In this document: positions 1 through 22,328 of the stretch, one piece after another
Layout of the letters: each line of letters opens with the position of its first letter
Position numbering within the stretch: the stretch's first letter is position 1
Virus record (IMG/VR): IMGVR_UViG_648861009_000003
Strand: one strand, 5' to 3'
From: a virus
Lineage: Duplodnaviria > Heunggongvirae > Uroviricota > Caudoviricetes
Length of the DNA stretch: 22,328 bases
Made by a program: the position numbers and the translations under genes
The notes under the pieces: model-generated
What the model was told of the DNA's origin: nothing
Database searches by the model: none
What the model saw: the letters and a program-made list of their open reading frames with translations, nothing else

Positions 1-1164
1 TTACGCCTTCTTTATATCCTCCATAATTCCAGAGTGGGACATATTTGGGACATTATCACCAAAAATGTCGTCTATTTTCCTCGCATGCTCTGTCAAATGA
101 TTAGGCGCAAGGTGAGCATACCTACGAACCATTTCTATGGACTCCCATCCGCCCATTTCCTGAAGCACTGATAATGGGACGCCTGACTGAATCAGCCAGC
201 TTGCCCAGGTGTGTCTGAGGTCATGGAAACGGAAATCTTCAATTCCTGCACGACGACAAGCTGATAGCCATGATGTCTTGCTGTCGATGCGCATCTTCCT
301 GACCGCAGGCGTTGATGTTCCATCTGCTCGCTTAGCCGCCTTGGTATGTACAAACACCCATTTGTGATGCTTGCCTATTTGATCACGCAACACTTTACAG
401 GCGGTATCGTTCAGCGCCACACCAATGGCGCGGTTTGATTTGCTCTCTTCTGGATTCACCCAGGCAACTCGTCGCTGCATGTCGATTTGTTGCCATTCCA
501 GATTTATGATGTTCGACTTTCTCAGACCAGTTGCCAGCGCAAACTTGACGACAGATTTCAGTGGTTCGGGGCACTCATCAATAAGGCGTTTTGCTTCCTC
601 CTTTTCCAGCCATCTGACTCGCTTGTTTCTGACCGCTGGTATCTTGATGACAGGCGCTTTTTCCAGCCACTTCCAGTCGCGTTCTGCAGCACGGAGAATG
701 GCCTTTATCATGGCAAGATGCTTTGCCTTTGTCTGAGTTGATACTGGCTTTGGTTCATAAACAGGCAGTTCTTTACCTTTCCTGATGGCGGCCTGAACTT
801 TCTGTTTCCATATTTCTTTCGTCTTTCTGTTATGCATTCTGCTTACAGCAGAGTAAATCTTTGCCTCCGAGATATCTTTAAGCCTTATACCCTCAAAATG
901 TTCAAGCCAGAACTCAATCCGGCTTTTATCTGAATCGAGAGATTTTTTATCAGCTTTTTCCTCAAGCCATCTTAGGCAGGCCTCTTCAAAAGTGACATCA
1001 GGTAAATCCCCTAGCTTTTCTACTCGCCAGAGTTCTGCTTTTCGCTTGTCGTGCAACTCCTGAGCTTGCCGCTTGTCCTTTGTGCCAAGAGATTCCTTAA
1101 TTCGTTTCCCGCCCGGGAGCGAATACGAGGCATACCATATTTCATTTCTGCGGAAGAGTGACAT
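1..1164 (-). CDS. int: Tyrosine-type site-specific integrase (DLP12 IntD-like)
   Basis: 387-aa ORF with C-terminal tyrosine-recombinase motifs ([11 protein letters not shown] ... VRRYAHL); N-terminus [21 protein letters not shown] resembles DLP12/P4-family integrases as I recall them. Stop codon is at window positions 1-3, so attL and the tRNA target lie outside the window to the left. Confidence 0.93.
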
Positions 1165-1391
1165 TTTCTTTCCTCTGTTATGCCATCACCCGCGCTCACC
1201 TGGACAGTATGCAGCGGAGACTGAAGCGCCGCAATGCAGGCTTGCCGTGTTGTGAGGTAAGGAGATTTTGGCTTGGTTGGATCTTTACGTGTTGCCTGTA
1301 GGCGGCCTGTTCGTATCCAGTTGGTGGCGGTTGGTCTGGATATCTTAAGAAACTGACAGGCCTCATCGAGTGTGAGGCTGTATGATTCCAT
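1020..1391 (-). CDS. xis: Excisionase-like HTH protein (Xis/AlpA type), start taken at MESYSL
   Basis: Directly upstream of int on the same strand and overlapping its 5' end; N-terminal segment [26 protein letters not shown] is a typical excisionase helix-turn-helix. The 123-aa length and 145-nt overlap with int are unusual, and the C-terminal half may be out-of-frame read-through. Confidence 0.5.
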
Positions 1392-1641
1392 GGTTACCTC
1401 TGCTTTTTGAACGCATGTCACGTAACTTCTTAATGTGTTCTGCCGTTTCGATCTCTTCTGCTATCCGATCTGCATCAGCTTTATTCACAGGTTCAAAGTC
1501 ATGATTAAAGCGGAACATGCTGGCGATACATGTTCTGCCTTTTCGGATGTAGTGAACTTTGTTGTGGGTAGAACGCAGGATTTTGCAGGGAGTGCCGTGG
1601 TGGTCGACGTACCAGGTGTTAGGAAAAATGATTCTGAACAT
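1363..1641 (-). CDS. Hypothetical early-left protein (92 aa)
   Basis: ORF in early-left orientation between xis and the zinc-finger gene; overlaps the xis start by 29 nt; no family recognised. Confidence 0.4.
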   Translation of the reverse strand: MFRIIFPNTWYVDHHGTPCKILRSTHNKVHYIRKGRTCIASMFRFNHDFEPVNKADADRIAEEIETAEHIKKLRDMRSKSRGNHGIIQPHTR

Positions 1642-1688
1642 TTTTACACCTCAGTTGGACGATGTTGAAATTTGCTGCTTTGAGGCCA

Positions 1689-1907
1689 TCATAGTCCCCA
1701 TTGTTTGTTCTTAAGTTCGATCTCCTCCTGGCAACTTGCACAAGTCCGACAACCCTGAACAGCCAGGCGTCTTCGCTCATCTATCGGATCGCCACACTCA
1801 CAACAATGAGTTGCGGATACAGTCTGGTAGTTCAGACGACGCATTTTTATTGCTGTATTGCGCTGTAATTCTTCGATTTCTGATGCTGAATCAATGATGT
1901 CTGCCAT
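1689..1907 (-). CDS. TraR/DksA-family C4 zinc-finger protein
   Basis: 72 aa with CxxC-x17-CxxC (CCECGDPIDERRRLAVQGCRTCASC), typical of the small phage TraR/DksA-like proteins found near xis in lambdoid phages. Confidence 0.8.
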   Translation of the reverse strand: MADIIDSASEIEELQRNTAIKMRRLNYQTVSATHCCECGDPIDERRRLAVQGCRTCASCQEEIELKNKQWGL

Positions 1908-1999
1908 CTTCCATTAATCCCTGAATTGTTGGTTAATACGCTTGAGGATGAATGCGAACAATAAAAAAGGAGCCTGTAGCTCCCTGATGATTTTGCTTT

Positions 2000-2221
2000 T
2001 CATGTTAACCGTTCCTTAAAGACGCCGTTTAACATGCCGATCGCCAGGCTTAAATGAGTCGGTGTGAATCCCATCAGCGTTACCGTTTCACGGTGCTTCT
2101 TCAGTACGCTACGGCAAATGTCATCGACGTTTTTATCCGGAAACTGCTGTCTGGCTTTTTTGATTTCAGAATTAGCCTGACGGGCAATGCTGCGAAGGGC
2201 GTTTTCCTGCTGAGGTGTCAT
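2000..2221 (-). CDS. Hypothetical protein (73 aa from MTPQQENAL...)
   Basis: ORF in the xis-to-exo accessory region on the early-left strand; start chosen at the internal ATG (2219-2221); no family recognised. Confidence 0.4.
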   Translation of the reverse strand: MTPQQENALRSIARQANSEIKKARQQFPDKNVDDICRSVLKKHRETVTLMGFTPTHLSLAIGMLNGVFKERLT

Positions 2222-2297
2222 TGAACAAGTCCCATGTCGGCAAGCATAAGCACACAGAATATGAAGCCCGCTGCCAGAAAAATGCATTCCGTGGCTG

Positions 2298-2489
2298 TCA
2301 TACCGGGTCTCTCTCATCTGCTTCTGCTTTCGCCACCATCATTTCCAGCTTTTGTGAAAGGGATGCGGCTAACGTATGAAATTCTTCGTCTGTTTCTACT
2401 GGTATTGGCACAAACCTGACTCCAATTTGAGCAAGGCTATGTGCCATCTCAATACTCGTTCTTAACTCAACAGGAGATGCTTTGTGCAT
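2298..2489 (-). CDS. Hypothetical protein (63 aa)
   Basis: Small early-left ORF between exo and xis, the position of the lambda ea/orf genes; no family recognised. Confidence 0.35.
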   Translation of the reverse strand: MHKASPVELRTSIEMAHSLAQIGVRFVPIPVETDEEFHTLAASLSQKLEMMVAKAEADERDPV

Positions 2490-2650
2490 ACCGCCTCCCG
2501 TTTATTATTTATCTTCTCAGCCAGCCGCTGTGCTTTCAGGGGATTTCTGATAACAGAAAGGCCGGGAAATACCCAGCCTCGCTTTGTAATGGAGTAGACG
2601 AAAGTGATCGCGCCTACCCGGATATTATCGTGAGGATGCGTCATCGCCAT
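2462..2650 (-). CDS. Hypothetical protein (62 aa)
   Basis: Small ORF immediately downstream of exo on the same strand, overlapping the exo 3' end by 10 nt and the next ORF by 28 nt; uncertain. Confidence 0.3.
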
Positions 2651-3321
2651 TGCTCCCCAAATACAAAACCAATTTCAGCCAGTGCCTCGTCCATTTTTTC
2701 GATGAACTCCGGCACCATCTCGTCAAAACTCGCCATGTAATTTTCATCCCGCTCAACCACGACATAATGCAGGCCTTCACGCTTCATTCGTGGGTCATAG
2801 TTGGCAAAGTACCAGGCATCTTTTCGCGTCACCCACATGCTGTACTGCACCTGGGCCATGTAAGCCGACTTTATGGCCTCGAAACCACCGAGCCGGAATT
2901 TCATGAAATCCCGGGAGGTAAACGGGCATTTCAGTTCAAGGCCGTTGCCGTCACTGCATAAACCATCGGGAGAGCAGGCGGTGCGCATACTTTCGTCGCG
3001 ATAGATGATCGGGGATTCAGTAACATTCACGCCGGAAGTAAACTCAAACAGGGCTCTGGCGTCGTTCTCGTACTGTTTTCCCCAGGCCAGCGCCTTAGCA
3101 TTAACTTCCGGAGCCACACCGGTGCAAACCTCAGCCAGCAGGGTGTGGAAGTAGGACATTTTCATGTCAGGCCACTTCTTTCCTGAGCGGGGCTTTGCTA
3201 TCACGTTGTGAACTTCTGAAGCGGTGATGACGCCGAGCCGTAATTTGTGCCATGCATCATCCCCCTGTTCGACAGCTCTCACGTCGATCCCGGTACGCTG
3301 CAGGATAATGTCCGGTGTCAT
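2641..3321 (-). CDS. exo: Lambda exonuclease (Red alpha)
   Basis: 226-aa translation [50 protein letters not shown]... is near-identical to lambda Exo as I recall it; start overlaps the bet stop (ATGA). Confidence 0.96.
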
Positions 3322-4103
3322 GCTGCCACCTTCTGCTCAGTGGCTTTCTGTTTCAGGAATCCAAGAGCTTTCACTGCTTCGGCCTGTGTCAGTTCTGACG
3401 ATGCGCGAATGTCGCGGCGAAATATCTGGGAACAGAGCGGCAATAAGTCGTCATCCCATGTTTTATCCAGGGCGATCAGCAGAGTGTTAATCTCCTGCAT
3501 GGTTTCATCGTTAACCGGAGTGATGTCGCGTTCCGGCTGACGTTCTGCAGTGTATGCGGTATTTTCGACAATGCGCTCGGCTTCATCCTTGTCATAGATA
3601 CCAGCAAATCCGAAGGCCAGACGGGCACACTGAATCATGGCTTTATGACGTAACATCCGTTTGGGATGCGACTGCCACGGTCCGGTGATTTCTCTGCCTT
3701 CGCGGGTTTTGAATGGTTCGCGGCGGCATTCATCCATCCACTCGGTAACGCAGATCGGATGATTGCGGTCCTTGCGGTAAATCCGGCATGTGCAGGATTC
3801 ATTGTCCTGCTCAAAGTCCATACCATCAAACTGCTGGTTTTCATTGATGATGCGGGACCAGCCATCAACGCCCACCACCGGAACGATGCCATTCTGCTTA
3901 TCAGGAAAGGCGTAAATTTCTTTCGTCCATGGATTAAGGCCGTACTGGTTGGCAACGATCAGTAATGCGATGAACTGCGCATCGCTGGCATCACCTTTAA
4001 ATGCCGTCTGGCGAAGAGTGGTGATCAGTTCCTGTGGGTCGACAGAATCCATGCCGACACGTTCAGCCAGCTTCCCTGCCAGCGTTGCGAGTGCTGTACT
4101 CAT
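3318..4103 (-). CDS. bet: Recombination protein Bet (Red beta, single-strand annealing)
   Basis: 261-aa translation [66 protein letters not shown]... matches lambda Beta. Confidence 0.96.
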
Positions 4104-4108
4104 CCGTT

Positions 4109-4368
4109 TTATACCTCTGAATCAATATCAACCTGGTGGTGAGCAATGGTTTCAACCATGTACCGGATGTGTTCTGCCATGCGCTCCTGAAACTCAACAT
4201 CGTCATCAAACGCACGGGTAATGGCTTTTTTGCTGGCCCCGTGGCGTTGCAAATGATCGATGCATAGCGATTCAAACAGGTGCTGGGGCAGGCCTTTTTC
4301 CATGTCGTCTGCCAGTTCTGCCTCTTTCTCTTTCACGGGTCGATCTGCTGGTAGTGACGCGCCCAGCT
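4109..4368 (-). CDS. gam: gam, 3' portion (copy A) abutting the N-gap; 5' end corrupted by indels
   Basis: Translation ...[74 protein letters not shown] matches the lambda Gam C-terminus; the last ~40 nt before the gap carry extra bases relative to copy B. Confidence 0.75.
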
Positions 4369-4814
4369 NNNNNNNNNNNNNNNNNNNNNNNNNNNNNNNN
4401 NNNNNNNNNNNNNNNNNNNNNNNNNNNNNNNNNNNNNNNNNNNNNNNNNNNNNNNNNNNNNNNNNNNNNNNNNNNNNNNNNNNNNNNNNNNNNNNNNNNN
4501 NNNNNNNNNNNNNNNNNNNNNNNNNNNNNNNNNNNNNNNNNNNNNNNNNNNNNNNNNNNNNNNNNNNNNNNNNNNNNNNNNNNNNNNNNNNNNNNNNNNN
4601 NNNNNNNNNNNNNNNNNNNNNNNNNNNNNNNNNNNNNNNNNNNNNNNNNNNNNNNNNNNNNNNNNNNNNNNNNNNNNNNNNNNNNNNNNNNNNNNNNNNN
4701 NNNNNNNNNNNNNNNNNNNNNNNNNNNNNNNNNNNNNNNNNNNNNNNNNNNNNNNNNNNNNNNNNNNNNNNNNNNNNNNNNNNNNNNNNNNNNNNNNNNN
4801 NNNNNNNNNNNNNN
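4369..4814. other. Run of 446 N (assembly/scaffold gap)
   Basis: Contiguous N characters; both flanks are copies of the same gam sequence. Confidence 0.95.
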
Positions 4815-5111
4815 CCGTTTATACCTCTGAATCAATATCAACCTGGTGTGAAGCAATGGTTTCAACCATGTACCGGATGTGTTCTGCCATGCGCTCCTGA
4901 AACTCACATCGTCATCAACGCACGGGTAATGGCTTTTTGCTGGCCCGTGGCGTTGCAAATGATCGATGCATAGCGATTCAAACAGGTGCTGGGGCAGGCC
5001 TTTTTCCATGTCGTCTGCCAGTTCTGCCTCTTTCTCTTCACGGGCGATCTGCTGGTAGTGACGCGCCCAGCTCTGAGCCTCAAGACGATCCTGAATGTAA
5101 TAAGCGTTCAT
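4815..5111 (-). CDS. gam: gam, copy B: intact start ([34 protein letters not shown]...) but 3' part frameshifted by single-base deletions near the gap
   Basis: The N-terminal 56 aa match short-form lambda Gam; downstream the sequence is the same as 4105..4368 but with at least 6 one-base deletions. No in-frame upstream ATG for a long Gam form. Confidence 0.75.
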
Positions 5112-5186
5112 GGCTGAACTCCTGAAAATGGCTGTGAAAAAATCGCCCGCGGAATGCCAGGCTGATTCGGAAAACAGGAAAGGGGA

Positions 5187-5477
5187 TTAGTGATTCAGAC
5201 CGTTGCCGCGTCCGTCGAGAAAAACTTCCACGAGCAAGTCACGGGTATAAGTGCGCTCAATGCCGCGATGCAGATAAAGTCGTCCGCGTAAATTAGCTGA
5301 TGCAGTCCAGGTACCATCTTTGCGTTTGACCAGCATTCCTGGCATGACCGCACCGCGATTAACGGTCTGCGTTCCGTAATGTTGATGAACCATAAAAACT
5401 CCTGCCCGTAAGCTGGGCTGCTGAACATATAAAGACTTCTGCGCGTATTCAGGCGGTGGATGGCCGCCGGTTGTCAT
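5187..5477 (-). CDS. Hypothetical early-left protein (96 aa), first ORF downstream of the putative pL
   Basis: ORF on the early-left strand upstream of gam, in the kil/cIII position; no family recognised; start codon uncertain (internal Met at MVHQHYG or MPGMLVK possible). Confidence 0.3.
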   Translation of the reverse strand: MTTGGHPPPEYAQKSLYVQQPSLRAGVFMVHQHYGTQTVNRGAVMPGMLVKRKDGTWTASANLRGRLYLHRGIERTYTRDLLVEVFLDGRGNGLNH

Positions 5478-5644
5478 AACTAAGCCGCCTCGTTGAAGCG
5501 ACTAAGGTATGAAATGTTGAGTTGATTTCAGCTGGTCACACCGACGTTCACGCGTCCGTTTCATCCCTCGCACTCCCCGAAGCCTGCTGAAATTCAAGCT
5601 GCGGATCTAAGCGGTCATCGCAACGGTGAATCAGGTAGTTGCCG

Positions 5645-5750
5645 TATCGTTGTGTTGTTGCGATGAACTTATTTAAAACTATAGTTGTTTTATCGTCAAC
5701 AACAAAAGTTGTTTTATTGGTTGTTTTAGATATAACTGGTTGTATTTAGG
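5645..5750 (-). promoter_or_regulatory. Candidate oL/pL operator-promoter region
   Basis: Cluster of TGGTTGT(T)/AACAAC motifs (5652-5660, 5683-5690, 5699-5704, 5708-5714, 5719-5726, 5738-5745) resembling the inverted half-sites in the cI-cro intergenic region. Confidence 0.35.
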
Positions 5751-5837
5751 ATGGATTTATTTTGTGACTTGAATCGCATAGCGATAACTGAAGCGAGGTT
5801 ATGGTGGTTTTTTTAACGGTGTGTGTGATGAGGGGAG

Positions 5838-5867
5838 GGCAAAAGAAAACCCGGCACGGTGGCCGGG
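5838..5867 (-). terminator. Rho-independent terminator downstream of the accessory operon
   Basis: Minus-strand RNA would form the GC-rich hairpin cccggccaccgtgccggg followed by ttttctttt, 8 nt after the stop of the 310-aa gene. Confidence 0.55.
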
Positions 5868-5875
5868 TAGCATCA

Positions 5876-6808
5876 CTATTCGATTTTTTTAACCATGTAG
5901 TTACGTCGTGATGTTCCTAATCTTTCATTGTGAATCTCAGAAACGCTTACTACGAGCGATATTCGTTCACCAACTTTATATTTACTTTGAATTTCTCCTA
6001 ACATATCAATCGGATAAGAAGCCTTTATTTTTCCAAGCTCGCTTGCAATCTCCAATTTCCCGTACATGGATAAAATAGCAAGTTCGCCTGATATATGCTC
6101 ATCCGGTAGCTGAATGACCTTCGTTAAAGCTAAGCGAGCATTCAGTTTTTTTATATCTTCTGAAGAAATTGACACTTGTCTGGTACCATCACTTAAAGGT
6201 CCAATCCAAGTAAGATCAAAGTTAAGACTATATTTTTCGCACTCATTTATGATGTTTTTTAGGTTAGCTGTTGATTGCGAACCAATTTCGGCAATTTTAG
6301 CCGTGAATGTTTCTTCATCAATGGATGAGAGTAGTGCAAAAATCTCCTTAACAGCATGACTGGATACTGTTTCGATGAGCTCGCAAGAACCAGTAGAAAA
6401 AGTAACACCTAACTTCGTCGAACCTGGACGCAAGTCTGCCAATCTCATGTCTAATGATTTTTTAACATCAATCGGCACACGACTAGAATCTTTCCCAGAT
6501 CCAAGTCGGTAAACTGCTTTCTGTACAAGGGATGCGAGATTACCTGAAATTACAGATAGAATATCTAACGGAATAGACCCGAAATCGACCAAAACACCTT
6601 TTAATCTCAACTCCATGAAATCACGTAAAGGATGTTGGTTATCGATTGCACGTTGTCTCTCTCGGAGATCGCTCAGATGGGAGTCAAGTGATCTAAATAT
6701 AATGTCATCAGCAAATGATCTCCCCTTATTTTGAGCAAGCAGATCCACATCGCGTTGAATGAACGCAATTCGCTCCTTGAGGGAGTTGAATGTTTTTTCT
6801 TCGCTCAT
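5876..6808 (-). CDS. Unknown 310-aa protein, second gene of the repressor-linked accessory operon
   Basis: Long ORF with no family recognised; start overlaps the upstream NTase-like gene by 4 nt (ATGA), implying translational coupling; contains R-x4-H (RSLDSH) and R-x5-H (RAIDNQH) strings that are too common to count as evidence of HEPN. Confidence 0.75.
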   Translation of the reverse strand: MSEEKTFNSLKERIAFIQRDVDLLAQNKGRSFADDIIFRSLDSHLSDLRERQRAIDNQHPLRDFMELRLKGVLVDFGSIPLDILSVISGNLASLVQKAVYRLGSGKDSSRVPIDVKKSLDMRLADLRPGSTKLGVTFSTGSCELIETVSSHAVKEIFALLSSIDEETFTAKIAEIGSQSTANLKNIINECEKYSLNFDLTWIGPLSDGTRQVSISSEDIKKLNARLALTKVIQLPDEHISGELAILSMYGKLEIASELGKIKASYPIDMLGEIQSKYKVGERISLVVSVSEIHNERLGTSRRNYMVKKIE

Positions 6809-7278
6809 AACATTACCCTCACGAGGCCTTTAGGATTCTCCTTCCGATCAAAACCAAACCACCCTCTCCAGTAACTTCGCCTTTCACTATAATCGATTTC
6901 TGGATGATTTTCAGGCAGCAAAAGAACGTCAATGCTGTAGTTTTCTTTAATAAAATCTCTATTTAACAATGAGCTGACCAATGGCATCAGCGTGTTTGGC
7001 AAAGAGTTTAGGGCCAAATAATCGACGACCACGAGTATATCTATGTCATCAGGTTCAGGTTTCTCTGTAGTGAATGAACCATCGATCCACACTTCAGAGA
7101 AACATAGACACTGCTGATTAACAAGTTTAAATTGCTCAATAAGCTGTATAAAATTACAGTATAGCATACTTCTTCTAACGGATTTTGGGAAGGTGTCGAC
7201 ACAAAGAGACTTGATGCCATCACTATCCATATCATGAAATCCTGCTGTAAGAAGAGGTGGGAAGCTAGGCTTTTCCAT
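6805..7278 (-). CDS. Minimal pol-beta-type nucleotidyltransferase-like protein (157 aa)
   Basis: Motif VWIDGSFTTEKPEPDDIDILVVVD fits the GS-x9-DxD signature of minimal nucleotidyltransferases, with a further acidic residue in YSIDVLLLPE; lies 81 nt downstream of the repressor gene on the same strand. Confidence 0.7.
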   Translation of the reverse strand: MEKPSFPPLLTAGFHDMDSDGIKSLCVDTFPKSVRRSMLYCNFIQLIEQFKLVNQQCLCFSEVWIDGSFTTEKPEPDDIDILVVVDYLALNSLPNTLMPLVSSLLNRDFIKENYSIDVLLLPENHPEIDYSERRSYWRGWFGFDRKENPKGLVRVML

Positions 7279-7359
7279 CCTAAGTCCTTGTTTATGCCAT
7301 ATAGTGTTCTATTTAATATTCTTGAAAAGAGTGTGCCTTAAAAAGCTACAGGCTAATTA

Positions 7360-8049
7360 TTAACCATGCTTCCTGTACGTCTGCGGCATGCTCCCAATAA
7401 CCTTACCGAAGATGAACACCCGGTTCATCTCGTCTTTCTCGATCGGGTCCCACGGTGAGTAGCTTTTGTTATCAGAGATGACCAGCAGCTTATCCTTCAT
7501 CATTTGCAGGCGCTTTACATGGGCTGTGTCGTCGTACAGAAACGCATAGATACCATCACCGTCGAAAGATTTAACTGTGATATCAACGAACAGCAGATCA
7601 CCTGGTTCGATCGTTCCTGACATGCTGTCACCACGCACGTTAATGATGCGGATATTTTCCGCCTTCCTACCATCGAACATGTGACGAGCATCGTCAAACG
7701 AGTACTCAACCGAGCGTAGAACTTCTACAAACTCACGGTTGATGACTCCCGGCCCAGCACTGACTTCTATATCAAGAACGTCAATCTTGAAGTATTTGGA
7801 ATGGCTGACAGTTGATTGTATTGGTTGCACTGTACTGTCTGACATATTTCCAACGCCAGAAGATAACCATTCTGCGCGCACACCCAAAGCGTTCGCGATC
7901 TCCACGATTTTAGTTGTTTGATTAGCTTTCCCTGTTTCGATTTTCTGAATAGCAGCCTGGCTAACCCCGACCAAATCCCCAAGCGCCTTTTGTGTAAGGC
8001 CTCGCGCTAATCTGGCTTCTTTAAGTCTTTCTGAGAGTGTTGTTTTCAT
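7360..8049 (-). CDS. cI: CI-like prophage repressor (HTH_XRE N-terminal domain plus S24 LexA-like peptidase domain)
   Basis: Start taken at MKTTLSERLKEARLARGLTQKALGDLVGVSQAAIQKIETGK (HTH); C-terminal ...INVRGDSMSGTIEPGDLLFVD...HVKRL carries the S24 Ser/Lys autocleavage motifs; divergent from the cro-like gene. Confidence 0.9.
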   Translation of the reverse strand: MKTTLSERLKEARLARGLTQKALGDLVGVSQAAIQKIETGKANQTTKIVEIANALGVRAEWLSSGVGNMSDSTVQPIQSTVSHSKYFKIDVLDIEVSAGPGVINREFVEVLRSVEYSFDDARHMFDGRKAENIRIINVRGDSMSGTIEPGDLLFVDITVKSFDGDGIYAFLYDDTAHVKRLQMMKDKLLVISDNKSYSPWDPIEKDEMNRVFIFGKVIGSMPQTYRKHG

Positions 8050-8054
8050 AGTCC

Positions 8055-8153
8055 AAATGTACAACCAAGGTTTTATTCCATCAAACGAAAATGGTTGTTG
8101 ACTAAAAACAACCATAGTTTTAATCTTGATTCAAATTAACCACGGAGGTTGTT
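8055..8153. promoter_or_regulatory. Candidate oR/pR/pRM region between cI and cro
   Basis: Divergent intergenic region containing the inverted repeat ATGGTTGTT-N7-AACAACCAT (8091..8115) and a further ACAACCA half-site (8061..8067). Confidence 0.5.
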
Positions 8154-8384
8154 ATGAACCCAGCTATCAAAACAGCGATCAATATCGTTGGTTCACAAAA
8201 GAAACTGGGCGCTGCTTGCGAAGTTTCACAGCAGGCCGTCTATAAGTGGCTTCACAACAAAGCAAAGGTATCCCCTGAACATGTCGGCAGCATTGTTACG
8301 GCTACTGGTGGAGTAGTGAAGGCATACCAGATTCGCCCGGATCTTCCGAAGTTGTTTCCACACACCGAAAAGAACGCAGCTTAA
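8154..8384 (+). CDS. cro: Cro-like HTH protein (YdaS family)
   Basis: 76 aa, divergent from the repressor; AINIVGSQKKLGAACEVSQQAVYKWL is an HTH resembling Rac YdaS-type Cro proteins. Confidence 0.8.
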   Translation: MNPAIKTAINIVGSQKKLGAACEVSQQAVYKWLHNKAKVSPEHVGSIVTATGGVVKAYQIRPDLPKLFPHTEKNAA

Positions 8385-8453
8385 ATTTCCATTTCACGCT
8401 CTTTAACAATAAGCAATCAACTTAACAGTCAATTCAAACTAAAGGAGTCAATT

Positions 8454-8993
8454 ATGCAACCACTTCCATACCAACAGACTAGCGGATTTAGCCCGACTGC
8501 GGTGATAAATCGTTCTCAAACAAAACAGGTGCCAGGCCACGAAAAAATCCGTGATGCCGTCCGCGCCTGGTCGGCTGTAGATAATCAGGATGTCGTTGCC
8601 ACACTCATTGTGAATGAGTATCGGGAGCAGGGCGGCGGCACCATCGATTTCCCTGATGATGTCAGCCGTGCACGCCAGAAGCTGTTCCGCTTCCTCGATA
8701 ACAAATTCGATTCTGAAAAATACCGAAATAACGTGCGTGAACTGACCCCGGCAATTCTGGCGGTACTACCGCTGGAATATCGCGGTTACCTGGTTGAGCA
8801 GGATAGCTTCATGGCTAGGTTGGCTGAAATGGAAAAGGAACTCAGTGAGGCAAAACAGGCTGTCATTCTCAACGCACCACGCCACCAGAAACTGAAGGAA
8901 ATTAGTGAAGGTATTGTATCGATGTTTCGTGTGGACCCAGATCTGGCTGGTCCATTGATGGCGATGGTTACTACCATGCTGGGGGCGATATGA
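8454..8993 (+). CDS. YdaT-like protein in the cII position
   Basis: 179 aa; segments EYREQGGGTIDFPDD and LTPAILAVLPLEYRGYL resemble the Rac YdaT family as I recall it; located between cro and O. Confidence 0.65.
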   Translation: MQPLPYQQTSGFSPTAVINRSQTKQVPGHEKIRDAVRAWSAVDNQDVVATLIVNEYREQGGGTIDFPDDVSRARQKLFRFLDNKFDSEKYRNNVRELTPAILAVLPLEYRGYLVEQDSFMARLAEMEKELSEAKQAVILNAPRHQKLKEISEGIVSMFRVDPDLAGPLMAMVTTMLGAI

Positions 8994-9079
8994 CAGGTTC
9001 AGAAATGGCGAAAGCCGGTCTGCTGGAACAGAACCGACTTTCAGGTGCAAATCGTAACACACTCATTGCGGGAGGAATT

Positions 9080-10009
9080 ATGGCAAACACTGCTGAGATA
9101 TTCAATTTTCCAGTGCCGGATGCGGCACAAAAGGAGCCGCGCGTGGCAGATCTCGATGATGGTTATACGCGCATTGCAAATGAGTTGCTGGAAGCTGTGA
9201 TGCTGGCCGGATTAACACAGCACCAGCTTCTGGTCTTCCTGGCTGTCATGCGCAAAACATATGGCTTTAATAAAAAACTGGATTGGGTGAGCAACGAGCA
9301 ACTTTCCGAATTGACCGGGATATTGCCGCACAAGTGTTCTGCTGCAAAAAGCGTTCTGGTAAAGCGTGGGATTCTTATTCAGAGCGGGCGGAATATCGGC
9401 ATTAATAATGTGGTCAGTGAATGGTCAACATTACCCGAATCAGGTAAGAAAAATAAAGTTTACCTGAAAGAGGTAAATTTACCTGAATCAGGTAAGAAAA
9501 GTTTACCCAAATCAGGTAAAGGCGTTTACCCGAATCAGGTAAACACAAAAGACAAACTAACAAAAGACAATATAAAACCTTTTTCGTCCGAGAATTCTGG
9601 CGAATCCTCTGACCAGCCAGAAAACGATCTTCCTGTGGTGAAACCGGATGCTGCAATTCAGAGCGGCAGCAAGTGGGGGACAGCAGAAGACCTGACCGCC
9701 GCAGAGTGGATGTTTGACATGGTGAAGACTATCGCACCATCAGCCAGAAAACCGAATTTTGCTGGGTGGGCTAACGATATCCGCCTGATGCGTGAACGTG
9801 ACGGACGTAACCACCGCGACATGTGCGTGCTGTTCCGCTGGGCCTGCCAGGACAACTTCTGGTCCGGTAACGTGCTGAGTCCGGCCAAACTCCGCGACAA
9901 GTGGACCCAGCTCGAAATCAACCGGAACAAGCAACAGGCTGGCGTGACAGTCGGCAAACCAAAACTCGACCTGACAAACACTGACTGGATTTACGGGGTG
10001 GATCTATGA
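9080..10009 (+). CDS. O: Replication initiator O (chimeric: divergent N-terminal iteron-binding domain, lambda-like C-terminal domain)
   Basis: Start taken at MANTAEIFNF (GGAGG SD) by analogy to lambda O MTNTAKILNF; the C-terminal ~150 aa (SENSGESSDQPENDL...WTQLEINRNKQQAGV...DWIYGVDL) match lambda O; iterons lie inside the gene. Confidence 0.9.
   Translation: MANTAEIFNFPVPDAAQKEPRVADLDDGYTRIANELLEAVMLAGLTQHQLLVFLAVMRKTYGFNKKLDWVSNEQLSELTGILPHKCSAAKSVLVKRGILIQSGRNIGINNVVSEWSTLPESGKKNKVYLKEVNLPESGKKSLPKSGKGVYPNQVNTKDKLTKDNIKPFSSENSGESSDQPENDLPVVKPDAAIQSGSKWGTAEDLTAAEWMFDMVKTIAPSARKPNFAGWANDIRLMRERDGRNHRDMCVLFRWACQDNFWSGNVLSPAKLRDKWTQLEINRNKQQAGVTVGKPKLDLTNTDWIYGVDL
9431..9585. repeat. Replication origin: five 17-bp iterons plus an A-rich region inside O
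   Basis: ttacccgaatcaggtaa (9431), ttacctgaaagaggtaa (9459), ttacctgaatcaggtaa (9479), ttacccaaatcaggtaa (9503), ttacccgaatcaggtaa (9526), followed by acacaaaagacaaactaacaaaagacaatataaaacc. Confidence 0.8.
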
Positions 10010-10707
10010 AAAACATCGCCGCACAGATGGTTAACTTTGACCGTGAGCAGATGCGTCGGATCGCCAACAACATGCCGGAACAGTATGACGAAAAGCCACA
10101 GGTACAGCAGGTAGCGCAGATCATCAACGGTGTGTTCAGCCAGTTACTGGCAACTTTCCCGGCGAGCCTGGCTAATCGTGAGCAGAACGAACTGAACGAA
10201 ATCCGCCGCCAGTGGGTTCTGGCTTTCCGGGAAAACGGGATCACCACGATGGAACAGGTTAACGCAGGAATGCGCGTAGCCCGTCGGCAGAATCGACCAT
10301 TCCTGCCATCCCCCGGACAGTTTGTAGCCTGGTGCCGGGAAGAAGCATCCGTTATTGCCGGACTACCAAACACCAGCGAGCTGGTTGATATGGTTTACGA
10401 GTATTGCCGGAAGCGTGGCCTGTATCCGGATGCAGAGTCTTATCCGTGGAAATCAAACGCGCACTACTGGCTGGTTACCAACCTGTATCAGAACATGCGG
10501 GCCAATGCGCTTACTGATGCGGAATTACGGCGCAAGGCTGCCGATGAACTGACTTGTATGACCGCGCGAATTAACCGTGGTGAGGCGATACCTGAACCAG
10601 TAAAACAACTTCCTGTCATGGGCGGTAGACCTCTAAATCGTGCACAGGCTCTGGCGAAGATCGCAGAAATCAAAGCGAAGTTCGGACTGAAAGGAGCAAC
10701 TGTATGA
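10006..10707 (+). CDS. P: Replication protein P (DnaB helicase loader)
   Basis: 233-aa translation MKNIAAQMVNFDREQMRRIANNMPEQYDEKPQVQQVAQIINGVFSQLL... is near-identical to lambda P. Confidence 0.96.
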   Translation: MKNIAAQMVNFDREQMRRIANNMPEQYDEKPQVQQVAQIINGVFSQLLATFPASLANREQNELNEIRRQWVLAFRENGITTMEQVNAGMRVARRQNRPFLPSPGQFVAWCREEASVIAGLPNTSELVDMVYEYCRKRGLYPDAESYPWKSNAHYWLVTNLYQNMRANALTDAELRRKAADELTCMTARINRGEAIPEPVKQLPVMGGRPLNRAQALAKIAEIKAKFGLKGATV

Positions 10708-11006
10708 CGGGCAAAGAGGCAATTATTCATTACCTGGGGACGCATAAGAGCTTCTGTGCGCAGGACGTTGCTGCGGTAACAGGCGCAACAGTAACCAGTA
10801 TAAATCAGGCTGCGGCTAAAATGGCACGGGCAGGAATCTTGGTCGTTGATGGTAAGGTCTGGCGAACGGTGTATTACCGGTTCGCTACCAGGGAAGAACG
10901 GGAAGGAAAGGTGAGCACGAATCTGATTTTCAAGGAGTGTCGCCAGAGTGCCGCGATGAAACGAGTGTTGGCAGTGTATGGAGATATGAACTTAAACTTG
11001 CTGTGA
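10704..11006 (+). CDS. ren: Ren (Rex-exclusion protein) with a divergent C-terminus
   Basis: MTGKEAIIHYLGTHKSFCAQDVAAVTGATVTSINQAAAKMARAGILVVDGKVWRTVYYRFATREEREGK... matches lambda Ren except for the last ~8 residues. Confidence 0.9.
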   Translation: MTGKEAIIHYLGTHKSFCAQDVAAVTGATVTSINQAAAKMARAGILVVDGKVWRTVYYRFATREEREGKVSTNLIFKECRQSAAMKRVLAVYGDMNLNLL

Positions 11007-11254
11007 CGGTTTTCATCGGTAACACACCATGTAATCTAGCAGTCAGCTTAGAAATAGGAGCGGCAGTTAAAGATTTTTCAGTTAGTAGAAAATTACTGTT
11101 ATTGCAGGGATCTAATCACCGGAGAGTCGTTCCATTTGTCTTATGATTACCTGAAGTCCGTTAGTTCGTTGGTAATCACCGTTTTTGTTAGAGAAGTAAG
11201 CATCGCTGACAAAATATTCTCAACGATGCCTGCTTTATTGCTACTACAAATTAA

Positions 11255-12756
11255 TTAAATTGCATCTGCAAACTCTGGGGTTTTTCGCTCAGGTATAATT
11301 GATGAGTTGCTGTTGTCACTTTTTTTATTTTCATGATTACGAATAGCCAATGACTCATTAAAGTCTTTTGCGACTGCTGTCTCAATAAATTCAATTTCTG
11401 AATCAGAGTGTTTTTTAACAGCTTCTTTGATCTCATCCAGAGTAACATAGAAAAACTCTTTTCTACGATTTACAAGATTGACTCTCTTTTTATCGAAGAC
11501 ATCATGTAGTTTTTTTCTAATGATGGAGCGTCCTCCGAATAAATCATGGCATGTACATCAAAAATAAAAGGAACAGATGCATCACCGAGCTCATTTACAC
11601 GGTCTTGCGGATCAAGACGTCGTGTCATGCCTATTTTATAAACATTCTCCCCAAAAGAACCTATGTTCGAAATAATATAAACATGACCTTGTTTGGTTTG
11701 TTGTGCCATGGATAATGCTCTTTGATGCTTTGATTCAGCCTGCGACAAACTCTGTTCTAGTTCGGCAATGCGATTTTCGAGGCGCTGCTTCATGTCACCA
11801 GTAACTTTTTCCATTTCCTTTCTTGCAGCTTCAATTGCTTTTTTATAACGGCGCTCTTCTGCCTCTGCGTCTTGCATGGCCTTTTCTATTTCTCGTTGTG
11901 CACGCTCCTCCTCTCTCATTTGTGCCCTTATTTCTGCCTGTTCTTCTTTTTCTTTCTGTTTTTGCTCACGATATTCATGGGTAAGCCACAATTCCTCAAG
12001 TTTTTTATTGAGGTATTTAGTGTTTATATATATGTGATTTTGCTCGTTTAGTTTATTTATGGCCTCAAATGCCTTTGTGATGCGTTCTTCCATTTTAGTG
12101 ATGTTTTTCCACGTGCAATTGCTAATTGCAGCATCACATTCATTATTAAATGCTCTAGTAGTTAGCCTGATATTTCTGTCTGTCATTTTTTTACCCTCTG
12201 CTCGAGAGCCTTCAACAGTCCATTGGGTTGTACAATATACTGCGCCAGAGTGGGTTTTATCCCGCAGCATTAATTTCTGTTCATCCCTGATGGATTTTAT
12301 TTTGTTTTTAAATTGCTCTGAATCTTCAAAATTAAAATGAGGTTCGTAAAATCCTAGTTCGGCTAGCTCAACATCTTCTGAATAAATAGAAATTTGCCTT
12401 ACTAGTTTATCATATATTTCTTTCTTCTCTTTATAAGTTCTTCTTAGCTCTTGGATTTGTTTATTGATACCATCCATTTTTTCAATGGTGTTTGTTAGTT
12501 CATTATTGGCATTTTCTTTTACTTTTAGGGATTCTTCTTTTATTATGGAGCATTCTTGCTCTGTTTTCTCAATAAGCTTCTTACATTCTTCTTCTACATT
12601 AAAATAATCTGCAAAGCGAGATTTGTATTCTTCATTTTTTTGATTGCTATCACTTAATTCTAATTGTATTTTTTTGATGCGTTTGATTGCAGCTATATAA
12701 AGAACAAGAACAACCAATAAAAATATGATTGCAAGTAATAGAGGAGTTTGAGTCAT
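11255..12756 (-). CDS. DUF4041/T5orf172 (GIY-YIG-like)-family protein with N-terminal TM helix and long coiled-coil; reading frame broken at a T7 homopolymer (11510..11516)
   Basis: The 428-aa ORF (11470..12756) contains GHVYIISNIGSFGENVYKIGMTRRLDPQDRVNELGDASVPFIFDVHAMIYSEDAPSL; the family-typical C-terminus LHDVFDKKRVNLVNRRKEFFYVTLDEIKEAVKKH... continues in the -1 frame to a stop at 11255. N-terminus LLLAIIFLLVVLVLYIAAI is hydrophobic; the gene is strongly AT-rich. Confidence 0.75.
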
Positions 12757-13065
12757 TCGTGCTATTCCTTACGGACAATTTAAGACGTTTTGTATTAAAT
12801 CCTGTTCAATGTGTATGCGGGTGATTGCTACCGCTTACAATCTTCATAATTATCAGTTAGATAGACTCGCTAGTAAATAATTTCATTTTTTGCAATATTC
12901 TTATTGAATATTTCAATTTATGAAATGAACTCTTTATCCTTTCAAGGTGAAAGGTTTCTTCTTCGGAAATATTTGCTCTCGTGTGACGTATAAAGACCTT
13001 TGATTTTCAAAAATCAGTAGGGAATAATATAGTTACTGTCGGCCTGAACACCCGGTGGTGGGGTT

Positions 13066-13155
13066 GCGCTAAACGGGGACGTTTATGCGCACACACAATC
13101 CAAACTCTCATCTCCATTCACAGATGCAGAAATGCACCTACGATTTTTTACATTC
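13066..13155. repeat. Direct repeat copy 1 (~90 bp, about 92% identical to 14999..15088)
   Basis: gcgctaaacggggacgtttatgcgcacacacaatccaaactctcatctccattcacagatgcagaaatgcacctacgattttttacattc. Confidence 0.9.
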
Positions 13156-13246
13156 GGTGTTTTACTTCGACAGCCAGAATTGGGAGTCTCTATTCGTCTG
13201 GCGGCTAAAGGTGATATGGAAATCGTTATGTTTTGGCCTGAGGTAG
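13085..13246 (+). CDS. Small ORF (53 aa) sharing an SD and N-terminal ~20 aa with the ylcH-like ORF
   Basis: GGGGAC SD followed by ATG; MRTHNPNSHLHSQMQKCTYDFLH... parallels [23 protein letters not shown] of the second repeat copy; could be a duplicated gene start rather than a functional gene. Confidence 0.3.
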   Translation: MRTHNPNSHLHSQMQKCTYDFLHSVFYFDSQNWESLFVWRLKVIWKSLCFGLR

Positions 13247-13568
13247 TTGTAACTGTTGTAGCAGCTATGGATGTGATCATCATGGTGTCCATTTACTGGG
13301 GTTGACGACATGATTTATCCGGCGCTATATTCTGTGCGTTGCCGCAAAATCGGCACACGGGATTGGCGTCCCGGGATACTACTCAACGCATACCGCGTTA
13401 AGCGGTTTTTTTGTGCGCTAAGCACGGCTATGCCCAAATTATGGTGGGCTGTGTGAGGGCTTCTTCGGAAGCGCCGGGTTTGAGTAGCCGGTTACGCCAA
13501 CCTTACACAGTTCACCACCAGTCGATTGGCGTCGTTGGTGGTGATGGTTAACCTGATGAGGTGATACT

Positions 13569-14177
13569 ATGACTACTCAATTAGCATTCCACAAAACGAC
13601 GTTTACCCCGATTTGCCACAATAACAGAATTTGGCTTACTGCCACTGAAGTTGGTTTAGCACTGGAATATGCGGACGATAAAGCAGTTCAGCGCATTTAC
13701 TCTCGGCACTCAGATGAATTCACAGATATGATGACAAGGGTGGTCAAAGTGACCACCCCTCGTGGAATGCAGGAGTCTCGAGTATTTAGCCTTCGCGGAG
13801 CCCATTTGATCGCCATGTTTGCTCGTACTCCTGTGGCCAAAGAATTCCGCCGCTGGGTTCTGGATATTCTCGATCGAGAAGTTCAACAATCCCCAATCAC
13901 AAAACAATTCACTGATAACGAACTTTGCACACTCGCCTGGTTATGGCGAGCAAGTGATACGATGTTAACCGCCTGCCAGAACGTTACGCCCCTTCTTCAG
14001 GTCGCAGAGCATCGCGAAGCAGGTAGATTCACTTCAATCGAACAAGAATATCCTCGGATACTCAACAGGGCGCGAGAAATCCTTGCCAGAGAAACGGCGC
14101 ATGTAAAATTCCAACCGTGGCAGGATGATAAGTGGAGTCGTGTGTTACCATATTTCCGTCAGAATCTGTTGCAATAA
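13569..14177 (+). CDS. Bro-N / P22 AR N-terminal domain protein (Roi/antirepressor-like)
   Basis: 202 aa; N-terminal IWLTATEVGLALEYADDKAVQRIYSRH...SRVFSLRGAHLIAMFARTPVAKEFRRWVLDIL fits the Bro-N/AntA-type domain pattern. Confidence 0.75.
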   Translation: MTTQLAFHKTTFTPICHNNRIWLTATEVGLALEYADDKAVQRIYSRHSDEFTDMMTRVVKVTTPRGMQESRVFSLRGAHLIAMFARTPVAKEFRRWVLDILDREVQQSPITKQFTDNELCTLAWLWRASDTMLTACQNVTPLLQVAEHREAGRFTSIEQEYPRILNRAREILARETAHVKFQPWQDDKWSRVLPYFRQNLLQ

Positions 14178-14194
14178 AGTCACTAGTTAGAAAT

Positions 14195-14238
14195 ACTGCC
14201 AGCATTCTGCGATGACGGAAGTGCTGGCATTTTTTTTG
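14195..14238 (+). terminator. Rho-independent terminator after the Bro-N gene
   Basis: ctgccagcat...gtgctggca stem followed by tttttttt, 20 nt after the stop codon. Confidence 0.5.
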
Positions 14239-14412
14239 GTAATGTGCGAGTCCATTTCATAAAATACGGGTACTGGAACTGGACGATATAATCTAAAAGA
14301 TACCATTATCAGTAGCATTAAAATCGCTATGTGCCGATACGGATATAAATTATATTGATTGTTCACATACCTTATTGGATATTACTGAGGGGTGTTTATA
14401 TAAGGTGTAACG

Positions 14413-14937
14413 ATGATGTGGAACTTTGACAGTGCCGACTTAAGTGCAATAGCAGCAGGCATTTCTGCGTTTGGCACATTAGCCGCAGCGGGGTCGGCGC
14501 TTGCAAGTTGGTGCACGTCAAAAAAAGCGCTGCAGCTACAAAATAGAGTTTACCTTTATGAGTCTTTAAAGGCTTGCGCTGAGAGAGCCAATTCATCAGC
14601 TAAAGATAAGCGCGGATCTGAATGGAGCGTTAATGATGCAGCGGATATCATCAGGTGCCTAGTACGGGCGATGGAGCTCATCAAGCAGGATAGCCAGCAG
14701 AAAGAAGGTAATCAGGCATTAATGTTGAAACAGTACTTTGTTAATCTGCTAATAATGGAACTGTACGAGGAAGTTCATAACGGTGATGCGGCTGATTCTG
14801 TTTTTAAAAGTACGGAACCTACACAAGTACTTGATAACTTATGGAGCAAATGGCAGGAGGCTATAGCTTTTTTGATATTTGGAATTACCCAGTTGCGACT
14901 GAGGAAGACTTGGCAGACTAATTTTCAGCACATTTGA
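14413..14937 (+). CDS. Unknown 174-aa protein with an N-terminal hydrophobic (membrane-anchor-like) segment
   Basis: ORF with its own upstream AT-rich promoter-like region after a terminator; residues ~11-34 (LSAIAAGISAFGTLAAAGSALASW) are hydrophobic; no family recognised. Confidence 0.6.
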   Translation: MMWNFDSADLSAIAAGISAFGTLAAAGSALASWCTSKKALQLQNRVYLYESLKACAERANSSAKDKRGSEWSVNDAADIIRCLVRAMELIKQDSQQKEGNQALMLKQYFVNLLIMELYEEVHNGDAADSVFKSTEPTQVLDNLWSKWQEAIAFLIFGITQLRLRKTWQTNFQHI

Positions 14938-14998
14938 TTTCCAATAATCAACCAGCCATAATCATGCCATTGGAGCTTGAACAACTCCGGTGACTTCT

Positions 14999-15088
14999 GC
15001 GCTAAACGGGGACGTTTATGCGCACATACAATCCAAACTCTCTTCTCCCTTCACAGATGCAGAGATGCACCTGCGATTTTTTGCATCC
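14999..15088. repeat. Direct repeat copy 2 (~90 bp)
   Basis: gcgctaaacggggacgtttatgcgcacatacaatccaaactctcttctcccttcacagatgcagagatgcacctgcgattttttgcatcc. Confidence 0.9.
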
Positions 15089-15119
15089 AGCGTTTGACCT
15101 CTGCGGAGGTGAAGCGTGA
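15018..15119 (+). CDS. ylcH: Small ORF (33 aa), ylcH-like
   Basis: SD plus ATG within repeat copy 2; [33 protein letters not shown]; sits directly upstream of ybcN as ylcH does in DLP12 (order recalled from memory). Confidence 0.4.
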
Positions 15120-15571
15120 ACCTCCCACAAGACGGCATCAAATTGCATCGTGGTAACTTCACCGCTATCGGCCAGCAGATCCAGCCTTATCTGGAGGAAG
15201 GCAAATGCTTTCGCATGGTGCTTAAACCGTGGCGTGAGAAACGCAGTCTTTCCCAGAATGCACTCAGCCACATGTGGTACAGCGAAATCAGTGAATACCT
15301 CATCAGCAGGGGTAAAACGTTCGCCACTCCAGCTTGGGTAAAAGATGCTCTCAAACACACATATCTCGGTTATGAAACCAAAGACCTGGTTGATGTCGTA
15401 ACCGGTGAGATCACCACTATCCAGTCGTTACGCCATACCTCCGATCTTGATACCGGAGAGATGTATATCTTCCTGTGTAAGGTTGAAGCCTGGGCGGTGA
15501 ATATTGGCTGCCACCTGACTATTCCGCAGAGCTGCGAGTTCCAGCTGCTGCGCGACAAGCAGGAGGCGTAA
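15116..15571 (+). CDS. ybcN: NinB-family recombination protein (YbcN-like)
   Basis: 151 aa with a GTG start; first gene of a tightly overlapping nin operon; the [16 protein letters not shown] region resembles the lambda NinB SLDQN motif. Confidence 0.75.
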
Positions 15572-15741
15572 TGGCTACACCGCTTATTCGTGTCATGAAC
15601 GGACACATCTACAGAGTACCAAATCGTCGTAAGCGTAAACCTGAGCTGAAGCCATCCGAAATACCAACACTGCTCGGATATACCGCCAGCTTGGTTGATA
15701 AAAAATGGTTGCGACTGGCAGCAAGGAGGAATCATGGCTGA
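15571..15741 (+). CDS. ninE: NinE-family protein (56 aa)
   Basis: [56 protein letters not shown] matches DLP12 NinE as I recall it; TAATG overlap with ybcN; shorter than the 60-aa ORF-track cutoff. Confidence 0.75.
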   Translation: MATPLIRVMNGHIYRVPNRRKRKPELKPSEIPTLLGYTASLVDKKWLRLAARRNHG

Positions 15742-16024
15742 TTTGAGAAAAGCAGCGCGTGGTCGGGAATGCCAGGTAAGAATCCCTGGCGTATGTAATG
15801 GCAATTCTGAGACGTCTGTACTGGCACATATCCGGCTGGCTGGATTGTGCGGTACCGGTATCAAACCGCCAGACCTGATTGCCACCATTGCATGTTCTGC
15901 CTGCCACGACGAAATCGACCGCCGCACGCATTTTGTTGACGCTGGATATGCAAAAGAATGCGCGCTGGAAGGTATGGCGAGAACGCAGGTTATCTGGCTG
16001 AAAGAGAGGGTAATTAAGGCGTGA
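15734..16024 (+). CDS. ybcO: YbcO-like protein (DUF1364, cysteine/histidine-rich putative nuclease)
   Basis: Start taken at [23 protein letters not shown]...[13 protein letters not shown]; overlaps the ninE 3' end and is followed by rusA, as in DLP12. Confidence 0.8.
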
Positions 16025-16383
16025 ATACTTACCACATCACACTACCCTGGCCTCCGAGCAATAATCGCTATTACCGCCATAATCGCGGGCGCACGCACGT
16101 CAGCGCAGAGGGGCAGGCATACCGCGATAACGTCGCCCGAATCATTAAAAACGCAATGCTGGATATCGGCCTGGCTATGCCTGTGAAAATCCGCATTGAG
16201 TGCCACATGCCGGATCGCCGTCGCCGTGACCTGGATAATCTGCAAAAAGCCGCTTTTGACGCACTCACTAAAGCAGGTTTCTGGCTGGATGATGCTCAGG
16301 TCGTTGATTACCGCGTTGTGAAGATGCCTGTTACCAAAGGTGGGAGGCTGGAACTGACCATCACCGAAATGGGGAATGAATGA
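16021..16383 (+). CDS. rusA: Holliday-junction resolvase RusA
   Basis: 120-aa translation [42 protein letters not shown]...[29 protein letters not shown] matches RusA. Confidence 0.95.
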
Positions 16384-16878
16384 TGTTTGAGTTTAATATN
16401 NNNNNNNNNNNNNNNNNNNNNNNNNNNNNNNNNNNNNNNNNNNNNNNNNNNNNNNNNNNNNNNNNNNNNNNNNNNNNNNNNNNNNNNNNNNNNNNNNNNN
16501 NNNNNNNNNNNNNNNNNNNNNNNNNNNNNNNNNNNNNNNNNNNNNNNNNNNNNNNNNNNNNNNNNNNNNNNNNNNNNNNNNNNNNNNNNNNNNNNNNNNN
16601 NNNNNNNNNNNNNNNNNNNNNNNNNNNNNNNNNNNNNNNNNNNNNNNNNNNNNNNNNNNNNNNNNNNNNNNNNNNNNNNNNNNNNNNNNNNNNNNNNNNN
16701 NNNNNNNNNNNNNNNNNNNNNNNNNNNNNNNNNNNNNNNNNNNNNNNNNNNNNNNNNNNNAGAACTTCTTCGCCACCGCTGGGGGCGTCTGCGCTTATAT
16801 CGTTTCCCCGGCTCTGTTTTGACCGATTACCGAATACTGAAGAATTACGCCAAAACACTGACAGGAGCAGGAGTATGA
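16380..16878 (+). CDS. ylcG: ylcG-like small gene split by the N-gap (5' part 16380..16399, 3' part 16761..16878)
   Basis: The 5' flank encodes MMFEFN and the 3' flank encodes [38 protein letters not shown]; joined by about 3 nt they would reconstitute a 46-aa protein matching DLP12 YlcG as I recall it. Confidence 0.6.
16400..16760. other. Run of 361 N (assembly/scaffold gap)
   Basis: Contiguous N characters; the flanks are the two halves of ylcG. Confidence 0.95.
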
Positions 16879-16963
16879 AGTCAGAGATAACAATCAACTA
16901 ATACTGTTTTGTTGATTTTTGCTTGTAATTGGCGTTCTGGTCTGAGTTTTGTGGAGTAAGTTG

Positions 16964-17347
16964 ATGCGTGATATTCAGATGGTTCTTGAGCGTTGGGGAG
17001 CGTGGGCGGCTAATAATCATGAAGATGTGACCTGGTCGTCCATTGCCGCCGGTTTTAAGGGATTAATTCCTTCAAAAGTAAAATCTCGCCCGCAATGTTG
17101 TGACGATGACGCGATGATCATTTGCGGGTGCATGGCCCGTCTGAAAAAGAACAACAGCGATTTGCACGATTTATTAGTAGATTATTATGTAGTCGGTATG
17201 ACATTCATGTCACTGGCAGGTAAGCATTGCTGCTCTGATGGTTATATCGGGAAAAGGTTACAAAAGGCTGAGGGCATAATTGAAGGGATGTTAATGGCAT
17301 TAGATATCCGGTTAGAGATGGATATCGTTGTTAATAACTCTAATTAA
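16964..17347 (+). CDS. quuD: Late-gene antiterminator Q (QuuD/phage 82 type)
   Basis: [60 protein letters not shown]... matches DLP12 QuuD; GGAG SD upstream of the ATG at 16964. Confidence 0.9.
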
Positions 17348-17369
17348 TATGCCAATTGTTTACTAAAAA

Positions 17370-17525
17370 TTATTAAAAATGGGGCGTTGAGACGCCCCCA
17401 AAAATAAAGGGTAATATATAACAGAAGGTTTATATAGTTAGAAGCAAGGTTGTGCTTCTAAAGGAAGTGGCTTGAGGGAGCCACTTATATGTTGGGGAGG
17501 CAACGCCTCCCGCAACATATCTTTT
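17370..17525. promoter_or_regulatory. Cluster of four GC-rich hairpins between Q and the nmpC 3' end (candidate pR'/qut/tR' and/or nmpC terminators)
   Basis: ggggcgttgagacgcccc; agaagcaaggttgtgcttct; gtggcttgagggagccac; gggaggcaacgcctccc. Confidence 0.4.
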
Positions 17526-17536
17526 TCGTAATCAGA

Positions 17537-18619
17537 TTAGAACTGGTAAACCAGACCTACAGCAACGATGTCATCAGTATCAATACCAGCTGTTTTGGTA
17601 AACTTACTATCGTCAATTAAGTTGATTTTGTAATCAACAAAAGTGGACATGTTTTTATTAAAGTAGTAAGTAGCACCGACATCGACATACTTGACTAAGT
17701 CTCGGTCACCATGAACACCAAGGTCTTTACCTTTTGACTGAAGGTAAGCAACAGATGGGCGCAGACCGAAGTCAAACTGATATTGTGCTACTGCTTCAAA
17801 GTTTTGTGCTTTGTTTGCAATATGGTTATTACCAAAAACGGTCATATTCTGAGTTTCAGAATATGTGGTAGCCAGATAGATATTGTTCGCATCATATTTC
17901 AGGCCTGCAGCCCATACTTCCGCATTTTTGCCGGAGGCATTGAATTTGCTCTTACCATAGGCGACCTGACCGTCAGTGCGATCTGATTTAGCATAGGTTG
18001 CACCCACGCCGAATCCTTCATACTCATAAGTAGTGGAGAAACCGAAACCATCACCATTGGCTTCAGTTACGTCAGTGCGGTCATTTTTACCCTGATACTG
18101 AGCAGCAAAGTTCAGGCCATCGACCAGACCAAAGAAGTCGTTGTTACGATAAGTTGCAACACCAGTAGTGCGACCAGTCATGAACACATCTGTTTGGGTC
18201 CAGGTATCACCACCGAATTCTGGCAGGACGTCAGTCCACGCACCGATGTCGTATGCTACACCGTAGTTACGGCCGTAATCGATTGAGCCGTAATCACCAA
18301 ATTTCAGGCCTGCAAATGCAAGACGGGTTTTGTCTTTGGAAGAACCTTGAGATTCAGCGCGGTTGCCTTTGAATTCATATTCCCACTGACCGAAACCAGT
18401 CAGTTGATCGTTGATTTGGGTTTCACCTTTGAAGCCAAGACGGGCATAAGTAGTATCACCATCATCTGCATCATTAGAGGAGAAGTAGTGCTTAGCATTA
18501 ACTTTCCCGTACAGATCCAGCTTGTTACTGTCTTTATTATAAATTTCAGCTGCCTGAGCAGACATCGCCATCAGTACTGATGCAGCTACAGCAGAAATTG
18601 CCACTGTTAATTTTTTCAT
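17537..18619 (-). CDS. nmpC: Outer-membrane porin NmpC/Lc (OmpC/OmpF/PhoE family), prophage moron
   Basis: 360 aa with a signal peptide ([23 protein letters not shown]), AEIYNKD...LDLYGK start and C-terminal ...VAVGLVYQF, typical of general porins; located between Q and the lysis genes as in DLP12 and PA-2. Confidence 0.95.
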
Positions 18620-19047
18620 CGTGAGCCCTTTTTTTTGAACTATTATTAAAAAATGATGTCACTGCGCGATAAATATTCATCTAATCAATGTGATTATTTC
18701 AAGATGTAAGTTTTGGTTTCTCGTTTAATTTGTGAAGTAGATCTCTATTTTTATCTGAACTTTTTTCTATCGAATCCTATTCATGGCTCTTGGCTGAATA
18801 AAAATAAATCTATTAGCCAATTTATATTAATGGCTGTTATTTATAAGTGCTCTATAATTTGAAGGTTCAATTTAAATTGGCTAAAAATAACGCTGGAAAT
18901 TATTTGTTGGTTATTTGTTGAGATTTGCTTATGTATTTGTAGTGGTGTTTTCAATACTCGGTAGCATTCTCGCAAATATCATTTAGTGGTTTACGTACGT
19001 AAAAAATTGGTTATGCTGTTAAGAGTGGTTACTTCGTCACACAGCTT

Positions 19048-19078
19048 AAACCCGCCGTCGAGCGGGTTTTTCCATTTT
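19048..19078 (+). terminator. Rho-independent terminator upstream of the holin gene (candidate tR')
   Basis: aaacccgccgtcgagcgggtttttcc: stem cccgc/gcggg followed by a T-run, about 115 nt upstream of the holin start. Confidence 0.5.
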
Positions 19079-19192
19079 TTGAGTCTCGATATTAGCTGAT
19101 AACCCAATACCTGAGTTATTCACTGACTCCGAGTCTGTTACGTTTCGTAGTATTCCCTCAATTTACACCCGCTTTGTCTGCGAGGTGGGGTT

Positions 19193-19408
19193 ATGAAATC
19201 CATGGATAAGTTAACAACGGGTGTCGCCTATGGCACCTCAGCAGGTAGTGCCGGGTACTGGTTTTTACAGCTGCTCGATAAAGTCACGCCCTCACAGTGG
19301 GCAGCAATAGGTGTGCTGGGTAGCCTGGTATTTGGCCTGCTGACGTACCTGACAAACCTTTATTTCAAGATTAAAGAAGATAAGCGCAAGGCTGCGAGAG
19401 GTGAATAA
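19193..19408 (+). CDS. essD: Pinholin S21 type with dual start (antiholin from Met1, holin from Met4)
   Basis: [71 protein letters not shown] matches phage 21 S21 / DLP12 EssD. Confidence 0.95.
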
Positions 19409-19905
19409 TGCCTCCATCATTACGAAAAGCTGTTGCTGCTGCTATTGGTGGCGGGGCTATTGCTATAGCATCTGTGTTAATCACTGGCCCAAGTGGTAAC
19501 GATGGTCTGGAAGGTGTGAGACATAATCCTTACAAAGACATAGTTGGTGTATGGACTGTATGTTACGGGCATACAGGAAAAGACATCATTCCCGGTAAAA
19601 CGTATACCGAAGCAGAGTGCAAAGCCCTCCTGAATAAAGACCTTGCCACTGTCGCCAGACAAATTAACCGGTACATCAAAGTCGATATACCGGAAACAAC
19701 GCGCGGCGCTCTTTACTCGTTCGTCTACAACGTGGGTGCTGGCAATTTCAGAACATCGACGCTTCTTCGCAAAATAAACCAGGGTGATATTAAAGGCGCA
19801 TGTGATCAGCTACGGCGCTGGACATACGCTGGCGGTAATCAATGGAAAGGACTGATGACTCGCCGTGAGATTGAGCGTGAAGTCTGTTTGTGGGGGAAAC
19901 AATGA
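19408..19905 (+). CDS. rrrD: SAR endolysin (R21-type lysozyme)
   Basis: 165 aa; N-terminal Gly/Ala-rich signal-anchor-release segment [20 protein letters not shown] followed by a lysozyme domain; TAATG overlap with the holin. Confidence 0.95.
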
Positions 19906-20369
19906 GCAGAGTAACCGCGATTATCTCCGCTCTGGTTATCTGCATCATCGTCTGCCTGTCATGGGCTGTTAATCATTACCGTGATAATGCAATCGCCTAC
20001 AAAGAACAGCGCGATAACAAGGCCAGTGAACTGGAGAAGGCGAACGCCACCATTACTGACATGCAGCAGCGCCAGCGTGATGCTGATGCACTCGATGATA
20101 AATACACGAAGGAGTTAGCTGATGCGAAAGCTGAAAATGATGCTCTTCGGCGCAAGCTTGATAATGGTGGTCGGGTGCTCGTCAAAGGAAAATGCCCTGT
20201 GCCATCCTCAGCCGAAACCTCCAGCGCCTCCGGCATGGGCAATGATGCCACCGTCGAACTCTCTCCAGTTGCTGGACGAAACGTTCTCGGTATCCGGGAC
20301 GGAATTATCCGCGACCAAACAGCATTGAGAACGCTTCAGGAATACATCAGGACGCAATGCCTTCGATGA
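19902..20369 (+). CDS. rzpD: Spanin inner-membrane subunit Rz
   Basis: Start at [23 protein letters not shown] (N-terminal TM) followed by a coiled-coil; ATGA overlap with the endolysin stop. Confidence 0.9.
20122..20328 (+). CDS. rzoD: Spanin outer-membrane lipoprotein Rz1, embedded in Rz in the +1 frame
   Basis: [21 protein letters not shown] has a signal peptide and VVGC lipobox, followed by a proline-rich segment [11 protein letters not shown]; classic embedded Rz1 arrangement. Confidence 0.8.
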
Positions 20370-20860
20370 TAGCGATAATTTTACTCATCATCCTTCACAT
20401 CTGGCTCTGTAGACAGGGTGGTGCTCACTTCTGGAGTGAATCCAGATTAAACATCTCATTGCTGATGCTTGATATTGAGCATTTTGCGCGCGGTAAGGGG
20501 CTGCGTTGAGATAAGAGCCAGTCATTACAAATACCAGGATTTAGCCTCGCATTCGCGGGGCTTTTTATTGCCATTACAAAAGCCACTTCCTACAGAGTGG
20601 CTTTGATAATGGCTTATACCCTACACGGGATAACTTAACTGATATCCCTTTTAAAGGATAAAGGTATTCAAGCCTGACACATCATGCGCTGTATCGTCGC
20701 CGTATTCCCGTATTAACAGAGACCGTAGCCCGACGGGGAACTCCTTCTGCGCGAGTGTGCGGGAATAATCAATAACGATGCACACCGGGGTTACCGGGTA
20801 CACATATTTCATCATGCCAGCGAGTCCGGTTCTGGCACGGAAGAAACCGGACGTTATGAT

Positions 20861-21271
20861 TTAGTGCGGAAATATTTGTGTAGTGTTCTGAATGTTCTCA
20901 GTAAAGAGTAATGAATTATCAAAGGTATAGTAATACCTTTTGTTTTCGTGGATATTTGTAATCCATCTGAAAACCCCTGCTGTAGCAAGATTTTTCCTGT
21001 ATTCGTAAAATGATAACTCTCCTGATTTGAATCCTTTTAAGGTGGCTTCTATAAGGCATTTATTTTTTGAAAATCTTACATTTACAACCTTACTCTGTCC
21101 TTTTATTAAAACCGTATTATCGTTTTCAAGAACAAGATGAATATTCTCTGTGGCTAAATAGTAAATGTAATGTGAGACATTGTGACGTTTTAGTTCAGAA
21201 TAAAACCAGTGATAGTTTAAATTATTTCGCACTTTATCGAATATTTGTTTAAAAATGGCAACCTGAGCCAT
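20861..21271 (-). CDS. ybcV: YbcV-like protein (DUF1398)
   Basis: Start at [43 protein letters not shown]...; in the post-lysis accessory region as in DLP12; family assignment from memory. Confidence 0.65.
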
Positions 21272-21328
21272 TGTAGTACCTTCCATGTGATATGAAGGTA
21301 CCTAGTCTGCACGATTATCTAAATTGCT

Positions 21329-21562
21329 TCAATCTGGTCTGACCTGCTTTCTGAGCAATTCAGTAATGTCACTCTTTTCTTTGTTTGCTTCAGGCGAAAC
21401 TCTTTTTTCTGAGCACAGTCTTCGGCGGCAGGCTTCAATGACCCAGGCTGAGAAATTCCCGGACCCTTTTTGATCAAGAGCAATGTTAATTTGTTCAATC
21501 ATTTGGTTAGGAAAGCGGATGTTGCGGGTTGTTGTTCTGCGGGTTCTGTTCTTCGTTGACAT
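21329..21562 (-). CDS. YlcI/YnfO-like small protein with ribbon-helix-helix-like region
   Basis: 77 aa; basic N-terminus then IRFPNQMIEQINIALDQKGSGNFSAWVIEACRRRL, resembling Arc/CopG-type RHH; positioned before cos/nu1. Confidence 0.55.
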   Translation of the reverse strand: MSTKNRTRRTTTRNIRFPNQMIEQINIALDQKGSGNFSAWVIEACRRRLCSEKRVSPEANKEKSDITELLRKQVRPD

Positions 21563-21751
21563 GAGGTTGTCCCGTATTCAGTGTCGCTGATTTGTATTGT
21601 CTGAAGTTGTTTTTACGTTAAGTTGATGCAGATCAATTAATATGATACCTGCGTCATAATTGATTATTTGACGTGGTTTGATGGCGTAGATGCACGTTGT
21701 GACATGCAGATGATAATTATTATCATTTTGCGGGTCCTTTCCGGCGATCCG

Positions 21752-21950
21752 ACAGGTTACGGGGCGGCGACCTCGCGGGTTTTCGCTATTTATGAAAATT
21801 TTCCGGTTTAAGGCGTTTCCGTTCTTCTTCGTCGTAACTTAATGTTTTTATTTAAAATACCCCCTGAAAAGAAAGGAAACGACAGGTGCTGAAAACGAAC
21901 TTTTGGGCCTCTGTCGTTTCCTTTCTCTGTTTTTGGCCGTGGAATGAACA
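21752..21950 (+). other. cos: cos site: cosN with the 12-nt cohesive-end sequence GGGCGGCGACCT (21762..21773) plus cosB-like region up to nu1
   Basis: gacaggttacg|gggcggcgacctcgcgggttttcgctatttatgaaaattttccggtttaaggcgtttccgttcttcttcgtc... is essentially identical to the lambda genome ends as I recall them. Confidence 0.9.
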
Positions 21951-22328
21951 ATGGAAGTCAACAAAAAGCAGCTGGCTGACATTTTCGGTGCGAGTATCCG
22001 TACCATTCAGAACTGGCAGGAACAGGGAATGCCCGTTCTGCGAGGCGGTGGCAAGGGTAATGAGGTGCTTTATGACTCTGCCGCCGTTATAAGATGGTAT
22101 GCCGAAAGGGATGCTGAAATTGAGAACGAAAAGCTGCGCCGGGAAGTTGAAGAACTGCGGCAGGCCAGCGAGACAGATCTCCAGCCAGGGACTATTGAGT
22201 ACGAACGCCATCGACTTACGCGTGCGCAGGCCGACGCACAGGAGCTGAAAAATGCCAGAGACTCCGCTGAAGTGGTGGAAACCGCATTCTGTACTTTCGT
22301 GCTGTCGCGGATCGCAGGTGAAATTGCC
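21951..22328 (+). CDS. nu1: Terminase small subunit Nu1 (5' partial; runs off the window end)
   Basis: [71 protein letters not shown]... matches lambda Nu1; no stop before the window end. Confidence 0.95.

Follow-up and report, generated by a model that had tools for sequence, protein, structure and literature searches.

The window, that is, the whole stretch of 22,328 nucleotides analysed here, is part of the 438-kb NCBI scaffold GG774902.1 (GCA_000163215.1) and consists of three contig pieces, at positions 1-4368, 4815-16399 and 16761-22328. These pieces are separated by two N runs, one of 446 N (4369-4814) and one of 361 N (16400-16760). The window starts exactly with the integrase gene intD (1-1164). 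In L001, a region fetched from the complete E. coli genome NZ_CP032515.1 and to which the three window pieces were aligned, intD adjoins a tRNA-Arg gene; the sequence is therefore assigned to a lambdoid prophage at the argU (DLP12) site.

The prophage carries a Red operon on the minus strand, in which gam lies directly upstream of bet and exo. The exo gene (2641-3321) encodes an intact 226-aa protein of the lambda exonuclease/YqaJ family, as supported by its ORF, the L001 annotation and PF09588 in the source gene calls. The intact 261-aa product of bet (3318-4103) is a RecT-family recombinase, recognised by Pfam PF03837 (115.6 bits) and annotated as such in L001. Beyond gam lies an intact kilR-type cell-division inhibitor gene (5187-5477, minus strand), annotated in L001 and called as either 68 or 96 aa. 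This gene is the putative early-left ORF of the original prediction. The KilR family PF27398 appears among the precomputed gene calls both for the source record and for its relatives; in our own scan, the 68-aa form of this ORF gave no Pfam match.

Other features of the prophage deserve mention. The slot extending from kilR to the S24-peptidase repressor (window 5876-7281) is variable among otherwise near-identical prophages. In the window, it contains an unannotated 310-aa ORF (5876-6808) and an upstream DUF6932 gene, while the same slot holds HipA_2 and DUF3037 in locus L023, DUF7946/DUF7947 in L024, and Peptidase_M78 with DUF4411 in L012 and L013. The slot looks like a hotspot for cargo or defence genes. 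An OmpC-like porin gene is found at ~17540-18620, between the Q antiterminator and the holin, and an 89-bp imperfect direct repeat (13065-13153 and 14998-15086, 93% identical) brackets the Bro-N/P22AR-C gene region and the next ORF.

The gam sequence on either side of the N run

The segment between bet and the kilR-type gene contains gam sequence twice. Copy A (4104-4368, minus strand, 265 nt) forms the 3' end of the first contig piece and comprises the gam-bet spacer, the gam stop codon and codons ~13-98. Copy B (4815-5072, minus strand, 258 nt) forms the 5' end of the second piece and covers the same 263-bp stretch of gam. It is followed by the unique 5' end of the gene (5073-5111, minus strand), which occurs only once and provides codons 1-13, with the ATG at 5111-5109. 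The 446 N at 4369-4814 are an unstranded scaffold gap placeholder, and blastn found no third copy of gam within the window. The original prediction that the same gam segment stands on both sides of the gap was correct, and its boundaries needed slight adjustment, with 4104 as the start of the left copy (a shift of 1 nt) and 5072 as the end of the right one (a shift of 8 nt). In a local alignment, the copies share 257 of 266 columns, with no substitutions and nine single-base indels (blastn E = 5e-117). The three differences that the prediction had offered as examples were all found: ccgttttat/ccgtttat at 4104/4815, ggtggtgagc/ggtgtgaagc at 4135/4845, and aactcaacatc/aactcacatc at 4190/4901.

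The placeholder is also present in the NCBI record itself, which bears on the idea that a downstream database laid the Ns as a mask over real sequence. Some collections do mask a few stretches with N. Nevertheless, the separately fetched GG774902.1 stretch, in reverse complement, matches window 1109-7336 exactly, and the run of 446 N is part of the match; thus, the Ns stand in the deposited record and are not a later mask. Masking, moreover, would not create flanking duplicates that differ by indels, and the chance that this explanation is right is minute.

The gam homology reaches both N edges, ending at 4368 and resuming at 4815. This would agree with a true tandem duplication with a period of ~711 bp, comprising gam and part of the kilR region, in which the Ns cover real sequence and both gam copies have decayed. 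Such a period fits the sum of 263 bp and 446 N, and a repeat that exceeds the read length also breaks contigs. Nonetheless, the nature of the differences makes this reading very improbable. The 263-bp segment has nine indels and no substitutions, compared with only ~1 probable indel error left in the other ~21 kb of the window, and the errors are complementary: in each copy they are confined to the part beside the gap, and that part is clean in the other copy. A genuinely duplicated segment would also be expected to show high coverage and clean sequence instead of error-rich ends.

The position of each error was established against the related loci L001, L015 and L018. Copy A is correct over 4104-4332 and has two extra T, at 4333 and 4340, which lie 36 nt and 29 nt short of the Ns, respectively. 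Copy B has seven errors, comprising one-base deletions at 4818, 4849, 4907, 4917, 4939 and 4944 and an inserted A at 4851, which lie 4, 35, 93, 103, 125, 130 and 37 nt from the N edge, respectively; from 4945 on its sequence is correct. Two errors therefore fall in the final 36 nt of the first piece and seven in the initial 130 nt of the second, as the original prediction of errors concentrated near the gap edges had anticipated. At all nine differences, the references side with the more distant copy, and the error is in the one nearer the gap, indicating that the differences are contig-end errors and not divergence. Among the 11 indels that distinguish the window from L001, nine lie inside the copies, which represent 2.4% of the bases (P = 1.6e-13 under a uniform model). 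The indel error rate is ~5% per base at both contig ends, against ~0.005% elsewhere. Run-length changes account for eight of the nine copy errors. Miscalled run lengths are the error type of flow-based sequencing, and their predominance suggests that a 454-type chemistry was used.

The error-bearing 28-mer AACCTGGTGTGAAGCAATGGTTTCAACC had no matches in viral contigs or in genome contigs, and an exact-protein lookup in a 153-billion-gene index recovered the sequence of the 75-aa ORF of copy A from a single contig only, scaffold GG774902.1.

The reading frames of the two copies are complementary as well. A single frame in copy A covers residues 25-98 of Gam plus the stop codon; it is lost 29-36 nt short of the Ns. 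Copy B together with 5073-5111 encodes residues 1-56 from the ATG at 5111, followed by repeated frameshifts. When the clean halves were merged, with the 5' part taken from copy B and the 3' part from copy A, they yielded a 98-aa protein equal to the annotated Gam of L001, and three different cut points gave the same result. The proposal that neither copy is intact and that the two together encode an intact Gam was thus borne out. The merged protein matches Pfam PF06064 with 216.8 bits (cut-off 25), residues 1-98 aligning with profile positions 1-98. It also aligns over residues 1-98 with the lambda GamS chains 5mbv_A and 2uuz_A (E ~2.5e-61), with 96-97% identity. Judging from this identity, the merged protein is predicted to act as a RecBCD inhibitor of the GamS type. 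The ATG at 5111 is preceded, 26 codons upstream, by an in-frame stop, which rules out a long-form (138-aa) Gam.

The gam locus in independent assemblies

The left and right flanks of the gap each match more than 3,000 complete E. coli genomes. A 263-bp overlap of the flanks was observed in the nine E. coli genomes common to the best ten of these more than 3,000 matches for both flanks. In L001, the first piece (window 1-4368) aligns with 1354-5719, the second (4815-16399) with 5457-17048 and the third (16761-22328) with 17052-22619; pieces 1 and 2 consequently overlap by 263 bp. The closest relative, recovered by exact-protein lookup, is L015, a locus on a 5.2-Mb contig of assembly GCA_028594585.1, which shows no substitutions relative to all three pieces, over ~20.7 kb. 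Here, pieces 1 and 2 again overlap by 263 bp, at 17685-17947, and L018 shows a 263-bp overlap of the flanks as well. Three further indels found against L015 are missing in the comparison with L019, a locus of the unrelated draft assembly GCA_053571725.1, and so belong to L015 itself. Relative to the scaffold, the true locus is 706 bp shorter, since 969 nt are reduced to 263. The original prediction was right that the scaffold is too long and came close in its estimate of the excess (~715 bp).

Two gam matches were found in the source record only. Each of the 15 other fetched loci that reach gam has one, and gam is single-copy in all 190 matching phage records (190 places). Together with the stop codon upstream of the ATG at 5111, this single-copy state supports the earlier claim that the real locus has one intact short-form gam. 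It also weighs heavily against an isolate in which the gam-kilR junction would be tandemly duplicated (~0.7 kb), the Ns would stand for real sequence and the indels would in part be genuine pseudogenising mutations. The related assemblies have no second copy, the copies are free of substitutions with respect to each other, and the L015 prophage, identical in substitution terms over 20.7 kb, has one gam. An isolate of this kind is accordingly regarded as highly unlikely.

The related loci compared have no insert at the gam position, which is relevant to the suggestion that a mobile element or another insert in gam lies unsequenced under the Ns, with the flanking repeat as its target-site duplication. 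N runs sometimes conceal IS elements that break assemblies, and IS elements do occur near the prophage in relatives: L015 has an IS1-type transposase at its start, and L011 contains a DDE transposase. The target-site duplications that IS elements and transposons produce, however, measure ~2-14 bp, far below 263 bp; the copies differ by error-type indels only; 446 bp is less than typical IS elements; and an insert at gam was absent from every relative. An insertion is thus an explanation of negligible probability, and the preferred reading remains an undetected overlap between two contig ends.

A contig of SRR058105 (Logan) was considered as a candidate from the same isolate and was rejected, since it shows two mismatches and one gap in 3.3 kb relative to the window. 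According to its coordinates, this contig covers window ~6269-16302 only and falls short of gam.

Another assembly also breaks in this region. In L019, the contig terminates inside gam, at 17646-17728, equivalent to window 5029-5111. In addition, the top complete-genome relatives have two matching places per record (Red region), the second elsewhere in the chromosome; the best place per record is the one shown. Assemblies seem to break repeatedly at gam or in the Red region. Given the L019 contig end inside gam and the second Red region in the top relatives, a repeat boundary between prophages is a plausible cause of the contig break; low coverage is another candidate.

The second N run and other indel sites

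The second N run (16400-16760) interrupts the 46-codon ylcG gene. Its 361 N correspond to three bases (GGC) in L001, L015 and L019, where there is no overlap of the flanks, and ylcG is probably intact in reality. This gap is therefore inflated by 358 bases. As 361 N stand for three bases in one gap and 446 N stand for -263 bp in the other, the lengths of N runs in this scaffold are uninformative, which deprives the ~711-bp period of its value as evidence for a tandem duplication. Mismatches relative to L001 at 16395, 16766 and 16784, next to this gap, were considered as contig-end errors and were discarded as such, because the window shares its bases at these positions with both L015 and L019 and the differences are real alleles.

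In the third piece, 20 of the 22 substitutions relative to L001 lie in 21461-22173, from DUF1398/ynfO to the Nu1 region. Both L015 and L019 are equal to the window in this interval, which makes it a mosaic boundary between prophage lineages.

Two homopolymer sites outside the copies were also evaluated. In the T run at 11504-11510, the window has T6, which shortens the SNIPE/DUF4041-MUG113 gene (window 11470-12756, minus strand) from 500 aa in L001 to 428 aa plus a downstream ORF of 65 aa. The change from T7 to T6 at 11510 was rejected as a homopolymer error, as the 428-aa product is present in 45 blocks of independent assemblies. This frameshift allele in a homopolymer is real and widespread; the gene could be a pseudogene, or the site a slippage-prone tract. 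At 14868-14874, the window has T6 where L001, L015, L018 and L019 have T7, and the shorter run shifts the frame of a 169-aa hypothetical ORF (start 14413) over its final ~17 codons. Outside the gam copies, this is probably the one sequencing error of the window.

An undetected contig overlap and its known counterparts

The duplicated gam is almost certainly an artefact of assembly and scaffolding, that is, one gene written twice and not a real feature of the genome. This agrees with the original attribution of the locus to low-quality contig ends scaffolded with Ns, for which the 263-bp overlap on the references, the end-clustered errors and the single copy in relatives all argue. Pieces 1 and 2 overlap by 263 bp within gam, with both ends full of single-base run-length errors. 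An error density of ~5% in the terminal 40-130 nt may have kept the assembler from joining the ends. The scaffolder, unable to write a negative gap, would then have placed an estimated or padded run of Ns, with the pieces in the right order. The outcome is one gam in two versions, each frameshifted in its gap-side half. The real locus is an ordinary Red/early-left operon of a lambdoid prophage beside tRNA-Arg, with exo, bet, one intact 98-aa gam and kilR.

For the biology of the prophage, the result has no consequence, as what is left is a lambda-type Red operon of the ordinary kind, with a single intact gam. Its importance concerns data hygiene. The public GG774902.1 record overstates the locus by 706 bp and yields two spurious Gam fragments in gene-call collections. 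These artefactual Gam-family calls measure 121 aa (2160-2522 in the fetched scaffold region L002, equivalent to window 4815-5177) and 75 aa (L002 3001-3228, window 4109-4336). In scans for duplications, pseudogenes or novel inserts, direct repeats around an N run whose only differences are indels should be treated as contig overlaps.

The reconstructed locus has a known counterpart in phage lambda. The merged protein has the length of lambda Gam (GamS, 98 aa; PDB 2uuz, 2uv1 and 5mbv) and, like it, a full match to the Pfam Gam family; it differs from the lambda chain 5mbv at three positions (I22L, L39I and A61S). The gene order of the lambda Red operon, exo-bet-gam-kil, is conserved here, with gam beside bet and exo. 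In contrast to lambda, the kil neighbour belongs to the KilR type instead of being lambda Kil, whose family PF06301 was found in L011 only, and because of the upstream in-frame stop this prophage can encode only the short form of Gam.

As an assembly feature, the locus corresponds to the negative gap known from draft scaffolds. Both share a common terminal sequence, an arbitrary or estimated run of Ns and single-base indels clustered at the contig ends, and both have the same effect on annotation, which is a gene split into two frameshifted fragments. An overlap of 263 bp is rather long compared with the usual unmerged overlap, and this length is accounted for by the indel rate of ~5% in the terminal 40-130 nt.

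Follow-up and report, generated by a model that had tools for sequence, protein, structure and literature searches.

The stretch of DNA analysed here (the window: 22,328 nucleotides of IMG/VR record IMGVR_UViG_648861009_000003) belongs to a lambda-like E. coli prophage of a common type and extends from int to the lysis genes only. On the minus strand, reading from the repressor, two genes in the rexAB position are followed by a terminator, a control region, a leader, one small gene, and then gam, bet, exo and the genes up to int. The phage also carries a Q antiterminator, as had been noted in the original prediction. The main features of this layout are as follows.

8115..7360, minus strand: cI-type repressor with HTH and S24 peptidase domains.
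7278..6805 and 6808..5876, minus strand: two genes in the rexAB position.
5868..5849, minus strand: intrinsic terminator between the rexAB-position genes and the early-left control region.
5671..5735, minus strand: oL operators and pL, with repeats common to oR/pR at 8091-8126.
5717..5701 and 5693..5677, minus strand: oL operator repeats, which recur at oR.
5699..5694 and 5676..5671, minus strand: -35 (TTGACG) and -10 (TTAAAT) boxes of pL.
5394..5664, minus strand: early-left leader of about 271 nt, transcribed from a putative start; no gene is annotated under it.
5187..5393, minus strand: kil, encoding a KilR-type FtsZ inhibitor of 68 aa (phrog_294), upstream of gam.
5145..5162, minus strand: weak terminator-like hairpin and U-run in the kil/gam spacer (z = -1.35), the U-run being disrupted in the relative Perceval.
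From ATG 5111, minus strand: gam, then bet, exo and the remaining lambda-like left arm to int.
1967..1985, minus strand: intrinsic terminator with an 8-bp stem, UUUUUUAUUGUU, ahead of a TraR-like gene, xis and int (z = -2.3).
16949-17347: Q antiterminator (phrog_79).

The early-left promoter and operators had been correctly placed at about 5650 to 5750, since promoter boxes and operator repeats are found at 5671-5735 on the minus strand, and a 19-nt operator copy at 5673-5691 is 95% complementary with 8105-8123 at pR. The pL/oL stretch differs by immunity type, and the DNA downstream of about 5663 is near-identical in heteroimmune relatives. That homology with these relatives begins at about 5663 fits a putative transcript start near 5664.

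The far end of the leader is set by a small gene. A 96-aa ORF in this region, earlier called questionable, turned out to contain kil: its residues 20-96 match the Kil family phrog_294 with an E value of 1.4e-37 in a PHROG search, and no Pfam domain was found in it. The start of kil is the ATG at 5393, which is Met29 of the 96-aa ORF and lies behind an AGGAG Shine-Dalgarno sequence. RefSeq protein WP_000233582, named 'phage encoded cell division inhibitor protein', is exactly this 68-aa product, and its genome has a leader 100% identical to the window over 5394-5665, with the prophage adjoining tRNA-Arg and intD, at the argU/DLP12 attachment site. Inhibition of FtsZ and cell division by Kil is here predicted from family annotation only. 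Common variants within kil comprise 17 synonymous and 3 non-synonymous changes (76-79 unique gap-free copies), and this ratio also supplies the variant analysis with a positive control. Relatives do not preserve the reading frame upstream of 5393. For example, in Perceval the frame reads through into kil as 139 aa, and in the phage PhiR30_1, which has an extra T upstream of kil, and in the alleles L166 and L241 it is out of frame with kil. Because the real start of kil is at 5393, the untranslated leader is not the roughly 160 nt (5478..5640) of the original prediction but about 271 nt (5664-5394).

This leader is widespread. Of 5426 complete E. coli genomes, 2209 have it at 80% coverage or more, with identities mostly of 95-99%, and it is also present in 16 sequenced phages with at least two immunity types. 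Perceval, which carries it, is an active, plaque-forming phage (PMC9928086), and the records of the PhiR phages name E. coli C or K-12 MG1655 as host. Therefore, the arrangement belongs to working phages and not to decayed prophages only. Scoring a site as polymorphic when its minor allele occurred in at least two unique copies, we obtained the following values.

Whole leader: 8.5% of sites polymorphic.
Third positions of kil codons: 23.5%.
First and second positions of kil codons: 2.2%.
5′ hairpin loop: 15.6%, the highest value within the leader.
5565-5624: 6.7%.
Part of the kil leader, 5394-5504: 5.4%.

The leader thus changes at about one third of the rate seen at kil third codon positions; set against the whole kil coding sequence (9.3%) its 8.5% is similar, and it is less variable only with respect to silent sites. 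The constraint on the 5′ part of the leader is unexplained by a pure relic.

Comparison with other lambdoid phages shows that the leader is a mosaic, with a 5′ part derived from a leader of the lambda nutL-N type and a 3′ part that is a kil leader. The elements of the two parts are listed here in the direction of transcription.

5615..5666, minus strand: predicted 5′ hairpin with a 10-bp stem (UCAUCGCAAC / GUUGCGAUGA) and a C-rich 32-nt loop (fold z = -2.4).
5612..5572, minus strand: second 5′ hairpin, overlapping the lambda-homologous block.
5535..5603, minus strand: block homologous by MAFFT alignment to lambda sequence immediately 3′ of nutL boxB in the pL leader (boxC region).
5502..5564, minus strand: ORF1, MKRTRERRCDQLKSTQHFIP, 20 codons from ATG 5564 to TAG 5502, arginine-rich, with GGAG 8 nt upstream.
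5474..5512, minus strand: conserved 16-pair hairpin masking the GAGG and AUG of uORF2 (fold z = -5.5).
5394..5477, minus strand: uORF2, with the start MT(T/I/N)GGHPP(P/T); its first nine codons are conserved, its length and tail are not.
5452..5468, minus strand: second hairpin of the kil leader, GGCGG-CCAUCCA-CCGCC, inside uORF2 and nearly invariant in 9 sequences.

Collinearity with the pL leaders of lambda and phi80 extends over the first 150 nt, with boxA and boxB degraded and no N gene following. The first 30 nt resemble the pL transcript starts of phi80, HK225, KO-TP1 and HK639, with 20 of 30 positions identical to phi80. Further in, 5603-5535 and the lambda sequence that follows boxB run collinearly at about 65-70% identity, the GU-rich boxC region included, while lambda boxA and boxB align by MAFFT with non-matching leader sequence that forms no hairpin. 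A search with the pattern AGGCTTYGGGGNGTGNGA returned, among phage-like IMG/VR matches, only lambda-type loci (with boxB and N) and loci of the window type; no intermediates between the two leaders occurred among these matches. A scan of species-representative genomes for such intermediates likewise gave none: all 22 matches were lambda-type, nearly all identical to lambda, and are most likely laboratory lambda DNA contamination. No lambda-type locus carrying the kil leader was found.

Both 5′ hairpins accept only pairing-compatible changes (C-to-U, or A-to-G giving G-U), with no double compensatory change seen; the stem at 5615..5666 is invariant or changed to G-U only, and in an L173-type variant its 5′ arm has been replaced. 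A long-range pairing of 5593-5581 with 5535-5524 was rejected, as one pair is broken without compensation in the allele L182.

The 3′ part of the leader (5514-5394) has homologues upstream of kil in phi80, HK225 and the Klebsiella phage KO-TP1, all of which carry nutL, a gene in the N position (annotated as N in phi80 only) and tL1. It is also found in HK639, where putL is annotated, and in the Enterobacter phage ENT1, which we group with HK639 solely because an ORF upstream in ENT1 resembles an HK639 gene. The hairpin at 5512..5474 is supported across this set by compensatory change. When nine sequences representing six phage types are aligned, 97.9% of cells in the helix are paired and 7 pairs are changed on both sides; the covariation score and the percentage paired were reached by 0 of 500 shuffles, the number of both-side changes by 1 of 500, and controls slid along the alignment paired at 28-52%. 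The stems of HK639 and KO-TP1 at this position differ completely in sequence. The hairpin, which lies directly 5′ of the MT.GGHPP uORF and includes its AUG, is maintained by compensatory changes. In the window uORF2 runs in frame into kil, which produces the apparent 96-aa ORF, whereas it is 20-21 aa long in phi80, HK225 and HK639 and stops after 10 codons in L182. The hairpin inside uORF2 is too invariant for a covariation test; its counterpart in HK639 is annotated as a terminator, but the window copy has no U-run behind it.

Since the hairpin module co-occurs elsewhere with N or put, it cannot be the antiterminator. The hairpin at 5512..5474 most likely provides translational or translation-coupled polarity control for the toxic kil gene, and the hairpin and uORF upstream of kil would constitute a conserved regulatory element of N-type, put-type and N-less phages alike. 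Our literature search found no published name or description for this module.

The boundary between the two parts of the leader is informative. In phi80, HK225, KO-TP1, HK639 and ENT1, a GC hairpin and T-run end precisely at the point where homology with the window sets in (TTTCATACC). At this tL1 position the window carries unrelated sequence with no hairpin, and the tL1 hairpin is missing up to the T-run. With the window, phi80, HK225 and KO-TP1 share the hairpin, the uORF (MTTGGHPPP), the second hairpin and a KilR-type kil downstream, but in those phages the module follows nutL, the N-position gene and tL1A, whereas the window has neither the terminator hairpin nor an N gene. Similarly, the tL1-type terminators of HK639 are overridden by put, whereas the window lacks such terminators.

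Searches for an antitermination system of a known kind were negative. No credible N-type protein was found by tblastn of the window with lambda N, phi80 N, HK022 Nun, HK225 gp40 and a P22 gp24 sequence as queries; the sole match below E = 0.1, of phi80 N to the inside of bet, was spurious. When the other ORFs of the early and nin regions were scanned with PHROG, Q, NinB, RusA, Ant-like and DksA/TraR-like proteins were recognised and no member of an N family, Pfam gave none either, and no N gene is present among the 65 genes of the hand-annotated 50-kb relative Perceval.

At the RNA level, the leader (5394-5664) has no boxA match within 3 mismatches, and the sequence aligned with lambda boxB, ACCGCTTAGATCCGC, forms no hairpin, so that a lambda-type nutL, with boxA and a boxB hairpin, is not found in the pL leader. 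Rfam at permissive thresholds over 4800-9500 returned only a chance miRNA match. We also built a covariance model from HK022 putL, HK022 putR and HK639 putL, three sequences only, which tests membership of the put family and not put-like function. The model gave 67-98 bits against its own training sequences and nothing above -0.6 bits against the leader; its best match in the window and close relatives (9.6 bits, E 0.83) lay in an unrelated place, at 17274-17372. By this model, the leader does not contain the two-stem RNA with the core CGAACGGC(G/C)CG...GUCGG...GGCG.GG..AGGA.GA by which put was defined for this test, and its folding as a whole is no better than that of shuffled sequences (z = -0.05 and -0.69).

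Nor did the pL leader and the pR transcript yield a robust common element in the window or in Perceval. As many as 6 of 300 shuffles equal the best local match, which most alleles have in weaker form and Perceval lacks, and there is accordingly no left/right pair of sites as in nut and put systems. Two motifs common to the left leader and the cro-cII spacer were considered as a nutL/nutR pair and rejected, as 6 of 300 shuffles matched as well, a T at 5598 in most alleles weakens the match, and Perceval, with the same leader, lacks the motifs.

A boxA sequence is present in the right operon.

8397-8409, plus strand: exact consensus boxA, CGCTCTTTAACAA, 13 nt after the cro stop codon.

This is the sole zero-mismatch boxA in the window. 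Its surroundings do not fold (-3.7 kcal/mol, z = +0.7) and form no boxB hairpin, and the heteroimmune phages Perceval and PhiR30_1, with the same left leader, lack this boxA. It may recruit NusB and NusE alone or be no more than a relic, and it has no direct bearing on the left leader. What was found, then, is a boxA at the nutR position with neither boxB nor N to accompany it and a 96-aa ORF that is Kil, which together with the negative tblastn, PHROG and Perceval results supports the original prediction of an early-left leader that lacks a recognisable N.

The closest comparisons are with lambda and with the put phages. The leader occupies the same position behind pL/oL as the lambda nutL-N region, and the window keeps the perfect boxA after cro, but its left leader has no boxA or boxB, its right operon has no boxB and an N gene is absent. 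HK022 and HK639 are likewise lambdoid phages without N in which a structured RNA starts the pL transcript, and HK639 also has the kil leader; the window differs in having no match to the put model and no second copy in the right operon.

We favour the reading, with a probability of roughly 45%, that the locus is a natural N-less and tL1-less variant of the lambdoid early-left design, in which the left operon would be N-independent. The main basis for this is that the antiterminator and the first terminator are absent together, which suggests that N and the terminator were lost together. The leader would be what remains of an N-type leader after boxA and boxB had degraded and the N gene had gone, with this 5′ remnant joined directly to the kil leader. 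Because tL1 is missing, RNA polymerase from pL could pass unhindered into kil, gam, bet and exo; it would probably stop at the intrinsic terminator at 1985..1967, the presumed end of the operon. The hairpin at 5512..5474, by hiding the ribosome-binding site and AUG of uORF2, would then exert translational or polarity control over kil. A precedent exists in the N-independent (nin-type) derivatives of lambda, in which deletion of a terminator makes the antiterminator dispensable; those are laboratory deletions in the right operon, whereas the loss proposed here would be natural, would lie in the left operon and would include N itself.

The original prediction had offered three possibilities for early antitermination: a put-like cis-acting RNA as in HK022, no antitermination, or an N encoded elsewhere. 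Absence fits best, in that N or put and tL1 precede the kil leader in other phages and both are missing here, while the first possibility gains no support from the negative put model and the lack of a second copy in the right operon, and the third gains none, for the window and the complete relatives, from tblastn, PHROG and the Perceval gene list.

We hold the N-independent reading tentatively. Several observations weigh against it, among them the constraint on the 5′ part of the leader noted above. With the terminator at 1985..1967 in place, xis and int would be expressed from pL only if it were read through, and an untranslated leader of 271 nt with two stretches in which C exceeds G should be exposed to Rho. 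Moreover, the perfect boxA at the nutR position points to continued action of Nus factors on the right operon of this immunity type.

If the left operon is N-independent, its delayed-early control would be simpler than that of lambda, and timing would have to come from elsewhere; if it is not, the leader would hide a new antitermination device, and under either reading it offers a clean and cheap test system. Textbook lambdoid regulation relies on N or, rarely, put, and one of the commonest E. coli prophage types has neither. We found no description of antitermination in this phage group in the literature. The novelty is modest, since lambdoid phages without N are already known, namely HK022, HK639 and phage LLS (LLS: PMC12315714).

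A different account, which we consider rather unlikely, holds that the leader is a Rho-dependent attenuator combined with a translational relay. Rho acting on C-rich RNA would silence kil in lysogens, and translation of ORF1, uORF2 or both would open the hairpin at 5512..5474 and couple ribosomes to polymerase, allowing kil, gam, bet and exo to be expressed after induction. C exceeds G at 5668-5610 and at 5548-5480, the ORF1 stop codon falls in the 5′ arm of the covarying hairpin with the Shine-Dalgarno sequence and AUG of uORF2 in its 3′ arm, and six phage types preserve the uORF2 start together with its HPPP motif. There is also a parallel in the Rac prophage, in which Rho and NusG silence kilR (PMC4150792, PMC5793797). 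In Rac as in the window, a gene of this Kil family follows the early-left promoter of an immunity region of YdaS/YdaT type. In Rac the toxic kilR is kept off by transcription termination (PMC4150792, PMC5793797), the mapped terminator being inside racR. The relay is weakened, however, by the ORF1 frame, which is not conserved outside this group and whose stop codon is polymorphic, and the second hairpin by itself can explain the nucleotide invariance of the uORF2 start.

More doubtful is the proposal that the first 150 nt of the leader form a new cis-acting processive antiterminator RNA, unrelated to put by sequence and serving the left operon only. This segment (the hairpins at 5666..5615 and 5612..5572 and a G-rich stretch to 5515) is confined to this phage group, is more constrained than silent sites, and opens the transcript, as does putL, which in HK022 is located at its very start (PMC9378689). 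In addition, both hairpins tolerate pairing-compatible changes alone, the downstream terminator at 1985..1967 would need read-through, and the leader core motif GAAACGGACGCG faintly echoes the put core CGAACGGCGCG. Against this, the put model gives the leader less than zero bits, its overall folding does not exceed that of shuffled sequence, the hairpins show no double compensatory change and one has lost its 5′ arm to replacement in L173, the right operon lacks a second copy, and the absence of tL1 removes the most obvious need for such a device. That the segment might act as a protein-independent put analogue, carrying pL transcription across the terminator before xis and int, is a proposal we doubt just as strongly; if true, it would place a put analogue in a prophage family of about 40% of complete E. 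coli genomes.

An N-type antiterminator that is too divergent to recognise or that is encoded outside the window is very improbable: the short N proteins change quickly in evolution, phi80 N having nothing in common with lambda N, and the window is limited to the int-lysis genes, but all ORFs from pL to int and from pR to ren belong to assigned families also found in N-carrying phages, the 50-kb relative Perceval offers no candidate, and the boxA is not accompanied by a boxB-type hairpin.

Comparably far-fetched is the idea that ORF1 (MKRTRERR...), an arginine-rich ORF overlooked in the original prediction, encodes a minimal N-like peptide that binds a leader hairpin and promotes antitermination. 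Its core RTRERR does resemble the lambda N residues RRRERR, the GGAG stands 8 nt upstream, synonymous changes make up four of the six common variants, and its start codon is either ATG or GTG. The peptide of 20 residues would nevertheless lack a part for binding NusA or polymerase, and no boxB-like hairpin is common to the left leader and the right operon. Nor has it a homologous longer protein: none with the ORF1 N-terminus was found among 5.8 billion proteins. ORF1 was also rejected as a remnant of full-length N, the only longer matches being prophage deletion fusions. In all, about 5 synonymous and about 6 non-synonymous variants were counted, the latter including R5C, R7L and K13E. The DNA of ORF1 aligns with the non-coding lambda N-leader and by eye also resembles the phi80 N-leader. 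The start codon is GTG in 47 of 52 unique gap-free copies, and the stop is TAG in 23 unique copies and CAG in 29, so that the product would be a 20-aa peptide in the one case and a long extension at the N-terminus of Kil in the other; because both its start and its stop codon are polymorphic, ORF1, although it may be translated, is probably fortuitous.

Upstream of kil, a KilR-type cell-division inhibitor gene, the early-left leader carries a module that was also found at five of the compared loci (L006, L007, L008, L133 and L134):

5452-5512, minus strand: hairpin, uORF and second hairpin ahead of kil

The hairpin comprises 16 pairs and displays covariation, the second hairpin is nearly invariant, and the uORF is conserved as MTTGGHPPP, including its polyproline run. 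This module is common to lambdoid phages of the N-type, the put-type (HK022/HK639-type antiterminator RNA) and the N-less kind, whose hosts are Escherichia, Klebsiella and Enterobacter. We found no account in the literature of a hairpin/uORF/hairpin arrangement upstream of kil.

Several elements of the rightward operon were also noted:

8397-8409, plus strand: boxA, exact 13-nt consensus CGCTCTTTAACAA, 13 nt past the cro stop codon
9431-9547, plus strand: several direct and inverted repeats TTACC(C/T)GAATCAGGTAA, spaced 19-48 bp
13302-13331: strong promoter-like site ahead of the Ant-type gene
13392-13413, plus strand: intrinsic terminator-like site ahead of the Ant-type gene
13569-14177, plus strand: Ant-type anti-repressor gene in the nin region

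No other site in the window matches the boxA consensus without a mismatch; this copy has no accompanying boxB hairpin and is missing from the heteroimmune relatives Perceval and PhiR30_1, which share the left leader. The repeats lie within the O-like replication gene and are, as expected, the origin iterons. The Ant-type gene and the two sites ahead of it form an insert that transcription of the late antiterminator gene Q would have to cross without N.

Matches to defence-related genes were identified at two positions, all on the minus strand:

5876-6808, minus strand: PDC-M63 B match (E 4e-42)
6805-7278, minus strand: PDC-M63 A match, DUF6932 nucleotidyltransferase-like (E 7e-43)
11470-12756, minus strand: PD-Lambda-1 match, 428 aa (E 8e-169)

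The first two form a pair (5876-7278) in the rexAB position, flanked by cI and pL, and by sequence similarity this pair matches the candidate defence system PDC-M63. The PD-Lambda-1-like gene is situated between ren and the nin region on the opposite strand and splits the rightward operon, with P/ren on one side and Q on the other; in a close relative, RefSeq annotates the gene in this position as a DUF4041 protein.

A run of Ns at about 4337-4813 marks an assembly gap with a partial gam copy on either side (4109-5111), and the copy starting at 5111 is frameshifted relative to that ending at 4109. This arrangement has the appearance of an artefact of scaffolding or sequencing, and reading frames near the gap are therefore untrustworthy. 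A scan of species-representative genome contigs for lambda-type leaders returned 22 matches (L135-L156), all identical or near-identical to phage lambda, from unrelated bacteria including Shewanella, Pseudomonas, Desulfovibrio and Capnocytophaga. Because several of these contigs measure about 48.4-48.5 kb, the matches point to contamination of the assemblies by laboratory lambda DNA.

Separately, a 77-aa ORF (21329-21562, minus) has an N-terminus rich in arginine and threonine (MSTKNRTRRTTTRNIRF...). It follows the lysis genes, is encoded on the other strand and belongs to no early operon.

Follow-up and report, generated by a model that had tools for sequence, protein, structure and literature searches.

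Two clusters of 434-like sites as the very probable oL and oR operators of a lambda-type immunity switch in a DLP12-like E. coli prophage

Our analysis indicates that two clusters of the motif TGGTTGT/ACAACCA are very probably the oL and oR operator sets of the lambda-type immunity switch of a DLP12-like lambdoid E. coli prophage. The first-pass annotation of the window (the whole stretch of 22,328 nucleotides that was analysed) had proposed that the clusters are oL and oR and bracket cI and an accessory operon. Four lines of evidence support this notion: a matrix derived from the oR sites of relatives picks out both clusters of the window and also the oL pairs of the relatives; in the exchange between two immunity types the 95-bp oL cassette goes along with the DNA-binding domain of cI, with oR and with cro; E. 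coli genomes carry the oL and oR stretches at nearly equal frequency; and the sites are arranged around sigma-70-like pL, pR and pRM hexamers in lambda fashion. The predicted operator unit is most likely a 434-like 14-mer, ACAAC-N4-GTTKT, which would be bound by a cI dimer; the heptamer ACAACCA is the consensus half-site with two flanking bases. The overall layout is that of a lambdoid phage: a cI-type repressor gene (HTH and S24) diverges from a small Cro-type HTH gene, repeated dyad-symmetric sites lie between the two and overlap the divergent promoters, and a second cluster of like operators, OL1 and OL2, is located at the leftward early promoter of kil-gam-bet-exo (Table 1). The genetic switch is an ordinary one of the lambda/434 style, a further example of this design and not a new mechanism. 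We found no description of the operators of type-A immunity, the type carried by the window, in the searchable literature.

Table 1. Features of the immunity region, in window coordinates; promoter elements are putative and were assigned from the sequence.
Feature	Position	Strand	Sequence	Remarks
kil-like gene (FtsZ inhibitor)	5187..5477	-		NCBIfam 'FtsZ inhibitor protein' (E 9e-16); annotated Kil in PhiR5_1 and PhiR30_1
oL immunity cassette	5665..5759			95-bp island differing between types A and B; flanks ~97% identical
pL -10 (putative)	5671..5676	-	TTAAAT	from sequence and pL/pR homology; alternative TAAATA, 5670-5675
OL1	5675..5688		AAAACTATAGTTGT	matrix 20.3, second best of the window; conserved in all relatives; in pL spacer and edge of -10
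pL -35 (putative)	5694..5699	-	TTGACG	GTCAAC invariant in five genera
OL2	5699..5712		ACAACAAAAGTTGT	matrix 17.3; 24 bp centre to centre from OL1; pair conserved in relatives
Orphan half-site	5718..5724	+	TGGTTGT	12 bp from OL2 centre
OL3 (weak candidate)	5730..5743		ATATAACTGGTTGT	only the TGGTTGT half (5737-5743) at consensus; 31 bp from OL2 centre
Intrinsic terminator	5849..5868	-	hairpin, then TTTTCTTTT	7-bp GC-rich hairpin; left edge of cargo slot
Accessory gene 2, 310 aa	5876..6808	-		PADLOC PDC-M63B; start overlaps upstream stop by 4 bp
Accessory gene 1, 157 aa	6805..7278	-		DUF6932/PDC-M63A; minimal nucleotidyltransferase, GS-x9-DxD signature
cI repressor, 229 aa	7360..8049	-		434-like HTH and S24 autopeptidase (Pfam HTH_3, Peptidase_S24)
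Right immunity island	7812..8452			cI N-terminal domain and linker, oR, cro; non-homologous between A and B
oR, cI-cro non-coding stretch	8050-8153			three 14-mers, centres 24 and 23 bp apart
pRM -10 (putative)	8056..8061	-	TACATT	ends 6 nt before the A of the cI ATG
OR3	8061..8074		ACAACCAAGGTTTT	matrix 19.7; conserved in relatives; overlaps pRM spacer and -10
pRM -35 (putative)	8079..8084	-	TTGATG	TTG kept in relatives; abuts OR2
OR2	8085..8098		ACGAAAATGGTTGT	matrix 13.7; position and sequence conserved in relatives
pR -35 (putative)	8098..8103	+	TTGACT	from the hexamer and the alignment of relatives
OR1	8108..8121		ACAACCATAGTTTT	best matrix match of the window, 20.7; conserved; in pR spacer, touching -10
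pR -10 (putative)	8121..8126	+	TAATCT	aligns with TATAAT in phiEt88; 17 nt from -35
cro-like gene, 76 aa	8154..8384	+		YdaS/P22_Cro HTH type; annotated Cro in PhiR phages

For training, the matrix was given 12 oR sites of distant relatives in four other genera and no oL sites. Its top five matches in the 22.3-kb window are those starting at 8108, 5675, 8061, 5699 and 8085, and the observed match counts were reached in none of 1000 Markov simulations at any threshold. In nearly all type-A and related loci it returns three sites at oR and two at oL, the latter spaced by 24 bp; a single oL site is left in one natural deletion variant, E. coli L26, from which OL2 and the pL -35 are deleted. It returns no sites in the oL and oR regions of type B. 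The oR part of this test is not fully independent, because the training sites were picked by eye from an alignment that includes the window; the oL part is independent. The weakest of the five, OR2, scores about as high as a match inside a coding region at 6224 (13.5), and it is called an operator because of its position and conservation and not because of its score.

The alignment of five genera shows that the outer bases of the three oR 14-mers are conserved, while their centres and the spacers vary. Over 25 sites (50 half-sites) A1 and A4 are invariant, C5 is present in 46/50, A3 in 45/50 and C2 in 34/50, and the information is high at half-site positions 1-5 and low at position 6 (0.44 bits). 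The sites thus have the 14-bp ACAA-N6-TTGT form with conserved outer bases and a variable central 4 bp. In each 14-mer the outer 5+5 bases would be the specific ones and the central four would be free, as in phage 434, whose operators are 14 bp long, with the outer 5+5 bases contacted by the repressor and the inner four not (PMC1636474).

The heptamer alone gives a two-sided result. Its enrichment over the window, which the first-pass annotation had named as a check, is not significant as a raw count (6 exact copies of TGGTTGT/ACAACCA in 22.3 kb against 3.1 expected, at least 6 being found in 10 of 100 shuffles), but its clustering in oL and oR is: five of the six copies fall within 199 non-coding bases (5665-5759 and 8050-8153; P ~3e-10 under uniform placement). 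Two copies lie in oL, where 0.03 are expected, a number matched by 1 of 5000 dinucleotide shuffles, and three in oR, where 0.09 are expected, matched by 0 of 5000.

The specificity of immunity, which had also been predicted, finds support in the existence of two alleles. Type A is that of the window, and type B, with another repressor DNA-binding domain, is that of PhiR30_1, PhiR68_2, 4C10 and Perceval. The two types differ only in the oL cassette and in the right immunity island, the cargo and the flanks being 96-97% identical, and the left junction of the cassette, at ~5664, is common to all type-B phages. Each type repeats its own motif at both ends: oL and oR share 9-14 8-mers within a type and 0-1 across types. 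The operators and the repressor DNA-binding domain have been exchanged jointly, and types A and B are predicted to be heteroimmune; the argument from the joint exchange draws on these two immunity alleles only. Among 5426 complete E. coli genomes the oL stretch occurs in 1518 (1526 places) and the oR stretch in 1521 (1529 places). Both stretches are present in 5/5 sampled E. coli genome loci, and from the equal counts together with this small sample we infer that they co-occur in ~1500 genomes.

The placement of the oR sites relative to the predicted promoters follows the lambda pattern. The centre of OR3 is 18.5 bp from the cI ATG, on its upstream side. OR2, which consists of one consensus half and one weak, degenerate half (ACGAA), has its centre at -42.5 from the presumed start of pRM, where the -35 hexamers of pRM and pR stand back to back on either side of it. 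Since OR1 and OR2 cover the spacer of pR and its upstream edge, their occupation would shut off cro and the rightward early transcription. Repressor on OR2, which abuts the divergent pRM -35, could activate pRM as lambda cI does, and OR3 over the pRM -10 would give negative autoregulation. A simple consensus scan called none of the three promoters (pL, pR and pRM), and the predicted -10 hexamers of pR and pL are weak. Five genera keep a TAnnTT that is followed after 6-7 nt by ATG. The short distance between the pRM -10 and the cI ATG implies a leaderless cI mRNA, so that pRM apparently starts at the A of this ATG. Judging by the sequence, the start of cI is at 8049 and not at the upstream ATG at 8115, which annotators should discard; Providencia and Erwinia relatives have the same MKTT(L/F) N-terminus and Salmonella a close variant of it, and the RefSeq form of cI has 690 nt.

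The accessory genes are adjacent and match PDC-M63A (E 7.4e-43) and PDC-M63B (E 4e-42), which makes the pair a candidate PDC-M63 defence system; the one published test found, which used E. coli NILS69 and 10 virulent phages, saw no defence by PDC-M63 (10.1101/2024.12.20.629700). The GS-x9-DxD signature of the DUF6932 protein is like that of the MNT nucleotidyltransferases of HEPN-MNT pairs, and its best PDB fold matches are MNT antitoxins; fold matches are weak (TM ~0.3). Unlike in HEPN-MNT pairs, the partner is no recognisable HEPN protein: the 310-aa protein has no Pfam family, and its C-terminal beta-barrel resembles an OB fold.

With cI on one side and a conserved terminator on the other, the accessory pair occupies the slot of lambda rexA/rexB and would most likely be read through from pRM in the lysogen. 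Such co-transcription of cI and cargo fits the sequence. The minus strand of the 81-bp gap behind cI (7279-7359) contains neither a terminator nor a promoter consensus, and in all loci examined the cargo and cI point the same way. The cargo also follows an S24 repressor at short distance in no fewer than four repressor contexts that are unrelated; in Plesiomonas and Pectobacterium the PDC-M63 pair comes immediately after other S24 repressors. All E. coli relatives, as well as the Klebsiella phage, keep the terminator hairpin at the boundary of the cargo, and by analogy it would close the cI-cargo unit as the equivalent of lambda tIMM. One could argue that the operators are real and that the accessory pair is nevertheless transcribed apart from cI and independently of lysogeny, from a promoter of its own in the gap or inside the DUF6932 gene. 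The gap is long enough to hold a promoter, weak promoter-like matches on the minus strand exist upstream of the 310-aa gene (6932-6904 and 6914-6886), the cargo module is swapped as a unit among phages and could bring its own signals, and lambda itself has a second promoter, pLIT, for rexB. However, no promoter-like match is found on the minus strand of the gap, the overall count of such matches is at the level of chance (7 vs 5.5), and the absence of a terminator after cI, the constant orientation near S24 repressors and the one conserved terminator that closes the unit all speak against it. Thus we regard separate transcription of the pair as possible but rather unlikely, and read-through from pRM stays the preferred reading.

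At oL the picture of a set of heptamers, as first proposed, had to be revised to two strong 14-bp sites accompanied by orphan half-sites. The segments at 5683-5690 and 5708-5714, originally listed as variants of the heptamer, are the GTTGT halves of the complete sites OL1 and OL2, respectively. The exact TGGTTGTT is present, one base away from the position first given, at 5718-5725 instead of 5719-5726, and at the supposed variant, 5738-5745, there is a second exact TGGTTGT, which occupies 5737-5743. A further segment, 5652-5660, had been included as operator-like; it lies outside the immunity-specific cassette, in the pL leader common to phages of another immunity type, where it forms the 5' arm of a leader hairpin, and it is probably no operator. 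OL1 and OL2 flank the pL -35 as OR1 and OR2 do at pR, and their occupation would repress kil-gam-bet-exo, the kil-like gene being the first of the pL-driven leftward early operon.

Upstream of OL2 the half-site at 5718 has no recognisable partner half and gives no 14-mer matrix match of 6 or more, and OL3 as a 14-mer is not convincing. The TGGTTGT half-sites upstream of OL2 may form a weak OL3 or help looping: a half-site of this type lies 31-32 bp from OL2 in 4/5 relatives, and TGGTTGTTTT is the sole conserved block upstream of OL2. It could be that oL is not a lambda/434-style triplet at all, but two full 14-bp sites followed by an array of orphan half-sites in the same orientation (TGGTTGTTTT), at which cooperatively held dimers would contact one half-site each. 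The window has such half-sites 12 and 31 bp from OL2, and the relatives from four other genera have them at 21, 31-32, 41-44 and 53-55 bp, distances that are close to integral helical turns. We consider such an array unlikely; if it were true, it could nucleate a higher-order filament or help an oL-oR loop that represses pRM. The half-site spacing upstream of OL2 fits an array and plain phased T-tract curvature alike.

The oR layout described initially was confirmed in all its elements: ATGGTTGTT at 8091-8099, a 7-nt spacer, AACAACCAT at 8107-8115 and ACAACCA at 8061-8067. The 25-bp palindrome ATGGTTGTT-N7-AACAACCAT exists, but it is very probably not the operator unit; it is made of the facing halves of OR2 and OR1 standing back to back. 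Were it nevertheless a single operator, with half-sites ~16 bp apart and the other heptamers as isolated half-sites, one could point to its 9+9 bp, perfectly symmetric in the window as in every E. coli type-A phage, and to a comparable GTTGTT-N8-AACAAC arrangement at oL. Yet the palindrome decays among relatives that have the same recognition helix: the arms are reduced to 5 bp in Klebsiella, and the left arm is GTGTT in Salmonella. The arms are separated by N7 at oR and by N8 at oL, with one more base in phiEt88, a variation that a single rigid dimer site ought not to accept. Additionally, with 14-16 bp between their centres the half-sites face different sides of the helix, in contrast to those of the homologous 434 repressor, whose sites are 14 bp long. 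The ACAACCA at 8061 is left partnerless, while under the 14-mer model GTTTT, 4 bp away, is its other half. It is thus very unlikely that the palindrome is the binding unit, and the 14-mer is retained. That the shared motifs reflect nothing but the common ancestry of duplicated pL and pR promoters in AT-rich non-coding DNA is extremely improbable: pL and pR are indeed identical at 44 of 63 positions over the block of -35, spacer and -10, and the half-sites upstream of OL2, in T-rich DNA with ~10.5-bp phasing, could represent intrinsic curvature, but OR3 carries the same 14-mer outside the shared block, the 14-mers are palindromic, the cassette co-varies with the repressor DNA-binding domain within surroundings that are 96-97% identical, and conserved outer 5+5 bases with a free inner four, as seen in five genera, are the mark of a dimeric HTH site, which a promoter would not show.

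Lambda is among the closest systems known. In lambda the oR centres are spaced by 23-24 bp, OR2 lies near -42 of pRM, OR3 covers the pRM -10 and the cI mRNA is leaderless, and the window has the same tripartite oR, the same spacing and placement and an apparently leaderless cI mRNA. Gene order and orientation match, operators are found also at pL, the repressor carries an S24 autocleavage domain (here LexA-like), and accessory genes lie between cI and the terminator, just inside oL; a Klebsiella relative has rexA/rexB in exactly this position. Contrastingly, the operators are of the 14-bp 434 type and not of 17 bp, and the recognition helix is unrelated to that of lambda. No N gene is present left of pL, where the leftward genes begin with kil; the Cro protein belongs to the YdaS type, a YdaT-domain protein occupies the 'cII' position, the strong oL sites are two instead of three, and PDC-M63 replaces RexAB as cargo.

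Phage 434 provides the closest repressor of solved structure. A phmmer search of the PDB gave the 434 repressor (1per/2or1) as the best solved-structure match of the cI N-terminal domain, with residues 5-68 aligned to 2-65 without gaps (E 4.5e-9). The 14-bp sites, the outer ACAA...TTGT bases, the conserved outer 5+5 and variable inner four bases and the glutamines aligned with Q17 and Q28 of 434 are all retained. Half-site position 5, on the other hand, is C here and G or T in 434, one half of OR2 is degenerate, and the recognition helix reads SQAAIQK against TQQSIEQ, with differences at the residues aligned to Q29, S30, E32 and Q33. Because the recognition helix (at four positions) and half-site position 5 differ, an immunity different from imm434 is expected. 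The Stx phage 933W has three oR and two clear oL operators, an arrangement found here as well, but its repressor and operator sequences are different.

Type-A immunity is carried by ~28% of complete E. coli genomes, O157:H7, O26, O104:H4 and ST131 strains included. The map of operators and promoters predicts which prophages and temperate phages would be homoimmune, and types A and B can be distinguished by two short islands. The interval between cI and the terminator appears as a slot for repressor-linked cargo, which depending on the strain holds nothing, PDC-M63, HipA-like or GevT/GevA toxin-antitoxin genes, a BamE-like lipoprotein or RexAB. If the cargo is read from pRM, it would be expressed exactly while the prophage is silent, and this gives a context in which the PDC-M63 pair could be tested.

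The first-pass annotation had read clusters of the heptamer TGGTTGT/ACAACCA as a left and a right operator (oL and oR), and the sequences it quoted are indeed found in the window. Some of its details need revision: the exact TGGTTGTT lies at 5718-5725, one base off the coordinate it had been given, and the site at 5738-5745, listed as a variant, is real and holds a second exact TGGTTGT (5737-5743). The variant proposed at 5652-5660 probably does not belong to the operator, as it falls outside the oL cassette, in a leader common to both immunity types, where it is part of a predicted hairpin. The enrichment of the motif holds for its clustering in the oL and oR stretches and not for its count. 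Six exact heptamers in the whole window against 3.1 expected are not significant, therefore clustering and local-shuffle tests were needed. Five of the six lie within 199 non-coding bases (p ~3e-10 under uniform placement), and local dinucleotide shuffles predict 0.03 copies for the left stretch, where two were observed, and 0.09 for the right one, which has three.

The operator unit emerges from four diverged phages: Salmonella UPF_BP1, Providencia PSTCR7lys, Erwinia phiEt88 and Klebsiella ST101-KPC2phi6.1, the last included because its cI and cro are homologous at the DNA level. The cI recognition helix is VGVSQAAIQK in UPF_BP1 and PSTCR7lys and VGVSQANIQK in phiEt88, the same as or nearly identical to that of the window. 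When aligned to that of the window, the cI-cro spacers of these relatives, in which the sites were picked by eye, show three 14-mers, ACAAC-N4-GTTKT, that keep their outer bases and vary in the central four; the stretches from one site to the next vary as well. Across 25 sites (50 half-sites) the information lies in positions 1-5 of the half-site (A, C or A, A, A, C), with almost no preference at position 6 and one for A at position 7, and thus the heptamer ACAACCA noticed at first is confirmed as the consensus half-site. The nearest solved structure to the N-terminal domain of cI is the 434 repressor (gapless alignment, E 4.5e-9). The operators of 434 are 14 bp long, with the outer 5+5 bases contacted and the inner four not (PMC1636474), and the sites of the window show the same pattern of conserved outer and free inner bases. 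The 25-bp palindrome ATGGTTGTT-N7-AACAACCAT of the first-pass annotation consists of the consensus halves of OR2 and OR1, which stand face to face across the -35 of the predicted pR. We rejected it as the binding unit because the relatives preserve the 14-mers but not the palindrome, whose arms decay and whose spacing shifts (N7 at oR, N8 at oL, and one more base in phiEt88). A scan also flagged the palindrome as terminator-like on both strands; this reading was dismissed, as G-C pairs make up just 3 of the 9 and the hairpin lacks conservation.

Features of the immunity region and its surroundings
Feature	Position	Strand	Remarks
exo-bet-gam-kil	kil at 5187-5477	minus	leftward; kil is followed by a non-coding stretch, the terminator, the 310-aa gene, the DUF6932 gene and cI
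putative pL	-35 5699-5694; -10 5676-5671	minus	TTGACG; TTAAAT
terminator	5849-5868	minus	GC-rich hairpin and T-run; closes the accessory pair
310-aa gene	5876-6808	minus	
DUF6932 gene	6805-7278	minus	157 aa
cI	7360-8049	minus	HTH domain and S24 peptidase domain
OR3	8061-8074		ACAACCAAGGTTTT
OR2	8085-8098		ACGAAAATGGTTGT
OR1	8108-8121		ACAACCATAGTTTT
putative pRM	-35 8084-8079; -10 8061-8056	minus	TTGATG; TACATT
putative pR	-35 8098-8103; -10 8121-8126	plus	TTGACT; TAATCT
cro, YdaS-type	8154-8384	plus	
"cII", YdaT-type, then O and P		plus	

Matrix scan, a natural allele swap and prevalence all argue that the two clusters are oL and oR. A position matrix, built solely from the 12 oR sites of four other genera and thus without any oL site in its training set, was scanned over all 22.3 kb. 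Its top matches in the window start at 8108 (20.7), 5675 (20.3), 8061 (19.7), 5699 (17.3) and 8085 (13.7), of which those at 5675-5688 and 5699-5712 are OL1 and OL2; the sixth falls in a coding region at 6224 (13.5), and OR2 is called on its position, not on its score. At thresholds 13-19 the observed counts were not attained in any of 1000 first-order Markov simulations, and in phages of the other immunity type the matrix finds no sites at either oL or oR. Two matches in coding sequence are probably due to chance: AAGACTATATTTTT at 6224-6237 in the 310-aa gene, which recurs with the same score of 13.5 in the same gene of PhiR30_1, a phage of the other immunity type, and ACGATTTTAGTTGT at 7904-7917 in cI (11.4), where the protein stretch TKIVEIANALGV is common to the repressors of the other type. 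Nearly all related loci, among them five from E. coli genomes, have the oL-equivalent pair with starts 24 bp apart, and the sole exception is a natural deletion variant in E. coli L26. In this locus (L015, NZ_CP146250.1, ~4493-4540) OL2 and the -35 of pL have been lost through a deletion of ~24 bp between GTTGTTTTAT repeats; the prophage is otherwise of the immunity type of the window (type A), and we take the deletion to be presumably a pL-dead variant.

The allele swap is provided by PhiR30_1, PhiR68_2, Lambda_4C10 and Perceval, which keep the flanks of the window at 96-97% identity (PhiR30_1 also carries its cargo at 96-97%), and whose cI has a different DNA-binding domain with the helix SGVAQPTIWRL. 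These type-B phages depart from the window at two islands only, 5665-5759 and 7812-8452, the first being an equal-length replacement cassette in PhiR30_1 and PhiR68_2. Their oL and oR carry a common motif of their own, TTGCTATTG, and oL and oR have 9-14 8-mers in common if they come from the same immunity type and 0-1 if they do not. PhiR34_1, PhiR5_1 and Turner are type-A phages. PhiR68_2, Lambda_4C10 and Perceval were considered as a third immunity allele and proved to be all type B; the comparison covers two alleles. Among 5426 complete E. coli genomes, 1518 have the oL stretch (1526 places) and 1521 have the oR stretch (1529 places). Each of the five E. coli loci that were sampled from genomes has both, 0.9-2.4 kb apart; genome-wide co-occurrence is judged from the equal counts and this sample.

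The promoter hexamers were assigned from sequence and conservation, with the relatives aligned to the window. A simple sigma-70 consensus scan of the window called none of pL, pR and pRM, and they are therefore given as predictions. The 17-nt spacer of the predicted pR contains OR1, and its -10 aligns with TATAAT of phiEt88. The predicted pL, identical to pR at 44/63 positions, has OL1 inside its spacer and OL2 adjoining its -35. The -10 of the predicted pRM ends 6 nt ahead of the A of the cI ATG, and the arrangement TAnnTT, 6-7 nt, ATG is conserved across five genera, which implies that the cI message would be leaderless, as in lambda. From the presumed pRM start the centres of OR3, OR2 and OR1 lie at -18.5, -42.5 and -65.5, with the sites 24 and 23 bp apart. 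The geometry of lambda is essentially the same, with OR2 placed for the bound repressor to touch sigma region 4 and OR3 over the -10. The cI frame is open up to an ATG at 8113-8115, inside OR1, and a 251-aa form is annotated in several GenBank phage records. We favour the predicted 229-aa form starting at 8049 because of its conserved MKTT(L/F) N-terminus and the promoter geometry.

A full 14-mer OL3 was rejected, as no matrix match of at least 6 lies upstream of OL2, which leaves the exact TGGTTGT copies at 5718 and 5737 as orphan half-sites. Such TGGTTGT-like half-sites (TGGTTGT(TTT)) stand upstream of OL2 in five genera in identical orientation, 12 and 31 bp from its centre in the window and 21, 31-32, 41-44 and 53-55 bp from it in the relatives. 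The stretch 5730-5743 could plausibly be a weak OL3, as four of the five genera have a half-site 31-32 bp from OL2. The half-sites could also form a repressor array, or be explained alternatively by the curvature of phased T-tracts; their distances from OL2 fit a periodicity of ~10.5 bp (resultant length 0.83, n=12, for a pattern chosen post hoc). pL is not followed by a gene for an N-type antiterminator. Ahead of kil lies a 190-nt leader (5478-5668, minus strand), which is conserved in both immunity types and might act in antitermination in the manner of HK022 put; it folds into hairpins from its 5' end, at a z-score of -1.04 that is not better than shuffles. A whole-window Rfam scan gave no match in the operator regions or this leader, and a distant DNA search with the leader matched close E. 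coli relatives only.

The accessory pair, whose genes overlap by 4 bp, is co-directional with cI and follows 81 bp behind it, and this gap has no terminator-like or promoter-like match on the minus strand. The proposal that the pair is read through from pRM and expressed in the lysogen would fit this arrangement, as for lambda rexAB. The pair matches PADLOC PDC-M63A and PDC-M63B, a candidate defence pair, for which one study reported no defence phenotype (10.1101/2024.12.20.629700). The DUF6932 protein carries the GS-x9-DxD minimal nucleotidyltransferase signature, and its model (pLDDT 96) has MNT antitoxins as best, weak fold matches in the PDB. Its 310-aa partner (pLDDT 75) received no family assignment; the C-terminal beta-barrel of the model resembles OB folds (SSB, IF1, ExoVII), again with weak fold matches. 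PDB sequence searches with both proteins gave no matches. The interval from the cI stop to the terminator is a hypervariable slot (5876-7359 in the window; also in the compared loci L002-L005, L009 and L013-L016), and the terminator hairpin is kept at its left edge in all relatives irrespective of cargo. Within the same immunity type the slot holds nothing, PDC-M63, HipA/HipD, GevT/GevA (an ASCH-domain protein and a protein of ~355 aa), two small ORFs or a BamE-like lipoprotein, and the Klebsiella relative has rexA/rexB there; the cargo is co-directional with cI in every case. The PDC-M63 pair appears to track the repressor-downstream slot across immunity types, because it also stands directly downstream of unrelated HTH-S24 repressors in prophages of Plesiomonas and Pectobacterium (L017-L020). 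GenBank annotations of the PhiR phages indicate that the slot is already being worked on by others.

An identical 2.8-kb stretch is present in many complete genomes, and the window is part of an E. coli lambdoid prophage. In E. coli O157:H7 E32511 the matching immunity region belongs to a DLP12-like prophage, beside emrE, ybcK-ybcN and rusA. Further accessory genes of the DLP12-like prophage encode a 428-aa DUF4041 and MUG113 (T5orf172-like) protein (11470-12756, minus) and an OmpC/NmpC-like porin (17537-18619, minus). Masked N runs occupy 4369-4814, inside the gam-region ORF 4272-5111, and 16400-16760. Rfam places a C4 antisense RNA, isrK and the c4 a1/b1 target at 13325-13522 (plus), directly upstream of a P22-type antirepressor gene (Bro-N/P22_AR_C, 13569-14177, plus), and together (13325-14177) they look like an additional immunity module of the P1/P22 immI kind within this prophage. 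Since the prophage carries these elements, its immunity and its induction may not be determined by the cI/operator pair alone.

All the testable sequence features that define a lambdoid immunity region were found, and the region appears functionally to be a lambda design with 434-type operators. In contrast to imm434, the recognition helix is changed at the residues aligned with 434 Q29, S30, E32 and Q33, and the operators of the window have C at position 5 of the half-site. Thus its immunity, as judged from these differences, would not be imm434. No description of the operators of this immunity type was found in the searchable literature, nor anything relevant on GevT/GevA or the PhiR phages. 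The practical value of these findings comes from the presence of this immunity type in ~28% of complete E. coli genomes.

Follow-up and report, generated by a model that had tools for sequence, protein, structure and literature searches.

A nucleotidyltransferase gene pair, candidate system PDC-M63, in the repressor-downstream slot of an Escherichia coli lambda-like prophage

Directly behind the repressor of an Escherichia coli lambda-like prophage lies a strictly paired, autonomous cassette of two genes that is real and well delimited. The pair is PDC-M63, a candidate system of the PADLOC collection, and is thus uncharacterised but not undescribed. Its first gene (A) encodes what appears to be a divergent minimal pol-beta nucleotidyltransferase with an intact predicted catalytic set, and its second gene (B) encodes a protein whose C-terminus is modelled as an OB fold and whose family alignment points to a near-invariant Gly-Ser. 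We propose that the pair may be a two-protein conflict module of the anti-phage or abortive-infection type, expressed in the lysogen, with nucleotidylation of B by A as its specific mechanism, and we give this reading a probability of roughly one in three. The evidence that the cassette is a single exchangeable unit is laid out below, followed by the readings of its function.

Layout and boundaries of the cassette

The window, the whole stretch of DNA that was analysed, is 22,328 nucleotides long (IMG/VR record IMGVR_UViG_648861009_000003). The genes flanking the pair are lambdoid, with int, exo, bet, gam and kil on the left and cro, a YdaT/cII-like gene, O, P and ren on the right. A 1.6-kb region holding the pair is 99.6% identical to Escherichia phage PhiR30_1 and 100% identical in the prophages of many E. 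coli genomes; in strain 118UI, the prophage sits at a tRNA-Arg gene and adjoins fimZ. The features of the locus are as follows.

7360..8049, minus strand: CI/LexA-type prophage repressor with a helix-turn-helix (HTH) and an S24 autopeptidase (Pfam, RefSeq call, identity to phage cI)
7279..7359, minus strand: spacer of 81 bp from the repressor stop to the start of A (sequence)
6805..7278, minus strand: gene A, 157-aa minimal pol-beta-fold nucleotidyltransferase, DUF6932, PDC-M63A (Pfam, PADLOC)
6805..6808, minus strand: stop codon of A overlapping the start codon of B as ATGA, coupling their translation (sequence)
5876..6808, minus strand: gene B, 310-aa partner, PDC-M63B, no Pfam family (PADLOC)
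5839..5868, minus strand: intrinsic terminator closing the repressor-A-B unit, left cassette boundary (scan and conservation)
5868..7357, no strand assigned: exchangeable cassette of A, B and spacers (BLASTN against phages with the same repressor)

Read from the sequence, the minus-strand order is CI-type repressor, 81-bp spacer, A, B and a strong terminator. The repressor reading frame is open over 7360-8115 on the minus strand, matches the Pfam models HTH_3 (6.5e-13) and Peptidase_S24 (1.5e-18), and is 99.5% identical to the cI of phages PhiR34_1 and PhiR5_1. The true start is probably 8049 (MKTTL) and not 8115. In strain 118UI, RefSeq places a 690-nt S24 peptidase gene that uses the MKTTL start at the repressor position, and in the window an operator-like palindrome (8091-8115) contains the upstream ATG of the frame. 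Between the repressor and A, the spacer carries an AAGGA ribosome-binding site, and a terminator scan predicted no minus-strand terminator within it, so read-through from the repressor promoter into A and B is likely. A promoter scan gave no support for an internal promoter, with 7 sigma-70-like sites against 6.9 in the shuffled expectation. About 8 nt before the overlap that joins A to B there is a GAGG ribosome-binding site, and the unit is closed by a terminator whose stem (5868..5849, minus strand) has 7 pairs, 6 of them G-C, and is followed by TTTCTTTT (tail TTTCTTTTGC). The G+C content of the pair is 38-41%, against 47-55% in the flanks.

These observations confirm the features given in the preliminary description of this DNA, which had placed a translationally coupled pair, more AT-rich than its surroundings, directly after a CI-like repressor on the same strand and before a strong terminator. 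The ATGA overlap is seen in the sequence, both repressor domains were matched, the scan found the stem with its tail, and the base composition agrees. The same description had likened the position to the rexAB slot, and the pair is indeed flanked by the repressor on one side and the early-left region on the other, which is the place of rexAB in lambda.

Comparison with phages that carry the same repressor sets the limits of the cassette. By BLASTN, homology to PhiR34_1 and PhiR5_1 stops at the base of the terminator (5867/5868), and the other homology end among same-repressor phages is 7358, the repressor stop codon; with alternative cargo between these points, the cassette spans 5868-7357, and its limits are exact. 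In PhiR34_1 the cassette is replaced by 119 bp without a gene, in PhiR5_1 a HipA-like pair occupies the slot, and in Lambda_4C10 two other genes are found there. The 68 bp at the terminator end (5800-5867) are conserved in many lambdoid phages and have matches in 1,829 E. coli genomes. The repressor-downstream slot is therefore a true exchange point with variable cargo, in agreement with the earlier proposal of a coupled two-gene module in such a slot, and the cassette is dispensable for the phage. The cassette is small (1.5 kb) and clean-edged. PhiR34_1, with the same repressor and an empty slot, offers a natural isogenic control.

The two proteins and their pairing

Protein A matches the Pfam family DUF6932 (4.1e-26), while pol-beta nucleotidyltransferase models fall below threshold, and in PADLOC its residues 1-156 align with positions 1-148 of the 152 in the PDC-M63A model PDLC04744 (E 7.4e-43). 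The defining motifs of a minimal nucleotidyltransferase (MNT), namely hG[GS], DxD and a third acidic residue, are all present. In the 35 family members compared, no substitution occurs at D66-G67-S68, D78 or D80, and at least 90% keep D117; G13 and R36 are further invariant positions, and a basic and aromatic C-terminal motif, RSYWRGWFGFDR..PKG, is strongly conserved. The structure model of A is very confident (pLDDT 96), and its best solved folds are all of the pol-beta type: the MNT antitoxins from HEPN-MNT pairs, among them AMPylating proteins of the MntA type, as well as HI0073, aminoglycoside and lincosamide nucleotidyltransferases and CD-NTases. The low scores of these fold matches indicate that A is a divergent branch, and the profile of A found only noise among all solved chains, with none at E <= 10. 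Motif conservation, Pfam and fold matches thus agree with the preliminary assignment of A as a minimal pol-beta nucleotidyltransferase.

Protein B has no Pfam or NCBIfam family, and its profile, like that of A, found only noise among all solved chains. It matches six PDC-M63B models in PADLOC (best E 4e-42, residues 25-309), and both proteins also match PHROGs of unknown function. A full-database search with the B profile returned 279 cluster representatives; among the 150 matches listed, nearly all are about 300-360 aa long apart from fragments, and no fusions occur. In an alignment of 114 diverse members, S130 is the only invariant residue, 113 of the 114 have G129, and 101 have T or S at position 131; E/D63, R68, G77, R122, G176 and W201 are also highly conserved. 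A Pfam scan of the same 114 members gave no recurrent family and no recognisable effector domain.

The model of B is mediocre (pLDDT 68), with long N-terminal helices over residues ~10-56 and a C-terminal OB fold over ~229-309 that fold matching assigns to the single-stranded-DNA-binding type. Residues 60-148, the middle region that holds G129-S130, fall below a pLDDT of 50, and this poor modelling follows from a prediction made before the deep B alignment. B also weakly matches the PADLOC models PDC-M32A and PDC-M02B (E ~0.005-0.01), which may be noise from the helical region. Two other assignments were considered and rejected. As a HEPN protein, B fails on its best aligned R-x4-6-H column pair, which occurs in only 10.5% of the 114 members, and HEPN Pfam models match 1 member each (E 0.005-0.016); the earlier reluctance to call B a HEPN protein is upheld, and the fold match is to an OB fold. 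An internal duplication of 'LRL-G-x-GS' elements received a profile-profile probability of 7%, which is not significant.

A protein pair of this make-up brings to mind the Hailong system, in which the constitutive product of a nucleotidyltransferase restrains the partner. Under such a reading, A would make a nucleotide or short oligonucleotide that is bound by the OB fold of B, and phage nucleases or nucleotide depletion would free B. The appearance of A as an active minimal nucleotidyltransferase and the modelled single-stranded-DNA-binding-type fold at the end of B would suit this arrangement. However, the OB region of B shows no conspicuous conservation of the aromatic and basic residues that DNA-binding OB surfaces typically carry, and B has no convincing membrane segment, unlike the transmembrane ion channel HalA; its highest Kyte-Doolittle mean over 19 residues is 1.54, and the segment concerned is amphipathic. 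A also has no sequence relation to a solved chain at E <= 10, and Hailong does not appear by name among the fold matches listed, where the filing name of HalB is uncertain. We regard a Hailong-like mechanism as quite improbable.

The association of A with B was followed from both sides, with the A profile used for species genomes and a closer B alignment for viral contigs. Relatives of A occur in 212 of 185,579 species genomes, and the 80 best loci were analysed. These come from Pseudomonadota, Bacteroidota, Nitrospirota, Acidobacteriota, Planctomycetota, Verrucomicrobiota, Desulfobacterota, Bacillota, Mycoplasmatota and Parcubacteria. A B-family reading frame lies directly downstream on the same strand in 79 of 79 testable loci (at the 80th the contig ends), and from the B side, A lies directly upstream in 56 of 56 testable viral loci. 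Among 5,426 complete E. coli genomes, 98 carry both genes at 99% identity or more, one carries a diverged pair (72% and 66% nucleotide identity, in a Rac-like prophage behind a different HTH repressor) and none carries a single gene. The pair is thus present in 99 genomes (1.8%), among them strains in wide use such as NC101, and the genes co-occur in all 99 genomes that carry either. Distant B partners are homologous (30% identity in Pseudoalteromonas, 25% in Bermanella), and gene calls show the same 4-bp overlap in Pseudoalteromonas, Bermanella, Psychroserpens and one metagenomic relative. The co-occurrence that the preliminary description had asked about is therefore strict in all three data sets.

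Selection and divergence tell of a single unit. A and B have median dN/dS values of 0.09 and 0.06, and each gene has hundreds of homologues, which together argue that neither is a chance reading frame; both genes are under strong purifying selection. In the viral loci, the same-strand reading frame just upstream of the pair was examined in 42 cases, of which 33 carry HTH_3 and 29 an S24 domain, and these upstream repressors fall into at least 14 clusters. Pairwise divergence of A correlates with that of B (r = 0.89) far more closely than with that of the repressor (r = 0.21), and 46 locus pairs combine unrelated repressors with B proteins that share at least 95% identity. To judge from these comparisons, A and B form one mobile unit that reassorts among at least 14 repressor (immunity) types.

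Where the pair looks damaged, B is the gene affected. Beside an intact A, B is short or frameshifted at about 9 of the 79 A-seeded loci; one viral locus has a frameshifted B, and no B-seeded locus has a damaged A. This loss pattern hints weakly that B is the partner that carries the cost, in a comparison confounded by gene length, draft assemblies and the different seeding, where a short B may also be a divergent variant or an assembly error. The pattern bears on the opposite assignment of roles, in which A would be a toxic effector resembling MenT or AbiEii that nucleotidylates tRNA or other RNA when released, and B a sensor or antitoxin that would detect phage nucleic acid by means of its OB fold. 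Nucleotidyltransferase toxins of this superfamily do exist, MenT and AbiEii being examples, and the conserved C-terminal motif of A could bind nucleic acid. Yet A has no match to AbiEii or DUF1814 models, and both the nucleotidyltransferase-first gene order and the finding of B shortened beside an intact A, never the reverse, fit a harmless A. Toxicity of A seems to us very doubtful.

Published record, genomic context and proposed function

The preliminary description had called the module undescribed, and this part of it falls, as both proteins match the models of a published candidate. PDC systems were collected by 'guilt-by-embedding', from genes nested in BREX, DISARM and type I RM systems, and PDC-M63 is among the 145 untested candidates released (10.1101/2024.01.29.577857). 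In the one published test found, deletion of PDC-M63AB from a prophage of E. coli NILS69 left the infectivity of 10 virulent dsDNA phages unchanged, and the authors themselves acknowledged that the phage panel was narrow (10.1101/2024.12.20.629700). The defence or toxin-antitoxin function that the preliminary description had put forward stays a candidate function. Our search of the literature on DUF6932, the RefSeq accessions and the PhiR phages yielded no functional study beyond these two PADLOC-related papers. What this analysis adds is the precise delimitation of the cassette together with a naturally empty slot as control, the linkage of the pair to repressors of at least 14 immunity types, figures for its pairing in many phyla, and the modelled OB fold and invariant Gly-Ser of B.

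Outside enterobacterial prophages, loci were inspected one by one, and the 148 nearest reading frames in 74 genome loci were surveyed with Pfam and PADLOC. One locus has a Tn3/mer element, and close by are a GmrSD-like gene and a RecD-like helicase; at another it accompanies a Lit-type peptidase U49 and DUF6933, and at a third a NACHT/STAND NTPase stands directly upstream of it. AbiE, YoeB-YefM and a DUF3427 helicase are neighbours at one further locus, and a small island carries an integrase at smpB, once together with an Mrr-type nuclease. In the survey, the nearest reading frames are mostly unrelated and ordinary or mobile, with HTH_3 in 8, IS1 in 4 and integrase in 2, and known defence genes are scattered among them, with one occurrence each of a type IIG RM, PD-T7-4, HEC-01A, AbiEi and PDC-S02. 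Enrichment in defence islands is therefore modest, as judged from the top-family counts that the survey yields. Overall, the context favours a mobile conflict module.

Alternatively, the pair might have nothing to do with defence and ride in the repressor operon as a selfish module for addiction or stabilisation, or as an accessory regulator of the lysis-lysogeny switch. The consistent position just downstream of diverse repressors, the negative defence test in the native host and the occurrence of the pair beside integrases and IS elements are all in keeping with this. On the other hand, the pair also turns up where there is no repressor, across many phyla and beyond prophages, which argues for a function independent of the phage switch, and PhiR34_1, which has the same repressor and lacks the cassette, was deposited as an isolated phage. 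We consider a role outside defence unlikely.

For the reading that we prefer, a conflict module in which A nucleotidylates B or controls it in some other way, the closest precedent for a nucleotidyltransferase placed first and its partner second is MntA-HepT, and the proposal is drawn from it. MntA AMPylates HepT and silences it. By analogy, A and B would share the transcript of the repressor in the lysogen, with translational coupling supplying them in fixed proportion. A would then use an NTP to modify B covalently and hold it inactive, with the invariant S130 or the adjacent T131 as the most plausible candidate acceptor. Infection would interrupt the control exerted by A, or would supply a nucleic-acid ligand for the OB fold, and the freed B would block phage or host nucleic-acid transactions. 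Within this scheme, the direction of control, with A restraining B, and the acceptor site are guesses.

A more far-reaching reading would make PDC-M63 an anti-phage system of a new mechanistic type, in which the DUF6932 protein A nucleotidylates the OB-fold protein B at or near its Gly-Ser, or makes the ligand of B, and thereby arms a sensor-effector for phage single-stranded nucleic acid or its processing. Such a system would act mainly on temperate or other phages outside the published panel and would be a recurrent cargo of the rexAB-equivalent slot in enterobacterial prophages. We hold this reading to be doubtful.

Comparison with known systems

With PDC-M63 itself, the agreement in gene order, in sizes and in full-length matches to both proteins identifies the pair as the same entity, and a PADLOC scan of the pair returned no match other than PDC models. 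The pair falls outside CBASS, which is recognised by a CD-NTase of about 300 aa together with a recognised effector. AbiE (AbiEi/AbiEii) and MenAT share with it the logic of a two-gene abortive-infection or toxin-antitoxin system that contains a nucleotidyltransferase, but A is much smaller than theirs, and neither AbiEii/DUF1814 nor AbiEi models match the pair at E <= 1 in Pfam or PADLOC. Hailong is alike in having two genes, a small nucleotidyltransferase and a partner possibly binding nucleic acid; gene order and families differ, as does the membrane topology of the partner noted above. With HEPN-MNT, AbiE/MenAT, CBASS and Hailong, the molecular feature in common is confined to the nucleotidyltransferase fold.

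The likeness to lambda rexAB is one of position, downstream of the repressor, on the same strand and closed off by a terminator ahead of the early-left genes. RexB crosses the membrane several times, in contrast to what is predicted for B, and PADLOC gave no RexA or RexB match, so that the likeness is positional only. BstA of BTP1 and the HipA-like pair of PhiR5_1 occupy the same position in the repressor operon, with presumably similar expression.

The nearest likeness in design is to the type VII toxin-antitoxin pair MntA-HepT, with its small pol-beta nucleotidyltransferase encoded first and coupled to a partner, and the solved folds nearest to A include the MNT antitoxins of such pairs. The difference lies in B, which has no conserved HEPN motif, and the preliminary view that this is neither a standard MNT/HEPN nor an AbiE pair stands, as PADLOC made no such match. 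If the pair functions in defence, it would add a design of nucleotidyltransferase plus OB fold to the known immune and toxin-antitoxin modules, and would put a name to one recurrent cargo of the repressor-downstream slot that holds rexAB in lambda.

Alternative cargo downstream of the repressor

Two phages with the same CI-type repressor carry other genes in the slot that the A/B pair (the DUF6932 nucleotidyltransferase and its 310-aa partner) occupies in this prophage.

PhiR5_1 locus (L010), 3603-5176: HipA-like kinase pair
Lambda_4C10 locus (L011), 3568-4984: unannotated two-gene module (353 aa and 125 aa)
Psychroserpens locus (L006), 1511-3112: A/B pair, then genes for a Lit-type peptidase U49 and for a DUF6933 protein

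The Lambda_4C10 module is unrelated to the HipA-like pair, the slot being common to both, and the two are further candidates for lysogen-expressed cargo. In Psychroserpens, the DUF6933 product may be another conflict-system protein; its Pfam number is adjacent to that of DUF6932, the family of gene A.

Probable operators and the early-left region

Window 8091-8115: perfect palindrome with 9-bp arms, ATGGTTGTTGACTAAAAACAACCAT, between repressor and cro
Window 4369-4814, also 16400-16760: one run of N each

Half-sites similar to this palindrome (AACAAC/GTTGTT) recur at ~5690-5760, left of the terminator, and together these elements are probably the operators of the prophage's immunity type. From the putative early-left promoter region to kil (5100-5840), no N-like antiterminator gene is evident, and the 96-aa ORF at 5187-5477 is without a family match. 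A gam-like reading frame stands on either side of the 4369-4814 run, with duplicated sequence; this resembles a gap in the assembly whose flanks are repeated, not a biological feature.

Other prophage genes, including a PD-Lambda-1 homologue

Window 17537-18619 (-): full-length OmpC-type porin gene (Porin_1, 1.9e-151)
Window 13340-13522 (+): Rfam matches to isrK, an Hfq-binding RNA (58.7 bits), and to C4 antisense RNA (74.8 bits)
Window 13569-14177: Bro-N/P22_AR_C antirepressor-like ORF
Window 11470-12756, on to about 11258 (-): PD-Lambda-1 homologue (PADLOC 7.7e-169; Pfam DUF4041 and MUG113)

The porin, placed within the late region, is a cargo gene and could alter receptor availability. Both RNA matches lie immediately upstream of the antirepressor-like ORF. 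The nin region of the prophage that carries the A/B pair also houses a homologue of PD-Lambda-1, a validated defence gene. Against the intact 500-aa allele of E. coli 118UI, a frameshift near residue 413-415 splits this homologue. Either the gene is a pseudogene or the draft assembly is in error here.

Follow-up and report, generated by a model that had tools for sequence, protein, structure and literature searches.

A lambdoid replication gene O combining a lambda-type C-terminal half with a non-lambda origin-binding domain and iteron set in a DLP12-type prophage

The O gene and its prophage surroundings

The stretch of DNA analysed here (the window; 22,328 nucleotides) is an intact DLP12-type prophage at tRNA-Arg. 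It is 99.6–99.9% identical to a prophage of Escherichia coli 118UI, the O region being 100% identical; the 118UI prophage adjoins tRNA-Arg and intD and carries ybcN, ninE, ybcO, rusA, ylcG, quuD, a porin gene, essD and rrrD, i.e. the gene set and the locus of DLP12. Upstream of O lie a YdaS/Cro-like gene and a YdaT-family gene, and the region as a whole presents the following features:

5876–6808 and 6805–7278, minus strand: PDC-M63B and PDC-M63A, candidate defence pair (DUF6932; E 4e-42 and 7e-43)
7360–8115, minus strand: S24/HTH cI-type repressor gene, upstream of O
8454–8993, plus strand: YdaT-family ORF (Pfam "YdaT toxin"; 66% identical to phi80 CII)
9043–9011, minus strand: strong hairpin in the cII–O spacer (86-nt fold of -25.6 kcal/mol, z -2.5)
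9105–9077, minus strand: sigma-70-like promoter, TTGAAT-17-CATAAT with TG, overlapping the start codon of O in the manner of lambda pO
9080–10009, plus strand: O gene, replication initiator with the origin inside (ORF, Shine–Dalgarno sequence, Pfam Phage_rep_O, phage annotations)
9140–9424, plus strand: coding region of the Phage_rep_O origin-binding domain (aa 21–115), a non-lambda allele (Pfam, identities to relatives)
9581–10009, plus strand: coding region of the lambda-type C-terminal domain (aa 168–309)
10006–10707, plus strand: P gene, helicase loader (Pfam Phage_lambda_P, E 2e-61)
10704–11006, plus strand: ren-like gene, its last residues differing from lambda Ren
11470–12756, minus strand: homologue of the anti-phage defence protein PD-Lambda-1 (PADLOC E 8e-169; Pfam DUF4041 and partial MUG113/T5orf172)
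13340–13412 and 13437–13522, plus strand: isrK and C4 antisense RNA in tandem (Rfam 58.7 and 74.8 bits)
13569–14177, plus strand: Bro-N/P22AR_C antirepressor-like gene, just downstream of the two RNAs

The O reading frame extends from the ATG at 9080, with a GGGAGG Shine–Dalgarno sequence just 5' of it, to the stop at 10009, thus encoding 309 residues, of which residues 21–115 match the Pfam family Phage_rep_O (PF04492; E 1.4e-34, 118.9 bits, cutoff 28.7). The P start overlaps the O stop (ATGA). Position 9080 is regarded as the conserved start because the homologues from lambda, phi80, SEN34, the Klebsiella phage GZ7 and Enterobacter all begin at M(A/T/S)NTA(E/K). A longer form starting at 8990, annotated by PGAP in E. 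coli 118UI, was rejected: the homologues begin at the equivalent of 9080 and the upstream frame is closed in several of them. With its Phage_rep_O domain, iterons, A-rich block, and lambda-type C-domain together with P, the O gene is an ordinary lambdoid initiator with its own replication origin inside.

Several further observations concern the neighbouring genes. The phi80 CII protein itself matches the Pfam family "YdaT toxin", and the ORF at 8454–8993 is annotated as "activator protein cII" in phage D2; in this context it is most likely a CII-type regulator rather than a toxin. The minus-strand promoter and the hairpin match, in position and layout, the lambda oop RNA and the phi80 M3 RNA, the latter annotated at the same place (JX871397); a terminator scan called no canonical terminator near the O start, the hairpin at 9043–9011 included, and its U-tail is weak. 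The PDC-M63B/PDC-M63A pair lies directly downstream of cI in the same orientation, i.e. in the slot of rexA/rexB of lambda. The PD-Lambda-1 homologue, situated just past ren on the opposite strand in the place of lambda ninB, with a remnant ORF at 11251–11448 (minus strand), matches only 416 of the roughly 491 positions of the profile. In E. coli 118UI the coding sequence has 500 residues, and relative to it a single base is missing from the window at 11509; this shifts the frame, and the gene is either a pseudogene or the product of a sequencing error. The layout of isrK, C4 and the antirepressor-like gene looks like the IsrK/anti-repressor arrangement of Gifsy-type prophages. Finally, the comparison with 118UI reveals a cluster of single-base indels at 4817–4943 and a non-matching segment at 4368–4815; the Gam domain belongs to a 279-residue ORF (4272–5111) in the window, whereas the gam product of 118UI has 98 residues. 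The differences over 4368–4943 have the look of noise from sequencing or assembly, or of a minor rearrangement.

Iterons, the A-rich block and the joint inside O

The origin features are located inside O, the iterons following the N-terminal domain, as listed below; column identities refer to the alignment of the origin in 11 alleles from seven genera (E. coli, Klebsiella, Enterobacter, Pseudocitrobacter, Xenorhabdus, Pantoea and Providencia, with Arsenophonus left out):

9431–9447, unstranded: iteron 1, TTACCCGAATCAGGTAA, matching the consensus exactly, within 30 bp inserted relative to lambda; 62% column identity
9460–9476, unstranded: iteron 2, TTACCTGAAAGAGGTAA, two central mismatches with the arms intact, aligned with lambda iteron 1; 92.5% column identity
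9479–9495, unstranded: iteron 3, TTACCTGAATCAGGTAA, perfect palindrome; 97.9% column identity
9503–9519, unstranded: iteron 4, TTACCCAAATCAGGTAA, one mismatch; 97.9% column identity
9526–9542, unstranded: iteron 5, TTACCCGAATCAGGTAA, adjoining the A-rich block; 96.8% column identity
9543–9585, plus strand: A-rich, strand-asymmetric block, presumed DNA-unwinding element (composition; 92% column identity)
9543–9589, unstranded: recombination-joint zone (lambda identity rises; GZ7 identity ends at 9573; misc_recomb features in lambda)

The five 17-bp repeats of TTACCYGAATCAGGTAA, starting at 9431, 9460, 9479, 9503 and 9526, deviate from this consensus by 0, 2, 0, 1 and 0 positions, respectively. 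The first-pass annotation, made from the letters of the window, had described five matching copies; five are indeed present, although only three of them fit its consensus exactly. Since the unit is palindromic, both strands match, giving 10 strand-matches against 0.05 expected by chance, a number reached by none of 100 shuffled sequences. Iteron 3 is a perfect 8+1+8 palindrome, the other copies being symmetric at 6–7 of the 8 arm positions. The iterons begin 29, 19, 24 and 23 bp apart, the four of lambda 20, 24 and 23 bp apart, and iterons 2–5 align over lambda iterons 1–4; the 30-bp insertion that holds iteron 1 makes O ten residues longer than lambda O. The A-rich region that had been noticed after the iterons is there as described, consisting on the plus strand of 56% A, 19% T and 5% G (the lambda block has 57% A); it is common to all O alleles compared and recognisable also in lambda and SEN34, its role in unwinding being presumed.

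The stretch of O encoded by the iterons and the A-rich block (residues 117–190) is rich in K, S, P, N, E and G. The AlphaFold2 single-sequence model of O is of low confidence (mean pLDDT 41, pTM 0.26) and hints at helices in residues 25–95 and 202–286 with nothing between them; a sequence search of the PDB returned no O relative with a solved structure. As modelled, residues 117–190 would fit a flexible linker tolerating both a constraint at the DNA level and changes in copy number.

Concerning the conservation of the individual iterons, the mean column identity amounts to 92–98% for iterons 2–5 and 92% for the A-rich block, in contrast to 58–84% for the spacers between iterons, 58% for the sequence past the A-rich block and 62% for iteron 1. 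The Xenorhabdus, Pantoea and Providencia alleles lack the last-mentioned copy, and in those of Klebsiella, Enterobacter and Pseudocitrobacter it is degenerate. In this alignment, four iterons appear as the conserved core, with iteron 1 as a lineage-specific extra; five functional iterons are not established because iteron 1 is not conserved in the relatives. The chances are about even that the working origin consists of four copies (2–5), as in lambda, copy 1 having arisen by recent duplication in this lineage and playing an auxiliary part at most. Its place in an insertion and its poor conservation speak for this, as does the weak binding of the extra distal iterons of Stx phages (PMC7466680); yet copy 1 of the window is an exact consensus identical to copy 5, the weakly bound extra iterons of Stx phage P27 are still required for plasmid replication (PMC7466680), and the seven copies found in Arsenophonus indicate that the iteron number is flexible.

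The two halves of O differ strongly in their relation to lambda. The N-terminal half is divergent, as had been claimed: the N-domain shares 56 of 116 residues (48%) with lambda O and is 36% identical to that of phi80, while reaching 84.5–87% with GZ7. The C-terminal 142 residues are identical to lambda O at 138 positions (97%), so that "lambda-identical", the wording of the first-pass annotation, slightly overstates a near-identity. Its description of P and ren as essentially lambda holds for P (226/233, 97%) but less so for ren, where 85 of 96 residues (88.5%) agree and the C-terminal tail is unrelated, since the lambda-like patch extends only to about 10980. At the nucleotide level, O from 9586 to its stop is 96.9% and P 95% identical to lambda. 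Identity to lambda is 40–60% up to the last iteron, 74–86% in the A-rich block and 94–100% from 9590 onwards. A maximum chi-square scan places the breakpoint at 9543: the sequence is 49.9% identical to lambda before this position and 95.1% identical after it, and none of 300 permutations reached the observed value, which bears out the joint proposed to lie within O; mismatches are no longer dense beyond 9589, and positions 9633–9825 form a run of 193 bp identical to lambda. It should be noted that the lambda record itself carries misc_recomb features at 39157/8 and 39165/6, i.e. at the position equivalent to this joint. Left of about 9543, the sequence is unrelated or only distantly related to lambda throughout; this part comprises a cII/YdaT gene like that of phi80, the N-domain of O and the iterons. 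The part from about 9590 to about 10980, covering the O C-domain, P and most of ren, is 95–97% lambda. The alignments with the O genes of lambda, 21 and phi80 that had been suggested as a check gave the same breakpoint picture with phage 21, which has a lambda-type O and lambda-type iterons, as with lambda, whereas phi80 differs throughout.

O thus has two histories, which supports the intragenic mosaicism proposed earlier, yet the gene is chimeric only relative to lambda and the direction of the exchange is not inferable. That lambda is the recombinant, and that the combination of a TTACC-type N-domain with a lambda-type C-domain is the older one, may be given somewhat less than even odds. 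The full-length allele of the window occurs in 2368 of the 3290 E. coli genomes with a lambda-type O C-terminus, thus being the commoner combination, and the lambda-type C-module is joined to at least four N-domain/iteron types; abundance, however, says nothing about direction.

Two other explanations fare much worse. A peptide repeat in the linker, with selection on LPESGK-like motifs instead of protein-binding DNA sites, would account for the three copies translated as LPESGK or LPKSGK, but it is very improbable, since the five copies lie in frames 0, 2, 0, 0 and 2, so that the two others read VYLKEVN and VYPNQVN (the peptides being of the LPESGK and VYxxxVN types) and the repeated entity is the DNA, every copy is palindromic as DNA, conservation across seven genera extends to all three codon positions while the spacers drift, and the position, the spacing of copies 2–5 and the adjoining A-rich block match those of ori-lambda. 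Divergence from lambda O uniform in time, with stronger purifying selection on a C-terminal half that must plausibly keep contact with a conserved P, deserves hardly any credence: four-fold degenerate sites differ from lambda at 18 of 24 positions (75%) in the N-half, against 5 of 65 (8%) in the C-half and 16 of 111 (14%) in P, a run of 193 bp shows no difference at all, and the same N-module is linked to unrelated C-termini in other phages. The synonymous-site contrast refutes the uniform-divergence reading, which had been named beforehand as the outcome that would overturn the proposal and was not seen; because these sites are saturated left of the joint and nearly unchanged right of it, recombination and not unequal constraint is the cause.

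Module exchange among relatives and proposed working of the origin

Annotated phages and a single genome of each species supplied the relatives. Nine O genes have a TTACC-type N-domain at 63–95% identity, originating from E. coli, Klebsiella (two), Enterobacter, Xenorhabdus, Pantoea (two), Providencia and Arsenophonus, and all nine contain TTACC..GGTAA iterons in four to seven copies, seven being found in Arsenophonus. The clusters of N-domains and those of C-domains are discordant. The TTACC-type N-domain is combined with the lambda-type C-domain and P in the window and in Pantoea (L011); with a second C-type and DnaC/IstB-like loaders in GZ7, L005 and L010; with a third C-type and Toprim-DnaB proteins in L013 and L014; and with a singleton C-terminus of unknown partner in L008. 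Conversely, the lambda-type C-domain with P goes with at least four iteron types, namely that of lambda and 21, TTCCCGAAAACGGGAA of phi80, TTAGC..GCTAA of SEN34 and TTACC..GGTAA of the window. Every O gene sampled appears to be one combination of an N-module and a C-module. The comparison supports the view that the N-half with the iterons would set the origin specificity and the C-half the partner, in line with the earlier proposal that the window had kept the P-interaction half of lambda while changing its origin specificity. An exception to the rule linking C-domain and partner is the Arsenophonus gene (L015), the C-terminus of which is 23–30% identical to the DnaC-associated type but is followed by a gene of the Phage_lambda_P family.

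Some matches fall outside these combinations. An O homologue from Enterobacter sichuanensis (L007, 2501–3622) contains a T5orf172 (GIY-YIG-like) domain in frame (aa 134–216), inserted between the Phage_rep_O domain and the linker, with a switch of sequence from about residue 78; TTACC-type iterons were not found in this homologue. The match of phage D2 (OM475427.1) to the O gene of the window extends only up to nucleotide 246, its O being annotated as two coding sequences, while two E. coli matches (H145 and H146; O157:H7 ATCC 35150 and X14-3) begin only at nucleotide 142 or 159. These partial matches suggest that crossovers have also taken place within the N-domain, close to the conserved VADLDDGY block. 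Matches in assemblies of Bradyrhizobium, Shewanella, Pseudomonas, Neobacillus, Oceanobacillus, Ruminococcus and others (L022–L036) lie on short, mostly low-coverage contigs (about 0.3–48 kb) and are at exactly the level of lambda (48–49% over the N-domain, with the same E-value); they are almost certainly contaminations with lambda control DNA.

The reading preferred here, with a probability of about 0.9, is that the window contains the replication module of a DLP12-type lambdoid prophage, mosaic in its make-up, working in the manner of lambda and differing from it in origin specificity. By analogy with lambda biochemistry, from which O–iteron binding, unwinding and the O–P contact are inferred, the Phage_rep_O domain would bind, as dimers, the palindromic iterons inside the O gene, which at the same time would encode the low-complexity linker between the two domains of O; the resulting nucleoprotein complex would distort the DNA and open the adjacent A-rich block, and the lambda-type C-domain would recruit P, which in turn would deliver the host DnaB. 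According to PMC4488673, with reference to Furth et al. (1978) and Furth & Yates (1978), O binds its iterons through the amino-terminal half. The entire sequence of events, from O dimers on the iterons and A-rich opening to the recruitment of P–DnaB by the C-half, is described for lambda in PMC4488673, PMC7466680 and PMC6022878 and in the classical papers cited there.

Being conserved in all O alleles compared, the A-rich block offers homology for exchange between dissimilar replication modules. It is conceivable, though less likely than not, that the TTACC..GGTAA N-domain/iteron cassette is a module of origin specificity with unusual promiscuity. It occurs in at least seven genera of Enterobacterales, and its junction with the helicase-recruitment module, of which there are at least four unrelated kinds (P, DnaC-like, primase-helicase, unknown), would always lie in the A-rich unwinding block, which would double as the universal recombination linker of lambdoid replication modules. 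If that were true, the natural variants would form a set of domain swaps with which O C-termini could be matched to the loaders that they recruit.

With regard to distribution, the same full-length O allele (97.5–98.3% identity) is annotated as "DNA replication protein O" in 15 deposited phages, among them 4A7, Lambda_4C10, 1W, 3W, Perceval and the PhiR series. It is found in 2368 of 5426 complete E. coli genomes (about 44%), a lambda-type C-terminus being present in 3290, so that it is the majority partner of that C-terminus in E. coli. In view of this frequency, the O/ori type of the window is probably the commonest among E. coli prophages and hence a reasonable reference allele. No open-access paper containing the iteron string of the window was found, and iterons are not among the listed features in any phage record with the same allele; the TTACC..GGTAA type may so far have gone without an explicit description, or it may correspond to the old ori82.

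As for its meaning, the analysis places the origin of this prophage at 9431–9585, its predicted specificity being unlike that of lambda, 21, 434 and phi80 and its O–P interface being apparently that of lambda. From these two properties it is predicted that the prophage would neither be inhibited by nor compete with ori-lambda plasmids, and that P and the O C-domain would be interchangeable with those of lambda. The mosaic had been called a clean example; it is real, but the pattern is classical for lambdoid O genes and represents no new type of example, i.e. it is an already known, textbook feature in a very common allele. The significance beyond annotation is small: the comparative set illustrates modular evolution and changes no concept.

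Comparison with known replication systems

The origin of the window could simply be ori82: DLP12 resembles phage 82, and the rusA/quuD/DLP12-type late region of the prophage serves as a lead, but no more, in this direction. The 16 near-identical records of the phage collection included no replication-region sequence of phage 82.

Among the homologues with the same N-domain, those of GZ7, Enterobacter, Xenorhabdus and other prophages have the A-rich block and, in corresponding places, TTACC..GGTAA iterons numbering five or four. GZ7 differs in its unrelated C-domain, followed by a DnaC/IstB-like loader instead of P, and its homology to the window stops at 9573. The family of P22 gene 18 and HK97 O shares the Phage_rep_O N-domain, P22 gp18 being 66% identical over residues 19–115, and has its own intragenic repeats (PMC8022706); its iterons and C-terminus are different, however, and its partner is a DnaB-type helicase (gp12), not P. 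That different O homologues carry different intragenic iterons is known (PMC8022706).

The system of phi80 is different throughout, with iterons of the type TTCCCGAAAACGGGAA, an N-domain 36% and a C-domain 47% identical, and the window therefore falls outside the specificity group of phi80 gp15, which differs in both N-domain and iterons. The O proteins of the Stx phages 933W and P27 belong to a lambda-like origin with six iterons, the extra distal copies of which lengthen the O linker; the iteron number varies in these phages and the distal copies are weakly bound (PMC7466680). They differ from the window in having iterons of lambda specificity and a lambda-type N-domain, 47.8% identical to that of the window.

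There is a close likeness to O, ori-lambda and P of lambda itself: the gene order cII–O–P–ren, the Phage_rep_O N-domain, the origin at the same place in O, the palindromic iterons with matching spacing, the A-rich block, and the C-domain and P, both 97% identical, are all shared. Lambda has, however, four copies of TCCCTCAAAACGAGGGA against the five copies of TTACCYGAATCAGGTAA in the window, and upstream of O it carries lambda cII, whereas the window carries a phi80-type CII gene of the YdaT family. The suggested iteron comparison confirms a type distinct from that of lambda and 21 as well as from that of phi80; phages 21 and 434 have lambda-type O and iterons, and the window, with its own iterons and an N-domain 48% identical, stands outside the ori-lambda specificity group (lambda, 21, 434 and 933W). 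A two-domain, hybrid-tolerant O with allele-specific iterons was established in 1978–79 (Furth & Yates 1978; Moore et al. 1979), as cited in PMC6022878, PMC4488673 and PMC3349717, and both the two-domain O and the allele-specific iterons have been restated in recent genome papers (PMC8022706). The lambdoid O hybrids of 1979, which PMC3349717 cites as functional products of crossovers inside O, follow the same principle as the gene described here, with the N-half and the iterons giving the specificity and the C-half working with P.

Follow-up and report, generated by a model that had tools for sequence, protein, structure and literature searches.

The window, a stretch of 22,328 nucleotides, contains as an exact substring a locus (L016) of the 2010-era draft scaffold GG774902.1 (assembly GCA_000163215.1). 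The prophage at this locus is a full-length DLP12-like lambdoid element adjoining tRNA-Arg and fimZ, with a gene content of intD, ybcN, ninE, ybcO, rusA, ylcG, quuD, a porin gene and essD. The gene described here lies between ren (10704..11006) and the nin-region genes ybcN, ninE, ybcO and rusA, antisense to its neighbours, which is the placement given in the original prediction. As written in the window, its reading frame occupies 11470..12756 on the minus strand and, according to the list of open reading frames and their translations, encodes 428 amino acids, starting with MTQTPLLLAIIFLLVVLVLYIAAIKRIKK and ending with DAPSLEKNYMMSSIKRESIL before the stop codon. Residues 1–415 are authentic and are followed by an out-of-frame tail of 13 residues (NYMMSSIKRESIL) and a stop. 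The adjoining frame (11255..11515, minus strand) translates to a sequence running from KKLHDVFDKKRVNLVNRRKEFFYVTLDEIKEAVKK to EFADAI and a stop codon. Both frames join in a homopolymer at 11510..11516, which reads T7 on the plus strand and A7 on the coding, minus strand, where the intact allele has eight bases; the translations in both frames bear out the break that had been located there. Addition of one base at T7 fuses the two frames into a single ORF, as had been anticipated, although its length is 500 amino acids and not about 510. The product of this ORF is referred to below as the repaired protein.

The gene resides in a moron cassette (11007..13064) extending from the ren stop codon to the first copy of an 89-bp direct repeat. 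The GC content of the region from about 11000 to 13000 is 0.29–0.39, compared with approximately 0.50–0.55 in the flanks, in agreement with the proposed AT-rich moron. When the stretch from the ren stop codon to the start of the next gene (11007–13568), which contains the cassette, is compared across prophages, it is 99.2–100% identical in elements whose flanks differ by 1.5–2%. A candidate sigma-70 promoter for the gene, a consensus match only (TTTACT and GATAAT with a spacing of 17), is located at 12849..12877 on the minus strand, about 93 nucleotides upstream of the ATG. The accessory block of around 4 kb that had been described at this site does intervene between ren and ybcN, but it is made up of two independent modules, the cassette and a separate module at approximately 13153–14998, rather than one.

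Domain organization and identity

The repaired protein begins with a predicted transmembrane helix (12688..12744, minus strand; residues 5 to 23 approximately, PLLLAIIFLLVVLVLYIAA), followed by KRIKK. The mean Kyte-Doolittle hydropathy over residues 6–24 is 3.37 and the KRIKK flank is of the positive-inside type, which supports the amino-terminal membrane anchor of the original prediction. No other hydrophobic segment is present in the repaired protein, the next best Kyte-Doolittle value being 0.87. The lysine- and glutamate-rich coiled-coil that had been proposed is recognizable as two highly charged helical regions, residues 25–130 and 255–350, with 43–47% charged residues. The DUF4041 domain (PF13250, now named SNIPE) is formed by residues 198–252 (12001..12165, minus strand) and matches its Pfam profile with 70.4 bits against a cut-off of 27. 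At the carboxy-terminal side, a GIY-YIG/T5orf172/MUG113 nuclease domain is formed by residues 357–449 (11411..11688, minus strand); it covers positions 1–99 of the 101 positions of the T5orf172 profile and contains the catalytic residue E414. The Pfam search, with E-values of 1.2e-19 for DUF4041, 7e-19 for MUG113 and 6.9e-17 for T5orf172, all well above the gathering cut-offs, confirms the family assignment that had been made from the letters alone. Searching solved structures by sequence gives only low-complexity coiled-coil noise (E>0.07), with no solved relative detectable in this way; an AlphaFold3 model has already been published for the same protein.

When the repaired ORF is compared with the PADLOC profile for PD-Lambda-1, residues 1–485 align to positions 1–485 of the 491 in the profile (E=1.9e-198, 658 bits), which substantiates the suspected role in defence; a second PADLOC model matches with 7e-195. 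The match to the PADLOC candidate PDC-S57 is only a local one (E=1.7e-18, residues 354–468). PD-lambda-1 was discovered in ECOR26 by functional selection in 2022 (PMC9519451), and was renamed SNIPE when its mechanism was characterised (Saxton et al. 2026, Nature; PMC13190303). The ECOR26 gene has 1503 nucleotides, with DUF4041 at residues 197–252, T5orf172 at 357–448 and MUG113 at 373–449, and the repaired ORF shows the same arrangement: 500 amino acids, a transmembrane helix, DUF4041 and GIY-YIG domains, and a lambdoid-prophage context. The likeness to the ECOR26 protein (RCP76574.1) is one of length, domain coordinates and nine cited residues, as all nine residues cited by position in the mechanistic study (E223, N250, L253, W257, E264, K305, I308, T319 and E414; PMC13190303) are matched under the same numbering. 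On these sequence criteria, the gene is identified as SNIPE (formerly PD-lambda-1), an anti-phage defence consisting of one gene, in a copy carried by a prophage, and the repaired protein would be the characterised SNIPE protein or one trivially different from it. The copy in the window differs from SNIPE only in that the homopolymer following codon 415 is one base shorter, so that the nuclease domain is truncated.

The repaired ORF equals WP_000195116.1 (500 amino acids), since the DNA is identical to that of NZ_CP030768 except for the run; over 1851 bp, the sole difference is T7 in the window instead of T8. In RefSeq, WP_000195116.1 is named a DUF4041 domain-containing protein and, in newer records, a SNIPE associated domain-containing protein, while the gene is annotated as PD-lambda-1 in phage PhiR26_1. 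A near-identical SNIPE gene is found in 132 of 5426 complete E. coli genomes and is chromosomal in every case. In about 130 complete E. coli genomes (NZ_CP030768 and NZ_CP023142, for example), WP_000195116.1 is encoded in DLP12-like prophages at argU, and its neighbours are the same as in the window, with ren upstream and the isrK/C4/Bro-N module, ybcN, ninE, ybcO and rusA downstream. System and protein are both known, and the genomic setting is the usual one; the novelty implied by the original prediction is lost, SNIPE having been named and mechanistically characterised already, as the PADLOC match and the RefSeq name indicate. The outcome is mainly a clean negative, a defence system known already (Nature 2026), of which the frameshift is the one unusual feature.

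Mode of action and predicted role

The topology of SNIPE has been determined experimentally, with the amino-terminus outside and the remaining part in the cytoplasm. Its DUF4041 domain binds DNA and makes contact with the tape measure proteins of siphoviruses, and the carboxy-terminal GIY-YIG domain is the nuclease, of which the E414A substitution abolishes defence. SNIPE associates with ManYZ as well as with lambda's tape measure protein, phage DNA is cut during, not after, injection, and SNIPE that lacks its transmembrane helix is toxic through cleavage of the chromosome. The protein acts on lambda and many siphoviruses of the BASEL collection and is without effect on myoviruses and podoviruses (all PMC13190303).

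By analogy, the elongated charged helical region, DUF4041 and the carboxy-terminal nuclease would form the cytoplasmic part of the membrane-anchored protein encoded here. Associated with ManYZ and the phage tape measure protein, it would be placed where the siphovirus genome enters, incoming phage DNA would be cleaved at injection and the cell would survive; the membrane tether would hold the nuclease off the chromosome. This would be direct defence and not abortive infection. The single-gene abortive-infection mechanism put forward in the original prediction is rejected on the basis of published work on the same protein, with which infected cells survive and grow at high multiplicity of infection, unlike those with the abortive-infection control PD-lambda-3 (PMC13190303). 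Generic T5orf172/MUG113 GIY-YIG proteins (PF10544, PF13455) share the carboxy-terminal nuclease domain with SNIPE, but these families are defined by that domain alone and neither an amino-terminal anchor nor DUF4041 is required; the anchor and DUF4041 give SNIPE a spatial discrimination of self from non-self that the generic families lack.

The homopolymer run at 11510..11516

The reading frame breaks directly after E414 (11515–11517) and K415 (11512–11514). The A8 run that encodes E414-K415-K416 in the intact gene reads A7, so that translation of the allele in the window would stop 13 codons later. The continuation is found in the -1 frame (11255..11509, minus strand) and encodes residues 417–500 of intact SNIPE and the stop codon (11255–11257), comprising the last part of the GIY-YIG/T5orf172 core, which extends to about 11411, and then the carboxy-terminal tail. 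The nuclease domain as written is thus split at 415/416 and cut after residue 415. In the truncated product the anchor, DUF4041, both the GIY and the YIG motif and E414 itself are retained, while the helix after E414, the remaining nuclease core (residues 416–449 approximately) and the carboxy-terminal tail are absent; the A7 allele would lose the last 35 or so residues of the core, about its last third. We infer that the truncated 428-residue product would be inactive, given the GIY-YIG fold and the effect of E414A.

With a 66-bp probe that spans the run, T8 is found in 130 of 131 complete genomes. The original prediction had held that a confirmed T7 without full-length homologs would indicate a pseudogene; full-length homologs do exist, the run being intact in the same 130 of the 131 complete E. 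coli genomes in which the gene is present. The lone complete genome with T7 is strain TB354, where the copy belongs to another prophage and is split by IS1 as well. The exact 428-residue product (WP_244555784.1) occurs on about 36 contigs, one of which is common to 6 samples, the intact protein being on at least 1000, and the population frequency of T7 is approximately 1–3%.

Comparison of the window with the finished genome NZ_CP023142 over about 21.5 kb reveals no substitutions and 11 single-base indels, which is the signature of homopolymer undercalling. Nine of these crowd the edges of an N run inside gam, two at 4333/4340 and seven at 4818–4944, so that the gam flanks do show the same type of error, as had been noted. 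The sequences flanking this N run (4369–4814) overlap by about 263 bp, both mapping to positions 6001–6263 of the reference region (L004), and the gap therefore joins contig ends of low quality; the frameshifts that appear in gam are artefacts. Of the two internal indels, one shortens T8 to T7 in SNIPE and the other T7 to T6 at 14868; each breaks a gene that is intact in relatives. The other two T8 runs in the window (14230 and 18629) are read correctly and therefore the assembly does not miscall every run of eight; its miscall rate at other runs of at least seven bases is 1/12. Two further assemblies with T7 are clearly prone to error: in L005 all three T8 runs of the region are read as T7, and L015 (CP163909.1) has seven homopolymer undercalls and no SNPs in 20.5 kb. 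L015 also has both internal indels of the window, but it was rejected as independent proof that these are real, its heavy undercalling making the coincidence a technical one.

A rough weighing of the miscall rate against the frequency of T7 favours an artefact by about 4:1 or better. A sequencing undercall is the likeliest cause of T7 in the window, in line with the homopolymer error suspected originally, and the miscall at the SNIPE run would be technical. Our main reading, to which we assign a probability of roughly 0.78, is that the window holds a SNIPE copy whose A7 is a homopolymer undercall in the draft scaffold GG774902.1; the real strain would then carry functional SNIPE. In the source record SNIPE was passed over or cut short by gene callers, with no gene called there in L016, and censuses of defence systems that use such drafts will therefore under-count it.

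In some strains T7 is nevertheless a real allele, and it could be one in the window too, as a loss-of-function allele arisen from replication slippage at A8, with neither DNA cleavage nor defence; this we consider unlikely for the window. In an audit of all 44 runs of at least six bases in the reference region, checked across all loci, T7 in the SNIPE gene is the only long-homopolymer discrepancy with finished references in seven independent assemblies (L003, L006, L007, L009, L012, L013 and L014). These seven clean carriers are spread over approximately four cassette haplotypes. L009 has the haplotype of the window and a single indel in 17.7 kb, and L006 was seen in 6 samples. To see whether T7 is a lone change in L006, its haplotype was sought among finished genomes with T8, but none is closer than 98.2–98.4%; when the diverged T7 loci are compared in pairs under a 99% HSP filter, only L006 versus L011 is informative. 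The T7 copy of TB354, being split by IS1 as well, shows that the SNIPE gene decays in nature, a T9 allele (A9, +1; 418 amino acids, WP_302313577.1) is present on 5 contigs, and a frameshifted gene would be null, because the nuclease is essential, E414A alone abolishing defence (PMC13190303). Against a real T7 in the window stand its low prior (one of 131 complete genomes, 36 contigs against at least 1000 intact) and the fact that the source assembly demonstrably errs in this way, with ten other indels and no substitutions. About half of the sampled T7 carriers, moreover, are error-prone assemblies: L005, L008, L010, L011, L015 and the window itself have further shortened runs besides the one in SNIPE.

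The clean T7 carriers on about four haplotypes, together with the T9 allele, suggest that the A8 tract is probably also a real, minor hotspot of slippage and low-frequency inactivation. SNIPE is probably lost in nature through this tract, given that the A7 null allele is present, on several haplotypes, in assemblies that are clean in other respects. These recurrent A7 and A9 null alleles in apparently clean assemblies are the sole residual point of the locus. As the run gathers both technical and real single-base indels, calls of the presence or absence of SNIPE should check it explicitly. That the tract acts as a contingency-like switch, turning SNIPE on and off via A7 and more rarely A9, with the window as an OFF variant, is doubtful; such a switch might reflect a carriage cost of a membrane nuclease or selection by siphoviruses.

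A further reading is that the A7 allele yields full-length SNIPE by -1 ribosomal frameshifting or transcriptional slippage, in which case the frameshift would not be a null but a state of low or regulated expression. The zero-frame sequence gaA AAA AAC has the canonical X_XXY_YYZ form of a slippery heptamer, a -1 shift on it gives the authentic continuation (LEKKLHDVF), and poly-A tracts are known to allow polymerase slippage. A run of seven nucleotides is short for efficient slippage by RNA polymerase, however, and AAC in the A-site shifts poorly in E. coli. Folding of the downstream sequence gives a minimum free energy z-score of -0.77, with 51 of 200 shuffled sequences folding as well, and thus no stimulatory structure. 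Moreover, the ancestral and overwhelmingly common A8 is in frame (130 of 131 relatives), so that nothing selects for recoding. We regard recoding as very improbable, and a programmed -1 frameshift gene was rejected as a candidate: the heptamer A_AAA_AAC is present, but with neither a stimulator nor a conserved shifted state.

Interruption by insertion sequences is a further independent route to inactivation of the gene. In the complete genomes NZ_CM144251.1 (H1) and NZ_OZ392478.1 (H2), SNIPE is interrupted by IS5. In the stretch 9869–14054 of TB354 (L003, NZ_AP038814), a diverged SNIPE, about 97.5% identical, is split by IS1A; it adjoins a gene for a 515-residue HD-domain protein that is absent from the prophage in the window and may be another accessory or defence gene of the same hotspot.

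Other modules of the prophage

The second module of the accessory block (13153–14998 approximately) contains isrK (13340–13412, plus strand; Rfam, 58.7 bits) and the C4 antisense RNA (13437–13522, plus strand; Rfam, 74.8 bits), directly upstream of a Bro-N/P22AR antirepressor-like gene (13569–14177), and a gene for a 169-residue protein. Together isrK, C4 and Bro-N make up an antirepressor module under sRNA control, of the P1 immI / Gifsy-1 isrK type. The whole module is bracketed by an 89-bp direct repeat (13065–13153 and 14998–15086), of which the two copies are 93% identical. It is missing from L013 and TB354, and as both join at the repeat, this suggests that the module is inserted or deleted by recombination between the two copies. 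In the 169-residue protein gene (ORF 14413–14937), the run at 14868–14873 (plus strand) has six T residues where relatives have seven, and the hypothetical protein has an altered carboxy-terminus, with a length of 174 amino acids here and 169 in relatives. The 174-residue variant occurs in only 4 contigs, one of which is the window's own source and another a heavily undercalled assembly.

Further downstream, a gap of 361 N in ylcG (16400–16760) replaces only 3 bases of the finished relatives; either its size was set wrongly in scaffolding, or it stands for an insertion of about 358 bp that was masked or left unassembled. On the other side of the SNIPE cassette, next to the cI-like S24 repressor gene and where lambda has rexAB, a two-gene operon (5876–7278, minus strand) encodes a DUF6932 protein of 157 amino acids and a protein of 310 amino acids. 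It matches the PADLOC candidate PDC-M63 (M63A 7.4e-43, M63B 4e-42), and the prophage therefore carries a second, uncharacterised candidate defence module besides SNIPE.

Follow-up and report, generated by a model that had tools for sequence, protein, structure and literature searches.

Lambdoid phages are mosaic. Modular-evolution and moron-accretion models describe conserved linker or boundary sequences in their genomes, together with moron slots.

Antirepressor modules resembling the one studied here have been described in two other settings. The IsrK-orf45(STnc1160)-AnrP module of the Salmonella prophage Gifsy-1 has been characterized experimentally. There, the read-through transcript is the trans target of IsrK, whose action switches on translation of orf45 and AnrP (PMC4825925). 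The module is located downstream of antQ (PMC4825925). The immI region of P1 and P7 contains c4, icd and ant. The repeats have a relative of their own in a short leader gene that precedes orf151/ybcN and is named orf33 in phage 82 and ylcH in DLP12. The phage 82 record (X92588) annotates putative -35 and -10 elements, and its 'possible regulator-binding site' matches the hairpin called H1 below. The phi80 record annotates the arms of our hairpin H2 as an inverted repeat, IR4.

We analyzed the window, a 22,328-nucleotide stretch of DNA (IMG/VR record IMGVR_UViG_648861009_000003) that represents an E. coli lambdoid prophage at the argU/DLP12 site. The phage 82 and DLP12 records contain a single copy of the leader, whereas the window contains two. 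The sequence analysis makes it likely that a duplicated nin leader flanks an antirepressor cassette, with one copy (copy B) a functional ylcH/orf33 leader of ybcN, the other (copy A) an old, decaying and truncated 5' leader fragment, and the cores of both serving as crossover points for swapping. The locus is an ordinary and well-documented example of known lambdoid phage mosaicism, and the repeat-bracketed cassette itself leaves current understanding unchallenged. Its only potentially new element is the leader, which is absent from Rfam and the searchable literature.

Two copies of a leader unit bracket the cassette

A repeat search of the whole window returned a single direct-repeat family. 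Its two copies, at 13065-13168 (copy A) and 14998-15101 (copy B), are 104 nt long, identical at 93 of 104 positions (89%) and spaced by 1933. Over 13065-13155 the identity is 84/91, or 92%, and the ~90-bp repeats of 92% identity described in a sequence-only reading of this DNA are therefore real. The longest perfectly identical block between the copies is 13065-13093, 29 nt. With up to three mismatches allowed, the window has exactly two occurrences of the 21-nt core, compared to none expected from 100 shuffles. Both copies contain GGGGA and an ATG, and their ORFs (13085-13246 in copy A, 15018-15119 in copy B) begin with MRT[HY]NPNS..SQMQ[KR]CT.DFLH, which confirms the Shine-Dalgarno sequence, start codon and shared ylcH-like ORF start noted earlier. 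Weaker homology, which the earlier reading overlooked, is found ~65 bp further upstream of each core. The full units are therefore 13000-13168 (unit A) and 14933-15119 (unit B), and a complete unit measures ~190 bp. Their features and the gene to the left are as follows.

11254..12756, minus strand: PD-Lambda-1 defence gene (DUF4041 plus MUG113), left neighbour
13000..13064, plus strand: upstream part of unit A, with TTGATT at 13000-13005, a 17-nt spacer and AATAAT at 13023-13028
13035-13059, plus strand: hairpin H1 of unit A, ACTGTCGG (13035-13042), loop CCTGAACAC (13043-13051) and CCGGTGGT (13052-13059)
13065..13168, plus strand: core of copy A, with H2 at 13066-13090, the GGGA loop at 13076-13079 and ATG at 13085
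14933..15119, plus strand: unit B, complete nin leader, with the core repeat at 14998-15101
14934-14962, plus strand: promoter-like site of unit B, TTGATT (14934-14939), 17-nt spacer, CATAAT (14957-14962)
14968-14992, plus strand: H1 of unit B
14999-15023, plus strand: H2 of unit B, with the GGGA loop at 15009-15012 and ATG at 15018
15018-15119, plus strand: ylcH ORF, 33 codons, overlapping the ybcN start
15056-15087, plus strand: H3 of unit B
15090-15117, plus strand: H4 of unit B, predicted to sequester the ybcN Shine-Dalgarno sequence and GUG start
15116..15571, plus strand: ybcN, which opens the nin operon; start codon GTG and ylcH stop overlapping in GTGA

The ORF in copy B is the orthologue of K-12 ylcH (b4588), and ybcN starts inside it at 15116. 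This agrees with the earlier proposal that the second copy leads into ybcN as ylcH does in DLP12. Like phage 82 orf33 and DLP12 ylcH, it is located before orf151/ybcN and has 33 codons, with 90-95% identity at the DNA level. The order of the nin operon is ybcN-ninE-ybcO-rusA-ylcG-quuD.

The nin leader is conserved and structured

In most lambdoid phages and prophages the leader is present once, directly before the first nin gene, which is either ybcN or NinB. The unit was found ahead of ybcN in 80/80 YbcN-selected loci. It precedes YbcN at a fixed offset in 104 cases and a true NinB (Pfam E = 2e-45) in 40. A promoter-like site is present in 151 of 159 unique units. The leader ORF is 29-33 codons long, mostly 31-33, and in 138 of 148 unique leaders it is open and ends in ATGA or GTGA. 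The pattern-collected loci were chosen through the 21-nt core, so the invariance of the core in them is built in; the unbiased sample is shallow and consists of E. coli only.

Two hairpins are strongly conserved as structures. The arms of H1 are 91.9% paired, compared to 12-49% when slid. Six of its eight pairs have changed on both sides, and its covariation score was reached by 0/500 shuffles. H2 occurs in 11 stem versions around an invariant GGGA loop and is 99.9% paired, against 10-56% for slid arms; the start codon is located 4-7 nt into its 3' arm. Pairing in H2 was counted from the loop as anchor, as the MAFFT/RNAalifold alignment mis-registered its arms. H4 is found in three covarying versions. 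In the window, copy B folds better than shuffled sequences (z = -3.7), as does its H4 (z = -3.3).

These features suggest how the leader may work. A promoter-like TTGATT-17-CATAAT is followed by the 5' hairpin H1 and then by H2, which has the Shine-Dalgarno sequence in its GGGA loop and would bury the start codon. H4 would hide the Shine-Dalgarno sequence of the next gene, whose start is overlapped by the stop of the leader ORF. The sequence has what is expected of a translational-coupling leader: an open ORF, a stop/start overlap and the next Shine-Dalgarno sequence within a predicted structure. We infer from conservation that the promoter is active and that the leader is translated and coupled to the gene behind it. 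Its translation would open H4 and thereby couple translation of ybcN or NinB to that of the leader.

No Rfam 15 family matched 13000-13168 or 14933-15119, either at the gathering threshold or at E <= 5. We also searched for a pairing partner of the H1 loop. The complement TTGTTCAGG has eight matches in the window with one mismatch, compared to 5.6 expected, which is no excess. The possibility that H1 is a boxB/nut-like element was rejected, since by eye its loop CCUGAACAA is unlike the 5-nt GNRA-like boxB loop.

The unit lies between ren and the first nin gene, just downstream of ren, which is the place of tR2 on the established lambda map. The repeats might be insulating terminators, analogues of tR2 that only N-modified RNA polymerase would pass and that would otherwise halt read-through from upstream moron or defence genes; this role would account for the conservation of the repeat. 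A scan gave a weak 5-bp terminator-like match with a T-run in copy B (15058-15075), and the aligned copies have a T-rich run after the conserved block. However, the scan returned three terminator-like sites where 2.3 are expected by chance, and in the minimum-free-energy fold the U-run is paired inside H3 and leaves no free tail. The run is interrupted in most variants, for example as ATTTTCTG. H3 lacks covariation support: the search pattern dictated its 5' arm, and substitutions in the 3' arm often break pairing. The element also lies inside a conserved ORF that appears to be translated. We consider this explanation quite unlikely, and prefer a leader whose structures act on translation.

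A literature search on ylcH function, phi80 IR4, and sRNA or transcription-start evidence near ybcN found nothing relevant. The covarying hairpins, the sequestration of the Shine-Dalgarno sequence and the association with both YbcN and NinB were worked out here and do not come from the literature. The structured leader is a candidate new RNA family. More tentatively, ylcH/orf33 and the ~85 bp upstream of it may be a widespread and undescribed cis-regulatory leader of the nin/Q operon, with a sigma-70 promoter of its own, a conserved CCUGAAC loop on its 5' stem-loop, a hairpin that gates translation of the leader peptide and obligatory coupling to YbcN/NinB; its duplicate would place the hydrophobic ORF and the antirepressor module described below under the same input. 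If so, such phages would have a PR/N-independent, post-transcriptionally gated route to expression of the nin genes and possibly Q.

The interval contains an antirepressor module and a cargo slot

The interval between the two units is itself a mosaic, composed of a spacer ORF, an IsrK/C4/Ant module and a separately exchangeable cargo slot.

13169..13296, plus strand: spacer, seen only with copy A, containing most of a small hydrophobic ORF
13216-13305, plus strand: small hydrophobic ORF, 29 aa, MEIVMFWPEVVVTVVAAMDVIIMVSIYWG, phrog_4612
13302..13331, plus strand: isrK/C4/ant promoter-like site, TTGACG-18-TATATT, 10/12
13340..13412, plus strand: IsrK-type sRNA, Rfam RF01394, 58.7 bits (gathering 50)
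13437..13522, plus strand: C4-type antisense RNA, Rfam RF01695, 74.8 bits (gathering 45), full-length match 1-87
13569..14177, plus strand: antirepressor-type gene, 202 aa, Pfam Bro-N (PF02498) and P22_AR_C (PF10548), PHROG anti-repressor Ant, with corresponding RefSeq annotation
14197..14237, plus strand: strong intrinsic-terminator hairpin and U8 tail, marking where the conserved ant module ends on the right
14238..14929, plus strand: variable cargo slot, here with the gene for a 174-aa protein
14413-14937, plus strand: 174-aa protein, phrog_1779, unknown function

The Bro-N gene recognized in the sequence-only reading is present, and the additional P22_AR_C domain assigns its product to the antirepressors by sequence family. 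IsrK and C4, both above their Rfam gathering scores, were overlooked in that reading, and the RefSeq records examined do not list them among their annotated features.

The module has the same order as that of Gifsy-1: IsrK with a terminator, a C4-like RNA and a Bro-N-type antirepressor. The isrK terminator is at 13392-13412. Unlike in Gifsy-1, the module is located in the nin region, between ren/PD-Lambda-1 and ybcN, and follows a truncated ylcH leader and the hydrophobic ORF. Over the C4 region, an ORF (13411-13551) stops 17 nt before the ant ATG, without an AUGA overlap. From its sequence, the antirepressor is predicted to be under IsrK/C4 antisense-RNA control.

The window also resembles immI of P1 and P7. 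It shares the C4 match, and upstream of it the IsrK element is the counterpart of the a1/b1 target of C4 systems, with an a1/b1-like RF03163 match of 39.6 bits that is below the gathering score of 46.7. The 10-mer GAUUGGCGUC is located at 13361-13370 within the IsrK element, upstream of C4, and again at 13524-13533. The second, b2-like site precedes the ant ribosome-binding site and is separated from the ant ATG by 36 nt. A direct reading of the sequence shows the 10-mer to be complementary to ACGCCAA in the C4 loop. In contrast to immI, no icd homologue was identified in the window, and the host is a lambdoid prophage rather than a P1-type plasmid prophage.

Homology in other lineages supports these boundaries. 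In versions of the module that lack a core, homology begins at ~13297, and in other lineages it stops at 14159-14215, the right end of the ant module. In other lineages the cargo position is occupied by HEPN and a partner, by an 84-aa ORF or by other genes. The 174-aa cargo protein of the window had been described as an unknown membrane-anchored protein. It has no match in Pfam, PADLOC or PDB sequences and is indeed of unknown function, but its N-terminal hydrophobic stretch is only a borderline membrane helix (Kyte-Doolittle 1.59).

Copy A is a truncated leader under relaxed constraint

The core of copy A contains the first ~24-28 codons of the ylcH-like ORF, after which the ORF is broken. 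Its fold is no better than that of shuffled sequences (z = -0.6), and its 3' half is relaxed. Copy A has private substitutions at positions conserved among the functional copies. In four copy-A lineages, each with its own, they fall within or beside a block that 78/80 B copies keep exactly. The idea that each repeat is a portable promoter and translation-initiation module fits the unit in general, but is weakened for copy A by the relaxed constraint on its 3' half.

The same joint between the core of copy A and the spacer is found in lineages that are ~80% identical. The joint is thus old and does not reflect a recent insertion. It must originally have been made by an illegitimate or unequal join. 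The duplication would have arisen once, most likely by unequal or illegitimate crossover of two misaligned lambdoid genomes, joining the 5' fragment in copy A to the hydrophobic-ORF spacer, followed by the IsrK/C4 antirepressor module and then the cargo slot. In most lineages examined, a truncated ylcH 'pseudogene' indicates where the antirepressor module begins on its left side.

Selection could also have kept copy A as a functional 5' duplicate (promoter, H1 and H2) that drives or insulates the hydrophobic ORF and the antirepressor module, a role compatible with that of a recombination anchor. The -35 and -10 elements with their 17-nt spacing, H1 and H2 are kept in aligned copy A units across lineages. 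The exception is IdasGreatGrand (L003), where the H2 loop is GGTG and ATA replaces ATG, so that the start is lost. The core is 89-94% conserved, compared to ~80% for the adjoining spacer. Instead of decaying freely, the core could have kept some function or undergone gene conversion, and gene conversion with B-type units can by itself explain the higher identity. The spacer ORF always co-occurs with copy A and stays in frame across a 6-nt indel, but in one O157:H7 strain (L009) it is cut short by a premature stop, and the ORF of copy A runs on into non-conserved frames. Partial unit copies precede a different, Q-like gene in one locus (L141), a further point in favor of a function. On the other hand, the ant module has its own promoter-like site, whose -35 box contains the stop codon of the hydrophobic ORF, and the module exists without copy A in three loci (L029, L089 and L155). 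Together with the poor fold, this makes a selected function of copy A improbable, though less so than the terminator explanation, and we favor a decaying leader fragment.

Empty sites and breakpoints indicate recombination at the repeats

A simulated product of cassette deletion was matched by 46 E. coli genomes, and the full two-copy arrangement was found in 112. The 40 empty-site matches listed are each one uninterrupted piece with 100% coverage and 96.9-98.8% identity. The closest of those listed is 98.8% identical to the window, which gives no sign of recent excision in the lineage of the window. The single copy at the empty sites is a hybrid, type A at the left and type B from column 95 on. 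The upstream half of unit A is of the sequence type associated with PD-Lambda-1 and is identical to that in the empty-site genomes; PD-Lambda-1 travels with this half-unit and flanks the empty-site alleles on their left as well. Instead of having arisen by deletion, the empty site may be the ancestral state.

Breakpoints are located at the edge of the core. Homology is lost at exactly 13065 in six contigs (L165, L176, L178, L195, L231 and L082), which match the window at 98-100% rightwards from this position and have unrelated left flanks. One of them, L165, matches at 99.3-100% from the cassette through ybcN. In an empty-site locus (L006), mismatches number 4/1546 to the left of the unit and 25/1289 to the right, a step in divergence from 0.26% to 1.9%, or ~7-fold, across the unit. 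The empty sites, the breaks at 13065 and the divergence step together indicate that the repeats act as anchors for homologous recombination.

Since the duplication, the near-identical cores would have been used for such exchanges, probably through RecA or phage Exo/Bet. A crossover in a core would give a cassette-bearing right arm a new left arm, and a crossover between copies A and B would delete the cassette and produce the empty-site alleles observed. The window itself looks recombinant. It appears to join a PD-Lambda-1 left arm, as in the empty-site genomes, to a cassette right arm within 13065-13093.

These results support the earlier interpretation of the repeats as a recombination boundary. 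The repeat recurs: most lambdoid phages and prophages have it once, ahead of ybcN or NinB, and several phages that otherwise differ have it twice, on either side of the same antirepressor module. The cassette is polymorphic between single copies. A module boundary is well supported by the breakpoints at the core edge. The interpretation needs refining on two points: the 1.9-kb interval is a composite rather than one cassette, and the joint at copy A does not stem from a recent insertion.

Direct repeats that bracket a discrete segment with precise empty sites might also indicate a recently inserted mobile element, with the repeats as target-site duplications or attachment sites. This is effectively refuted. 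The repeats are 104 nt long and just 89% identical, no transposase, integrase or terminal inverted repeats are found between or next to them, and the joint at copy A is old. The interior of the cassette is itself mosaic, and the supposed target is a complete functional unit that is single in most phages. A search found no tRNA genes in the window, which leaves a tRNA/tmRNA attachment site without support. Such an insertion is extremely improbable, and homologous exchange at the cores would explain the same empty sites.

The leader unit is probably a duplicated lambdoid linker

The unit has the properties of lambdoid linkers. It is short, conserved and fixed in map position, with breakpoints at its edge and variable cargo beside it. 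It is found before YbcN or NinB with many different left neighbours. Unlike the usual linkers, it is duplicated within one genome, and can therefore also mediate intramolecular deletion. It also appears to be a structured regulatory leader rather than neutral DNA. One short conserved sequence may thus be both the regulatory head of an operon and the crossover point at which cassettes are gained, lost and re-partnered. The locus shows, cleanly and in numbers, how accessory modules are traded among lambda-like prophages.

The traded cassettes carry an antirepressor switch that may affect prophage induction, next to defence genes (PD-Lambda-1 here; HEPN and NACHT in relatives). Across phages, the cargo beside the unit includes PD-Lambda-1, NACHT, an alpha/beta hydrolase and HEPN, and in K-12 emrE/ybcK/ybcL/ybcM. 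For annotation, the interval from ren to ylcH/ybcN is a predictable cargo hotspot. In the window, the PD-Lambda-1 gene is frameshifted, and its ORF ends at 11470 (428 aa).

The repeat pair and the antirepressor module

The window is a lambdoid prophage of E. coli that occupies argU, the integration site of DLP12. In the region of the repeats, strain 118UI and some 110 further complete genomes carry essentially the same sequence. A repeat search of the window found a single long direct repeat of 104 nt, 13065-13168 (copy A) and 14998-15101 (copy B), with 89% identity. This confirms the direct repeats of ~90 bp reported by the sequence-only reading, and 84 of 91 positions are identical over that length. 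Perfect identity extends over at most 29 nt (13065-13093), and the window has two occurrences of a 21-nt core, compared to zero expected by chance. Both copies contain the GGGGA Shine-Dalgarno sequence, ATG and ylcH-like opening (MRT[HY]NPNS..SQMQ[KR]CT.DFLH) seen earlier. Copy B leads into ybcN as ylcH does, also as described: its 33-codon ORF (15018-15119), the orthologue of K-12 ylcH and phage 82 orf33, overlaps the ybcN start. Two masked runs of N are located at 4369-4814 and 16400-16760. Because the second masks ylcG and the beginning of quuD, any ORFs called in it are artefacts.

Features of the repeat region
11254-12756, minus strand, PD-Lambda-1 anti-phage defence gene, DUF4041/MUG113 (PADLOC E about 1e-168)
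13216-13305, plus strand, conserved hydrophobic ORF of 29-31 aa, MEIVMFWPEVVVTVVAAMDVIIMVSIYWG (Kyte-Doolittle 2.27; phrog_4612, unknown function)
13340-13412, plus strand, IsrK sRNA with its own terminator (58.7 bits, gathering score 50)
13437-13522, plus strand, C4 antisense RNA (74.8 bits, gathering score 45)
13569-14177, antirepressor gene (ant), Bro-N/P22_AR_C
14197-14237, strong terminator closing the ant module
14413-14937, plus strand, 174-aa protein (phrog_1779, match to residues 1-154 only)

The Bro-N gene placed inside the cassette by the earlier reading is the antirepressor gene. Directly upstream of it are IsrK and C4, which that reading did not mention and for which the matching RefSeq record lists no feature. 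The 10-mer GAUUGGCGUC, at 13361-13370 in IsrK, recurs at 13524-13533 ahead of the ant ribosome-binding site and is complementary to the C4 loop. By its sequence, IsrK/C4/ant looks like a switch of the P1 immI / Gifsy-1 IsrK-orf45-AnrP type, the latter experimentally characterised in Salmonella (PMC4825925).

The hydrophobic ORF is located between copy A and the isrK promoter, with its stop codon inside the isrK -35 box. An alternative call gives 57 aa (13132-13305). The frame is kept across a 6-nt in-frame indel, and in one O157:H7 strain (L009) a TAG interrupts it prematurely. The ORF could encode a small membrane peptide or toxin.

Probable recombination at the repeats

The cassette is present in some genomes and absent from others. 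A search with a simulated deletion product gave matches in 46 E. coli genomes, of which 40 were listed, each as a single uninterrupted piece with 100% coverage and 96.9-98.8% identity. The full two-copy arrangement is found in 112 genomes. At the empty site lies one hybrid copy, whose left side is type A and which switches to type B just inside the core. In six viral contigs, the match to the window (98-100%) starts exactly at 13065 and runs rightwards, and their left flanks are unrelated. The empty-site locus L006 differs from the window at 4 of 1546 positions left of the leader unit and 25 of 1289 right of it. Locus L165, 99.3-100% identical to the window over the stretch from the cassette to ybcN inclusive, has no homology to the left. 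These mismatch patterns suggest that the window combines, through recombination, a left arm carrying PD-Lambda-1 and a right arm carrying the cassette, with a putative joint within 13065-13093. Plausible catalysts of recombination at the repeats are Exo and Bet, both encoded in the prophage. Those tests proposed with the sequence-only reading that were run support its main interpretation, recombination at a module boundary. The phenomenon, lambdoid mosaics that arise by homologous recombination at conserved sequences and carry an immI-type antirepressor, is of a known kind. The duplicated-leader arrangement of this locus appears undescribed.

Origin and state of copy A

The joint between the copy A core and the adjoining spacer is shared by lineages whose spacers are only about 80% identical, indicating that the duplication is old and most likely has a single origin. 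The ant module occurs without copy A in three loci (L029, L089, L155), where homology begins at ~13297, at the isrK promoter. Since the spacer has no homologue in these core-less versions, unequal or illegitimate crossover is the most likely origin. Insertion of a mobile element is excluded, as the 104-nt repeats are divergent, no recombinase gene lies between or beside them and the joint is old.

Copy A folds no better than shuffled sequence (z = -0.6), compared to z = -3.7 for copy B. Each of four copy-A lineages has private substitutions within or beside a block that is exact in 78 of 80 unbiased B copies, and one has lost the ATG. However, most lineages retain the promoter-like site and the hairpins H1 and H2 in copy A, and conservation is higher in its core than around it. 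The copy may therefore have kept some function or have undergone gene conversion, which is the main rival to decay of copy A. In O157:H7 G5295 (L009 3419-3496), RefSeq labels copy A 'incomplete hypothetical protein, missing C-terminus'. Pseudogenes of this truncated ylcH type could serve to mark the left boundary of the IsrK/C4/Ant module.

The structured nin leader

The most novel element of the locus is a structured nin leader. In alignments with single-copy phages, the unit extends beyond the repeat to a length of about 190 bp. A promoter-like site, TTGATT-17-CATAAT, is found in 151 of 159 unique units (spacer of 17 nt in 148). The palindrome TTGAT-N8-ATCAA, which includes the -35 hexamer, is located at 14934-14951 and 13000-13017 and in 102 of the 159 units. 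A protein might bind there, over the promoter-like element.

The loop of hairpin H1, CCUGAAC, is conserved, and H1 pairing is 91.9% compared to 12-49% with the partner slid. Six of 8 pairs changed on both sides, and 0 of 500 shuffles attained the covariation score of H1; the many G-U changes on one side only suggest an RNA of the plus strand. Hairpin H2 has 11 stem versions around an invariant GGGA loop (99.9% paired, 10-56% when slid), and the start codon sits 4-7 nt inside its 3' arm. Hairpin H4, in three covarying versions, is predicted to sequester the Shine-Dalgarno sequence of the next gene. The small ORF is open, its stop overlapping the next start codon as ATGA/GTGA, in 138 of 148 unique leaders. 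The peptide is variable outside SQMQKCTC.

The unit lies upstream of ybcN in 80 of 80 loci chosen solely by YbcN protein, and in other phages precedes true NinB at the same offset. In loci gathered by pattern, core invariance is built in by selection on the 21-nt core; H1, H2, H4 and the promoter-like site lie outside this pattern. The unit has no match in Rfam, and a literature search found no paper on it. GenBank records of phages 82 and phi80 mark only a putative promoter/regulator site and an inverted repeat. From the conservation, we infer that the unit would gate and translationally couple expression of the first nin gene. There is at best weak support for a tR2-like terminator: the terminator scan hit in the repeat is at chance level, and the U-run is paired inside hairpin H3 in the predicted fold and interrupted in most unit variants.

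A cargo hotspot between ren and ylcH

The cassette interior is itself mosaic. Homology to other lineages ends after ant (14159-14215) and restarts at ~14930, the start of the second unit. The 174-aa gene occupies this separate, variable slot after the ant terminator. Its product had been called an unknown membrane-anchored protein. It has no Pfam, PADLOC or PDB match, and its N-terminus is only borderline hydrophobic. A 1-nt indel near the 3' end gives it a different C-terminus from the 169-aa protein in 118UI (RefSeq). Alternative occupants include HEPN and its partner (O157:H7), an 84-aa ORF (W24) and other ORFs (phage IdasGreatGrand).

The whole ren-to-ylcH interval is a cargo hotspot (window 11007-14930; L244/L245 of K-12; L008, L009, L002 and L007). 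It contains PD-Lambda-1 in the window and in some other genomes, emrE, ylcJ, ybcK, ybcL and ybcM in K-12, NACHT in W24, an alpha/beta hydrolase in Lambda_4C10, HEPN and its partner in O157:H7, and an HD-domain protein adjoining PD-Lambda-1 in strain 2 HS-C. The PD-Lambda-1 gene of the window is frameshifted near 11470-11500 relative to 118UI (428 aa compared to 500 aa), and so may be inactive.

Copies of the unit elsewhere

The exact 21-nt core is also found on a 1.1-kb Kocuria sabuli contig (L016) and a 3.2-kb contig of an Oxalobacter MAG (L040). For the core of an enterobacterial phage element these are unrelated taxa, and contamination or mis-binning is likely. An IMG/VR contig (L141, 6932-11919) carries the 3' half of the unit in two partial copies, separated by 4.1 kb. 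Between them are a tail-fibre-like gene, a 620-aa protein with a C-terminus that by eye resembles a colicin-type HNH DNase, and a small immunity-like ORF. The gene that follows the second copy is Q-like (271 aa), rather than ybcN or NinB.

What the first reader, a model, noticed from the sequence alone, without database searches (positions are those of the whole stretch)
14413..14937. Orphan 174-aa protein with an N-terminal transmembrane-like segment, with its own promoter-like region, downstream of a terminator
The gene follows a rho-independent terminator (14195..14238) and a ~170-bp AT-rich region (ttgatt...tatatt-like elements), which suggests autonomous expression in the lysogen. The product has a hydrophobic N-terminal helix followed by a helical, charged domain and no family I can recognise. 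Small membrane-anchored morons of this kind are often superinfection-exclusion or abortive-infection factors. Its adjacency to a Bro-N protein raises the possibility of a two-component module.
Basis: inference. Interest (0 to 1): 0.5.

Follow-up and report, generated by a model that had tools for sequence, protein, structure and literature searches.

The report
Uncharacterised membrane-anchored prophage moron, frameshifted here
This is a real but uncharacterised small gene carried as self-expressed cargo by lambda-like prophages of E. coli and its relatives; it probably encodes a membrane-anchored protein, it works independently of the neighbouring Bro-N gene, and the copy in this window has lost its conserved tail through a one-base deletion.

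Summary
The ORF at 14413..14937 is a real gene under purifying selection (dN/dS about 0.1). Its 174-aa length comes from a 1-bp deletion in a T7 run at 14868-14873. Other copies encode 168-169 aa and end in a conserved acidic tail, FFDIWNYPVATEEDLAD.

The family is PHROG phrog_1779, function unknown. It has no Pfam, NCBIfam, PADLOC, PDB-sequence or fold match. Only 36 representatives were found among 1.84 billion proteins, and every context examined is a lambdoid prophage of Enterobacteriaceae.

The upstream terminator is real. A sigma-70-type promoter (TTGATT, 17 nt, GATATT at 14355-14383) is conserved in nine divergent variants with different upstream neighbours. Some relatives also carry their own terminator, so this is a classic moron. 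It sits in the ren-ninB cargo slot next to SNIPE/PD-lambda-1.

The alanine/serine-rich N-terminal helix is the most conserved part of the protein. Flanking charges predict an N-out/C-in membrane anchor.

The Bro-N neighbour belongs to a separate, already characterised isrK/C4-RNA-controlled antirepressor module. It is absent or truncated beside many intact copies, so the two-gene idea is not supported.

A role in excluding other phages at the inner membrane is the likeliest reading, but it is untested. Moderate-to-low interest.

The parts
14197..14237 (+). Intrinsic terminator that closes the upstream isrK/C4-antirepressor unit. The stem spans 14197-14229 and the T8 run 14230-14237.
   Evidence: fold: -23.2 kcal/mol, z = -2.6; T8 at 14230.
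14355..14383 (+). Promoter of the gene: -35 TTGATT (14355-14360), a 17-nt spacer, and -10 GATATT (14378-14383). An A/T-rich stretch lies just upstream. An imperfect inverted repeat (ACCTT...AGGGGT) brackets the -10 element.
   Evidence: TTGnnn, exactly 17 nt, then GATATT in nine distinct variants (window, L003, L030, L058, L060/62, L064/65, L082, L014, L015, L017) with diverged spacers and different upstream genes. It scores only 8/12 against consensus, so it was not listed.
14402..14407 (+). Shine-Dalgarno sequence AAGGTG, 5 nt before ATG 14413 and 8 nt before ATG 14416.
   Evidence: sequence; purine-rich equivalents are present in the other variants.
14413..14937 (+). The ORF as it reads in the window (174 aa; the exact sequence is WP_000990011.1). 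It is a frameshift allele of the 169-aa phrog_1779 protein.
14440..14511 (+). Codons 10-33: the Ala/Ser/Gly-rich hydrophobic helix, predicted to be an N-out/C-in membrane anchor. It is the most conserved segment of the family.
   Evidence: P0041 carries the same helix as a fourth hydrophobic segment.
14868..14873 (+). T6 run that is T7 in relatives; this is the site of the -1 frameshift. With T7 the frame would end at TAA 14919-14921 (window numbering).
   Evidence: The same shift occurs on a second allele backbone (P0065).
13302..14177 (+). Neighbouring, separate unit. It comprises a promoter-like site (13302-13331), isrK (13340-13412), a C4-type RNA (13437-13522, overlapped by a 46-aa ORF at 13411-13551 in the position of Gifsy-1 orf45) and the Bro-N/P22AR_C antirepressor gene (13569-14177).
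   Evidence: PMC4825925.
11254..12756 (-). Context: the SNIPE/PD-lambda-1 defence gene (canonically 500 aa). In the window it is cut to a 428-aa ORF (11470-12756) by a second 1-bp deletion in a T run at 11510.
14934..15120 (+). Downstream boundary: the conserved structured leader of ninB/ybcN, including the 33-aa ylcH mini-ORF (15019-15120). The window gene has no terminator of its own before this element; relatives L060-L065 do.

Best explanation
A self-contained moron of lambdoid prophages. It has its own sigma-70-type promoter and sits in the variable cargo slot between the replication genes (P, ren) and ninB/ybcN. It encodes a protein of about 169 aa.

Predicted architecture:
- a 9-residue acidic N-tail facing the periplasm;
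- one weakly hydrophobic Ala/Ser/Gly-rich transmembrane helix;
- a cytoplasmic all-helical acidic domain of about 120 residues, ending in a conserved FF...DEDLxD tail.

The transmembrane helix is the best-conserved part of the protein. Small residues are fixed around a narrow stripe of bulky residues. I therefore infer that the helix packs specifically against other helices, either copies of itself or a host inner-membrane protein, and is more than an anchor.

Most likely role (inferred, not shown): a stand-alone prophage-encoded factor that acts at the cytoplasmic face of the inner membrane to block or abort infection by other phages. It acts without the Bro-N neighbour.

The copy in this window has lost the conserved tail through a T7-to-T6 frameshift and is probably inactive.

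Shown here: gene reality, the family, the frameshift, the terminator, the conserved promoter, the variable neighbours, and conservation of the hydrophobic helix. Inferred: membrane topology, expression in the lysogen, and the anti-phage role.
For: Real gene and family:
- phrog_1779 at E = 5e-92.
- 36 representatives among 1.84e9 proteins.
- dN/dS about 0.1.

Moron anatomy:
- Terminator upstream.
- TTGnnn-17-GATATT invariant in nine variants with different upstream genes.
- Own terminator after the gene in L060-L065, L006 and L009.
- G+C 44.6% against 51-52% in the flanking core genes.
- In lambda, ren and ninB are only 73 nt apart. Here the gap holds SNIPE, the isrK/C4-ant unit and this gene.

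Independence from Bro-N.

Membrane helix:
- Kyte-Doolittle 19-residue mean of at least 1.57 in 29/31 members.
- The N-flank is net negative or neutral in all members. The C-flank is net positive in 28/31.
- Residues 18-32 are the most conserved 15-residue window, with entropy 1.44 against a protein mean of 2.18.
- P0041 fuses the domain behind three further hydrophobic segments, in a register that again puts the C-domain in the cytoplasm (my reading).

Cargo-slot company: SNIPE/PD-lambda-1, a membrane-bound anti-phage nuclease, lies in the same slot. An S-type pyocin lies beside the L018 homologue.

Retention: the gene is intact in decaying DLP12-like prophages where rusA and the Bro-N gene are pseudogenes.
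Against: - There is no functional evidence of any kind.
- No PADLOC, Pfam or NCBIfam hit.
- hhalign probability below 1% against lambda SieB and RexB.
- Fold searches return only generic helical bundles.
- The N-terminal helix is only marginally hydrophobic, with a Hessa-type sum of -1 to +4 kcal/mol. AlphaFold gives it pLDDT below 50. A soluble coiled coil is therefore not excluded.
- The gene always points the same way as the early operon. Some distant homologues overlap the preceding gene and have no promoter of their own (L009). Expression during lytic growth is therefore certain in at least some phages, and a lytic-cycle role is possible.
- Promoter activity in a lysogen has not been measured.
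- The accession numbers of this protein and two neighbours were absent from the supplementary tables of one recent defence-prediction study.
Confidence: 0.4

Rival explanations
1. An early lytic-cycle accessory protein involved in host takeover or phage development. It would be made from antiterminated pR/pL transcripts and tether or sequester a cytoplasmic host or phage factor at the membrane. Candidates include something in replication or recombination, given that its neighbours are P/DnaB, ninB and theta-like genes.
For: - The gene is always co-oriented with the early operon, either just upstream of ninB/DUF1367 or in the pL operon after N.
- In two subclades it directly follows a DNA_pol3_theta-like gene. 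In Pantoea its start overlaps that gene, leaving no room for its own promoter.
- In the window no terminator separates it from the ninB leader.
Against: - It is dispensable: present in only about 3% of complete E. coli genomes (180 of 5426) and absent from lambda.
- A private promoter and, in several lineages, a private terminator are conserved. An operon-internal early gene would not need them.
- It stays intact in cryptic DLP12-like prophages that have lost lytic functions.
- Its G+C is lower than that of the early core genes.
Confidence: 0.25
2. A lysogenic-conversion factor unrelated to phage defence. For example, a modulator of a host inner-membrane protein (transporter, protease or stress sensor) that benefits the lysogen in the gut.
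For: - The same slot carries non-defence cargo in related prophages: emrE, ybcK, and ybcL/ybcM in K-12 (the K-12 gene order is from my own knowledge).
- The conserved promoter and the membrane helix are equally compatible with this reading.
Against: - No similarity to any known conversion factor.
- The family is confined to prophage accessory slots.
- The neighbouring cargo in the window type is a defence gene.
Confidence: 0.15
3. One half of a two-gene module with the adjacent Bro-N/P22AR_C protein.
For: In E. coli-type loci, at least the 3' half of the Bro-N gene, the terminator and this gene are contiguous. PhiR5_1 pairs a 68%-identical Bro-N variant with the gene.
Against: - A strong terminator and a separate promoter lie between the two genes.
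- Bro-N belongs to the isrK/C4-RNA-controlled antirepressor unit.
- Divergent homologues have DUF551 or unrelated genes upstream.
- About 20 loci, including E. coli 55989, keep the gene intact beside a Bro-N pseudogene.
Confidence: 0.04
4. For this window only: the copy is a dead allele, or the frameshift is a sequencing error, so nothing functional is encoded here whatever the family does.
For: - The T7-to-T6 deletion removes the conserved tail.
- A second T-run deletion truncates SNIPE at about residue 415, within its nuclease domain.
- Two of the nine homopolymers of 7 nt or longer in the aligned 10.2 kb are short by one base.
Against: - The exact 174-aa product is on record from both NCBI and an independent Logan read assembly (WP_000990011.1, 2 contigs).
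- The same shift occurs on another allele backbone on 10 contigs.
- The exact 428-aa SNIPE is on 36 contigs.
- These points argue for real, recurrent mutations rather than random errors. Whether the shortened protein keeps any activity is unknown.
Confidence: 0.55

Closest known systems
PHROG family phrog_1779 (function unknown)
   Same: Full-length sequence match: E = 5e-92 for the window ORF over residues 1-154 and 7e-102 for the canonical protein over 1-169. All 31 aligned family members hit it.
   Different: The window product diverges from the profile after residue 154 because of the frameshift. The family carries no annotation, so membership says nothing about function.
Morons of lambdoid phages (promoter-gene-terminator cassettes between conserved genes, as defined by Hendrix and colleagues; from my own knowledge)
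   Same: - Its own conserved promoter.
- Its own terminator in several lineages.
- Inserted where lambda has a 73-nt gap.
- Lower G+C than the flanking genes.
- Same orientation as the surrounding operon.
   Different: In the window type the cassette has no terminator of its own and runs into the ninB leader. Some distant homologues have lost the promoter and are embedded in the pL operon.
Small membrane proteins of prophages that exclude other phages: lambda SieB and RexB, P22 SieA, HK97 gp15 (functions from my own knowledge)
   Same: A small prophage-encoded protein with a predicted inner-membrane helix, accessory, apparently promoter-equipped, located in early-region cargo slots. The P0050 homologue sits just after N, the region where lambda carries sieB.
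   Different: No sequence relationship: hhalign probability below 1% to SieB and RexB, and no Pfam or PADLOC hit. It has one weakly hydrophobic Ala/Ser-rich helix rather than several classical transmembrane segments. No exclusion phenotype is known. SieA and gp15 were not compared here.
SNIPE / PD-lambda-1 (Saxton et al., Nature 2026, PMC13190303)
   Same: Immediate neighbour in the same cargo slot. It is also a single-gene unit. The paper shows experimentally an N-out/C-in single-pass anchor with a cytoplasmic working domain, the same topology predicted for this protein.
   Different: Unrelated sequence. The 169-aa protein has no DUF4041 or GIY-YIG domain. Only about 14 of about 60 E. coli-type loci carry both genes, so the two are not a system.
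isrK-orf45-anrP module of Gifsy-1 and the P1 immI c4-icd-ant module (the P1 gene order is from my own knowledge)
   Same: This describes the neighbour, not the finding. Rfam finds isrK (58.7 bits) and C4 (74.8 bits) upstream of a Bro-N/P22AR_C antirepressor-like gene, followed by a terminator.
   Different: The 169-aa gene lies beyond the terminator of that module and occurs without it elsewhere.

Membership tests
phrog_1779 | Significant full-length match to the family profile. | tested here: met
   E = 5e-92, residues 1-154 of 174; 31 of 31 aligned relatives match; canonical protein 1-169 of 169.
Moron (autonomous cassette in a lambdoid genome) | Own promoter immediately upstream. | tested here: met
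   Comparative only. TTGnnn-17-GATATT is invariant in nine variants with different upstream genes. Activity was not measured.
Moron (autonomous cassette in a lambdoid genome) | Own terminator immediately downstream. | tested here: inconclusive
   Present in L060-L065 (GGCCTCTCCGGAGGCC plus a T run), L006 and L009. Absent in the window type, where the next terminator-like hairpin lies inside the ninB leader (15051-15085).
Moron (autonomous cassette in a lambdoid genome) | Inserted between genes that are adjacent in related phages, with deviant base composition. | tested here: met
   Lambda ren and ninB are 73 nt apart. Gene G+C is 44.6% against 51-52% in the flanking genes.
Bitopic inner-membrane protein (N-out/C-in) | One hydrophobic helix of about 20 residues, with charges following the positive-inside rule. 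| tested here: inconclusive
   The Kyte-Doolittle 19-residue mean passes 1.6 in most members, and the flank charges fit N-out/C-in. Hydrophobicity is marginal, AlphaFold confidence is low there, and no dedicated TM predictor or experiment was available.
SieB (lambda/P22 superinfection exclusion B) and RexB | Sequence or profile homology. | tested here: not met
   hhalign probability 0.05% (SieB) and 0.4% (RexB). No member hit a SieB model or any other exclusion-protein model in Pfam.
Known anti-phage defence systems (PADLOC-DB 2.0) | Match to any model. | tested here: not met
   0 families for the 169-aa protein. The neighbouring gene matches PD-Lambda-1 at 1e-198.
Superinfection exclusion / abortive infection (functional class) | Reduces infection by other phages when expressed. 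| not testable with these tools
   Needs phage challenge experiments.
Two-gene module with Bro-N | Conserved co-occurrence and co-transcription of the two genes. | tested here: not met
   Terminator and separate promoter lie between them. Bro-N is absent or truncated next to intact copies.
HEPN toxins (weak Foldseek resemblance) | R-x(4-6)-H catalytic motif and a significant fold match. | tested here: not met
   Foldseek E of at least 0.8 and TM-score at most 0.36. The near-invariant residues are S32, Q43, L52, N60, W71 and W147, and no conserved histidine appears in the alignment or the columns tabulated.

The most novel reading that the evidence does not exclude
phrog_1779 is a new single-gene anti-phage family. 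In this reading it is a membrane-embedded protein whose conserved Ala/Ser-faced helix assembles into an oligomer or clamps a host inner-membrane component used for phage DNA entry. Its cytoplasmic helical domain and acidic DEDLxD tail would sense or block the incoming phage. It would be expressed constitutively in lysogens from a private promoter. The T7 tract near the 3' end would act as a recurrent on/off mutational switch.
Probability: 0.25. Interest if true: 0.55.

Novelty: new member of a known kind. Interest (0 to 1): 0.3.

Why it matters
If the protein does exclude or abort other phages, it would add a sequence-novel single-gene system to the cargo slot that also yielded SNIPE/PD-lambda-1. 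The gene is present in at least 180 of 5426 complete E. coli genomes (about 3%), including the O104:H4 outbreak lineage, and on more than 1000 contigs. It would also give a compact model for how a weakly hydrophobic, alanine-rich helix can carry function.

Two practical points follow from what is already shown. The ren-ninB gap of DLP12-type prophages is a stack of independent units: SNIPE, the isrK/C4-antirepressor unit, and this moron. Adjacency there should not be read as a functional link. Annotation pipelines also currently accept a frameshifted 174-aa product as a normal protein.

Tried and rejected
- Family scans of the canonical protein (Pfam was run on the window ORF) against Pfam, NCBIfam and PADLOC, and Pfam scans of all 31 aligned relatives, gave nothing beyond noise.
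- PDB sequence search returned only designed helical proteins, at E above 0.01.
- hhalign against lambda SieB and RexB found no relationship.
- Bro-N partnership was rejected on comparative grounds.
- A link to SNIPE was rejected because co-occurrence is partial.
- A signal peptide or lipoprotein is not suggested. The N-region is acidic, and Cys34 has no lipobox and is not conserved.
- Literature: no paper holds WP_000990010, the only hits for the PhiR phage names were unrelated papers, and the supplements of the DefensePredictor paper hold none of the three accession numbers searched. Brenes and Laub 2025 (Cell Host Microbe) is cited in the SNIPE paper as the source of its temperate-phage panel. 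The PhiR26_1 and PhiR5_1 phages may come from that panel (my guess). The paper is not held in the library.
- The alternative promoter hit at 14236-14265 (9/12) is not conserved outside the E. coli lineage, so I did not prefer it.
- A family-wide locus search with the broad alignment failed for lack of a conserved peptide. The narrower alignment was used instead.

Full report
**What is at the coordinates**

The ORF 14413..14937 (+) is present and would give 174 aa. It has a good ribosome-binding site (AAGGTG, 14402-14407) and two adjacent ATGs. The window is a lambdoid prophage of the DLP12 type. It is 99.95% identical over 10.2 kb to E. coli 118UI. In that strain the prophage sits next to tRNA-Arg and carries int, exo, bet, gam and kil on its left. 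On the right the order is: cI-like repressor, cro-like regulator, YdaT-domain gene, O, P, ren, SNIPE (minus strand), Bro-N, this gene, ylcH, ybcN, ninE, ybcO, rusA, ylcG, quuD.

**The copy in the window is frameshifted**

The alignment to 118UI has only two gaps. Both are single-base deletions in long T runs. One is in this gene: T7 has become T6 at 14868-14873. The other is in the upstream SNIPE gene at 11510.

Against complete E. coli genomes, 180 carry a place covering at least 80% of the gene, and every full-length hit listed spans 526 nt against the window's 525. The canonical product is 169 aa (WP_000990010.1) and ends AIAFFDIWNYPVATEEDLAD. About 80 other loci encode that ending. F153, F154, D166, L167 and D169 are conserved even among relatives only 23-30% identical overall. 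The window product replaces this tail with 22 unrelated residues.

The frameshift is probably real rather than a random error, for three reasons:
- The exact 174-aa sequence is on record as WP_000990011.1, from NCBI and from an independent read assembly.
- The same shift occurs on a different allele backbone (P0065, 10 contigs).
- The exact 428-aa truncated SNIPE is on 36 contigs.

However, two of nine homopolymers of 7 nt or longer are affected, so a systematic homopolymer error cannot be excluded without resequencing.

**Gene reality and family**

Pairwise dN/dS is 0.10-0.16 wherever dS is measurable. The protein matches PHROG phrog_1779, function unknown, at E = 5e-92. All 31 aligned relatives match it too. 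There is no Pfam, NCBIfam, PADLOC or PDB-sequence match.

An exhaustive profile search of 1.84 billion representative proteins found only 36 members. Every source calls the protein hypothetical. Among isolated phages it occurs in Escherichia phages PhiR26_1 and PhiR5_1, with a relative in Erwinia phage vB_EhrS_49. It is present in at least 180 of 5426 complete E. coli genomes, including 55989 and O104:H4 C227-11.

**The expression unit**

The hairpin-plus-U8 upstream (14197-14237) folds at -23.2 kcal/mol, z = -2.6. The 174-bp spacer after it is 34.5% G+C.

I anchored nine distinct upstream variants on the gene start. All have TTG(A/C)nn, exactly 17 nt, then GATATT, 29-33 nt before the start codon, with an A/T-rich stretch upstream. 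The spacer and flanks have diverged and the upstream gene differs. In the window the elements are TTGATT at 14355-14360 and GATATT at 14378-14383. By consensus this is only 8 of 12 matches, below the scan threshold. The argument rests on conservation.

In L060-L065 the gene is followed by its own terminator (GGCCTCTCCGGAGGCC plus a T run). The distant homologues in L006 and L009 also have one. In lambda, ren and ninB are 73 nt apart, with only tR2 between them. The gene's G+C is 44.6% against 51-52% for P/ren and ybcN-rusA.

This is the anatomy of a moron. In the window type there is no private terminator, and transcription would run into the ninB leader.

**The Bro-N neighbour is a separate unit**

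Rfam finds isrK (13340-13412, 58.7 bits) and a C4-type antisense RNA (13437-13522, 74.8 bits). They lie directly upstream of the Bro-N/P22AR_C gene, behind a 10/12 promoter-like site at 13302-13331. This is the isrK-orf45-anrP arrangement characterised in Gifsy-1, where the RNA switches on translation of an antirepressor (PMC4825925). The terminator at 14197 closes that unit.

The upstream neighbour of the 169-aa gene varies across loci:
- DUF551 proteins in L014 and L015.
- Unrelated hypothetical proteins in L017 and L004.
- A 68%-identical Bro-N variant with a divergent Arc gene in PhiR5_1.
- A Bro-N gene reduced to its C-terminal half (annotated pseudogene) in E. coli 55989 and about 20 IMG/VR and metagenome loci of the ren-emrE-ybcK type. 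There the 169-aa gene is intact.

More distant homologues lie in the pL operon, after N or after a DNA_pol3_theta-like gene. In L018 one lies in the replication-nin slot beside an S-type pyocin. No partner gene is conserved. SNIPE accompanies the gene in only about 14 of about 60 E. coli-type loci.

**The protein**

AlphaFold2 models (pLDDT 69 and 73) are all-helical. Confidence is good for residues 40-155 and low for 1-29 and the last 10 residues. The protein is acidic, with pI 4.6.

Residues 10-33 form a hydrophobic segment with these properties:
- The best 19-residue Kyte-Doolittle mean is at least 1.57 in 29 of 31 members.
- Between 47% and 74% of its residues are Ala, Gly, Ser or Thr.
- The N-flank is net negative or neutral. 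The C-flank is net positive in 28 of 31 members.

By the positive-inside rule (established knowledge), this gives a periplasmic N-tail of about 9 residues and a cytoplasmic C-domain. One relative, P0041, places the same helix after three further hydrophobic segments and a basic N-terminus. That yields the same orientation (my reading).

Residues 18-32 are the most conserved 15-residue window of the whole family, with entropy 1.44 against a mean of 2.18. Small residues are fixed at positions 18, 19, 21, 22, 24-26, 28, 29 and 32. Ser32 is invariant. Bulky residues are confined to positions 20, 23, 27 and 30. A simple anchor would not be conserved like this. I infer specific helix-helix packing.

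Hydrophobicity is marginal, however (Hessa-type sums of -1 to +4 kcal/mol). Membrane insertion still needs to be shown.

**Function**

The inference therefore rests on architecture and location:
- a private promoter;
- a conserved membrane-type helix with a cytoplasmic domain;
- restriction to prophage cargo slots that also hold SNIPE and a pyocin;
- retention in decaying prophages.

I rank the readings as follows:
- A stand-alone phage-exclusion or abortive-infection factor at the inner membrane: about 0.4 including the anatomy, and about 0.25-0.3 for the anti-phage role itself.
- An early lytic accessory function: 0.25.
- A non-defence conversion function: 0.15.
- The Bro-N module: about 0.04.

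**Verdict**

The moron interpretation is supported by comparative evidence. The Bro-N module is not supported. The exclusion function is plausible but untested. The finding is an uncharacterised, narrowly distributed member of a familiar kind of prophage cargo, and its interest is moderate to low.

Noticed in passing
window 11254-12756 (-), deletion at 11510: The upstream gene is SNIPE/PD-lambda-1 (PADLOC E = 1e-198; canonically 500 aa). In the window a 1-bp deletion in a T8 run truncates it to 428 aa, at about residue 415 and within the nuclease domain. The exact truncated protein (WP_244555784.1) is on 36 contigs, so it looks like a real, spread allele.
   Followed up: partly
window 13302-13551: Rfam isrK (13340-13412) and a C4-type antisense RNA (13437-13522) were found. 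A sub-threshold c4-a1b1 target hit lies at 13325-13377, a 10/12 promoter-like site at 13302-13331, and a 46-aa ORF at 13411-13551 in the position of Gifsy-1 orf45. Together with the Bro-N gene this is an RNA-controlled antirepressor module inside the ren-ninB gap.
   Followed up: partly
window 14934-15120: The leader of ninB/ybcN is conserved in seven divergent lambdoid loci. It contains:
- a promoter-like TTGATT-17-CATAAT with the palindrome TTGATTnnnnnnAATCAA;
- a hairpin with an invariant CCUGAACAA loop and compensatory stem changes;
- a second hairpin with a GGGA loop that also covaries;
- the 33-aa ylcH mini-ORF, which overlaps the ybcN start;
- a terminator-like hairpin with a T6 run.

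Eight of the 27 predicted pairs show double changes. There is no Rfam match. Lambda has only tR2 at this position.
   Followed up: partly
window 13065-13153 and 14998-15086: An 89-bp direct repeat (93% identical). It covers part of the ninB leader/ylcH and brackets the isrK/C4-antirepressor unit plus the 169-aa gene. This suggests the cassette entered, or can be exchanged, by recombination at this linker sequence.
   Followed up: no
window 14366-14396: An inverted repeat brackets the -10 element of the gene's promoter and varies in sequence between lineages while staying complementary. Examples are TACCCTGA...TCAGGGTA in L060, TACCCT...AGGGTA in L014 and L064, and CCCC...GGGG in L017. It is weak in the window (ACCTT...AGGGGT) and in L015, L058 and L082. 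It could be an operator or a hairpin in read-through transcripts; this is unexplained.
   Followed up: partly
window 14868-14873; proteins P0065 and P0073: The same T7-to-T6 frameshift is found on a second allele backbone (173 aa, 10 contigs). Another locus (L078) has a different late frameshift. The T7 tract may be a recurrent mutational hotspot that switches off the conserved tail.
   Followed up: partly
window 4369-4814 and 16400-16760: Two runs of N. The second lies inside ylcG. It corresponds to only 3 nt in E. coli 118UI, so the window holds about 358 extra masked bases there.
   Followed up: no
loci L058, L080, L081 (protein P0002): A variant of the gene whose first ~45 codons read MIIWGFDGSDWSCNGG...CQEEVLKKTLQPQNR in place of the Ala-rich helix, while the rest of the protein is conserved. 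It looks like a pair of compensating frameshifts that would remove the membrane helix.
   Followed up: no
L084 (E. coli 55989) and about 20 IMG/VR loci: The slot just upstream of ylcH-ybcN is a cargo hotspot. DLP12-type prophages carry emrE and ybcK there, followed by a truncated Bro-N gene and this gene. K-12 carries ybcL/ybcM at the same place (the K-12 order is from my own knowledge).
   Followed up: partly

Follow-up and report, generated by a model that had tools for sequence, protein, structure and literature searches.

The 361 Ns inside ylcG of a DLP12-type Escherichia coli prophage are very probably a wrongly sized scaffold gap for three bases

The window analysed here, i.e., the whole stretch of 22,328 nucleotides recorded as IMGVR_UViG_648861009_000003, contains two runs of Ns (4369–4814, 446 nt, and 16400–16760, 361 nt), and the second starts 20 nt into ylcG, a small gene between rusA and the gene for the Q antiterminator. 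Do these 361 Ns hide an insertion, cover real bases, join sequences that do not belong together, or simply stand for a gap of the wrong length? Comparison with complete genomes indicates that they are very probably a wrongly sized scaffold gap for the bases GGC in a draft E. coli assembly, and that ylcG is intact in the organism. Loci fetched for comparison are numbered with the prefix L, and L001 is from NZ_CP023142.1, the complete genome of strain CFSAN061770. The features around the gap are as follows.

16021–16383, plus strand: rusA, Holliday-junction resolvase of 120 aa (Pfam RusA, 82 bits; rusA is annotated at the matching place in NZ_CP023142.1).
16380–16399, plus strand: 5′ fragment of ylcG, codons 1–6 (MMFEFN) and the first two bases of codon 7, at the end of contig 2.
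16400–16760, no strand: 361 Ns, very probably a scaffold gap whose length was wrongly estimated, for three real bases (GGC).
16761–16878, plus strand: 3′ fragment of ylcG, the last base of codon 8, codons 9–46 and the stop, at the start of contig 3 (NCBIfam NF033498, 71.8 bits).
16964–17347, plus strand: quuD, Q-type late antiterminator of 127 aa (Pfam Phage_antitermQ, 181 bits; annotated as quuD in L001).

The Ns were already present in the public assembly. The window corresponds to positions 415998–438325 of NCBI scaffold GG774902.1 (GCA_000163215.1, a public draft E. coli assembly), and the locus L009 (GG774902.1:420410–438325) agrees with the window at all 17,916 positions compared, including the two runs of Ns. 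The scaffold was recognised by the rare 174-aa allele described below; a 34-mer with two of the assembly-specific indels had no match in the viral, genome or metagenome contig collections. Gene calls in GG774902.1 end at the N edges, and the NCBI entry for the 38-aa product encoded downstream of the gap is named 'YlcG family protein, partial' (WP_071985653.1) and lies on the same 438,325-bp scaffold. Given the same Ns in the NCBI record and this partial-protein entry, the Ns are part of the deposited record and not a mask added later. The start of the window coincides exactly with the stop of the integrase gene (1–1164, minus strand). Its end is position 438325, the end of the scaffold, inside the Nu1 small-terminase gene, and the structural genes of the prophage therefore lie on another scaffold.

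The distance between the two flanks of the second gap is 3 nt in every uninterrupted comparator, which confirms the claim of the initial annotation that the N gap lies inside ylcG and that its flanks nearly abut. The left flank ends with ...ATGATGTTTGAGTTTAATAT and is identical to the reference through the last base before the Ns, and the right flank begins with AGAACTTCTTCGCCACCGCTGG (in a longer reading, AGAACTTCTTCGCC...) and continues an open reading frame (ELLRHRW...GAGV*) to a stop at 16876–16878. With 500 nt from each side of the N run as the query, the 1000 flanking bases occupied a 1003-base span at 100% identity in 30 of the 30 best complete E. coli genomes. The matching records numbered 3548; of 60 sampled evenly from them, 58 contained both flanks, and all 58 had 3 nt between them, one span being 1 nt shorter at a position that was not located. 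The fetched loci across the site agree: L001–L008 have the 3-nt distance by alignment, L012 reads ...AATATGGCAGAAC directly, and the three bases of L001 between the flanks are GGC. The 200 nt on either side of the N run match many complete genomes at 100% identity and K-12 strains at 99.3%. We infer the content of the gap in the sequenced strain from these relatives.

Restoring the three bases yields an ordinary gene. As written, the two halves of ylcG are out of frame, since 361 leaves a remainder of 1 on division by 3; the left flank, GGC and the right flank together form a 141-nt open reading frame with a 46-aa product. The initial annotation had proposed that the Ns replace about three bases, for example ggc, in a 46-aa YlcG-like frame, and this was exact: the restored gene is identical at 141 of 141 positions to the annotated ylcG (WP_000971055.1) of NZ_CP023142.1. 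Against the NCBIfam model NF033498 (YlcG_phage_expr; curated cut-off 30 bits), the restored protein reaches 77.2 bits and the 38-aa fragment reaches 71.8 bits. The local copy of Pfam had no YlcG model and returned 0 families, and PF26818 (Phage_YlcG) is precomputed for the same gene. The gene is also in the expected place, a small frame (45–46 aa) between rusA and Q of a lambdoid prophage, with its ATG at 16380 overlapping the rusA stop in ATGA, and relatives keep the order rusA–ylcG–Q. The restored product shows no difference from the YlcG family, whereas the gene as deposited is split and out of frame. The junction is predicted to read ...TTTAATATGGCAGAACTT, and an amplicon from rusA to Q (16300–17000) is computed at 343 bp, matching the earlier expectation of about 340 bp for an artefactual gap.

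The initial annotation had also supposed that the window was put together from three contigs, and this was borne out, both N runs being assembly gaps. The contigs and their counterparts in L001 are listed below.

1–4368, no strand: contig 1, with int, xis-side genes, exo, bet and part of gam; corresponds to L001 2898–7263 (99.95% identical, 0 mismatches).
4815–16399, no strand: contig 2, with gam, kil, PDC-M63 A/B, cI/cro-like genes, O, P and ren, and further on PD-Lambda-1/SNIPE, the antirepressor module, nin genes and rusA; corresponds to L001 7001–18592 (99.92% identical, 0 mismatches).
16761–22328, no strand: contig 3, with the 3′ part of ylcG, quuD, the porin gene, lysis genes and the start of Nu1; corresponds to L001 18596–24163 (100% identical over 5568 nt).

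At least 25 complete genomes have the sequences of the three contigs in the same order and orientation, collinear at 99.8–100% identity, as do L002 and CP163909.1 (L008). The window has the lambdoid order int, exo-bet-gam, cI/cro, O-P, nin, rusA, Q and lysis, and it shares genes, gene order and integration-side neighbours with the DLP12-type prophages (at tRNA-Arg beside fimZ in E. coli K-12 and in NZ_CP023142.1). The attachment site itself is outside the window, and in the collinear L001 tRNA-Arg and fimZ lie just outside int. In the rusA–ylcG–quuD segment only the written record differs from these prophages, with 361 Ns for GGC. The window includes genes for recombination, replication and lysis as well as the beginning of a packaging gene, and relatives have the full set of head genes; the prophage presumably carries more phage genes than DLP12 of K-12. 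In the complete genome CP163909.1, which the RefSeq E. coli set does not include, gam and ylcG are intact and the gene order is the same, and this genome shares with the window a rare 174-aa allele (14413–14937) found on only 4 contigs on record. Among closed genomes, CP163909.1 is probably the nearest to the source strain. In the phage collection, relatives are only 98% identical or less.

A chimeric scaffold is very unlikely. Contig 3 would in that case come from another lambdoid prophage in this genome, and misleading read pairs would have joined it to contig 2. Close relatives do have two or three places matching the rusA–ylcG–Q region, modules do reassort within this group of prophages (L005 is 99.9% identical to the window left of the ylcG gap and 93.5% right of it), and the size of the gap is wrong. 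Against this, contigs 2 and 3 stand side by side in the same orientation in at least 25 complete genomes and in L008, and the two halves of ylcG complete one open reading frame exactly. A mis-join would need to have recreated the commonest natural arrangement by accident. The linkage of the three contigs is therefore well supported, though only indirectly, by comparison with complete genomes.

The first N run shows how far the written lengths depart from the true ones. Its features are as follows.

4369–4814, no strand: 446 Ns, a scaffold gap between two contigs that truly overlap by 263 bases (flank mapping to complete genomes).
4104–4368, minus strand: end of contig 1, overlap copy A, with the 3′ 258 reference bases of gam (window 4109–4368) and one-base insertions at 4333 and 4340 (alignment to L001).
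4815–5111, minus strand: start of contig 2, overlap copy B (4815–5072) and complete gam (4819–5111) (alignment to L001).

A single stretch of gam, 263 reference bases long, is present on both sides of this run, and the 1000 bases flanking the run fit a 740-base span in 25 of the 25 complete genomes listed. The gam copy at the start of contig 2 is frameshifted by seven one-base indels (4818–4944). Between the window and L001 there are 0 substitutions and 11 one-base indels; nine of the 11 are unique to the window, all within 130 nt of the gam gap, and the other two are shared with other assemblies. True relatives differ from the window chiefly by substitutions, e.g., L003 with 139 mismatches and a single gap opening, whereas the differences confined to the window are indels only and lie at the gam gap, which argues that the contig ends there are error-rich. 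These errors are dominated by changes of homopolymer length, a pattern that may be a sign of flow-type (454-like) sequencing. The gam region occurs in two places in most of the closest genomes, and an independent draft of a near-identical prophage (L006) also breaks inside gam, at window position 5029. Because the two contigs share these 263 bases, gam only seems to be duplicated, and its frameshifts are likewise artefacts. Given this overlap and the collinearity in at least 25 complete genomes, the recommendation in the initial annotation that linkage across both gaps be treated as unverified was over-cautious, although it stands as far as read-level proof is concerned.

The lengths of the two N runs also bear on how the scaffold was made. 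The flanks of both gaps are collinear with closed genomes, and the true distances are +3 nt for the 361 Ns and −263 nt for the 446 Ns, so that the written lengths are too large by +358 nt at the ylcG gap and +709 nt at the gam gap. Reference-guided scaffolding, which had been suggested earlier, does not agree with these values: every close complete genome has +3 and −263 nt, and distances of 361 or 446 nt at these sites occur in none of the genomes listed (30/30, 25/25 and 58/58). Neither 446 nor 361 is a fixed placeholder. Non-round and wrongly sized N lengths would therefore fit estimates from read pairs rather than distances copied from a reference. The gaps resemble the sized scaffold gaps of paired-read drafts in that the N lengths are non-round, the adjoining contigs are correctly ordered and oriented, the sequence is repeated in the genomes of close relatives, and the contig ends at the gam gap are error-rich, overlapping and unmerged. 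They differ from well-sized gaps of this kind in that both estimates are too large.

A genuine insertion under the Ns is highly improbable. On that reading an IS or another repeated element of a few hundred bases (about 360 nt), specific to this strain, would disrupt ylcG just upstream of Q and, being present in many copies, would have been omitted from the scaffold and replaced by Ns. Scaffold gaps whose flanks abut in a reference are the typical footprint of IS insertions. Furthermore, the estimates at the gam gap are off by about 700 nt, and 361 Ns would thus be compatible with an element of the size of IS1, which is 768 bp long. An IS5 is inserted elsewhere in this prophage in strains HR5-1 and HR12-1; as a candidate for the insertion in ylcG it was rejected, as it sits between the DUF1398 gene and ynfO. 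An insertion is expected to leave a target-site duplication, i.e., flanks overlapping by 2–9 nt relative to the empty site, and instead 3 nt (GGC) are missing. No insertion at this site was found among the 30 best complete genomes, the 58 of 58 sampled records or the 8 loci fetched across it, ylcG is intact in the nearest complete relative, and the window's only other run of Ns can be shown to be an artefact. Almost certainly wrong is the view that the Ns mask 361 real bases one for one, applied by the submitter or a pipeline; one of the collections used is described as containing a few masked stretches, but the Ns are also in the NCBI copy of the assembly with gene calls and a partial-protein entry stopping at their edge, the same treatment at the gam gap would require gam to be duplicated in tandem over 706 nt, with nine one-base indels as the only differences between the copies, and no relative has extra sequence at either gap. 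The masked element of about 360 bp that the initial annotation offered as an alternative found no support.

Why a contig would break within ylcG is only broadly explained: the lambdoid sequence here is conserved and would occur more than once in the genome. In most of the 30 best genomes, the 1361 nt across the gap match two or three places, and both flanks match two places in two of the closest complete genomes; in NZ_CP030768.1, the only close genome listed for both flank searches, each flank has two places. Public records contain partial YlcG proteins of almost all lengths between 33 and 44 aa, each on 3–24 contigs, and breaks within ylcG are therefore routine. The exact position of this break showed no enrichment among public drafts, the 38-aa fragment occurring on 3 contigs and the neighbouring lengths on 0–24. 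Two more specific explanations were rejected. A repeat or mosaic boundary exactly at the gap is not seen in L003–L007, where divergence does not begin there and no sharp boundary was found. A recurrent break point had been considered because contigs start within 2 nt of the same base, but this is a selection effect, as neighbouring partial lengths are equally common or commoner. The contigs with such starts (L014–L022) belong to assemblies of unrelated isolates and metagenomes. In L015 and L016, lipocalin and 2-thiouracil-desulfurase-like genes, rather than phage lysis genes, come after the Q gene, which suggests a prophage remnant in a different setting.

Several other genes of the window deserve description. 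A PD-Lambda-1/SNIPE-type defence gene (DUF4041 and MUG113; 11251–12756, minus strand; PADLOC, 561 bits) encodes 428 aa in the window and 500 aa in L001 and L012. A run of A7 for A8 at about 11510 cuts the gene short inside the C-terminal nuclease domain, and an open reading frame of 65 aa remains downstream. Since L002–L008 and 45 index blocks have the same 428-aa allele, the difference seems to be a genuine polymorphism of wide distribution rather than a sequencing error. Between kil and the cI-like repressor gene, a two-gene pair (5876–7278, minus strand) matches the PADLOC candidate defence system PDC-M63, with component B of 310 aa (142 bits) and component A of 157 aa (DUF6932, 144 bits). 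Rfam identified isrK (13340–13412) and C4 antisense RNA (13437–13522) just upstream of a Bro-N/P22-antirepressor gene (13569–14177), and this region looks like a c4-ant immunity module of the P1/P7 style. A 104-nt direct repeat (13065–13168 and 14998–15101, 89% identical) brackets the antirepressor module and the next open reading frame. In that part of the window, the frame at 14413–14937 has a run of T6 for T7 at about 14868, which lengthens the product from the usual 169 aa to 174 aa. Between Q and the lysis genes lies an OmpC/NmpC-like porin gene (17537–18619, minus strand, 360 aa), the most divergent segment among otherwise similar prophages; the mismatches of relatives cluster from 17579 onward.

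The course of events that best fits the scaffold gap would be as follows. The assembler would have ended one contig 20 nt into ylcG and started the next 3 nt further on, perhaps because the genome contains another, diverged version of this conserved lambdoid segment. The scaffolder would then have joined the contigs in the correct order and orientation and written 361 Ns as its estimate of the distance, with gap sizes possibly taken from read-pair distances in a flow-type (454-like) assembly. The gam gap would be the outcome of the same process, in which two error-rich contig ends with a 263-base overlap were left unmerged. The intact ylcG would encode a small YlcG-family protein of 46 aa, its start overlapping the rusA stop, upstream of Q.

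The feature is very probably an ordinary artefact of assembly that conceals nothing biological, and both the gene and the type of prophage are known. The split ylcG and the duplicated, frameshifted gam are not to be taken as pseudogenes, as a tandem duplication or as an insertion site, and the lengths of the N runs in GG774902.1 are unusable as distances. Because closed genomes show the same arrangement, it is reasonable to assign the defence-type genes of the middle contig (PD-Lambda-1/SNIPE and the PDC-M63 pair) to the prophage.

Follow-up and report, generated by a model that had tools for sequence, protein, structure and literature searches.

Gene content of the Q-lysis region

The window, by which is meant the whole stretch of 22,328 nucleotides of viral DNA that was analysed, carries a Q antiterminator gene, a porin gene and a lysis cassette in succession. 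Q (16964..17347, plus strand) encodes a QuuD-type protein of 127 aa that matches PF06530 from end to end (1-118/118, E=8.5e-54) and also matches the Q21 structures 6p18/6jnx (E=7.6e-8), a full-length profile match and a homology to Q21 that place it in the Q21/Q933W family (10.1101/651190). Amino-acid identity to the Q proteins of Stx phages is 79-82% up to the residues RLEMD, after which the tails diverge; six residues follow in the window Q compared with 23 in that of VT2-Sakai, and the 933W-type C-terminal tail is missing. A phage-82-type Q was the initial assumption, and it was dropped, the Q of phage 82 (229 aa, X92588) being unrelated, with no similarity to the window Q in a BLASTP comparison (E=8.6). 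What phage 82 shares with the window is just that Q follows rusA and ylcG in the genome. Its qut features do not apply, and the comparison with the phage 82 qut suggested in the first-pass annotation is inapplicable, the correct comparators being phage 21 and 933W. The features of the 82-type pause (a -10-like element, GCC at +15-17, an AT-rich stretch and U at +25) had found a tempting candidate in TAATAT-GCC-AATTGTT-T at 17345..17361, and a search for the phage 82 pause pattern yielded nothing above chance; since the two Q proteins are unrelated the fit is irrelevant.

The lysis cassette (19193..20369, plus strand) consists of an S21-type holin (19193..19408; PF04971), a SAR-type lysozyme (19408..19905; PF00959) and Rz (19890..20369; PF03245), with an Rz1 lipoprotein ORF embedded in the last of these (20122..20328), and is ordered as in DLP12 essD-rrrD-rzpD/rzoD.

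Between Q and S, and antisense to them, there is indeed an intact NmpC/Lc porin moron, as had been noted from the sequence at the outset. The gene (17537..18619, minus strand, 360 aa) is covered from end to end by Porin_1 (PF00267; 1-337/337, E=1.9e-151), scores 521 bits with the NCBIfam OmpC-subfamily profile against a cut-off of 484, and matches OmpC structures from residue 24 to residue 360, which together describe the full-length 16-strand domain of a general enterobacterial porin of the OmpC/NmpC/Lc group. The 23-aa signal peptide (encoded by 18551..18619) does not differ from that annotated for PA-2 Lc, and the protein ends in ...VYQF, with the C-terminal aromatic residue looked for in outer-membrane assembly. 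Lc of PA-2 is 91% identical and slightly longer (365 aa as against 360 aa), the differences being clustered in three segments, and the porin of strain NMBU-W13E19 is identical to that of the window. In the alignment of module variants the variation clusters at 17564-17613, 17914-17963 and 18064-18113, and these three segments are probably surface loops. A position between Q and the lysis genes of a lambdoid prophage, an antisense orientation and high identity to Lc and NmpC are all as in the known prophage porins, and on sequence grounds the gene is a full-length, OmpC-like NmpC/Lc allele. Of 5426 complete E. coli genomes 2397 carry the module (at least 80% of the query), as do more than 30 lambdoid phages that have been sequenced.

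The closest well-known relative is the DLP12 (qsr') prophage of K-12, in which quuD-nmpC-ipeX-essD-rrrD-rzpD has the same gene order and orientation and about 93% identity across the module. The K-12 copy of the porin gene is indeed disrupted, as first stated: IS5B splits nmpC after codon 346, whereas the window copy is intact, and the porin loop regions differ. Intact prophage copies of nmpC in wild strains, including the homologous copies in CFT073 and AW1.7, are expressed as both mRNA and protein (PMC12890032), and it is plausible, by analogy, that the gene in the window encodes a functional lysogenic-conversion porin.

The segment between Q and nmpC

A cluster of hairpins on the Q side of the porin gene had been pointed out in the first-pass annotation, and it is real. 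The segment 17368..17536 folds into four strong hairpins and one weak A/U hairpin with an MFE of -63 kcal/mol, and the z score is -9.0 for the minus strand and -6.9 for the plus strand, none of 200 shuffles equalling the fold. A role as a qut or 6S-like region is a different matter, for the cluster coincides with a feature that had been missed, namely ipeX and the terminator of nmpC. The DLP12 ipeX is given as 167 nt, and the small regulatory RNA IpeX lowers OmpC and OmpF (PMC12197685; PMC5069750). In the window the 3'UTR of nmpC/lc (17375..17536, minus strand) extends untranslated for about 162 nt from the stop codon to an intrinsic terminator, and an alignment of ten module variants revealed zero differences from K-12 DLP12 over this region, which is also 100% identical to the sequence downstream of PA-2 lc. 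Homology and position thus identify the hairpin cluster as ipeX, the 3'UTR small RNA of nmpC/lc, and not as a qut or 6S-like region. The terminator itself (GGGGCGTCTCAACGCCCC followed by ATTTTT; 17375..17398, minus strand) was found by a terminator scan; its stem is invariant and only its loop varies among the variants. The stems of ipeX are also kept, the loops being variable, and compensatory base-pair covariation was absent among the six distinct variants, a test that is uninformative for ipeX because these sequences are too similar. An Rfam search of the ipeX segment gave no match, and Rfam otherwise returned just a sub-threshold Trp-leader match on the terminator.

These observations bear directly on the possibility that pR' and qut lie directly after Q, within 17330..17540, in which case transcripts would stop in the absence of Q at a hairpin on the plus strand, giving a 6S-like RNA, and would in its presence run antisense through nmpC to S. 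Such an arrangement has its precedents, pR' being found directly after Q in phage 21 and in the Stx phages, and the complement of the first ipeX hairpin does form a plus-strand hairpin at 17487..17520 (17487..17526 with the CTTTTT that follows; -21.3 kcal/mol, z=-5.45) some 180 nt past the Q stop, recalling the length of the lambda 6S RNA. A promoter scan, however, found no sigma-70-like promoter on the plus strand between Q and nmpC, and the segment, besides being the published ipeX/terminator region of nmpC, bears no similarity to any pR' of the Q family and occurs solely with the porin, as the ipeX flank of porin-bearing phages in 36 of 36 phage records. A single A-U to G.U change in ipeX hairpin 3, moreover, preserves pairing only in the minus-strand RNA. 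A late promoter at this position is therefore extremely improbable. The plus-strand hairpin, the T-run of which is cut to 4 in three variants, may instead act as a terminator for transcripts leaving Q and so have an insulating role. The sequence at 17413..17434 (TAATATATAACAG), which resembles sequence downstream of a related Q, was also considered as the relic of a Q-proximal pR' and rejected, since that relative, like phage ev087, has a TTTACAATCGTAAAAA promoter-like site well downstream of Q, beyond blc and ybgA.

A probable late promoter adjacent to S

The first-pass annotation left it ambiguous whether pR' follows Q or precedes S, and gave TTTACG-N16-TATGCT as an example of a possible site near S. 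The motif is present, although about 6 nt to the right of where it had been placed, and the ambiguity largely disappears when it is compared with Stx phages, as homology to their pR' and first terminator strongly favours the S-adjacent site. The -35 hexamer TTTACG (18990..18995), a 16-nt spacer and the -10 hexamer TATGCT (19012..19017) form a plus-strand element (18990..19017) that aligns, in VT2-Sakai, phi24B and Ss-VASD, to what is annotated as the 'putative late promoter'. The surrounding segment 18989..19071 is about 77-78% identical to the annotated pR', qut and first terminator that stand directly after Q in these same phages, and pairwise alignment of this segment with the Stx-phage pR' region gave E=3e-12. 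The likeness to Stx phages (933W, VT2-Sakai, phi24B, H-19B type) takes in the -35, the spacer, the -10, the block TAAGAGTGGTTAC and the first hairpin, but in those phages the promoter overlaps the end of Q, whereas here it is separated from the Q stop by 1.64 kb, with the porin cassette between. The late cassette is thus not immediately adjacent to Q, an adjacency that is typical rather than required for function.

The start of transcription can be predicted from the Stx phages, in which the spacing from pR' to tR' is 258 nt (PMC7547250); when this spacing is applied to the VT2-Sakai annotation, +1 would fall at about A19024. The initial transcribed region (19020..19047, plus strand) opens with the block TAAGAGTGGTTAC (19020..19032), which is conserved in the 933W-type and four other pR' variants and is a candidate for the segment in which Q is loaded at a sigma-dependent pause. 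It is followed, some 50 nt past the predicted start, by the rho-independent terminator that had been reported on the S side, which was recovered at 19048..19074 (plus strand) as a tR'-like hairpin AAACCCGC/GCGGGTTT with a T-run, the scan giving a stem of 19048..19069 and then TTTTTCCATTTTTT. The total of that scan (4 sites, with 2.2 expected) lacks significance by itself, but the hairpin is conserved and has homologues, matching the first terminator after pR' in Stx phages. The order is that of a typical late cassette: a sigma-70-type promoter, an intrinsic terminator no more than about 50 nt further on, and the late genes, S starting at 19193. The efficiency of the leader hairpin as a terminator is uncertain because the 258-nt pR' transcript of Stx phages is predicted to extend past the homologous first hairpin (PMC7547250). 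Within the Stx pR' region, similarity to the window is confined to the first 83 nt, and homologues of the second terminator and of StxS (the 3' 74 nt of the 258-nt transcript) are absent from the window.

It might be argued that this element is an inactive relic of a 933W-like late region, and that the lysis genes are reached only by read-through from the early-right operon or from host promoters. The hexamers are weak, with 8/12 matches and a score below the threshold of the promoter scan, the DLP12-type differs from 933W at three positions in the pause segment, and the stem of the leader terminator is broken by G19064T in half of the variants. Against this, the stretch 18990..19063 is invariant in the ten module variants, which are 91-96% identical overall and have about 30% variable columns in the flanks of the element, and plaque-forming or inducible phages with exactly this arrangement keep an intact, conserved Q gene. 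The element occurs as a single copy within the window, where it is the sole homologue of a Q21-family pR', and the cassette has been kept behind Q genes that are only 59-87% identical to that of the window. A relic is accordingly regarded as very unlikely, and the S-adjacent element as the probable late promoter.

Phage 21 has a Q of the same PF06530 family, the same layout of a promoter, a short leader and, at most some 50 nt on, a terminator (annotated at +2..+50) and the same S21/SAR-endolysin lysis genes, but pR'21 has no detectable DNA similarity to the window, and the direct repeat ATTGAGCA/AATGAGCA used by Q21 is absent, with no Q21-like direct repeat visible in the pR' spacer. The subfamily of the window Q has in its place an inverted repeat, TTTACGnnCGTAAA, seen in the window as the 14-bp palindrome TTTACGTACGTAAA (18990..19003), which overlaps the -35 and is a candidate Q-binding region. 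Neither the TTTACG(TA/AT)CGTAAA palindrome nor TAAGAGTGGTTAC matches the Q21 elements, and when the promoter sequence strings were sought in literature text nothing relevant was found.

The AT-rich region and a possible sigma-E-type promoter

The AT-rich region described upstream of nmpC was readily confirmed, GC being 27-33% over 18600..19000, and is best regarded as the control region of the porin gene (18620..18988). The CRP sites annotated in PA-2 map exactly onto it (18728..18748), and the S and R genes downstream are the same in PA-2, which carries the G19064T terminator variant together with a 16-nt insertion before S.

Published work on DLP12 is said to ascribe Q-stimulated transcription of essD to a sigma-E promoter, and Rueggeberg et al. 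reportedly found in 2015, for DLP12, in vitro transcription by E-sigmaE and a requirement of the -35 for the Q effect. The corresponding promoter, essDp (about 18637..18668), would lie some 350 nt upstream of the pR' element. An alternative view of the lysis genes is therefore that this sigma-E-type promoter (GAACTA, 16 nt, TCACT, start at about 18668) is the Q-responsive one, producing transcripts of about 380 nt that end at the 19048..19074 terminator unless this is overridden by Q, and that the pR' homologue is a relic or supplies the loading site only. The position of essDp can be deduced from PMC7918800, which clones '-121 to +650' and cites RpoE and a Q-type antiterminator as regulators of the operon: the forward primer is located at 18547..18566, and +1 accordingly falls near 18668. 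The sigma-E-like hexamers GAACTA (18637..18642) and TCACT (18659..18663), with their 16-nt spacer, occur on the plus strand exactly at this deduced position, the region is conserved (2-8% variable columns), and the Q of phage 82 can engage a polymerase paused far from its promoter if sigma-70 is available (PMC4914094). Yet '-121/+650' could equally mean -650/+121 relative to the start codon of essD, and the conservation of 18637..18668 is explained just as well by the overlapping 5' region of nmpC. The loading mechanism known for the Q21 family depends on sigma-70 pausing shortly after pR', and across contexts that lack nmpC it is the pR' cassette that travels with the Q subfamily and not the sigma-E hexamers. 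It is thus unlikely that essDp is the promoter on which Q acts, although it may provide a second input to the lysis genes in addition to pR' at 18990..19017. The strict sigma-E pattern GAACTT-N14-18-TCNAA was not found; the looser GAACTA/TCACT pair was noticed only after the published primer had been mapped.

Organisation and expression of the module

Taken as a whole, the locus is in all likelihood a standard Q - nmpC - lysis module of the DLP12/PA-2 type, with pR' just before S and the porin cassette between Q and pR'. The gene identities, homologies, conservation and RNA folds were established directly, and from the sequence we infer that transcription would start, and Q would be loaded, at the 18990..19074 element, which, like the ipeX region, shows no differences from K-12 DLP12. 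The nmpC/lc gene would then be a self-contained moron, with a promoter of its own in the AT-rich region directing leftward transcription, and its mRNA would end in a structured 3'UTR of about 160 nt, ipeX, at the intrinsic terminator 17398..17375, with IpeX expected to lower the host porins OmpC and OmpF. In the lysogen transcription from pR' would halt at the 19048..19074 hairpin, giving an RNA of about 50 nt; once made, Q would load onto RNA polymerase at pR' and allow it to continue past the hairpin to S, R, Rz and the remaining late genes. The porin cassette (about 17327..18988) would fill the junction between the Q core and pR', so that late transcription dependent on Q would not be expected to cross nmpC in the antisense direction.

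The arrangement of Q, nmpC/ipeX and the lysis genes is an ordinary one that has already been described, and the consequences for annotation are that the hairpin cluster is best labelled as ipeX together with the terminator of nmpC, and pR' is best put at 18990..19017, a position that corrects the natural assumption that a late promoter always abuts Q. An intact nmpC/ipeX can alter the porin composition of the outer membrane and with it the availability of phage receptors and the permeability to antibiotics, and such changes have been described before in lysogens of PA-2 and in wild strains of E. coli.

What is new, and only mildly so, is the repeated presence of accessory genes between Q and pR' where Q is of this subfamily. 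Among sampled viral contigs TTTACG(TA/AT)CGTAAAAA was found downstream of a Q21-family Q in 77 occurrences, of which 25 adjoin Q, 42 have a porin between and 10 have other genes of 0.8-1.07 kb in the same place; a further nine occurrences have a porin upstream and Q past the end of the locus. It is possible, although the idea is put forward tentatively and is more doubtful than not, that in the Q933W/QuuD subfamily the boundary of the Q core (...RLEMD) with pR' serves repeatedly as a slot for accessory genes, across which Q acts from up to 1.66 kb away, and that the dyad TTTACG(TA/AT)CGTAAA is the Q-binding element of the subfamily; as part of that same tentative reading, binding would be to an inverted repeat and not to a direct repeat of the kind used by Q21. 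Cargo at such a site would be outside the late operon and would be expressed independently during lysogeny. The inserts seen between Q and pR' comprise the porin with ipeX, an ORF6N protein, a DnaD_N-like protein and an Rce1/CPBP-like membrane protease.

An intact porin gene between Q and the lysis genes

The right-hand part of a lambdoid prophage early region is recognisable in the window (ybcN, ninE, ybcO, rusA, ylcG and the antiterminator gene Q, 16964..17347, plus strand), and after Q comes a minus-strand nmpC/lc-type ORF of 360 aa (17537..18619), with the lysis genes S, R and Rz/Rz1 to its right, from 19193. The Pfam general porin domain PF00267 covers this ORF over its full length (1-337/337, E=1.9e-151), the product passes the NCBIfam OmpC-subfamily cut-off, and the solved structures of OmpC, OmpK36 and OmpF align with it from residue 24 to the last residue. 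The annotated signal peptide of Lc from phage PA-2 corresponds exactly to residues 1-23, with 91% identity over the whole protein. The first-pass annotation had read an intact, antisense NmpC/Lc-type porin between Q and S, an AT-rich region upstream of it, and an insertion in the K-12 DLP12 copy, and all three points are borne out: GC content is 27-33% across 18600..19000, and in K-12 MG1655 the gene is split by IS5B, whereas the window copy is intact.

Variation among ten porin alleles clusters in three short segments, 17564..17613, 17914..17963 and 18064..18113 (approximately residues 336-352, 219-235 and 169-185, respectively), in which 39-55% of columns are variable, while variation is almost absent elsewhere in the gene and in the signal peptide. 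Judged from this pattern, the three segments are probably surface loops on which phages or antibodies exert diversifying selection. An intact prophage nmpC is strongly expressed as mRNA and protein in strain CFT073 at 37 degrees C, and in strain AW1.7 part of the heat resistance is due to NmpC (PMC12890032).

More than 30 sequenced lambdoid phages, among them ev207, 2G7b, the PhiR series, mEp332 and a 434B recombinant with an acquired DLP12 segment, share the Q-to-S segment at 93-96.5% identity, and of 5426 complete E. coli genomes 2397 contain at least 80% of it; in E. coli NMBU-W13E19 the module is 100% identical apart from an IS1 inside Q. The module is real but already well characterised (NmpC/Lc porin, ipeX, DLP12-type lysis cassette), and the only points that may perhaps lie outside the literature are the Q-pR' junction as a recurrent cargo slot and a conserved dyad at the -35 of the late promoter pR'.

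The hairpin cluster is ipeX

The four-hairpin cluster beside Q is real, as the fold of 17368..17536 (-63 kcal/mol; minus-strand z=-9.0, plus-strand z=-6.9) indicates, but it is no candidate late-promoter region; by its sequence it is ipeX, the already published small RNA from the nmpC/lc 3'UTR, and a part of the porin cassette. In 2006 Castillo-Keller et al. reportedly mapped ipeX to the stretch that separates the nmpC stop from its terminator, and are said to have found an identical sequence after lc in PA-2. The cluster fills exactly the interval from the nmpC stop codon (17537) to a minus-strand intrinsic terminator, GGGGCGTCTCAACGCCCC-ATTTTT, at 17398..17375. K-12 DLP12 shows no differences from the window in this segment in the ten-variant alignment, and the sequence downstream of lc in PA-2 is 100% identical. 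Because the ipeX flank is limited to porin-carrying records (36 of 36 in the phage collection), the segment is counted with the porin cassette rather than with Q. Among the variants stems are conserved and loops variable, and an A-U to G.U change at 17457 keeps pairing in the minus-strand RNA only; double compensatory changes in ipeX were absent from the aligned variants, which are too alike to reveal them. ipeX has been described as a 167-nt RNA of the cryptic prophage DLP12 (PMC12197685, PMC5069750).

The late promoter probably adjoins S

The first-pass annotation left pR' either right after Q or just before S. In the Q-nmpC interval a promoter scan found no plus-strand sigma-70-like promoter. 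The suggested TTTACG-N16-TATGCT promoter does lie before S, about 6 nt further right than first placed (18990..18995 and 19012..19017, plus strand, 16-nt spacer), and its hexamers are weak (8/12 matches). A sensitive similarity search with the nmpC-S intergenic region as query recovered porin-carrying phages and, in addition, about 280 Stx and related phages that match 18989..19071 alone, at 77-78% identity. In VT2-Sakai, phi24B and Ss-VASD the homologous stretch starts within the last codons of Q and is annotated as putative pR', Q-utilisation site and first rho-independent terminator. The promoters are collinear (TATGCT in the window versus TATCAT in the Stx phages, each 16 nt from TTTACG), and 3' of the -10 both have an identical TAAGAGTGGTTAC block and then a hairpin, AACCCGCC...GCGGGTTTTT. 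The terminator noted earlier on the S side was recovered by terminator scan and folding as a plus-strand stem at 19048..19069 followed by a T-run. The window contains a single copy of the element, and 18990..19063 is without any variation in ten module variants (91-96% identical overall), with about 30% variable columns in the neighbouring 50-nt bins. Stx homology and invariance thus speak for the site next to S, and on these comparative grounds it is strongly favoured that pR' adjoins S.

The Stx pR' is an experimentally studied late promoter with a predicted terminated transcript of 258 nt (PMC7547250), a length which in VT2-Sakai spans the stretch between a point 7 nt past the annotated -10 and the second annotated terminator; by analogy with this spacing, the start in the window is predicted near A19024. 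Since the predicted Stx transcript extends beyond the homologous first hairpin (PMC7547250), the strength of the putative leader terminator is uncertain. Phage 21, in an annotation derived from experiments, has directly after Q a -35, a Q-binding element, a -10, a start, a pause element and a terminator at +2..+50; a promoter, a short leader and a nearby terminator are common to both, and phage 21 is an apt comparator, as had been proposed. A Q21-like direct repeat is absent from the pR' region of the window, and no confident assignment of a sigma-dependent pause element could be made near pR'.

The annotated CRP sites of PA-2 map exactly onto 18728..18748 and 19024..19044. The second (AGTGGTTACTTCGTCACACAG in the 1986 lc record), some 405 nt from the porin start codon, coincides with the predicted initial transcribed region of pR', and it may belong to the late regulatory cassette rather than being an lc CRP site. 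A substitution in the 3' arm of the leader terminator, G19064T, occurs in four of ten aligned variants (ev207, ev099, CREC-2 and FWSEC0010) and in PA-2; it breaks the stem (-15.1 to -9.5 kcal/mol), leaving a weaker alternative hairpin before the T-run. The same variants, and PhiR68_2, carry a 16-nt insertion (CTGCTTTTTTGCGATA) before S at about 19146, and either or both changes may alter basal lysis-gene expression.

Q and its conserved partner

Q is not of the phage 82 type: the 229-aa Q of the phage 82 record (X92588) has no similarity to the 127-aa Q of the window, and the suggested comparison with phage 82 qut is inapplicable. The window Q matches PF06530 end to end, a family named Q21/Q933W by Yin et al. 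(10.1101/651190), and also matches the crystal and cryo-EM chains of Q21 (E=7.6e-8). Stx-phage Q proteins are 79-82% identical to it over residues 1-126 (tblastn) and, in pairwise alignment, collinear up to RLEMD, after which the C-terminal tails diverge. A core ending ...RLEMD is common to this Q subfamily and the tails beyond are unrelated (6 residues in the window, 23 in the 933W-type VT2-Sakai, a third short type in ev087-type phages); the mosaic boundary falls inside the end of the Q gene.

A scan of viral contigs for the motif TTTACGNNCGTAAAAA gave at least 122 occurrences at at least 120 loci. Among the matches listed, 86 of 122 were preceded on the same strand by a Q21-family Q, by the porin or by both: in 25 the motif directly followed Q at a distance of 13-70 nt, with Q 59-83% identical, in 42 the porin lay between Q and the motif (distance 1542-1660 nt), the porin lay upstream with Q past the locus end in nine, and in ten another insert of 0.8-1.07 kb, encoding an ORF6N-domain, a DnaD_N-like or an Rce1/CPBP-like membrane protein, separated Q from the motif. 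In all 86 linked matches listed the central NN is TA or AT, preserving a 14-bp palindrome (TTTACGnnCGTAAA), while the 36 listed without upstream Q or porin have 13 different central dinucleotides. Representative variants share the order palindrome, -10 TATnnT, TAAGAGTGGTTAC-like block, GC-rich hairpin and T-run. The scan shows the pR' cassette to be a conserved partner of this Q subfamily, with genes repeatedly lodged between the two.

In the window a perfect palindrome, TTTACGTACGTAAA, at 18990..19003 overlaps the pR' -35; 933W-type phages have TTTACGATCGTAAA, the centre being AT instead of TA with the dyad kept. The dyad is a candidate site at which Q, or some other dimeric protein, might bind. 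The phage ev087 locus (positions 2501..4790) and two E. coli chromosomes have a Q 88-89% identical to that of the window, then a plus-strand terminator, an antisense lipocalin gene (blc) and ybgA, with a promoter-like TTTACAATCGTAAAAACTTCAC-TATGAT about 1.9 kb downstream of Q that is accompanied by neither the TAAGAGTGGTTAC block nor any obvious hairpin. This layout may be another cargo arrangement at the Q-pR' junction.

Transcription across the module

On this reading the porin cassette (~17327..18988) lies between the Q core and pR', and Q-dependent late transcription would begin to the right of nmpC and not cross it. A plus-strand hairpin at 17487..17520 followed by CTTTTT (-21.3 kcal/mol, z=-5.45) probably ends unmodified transcripts leaving Q, and with the minus-strand terminator, which would end nmpC/ipeX, it would insulate the convergent genes. 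Antiterminated early-right transcripts could nevertheless cross nmpC during lytic growth.

Rueggeberg et al. (2013, 2015; cited in PMC7918800) reportedly observed stimulation of the lysis cassette by the DLP12 Q homologue and identified RpoE as the driver of a promoter termed essDp. A sigma-E-type essDp might be the sole Q-responsive promoter of the lysis genes. The site deduced for essDp does contain the sigma-E-like hexamers GAACTA (18637..18642) and TCACT (18659..18663), 16 nt apart. In PMC7918800, essDp was cloned as '-121 to +650' with a forward primer that maps to 18547..18566, a numbering that would put its +1 near 18668. Elsewhere, however, this Q family travels with the pR' cassette and not with sigma-E-like hexamers, and essDp as sole promoter is for that reason considered improbable. 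With pR' as the favoured Q-responsive promoter, essDp may be a second, host-wired input, also directed away from nmpC.

Other features of the window

A 361-base N run at 16400..16760 interrupts ylcG. In an intact ylcG the bases before (ATGATGTTTGAGTTTAATAT) and after (AGAACTTCTTCGC...) the run are only about 3 nt apart, to judge by the YlcG protein sequence and the rusA-to-Q spacing (581 nt in the window versus 223 nt in K-12 and NMBU-W13E19). The run thus conceals about 358 nt of inserted sequence within ylcG, or else an assembly gap there. The window opens with a minus-strand ORF of 387 aa (1..1164) and, since it appears to reach from one end of the prophage, across the early region, to where the packaging genes begin, a prophage integrase would be our guess. 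In a locus of E. coli Z1323CEC0004 an unannotated fragment (2501..2875) is 83% identical to 18579..18957, that is, the nmpC 5' end and the AT-rich upstream region; it is a decayed prophage remnant, and the same fragment adjoins ybcM, emrE and ybcL in genomes without the rest of DLP12.
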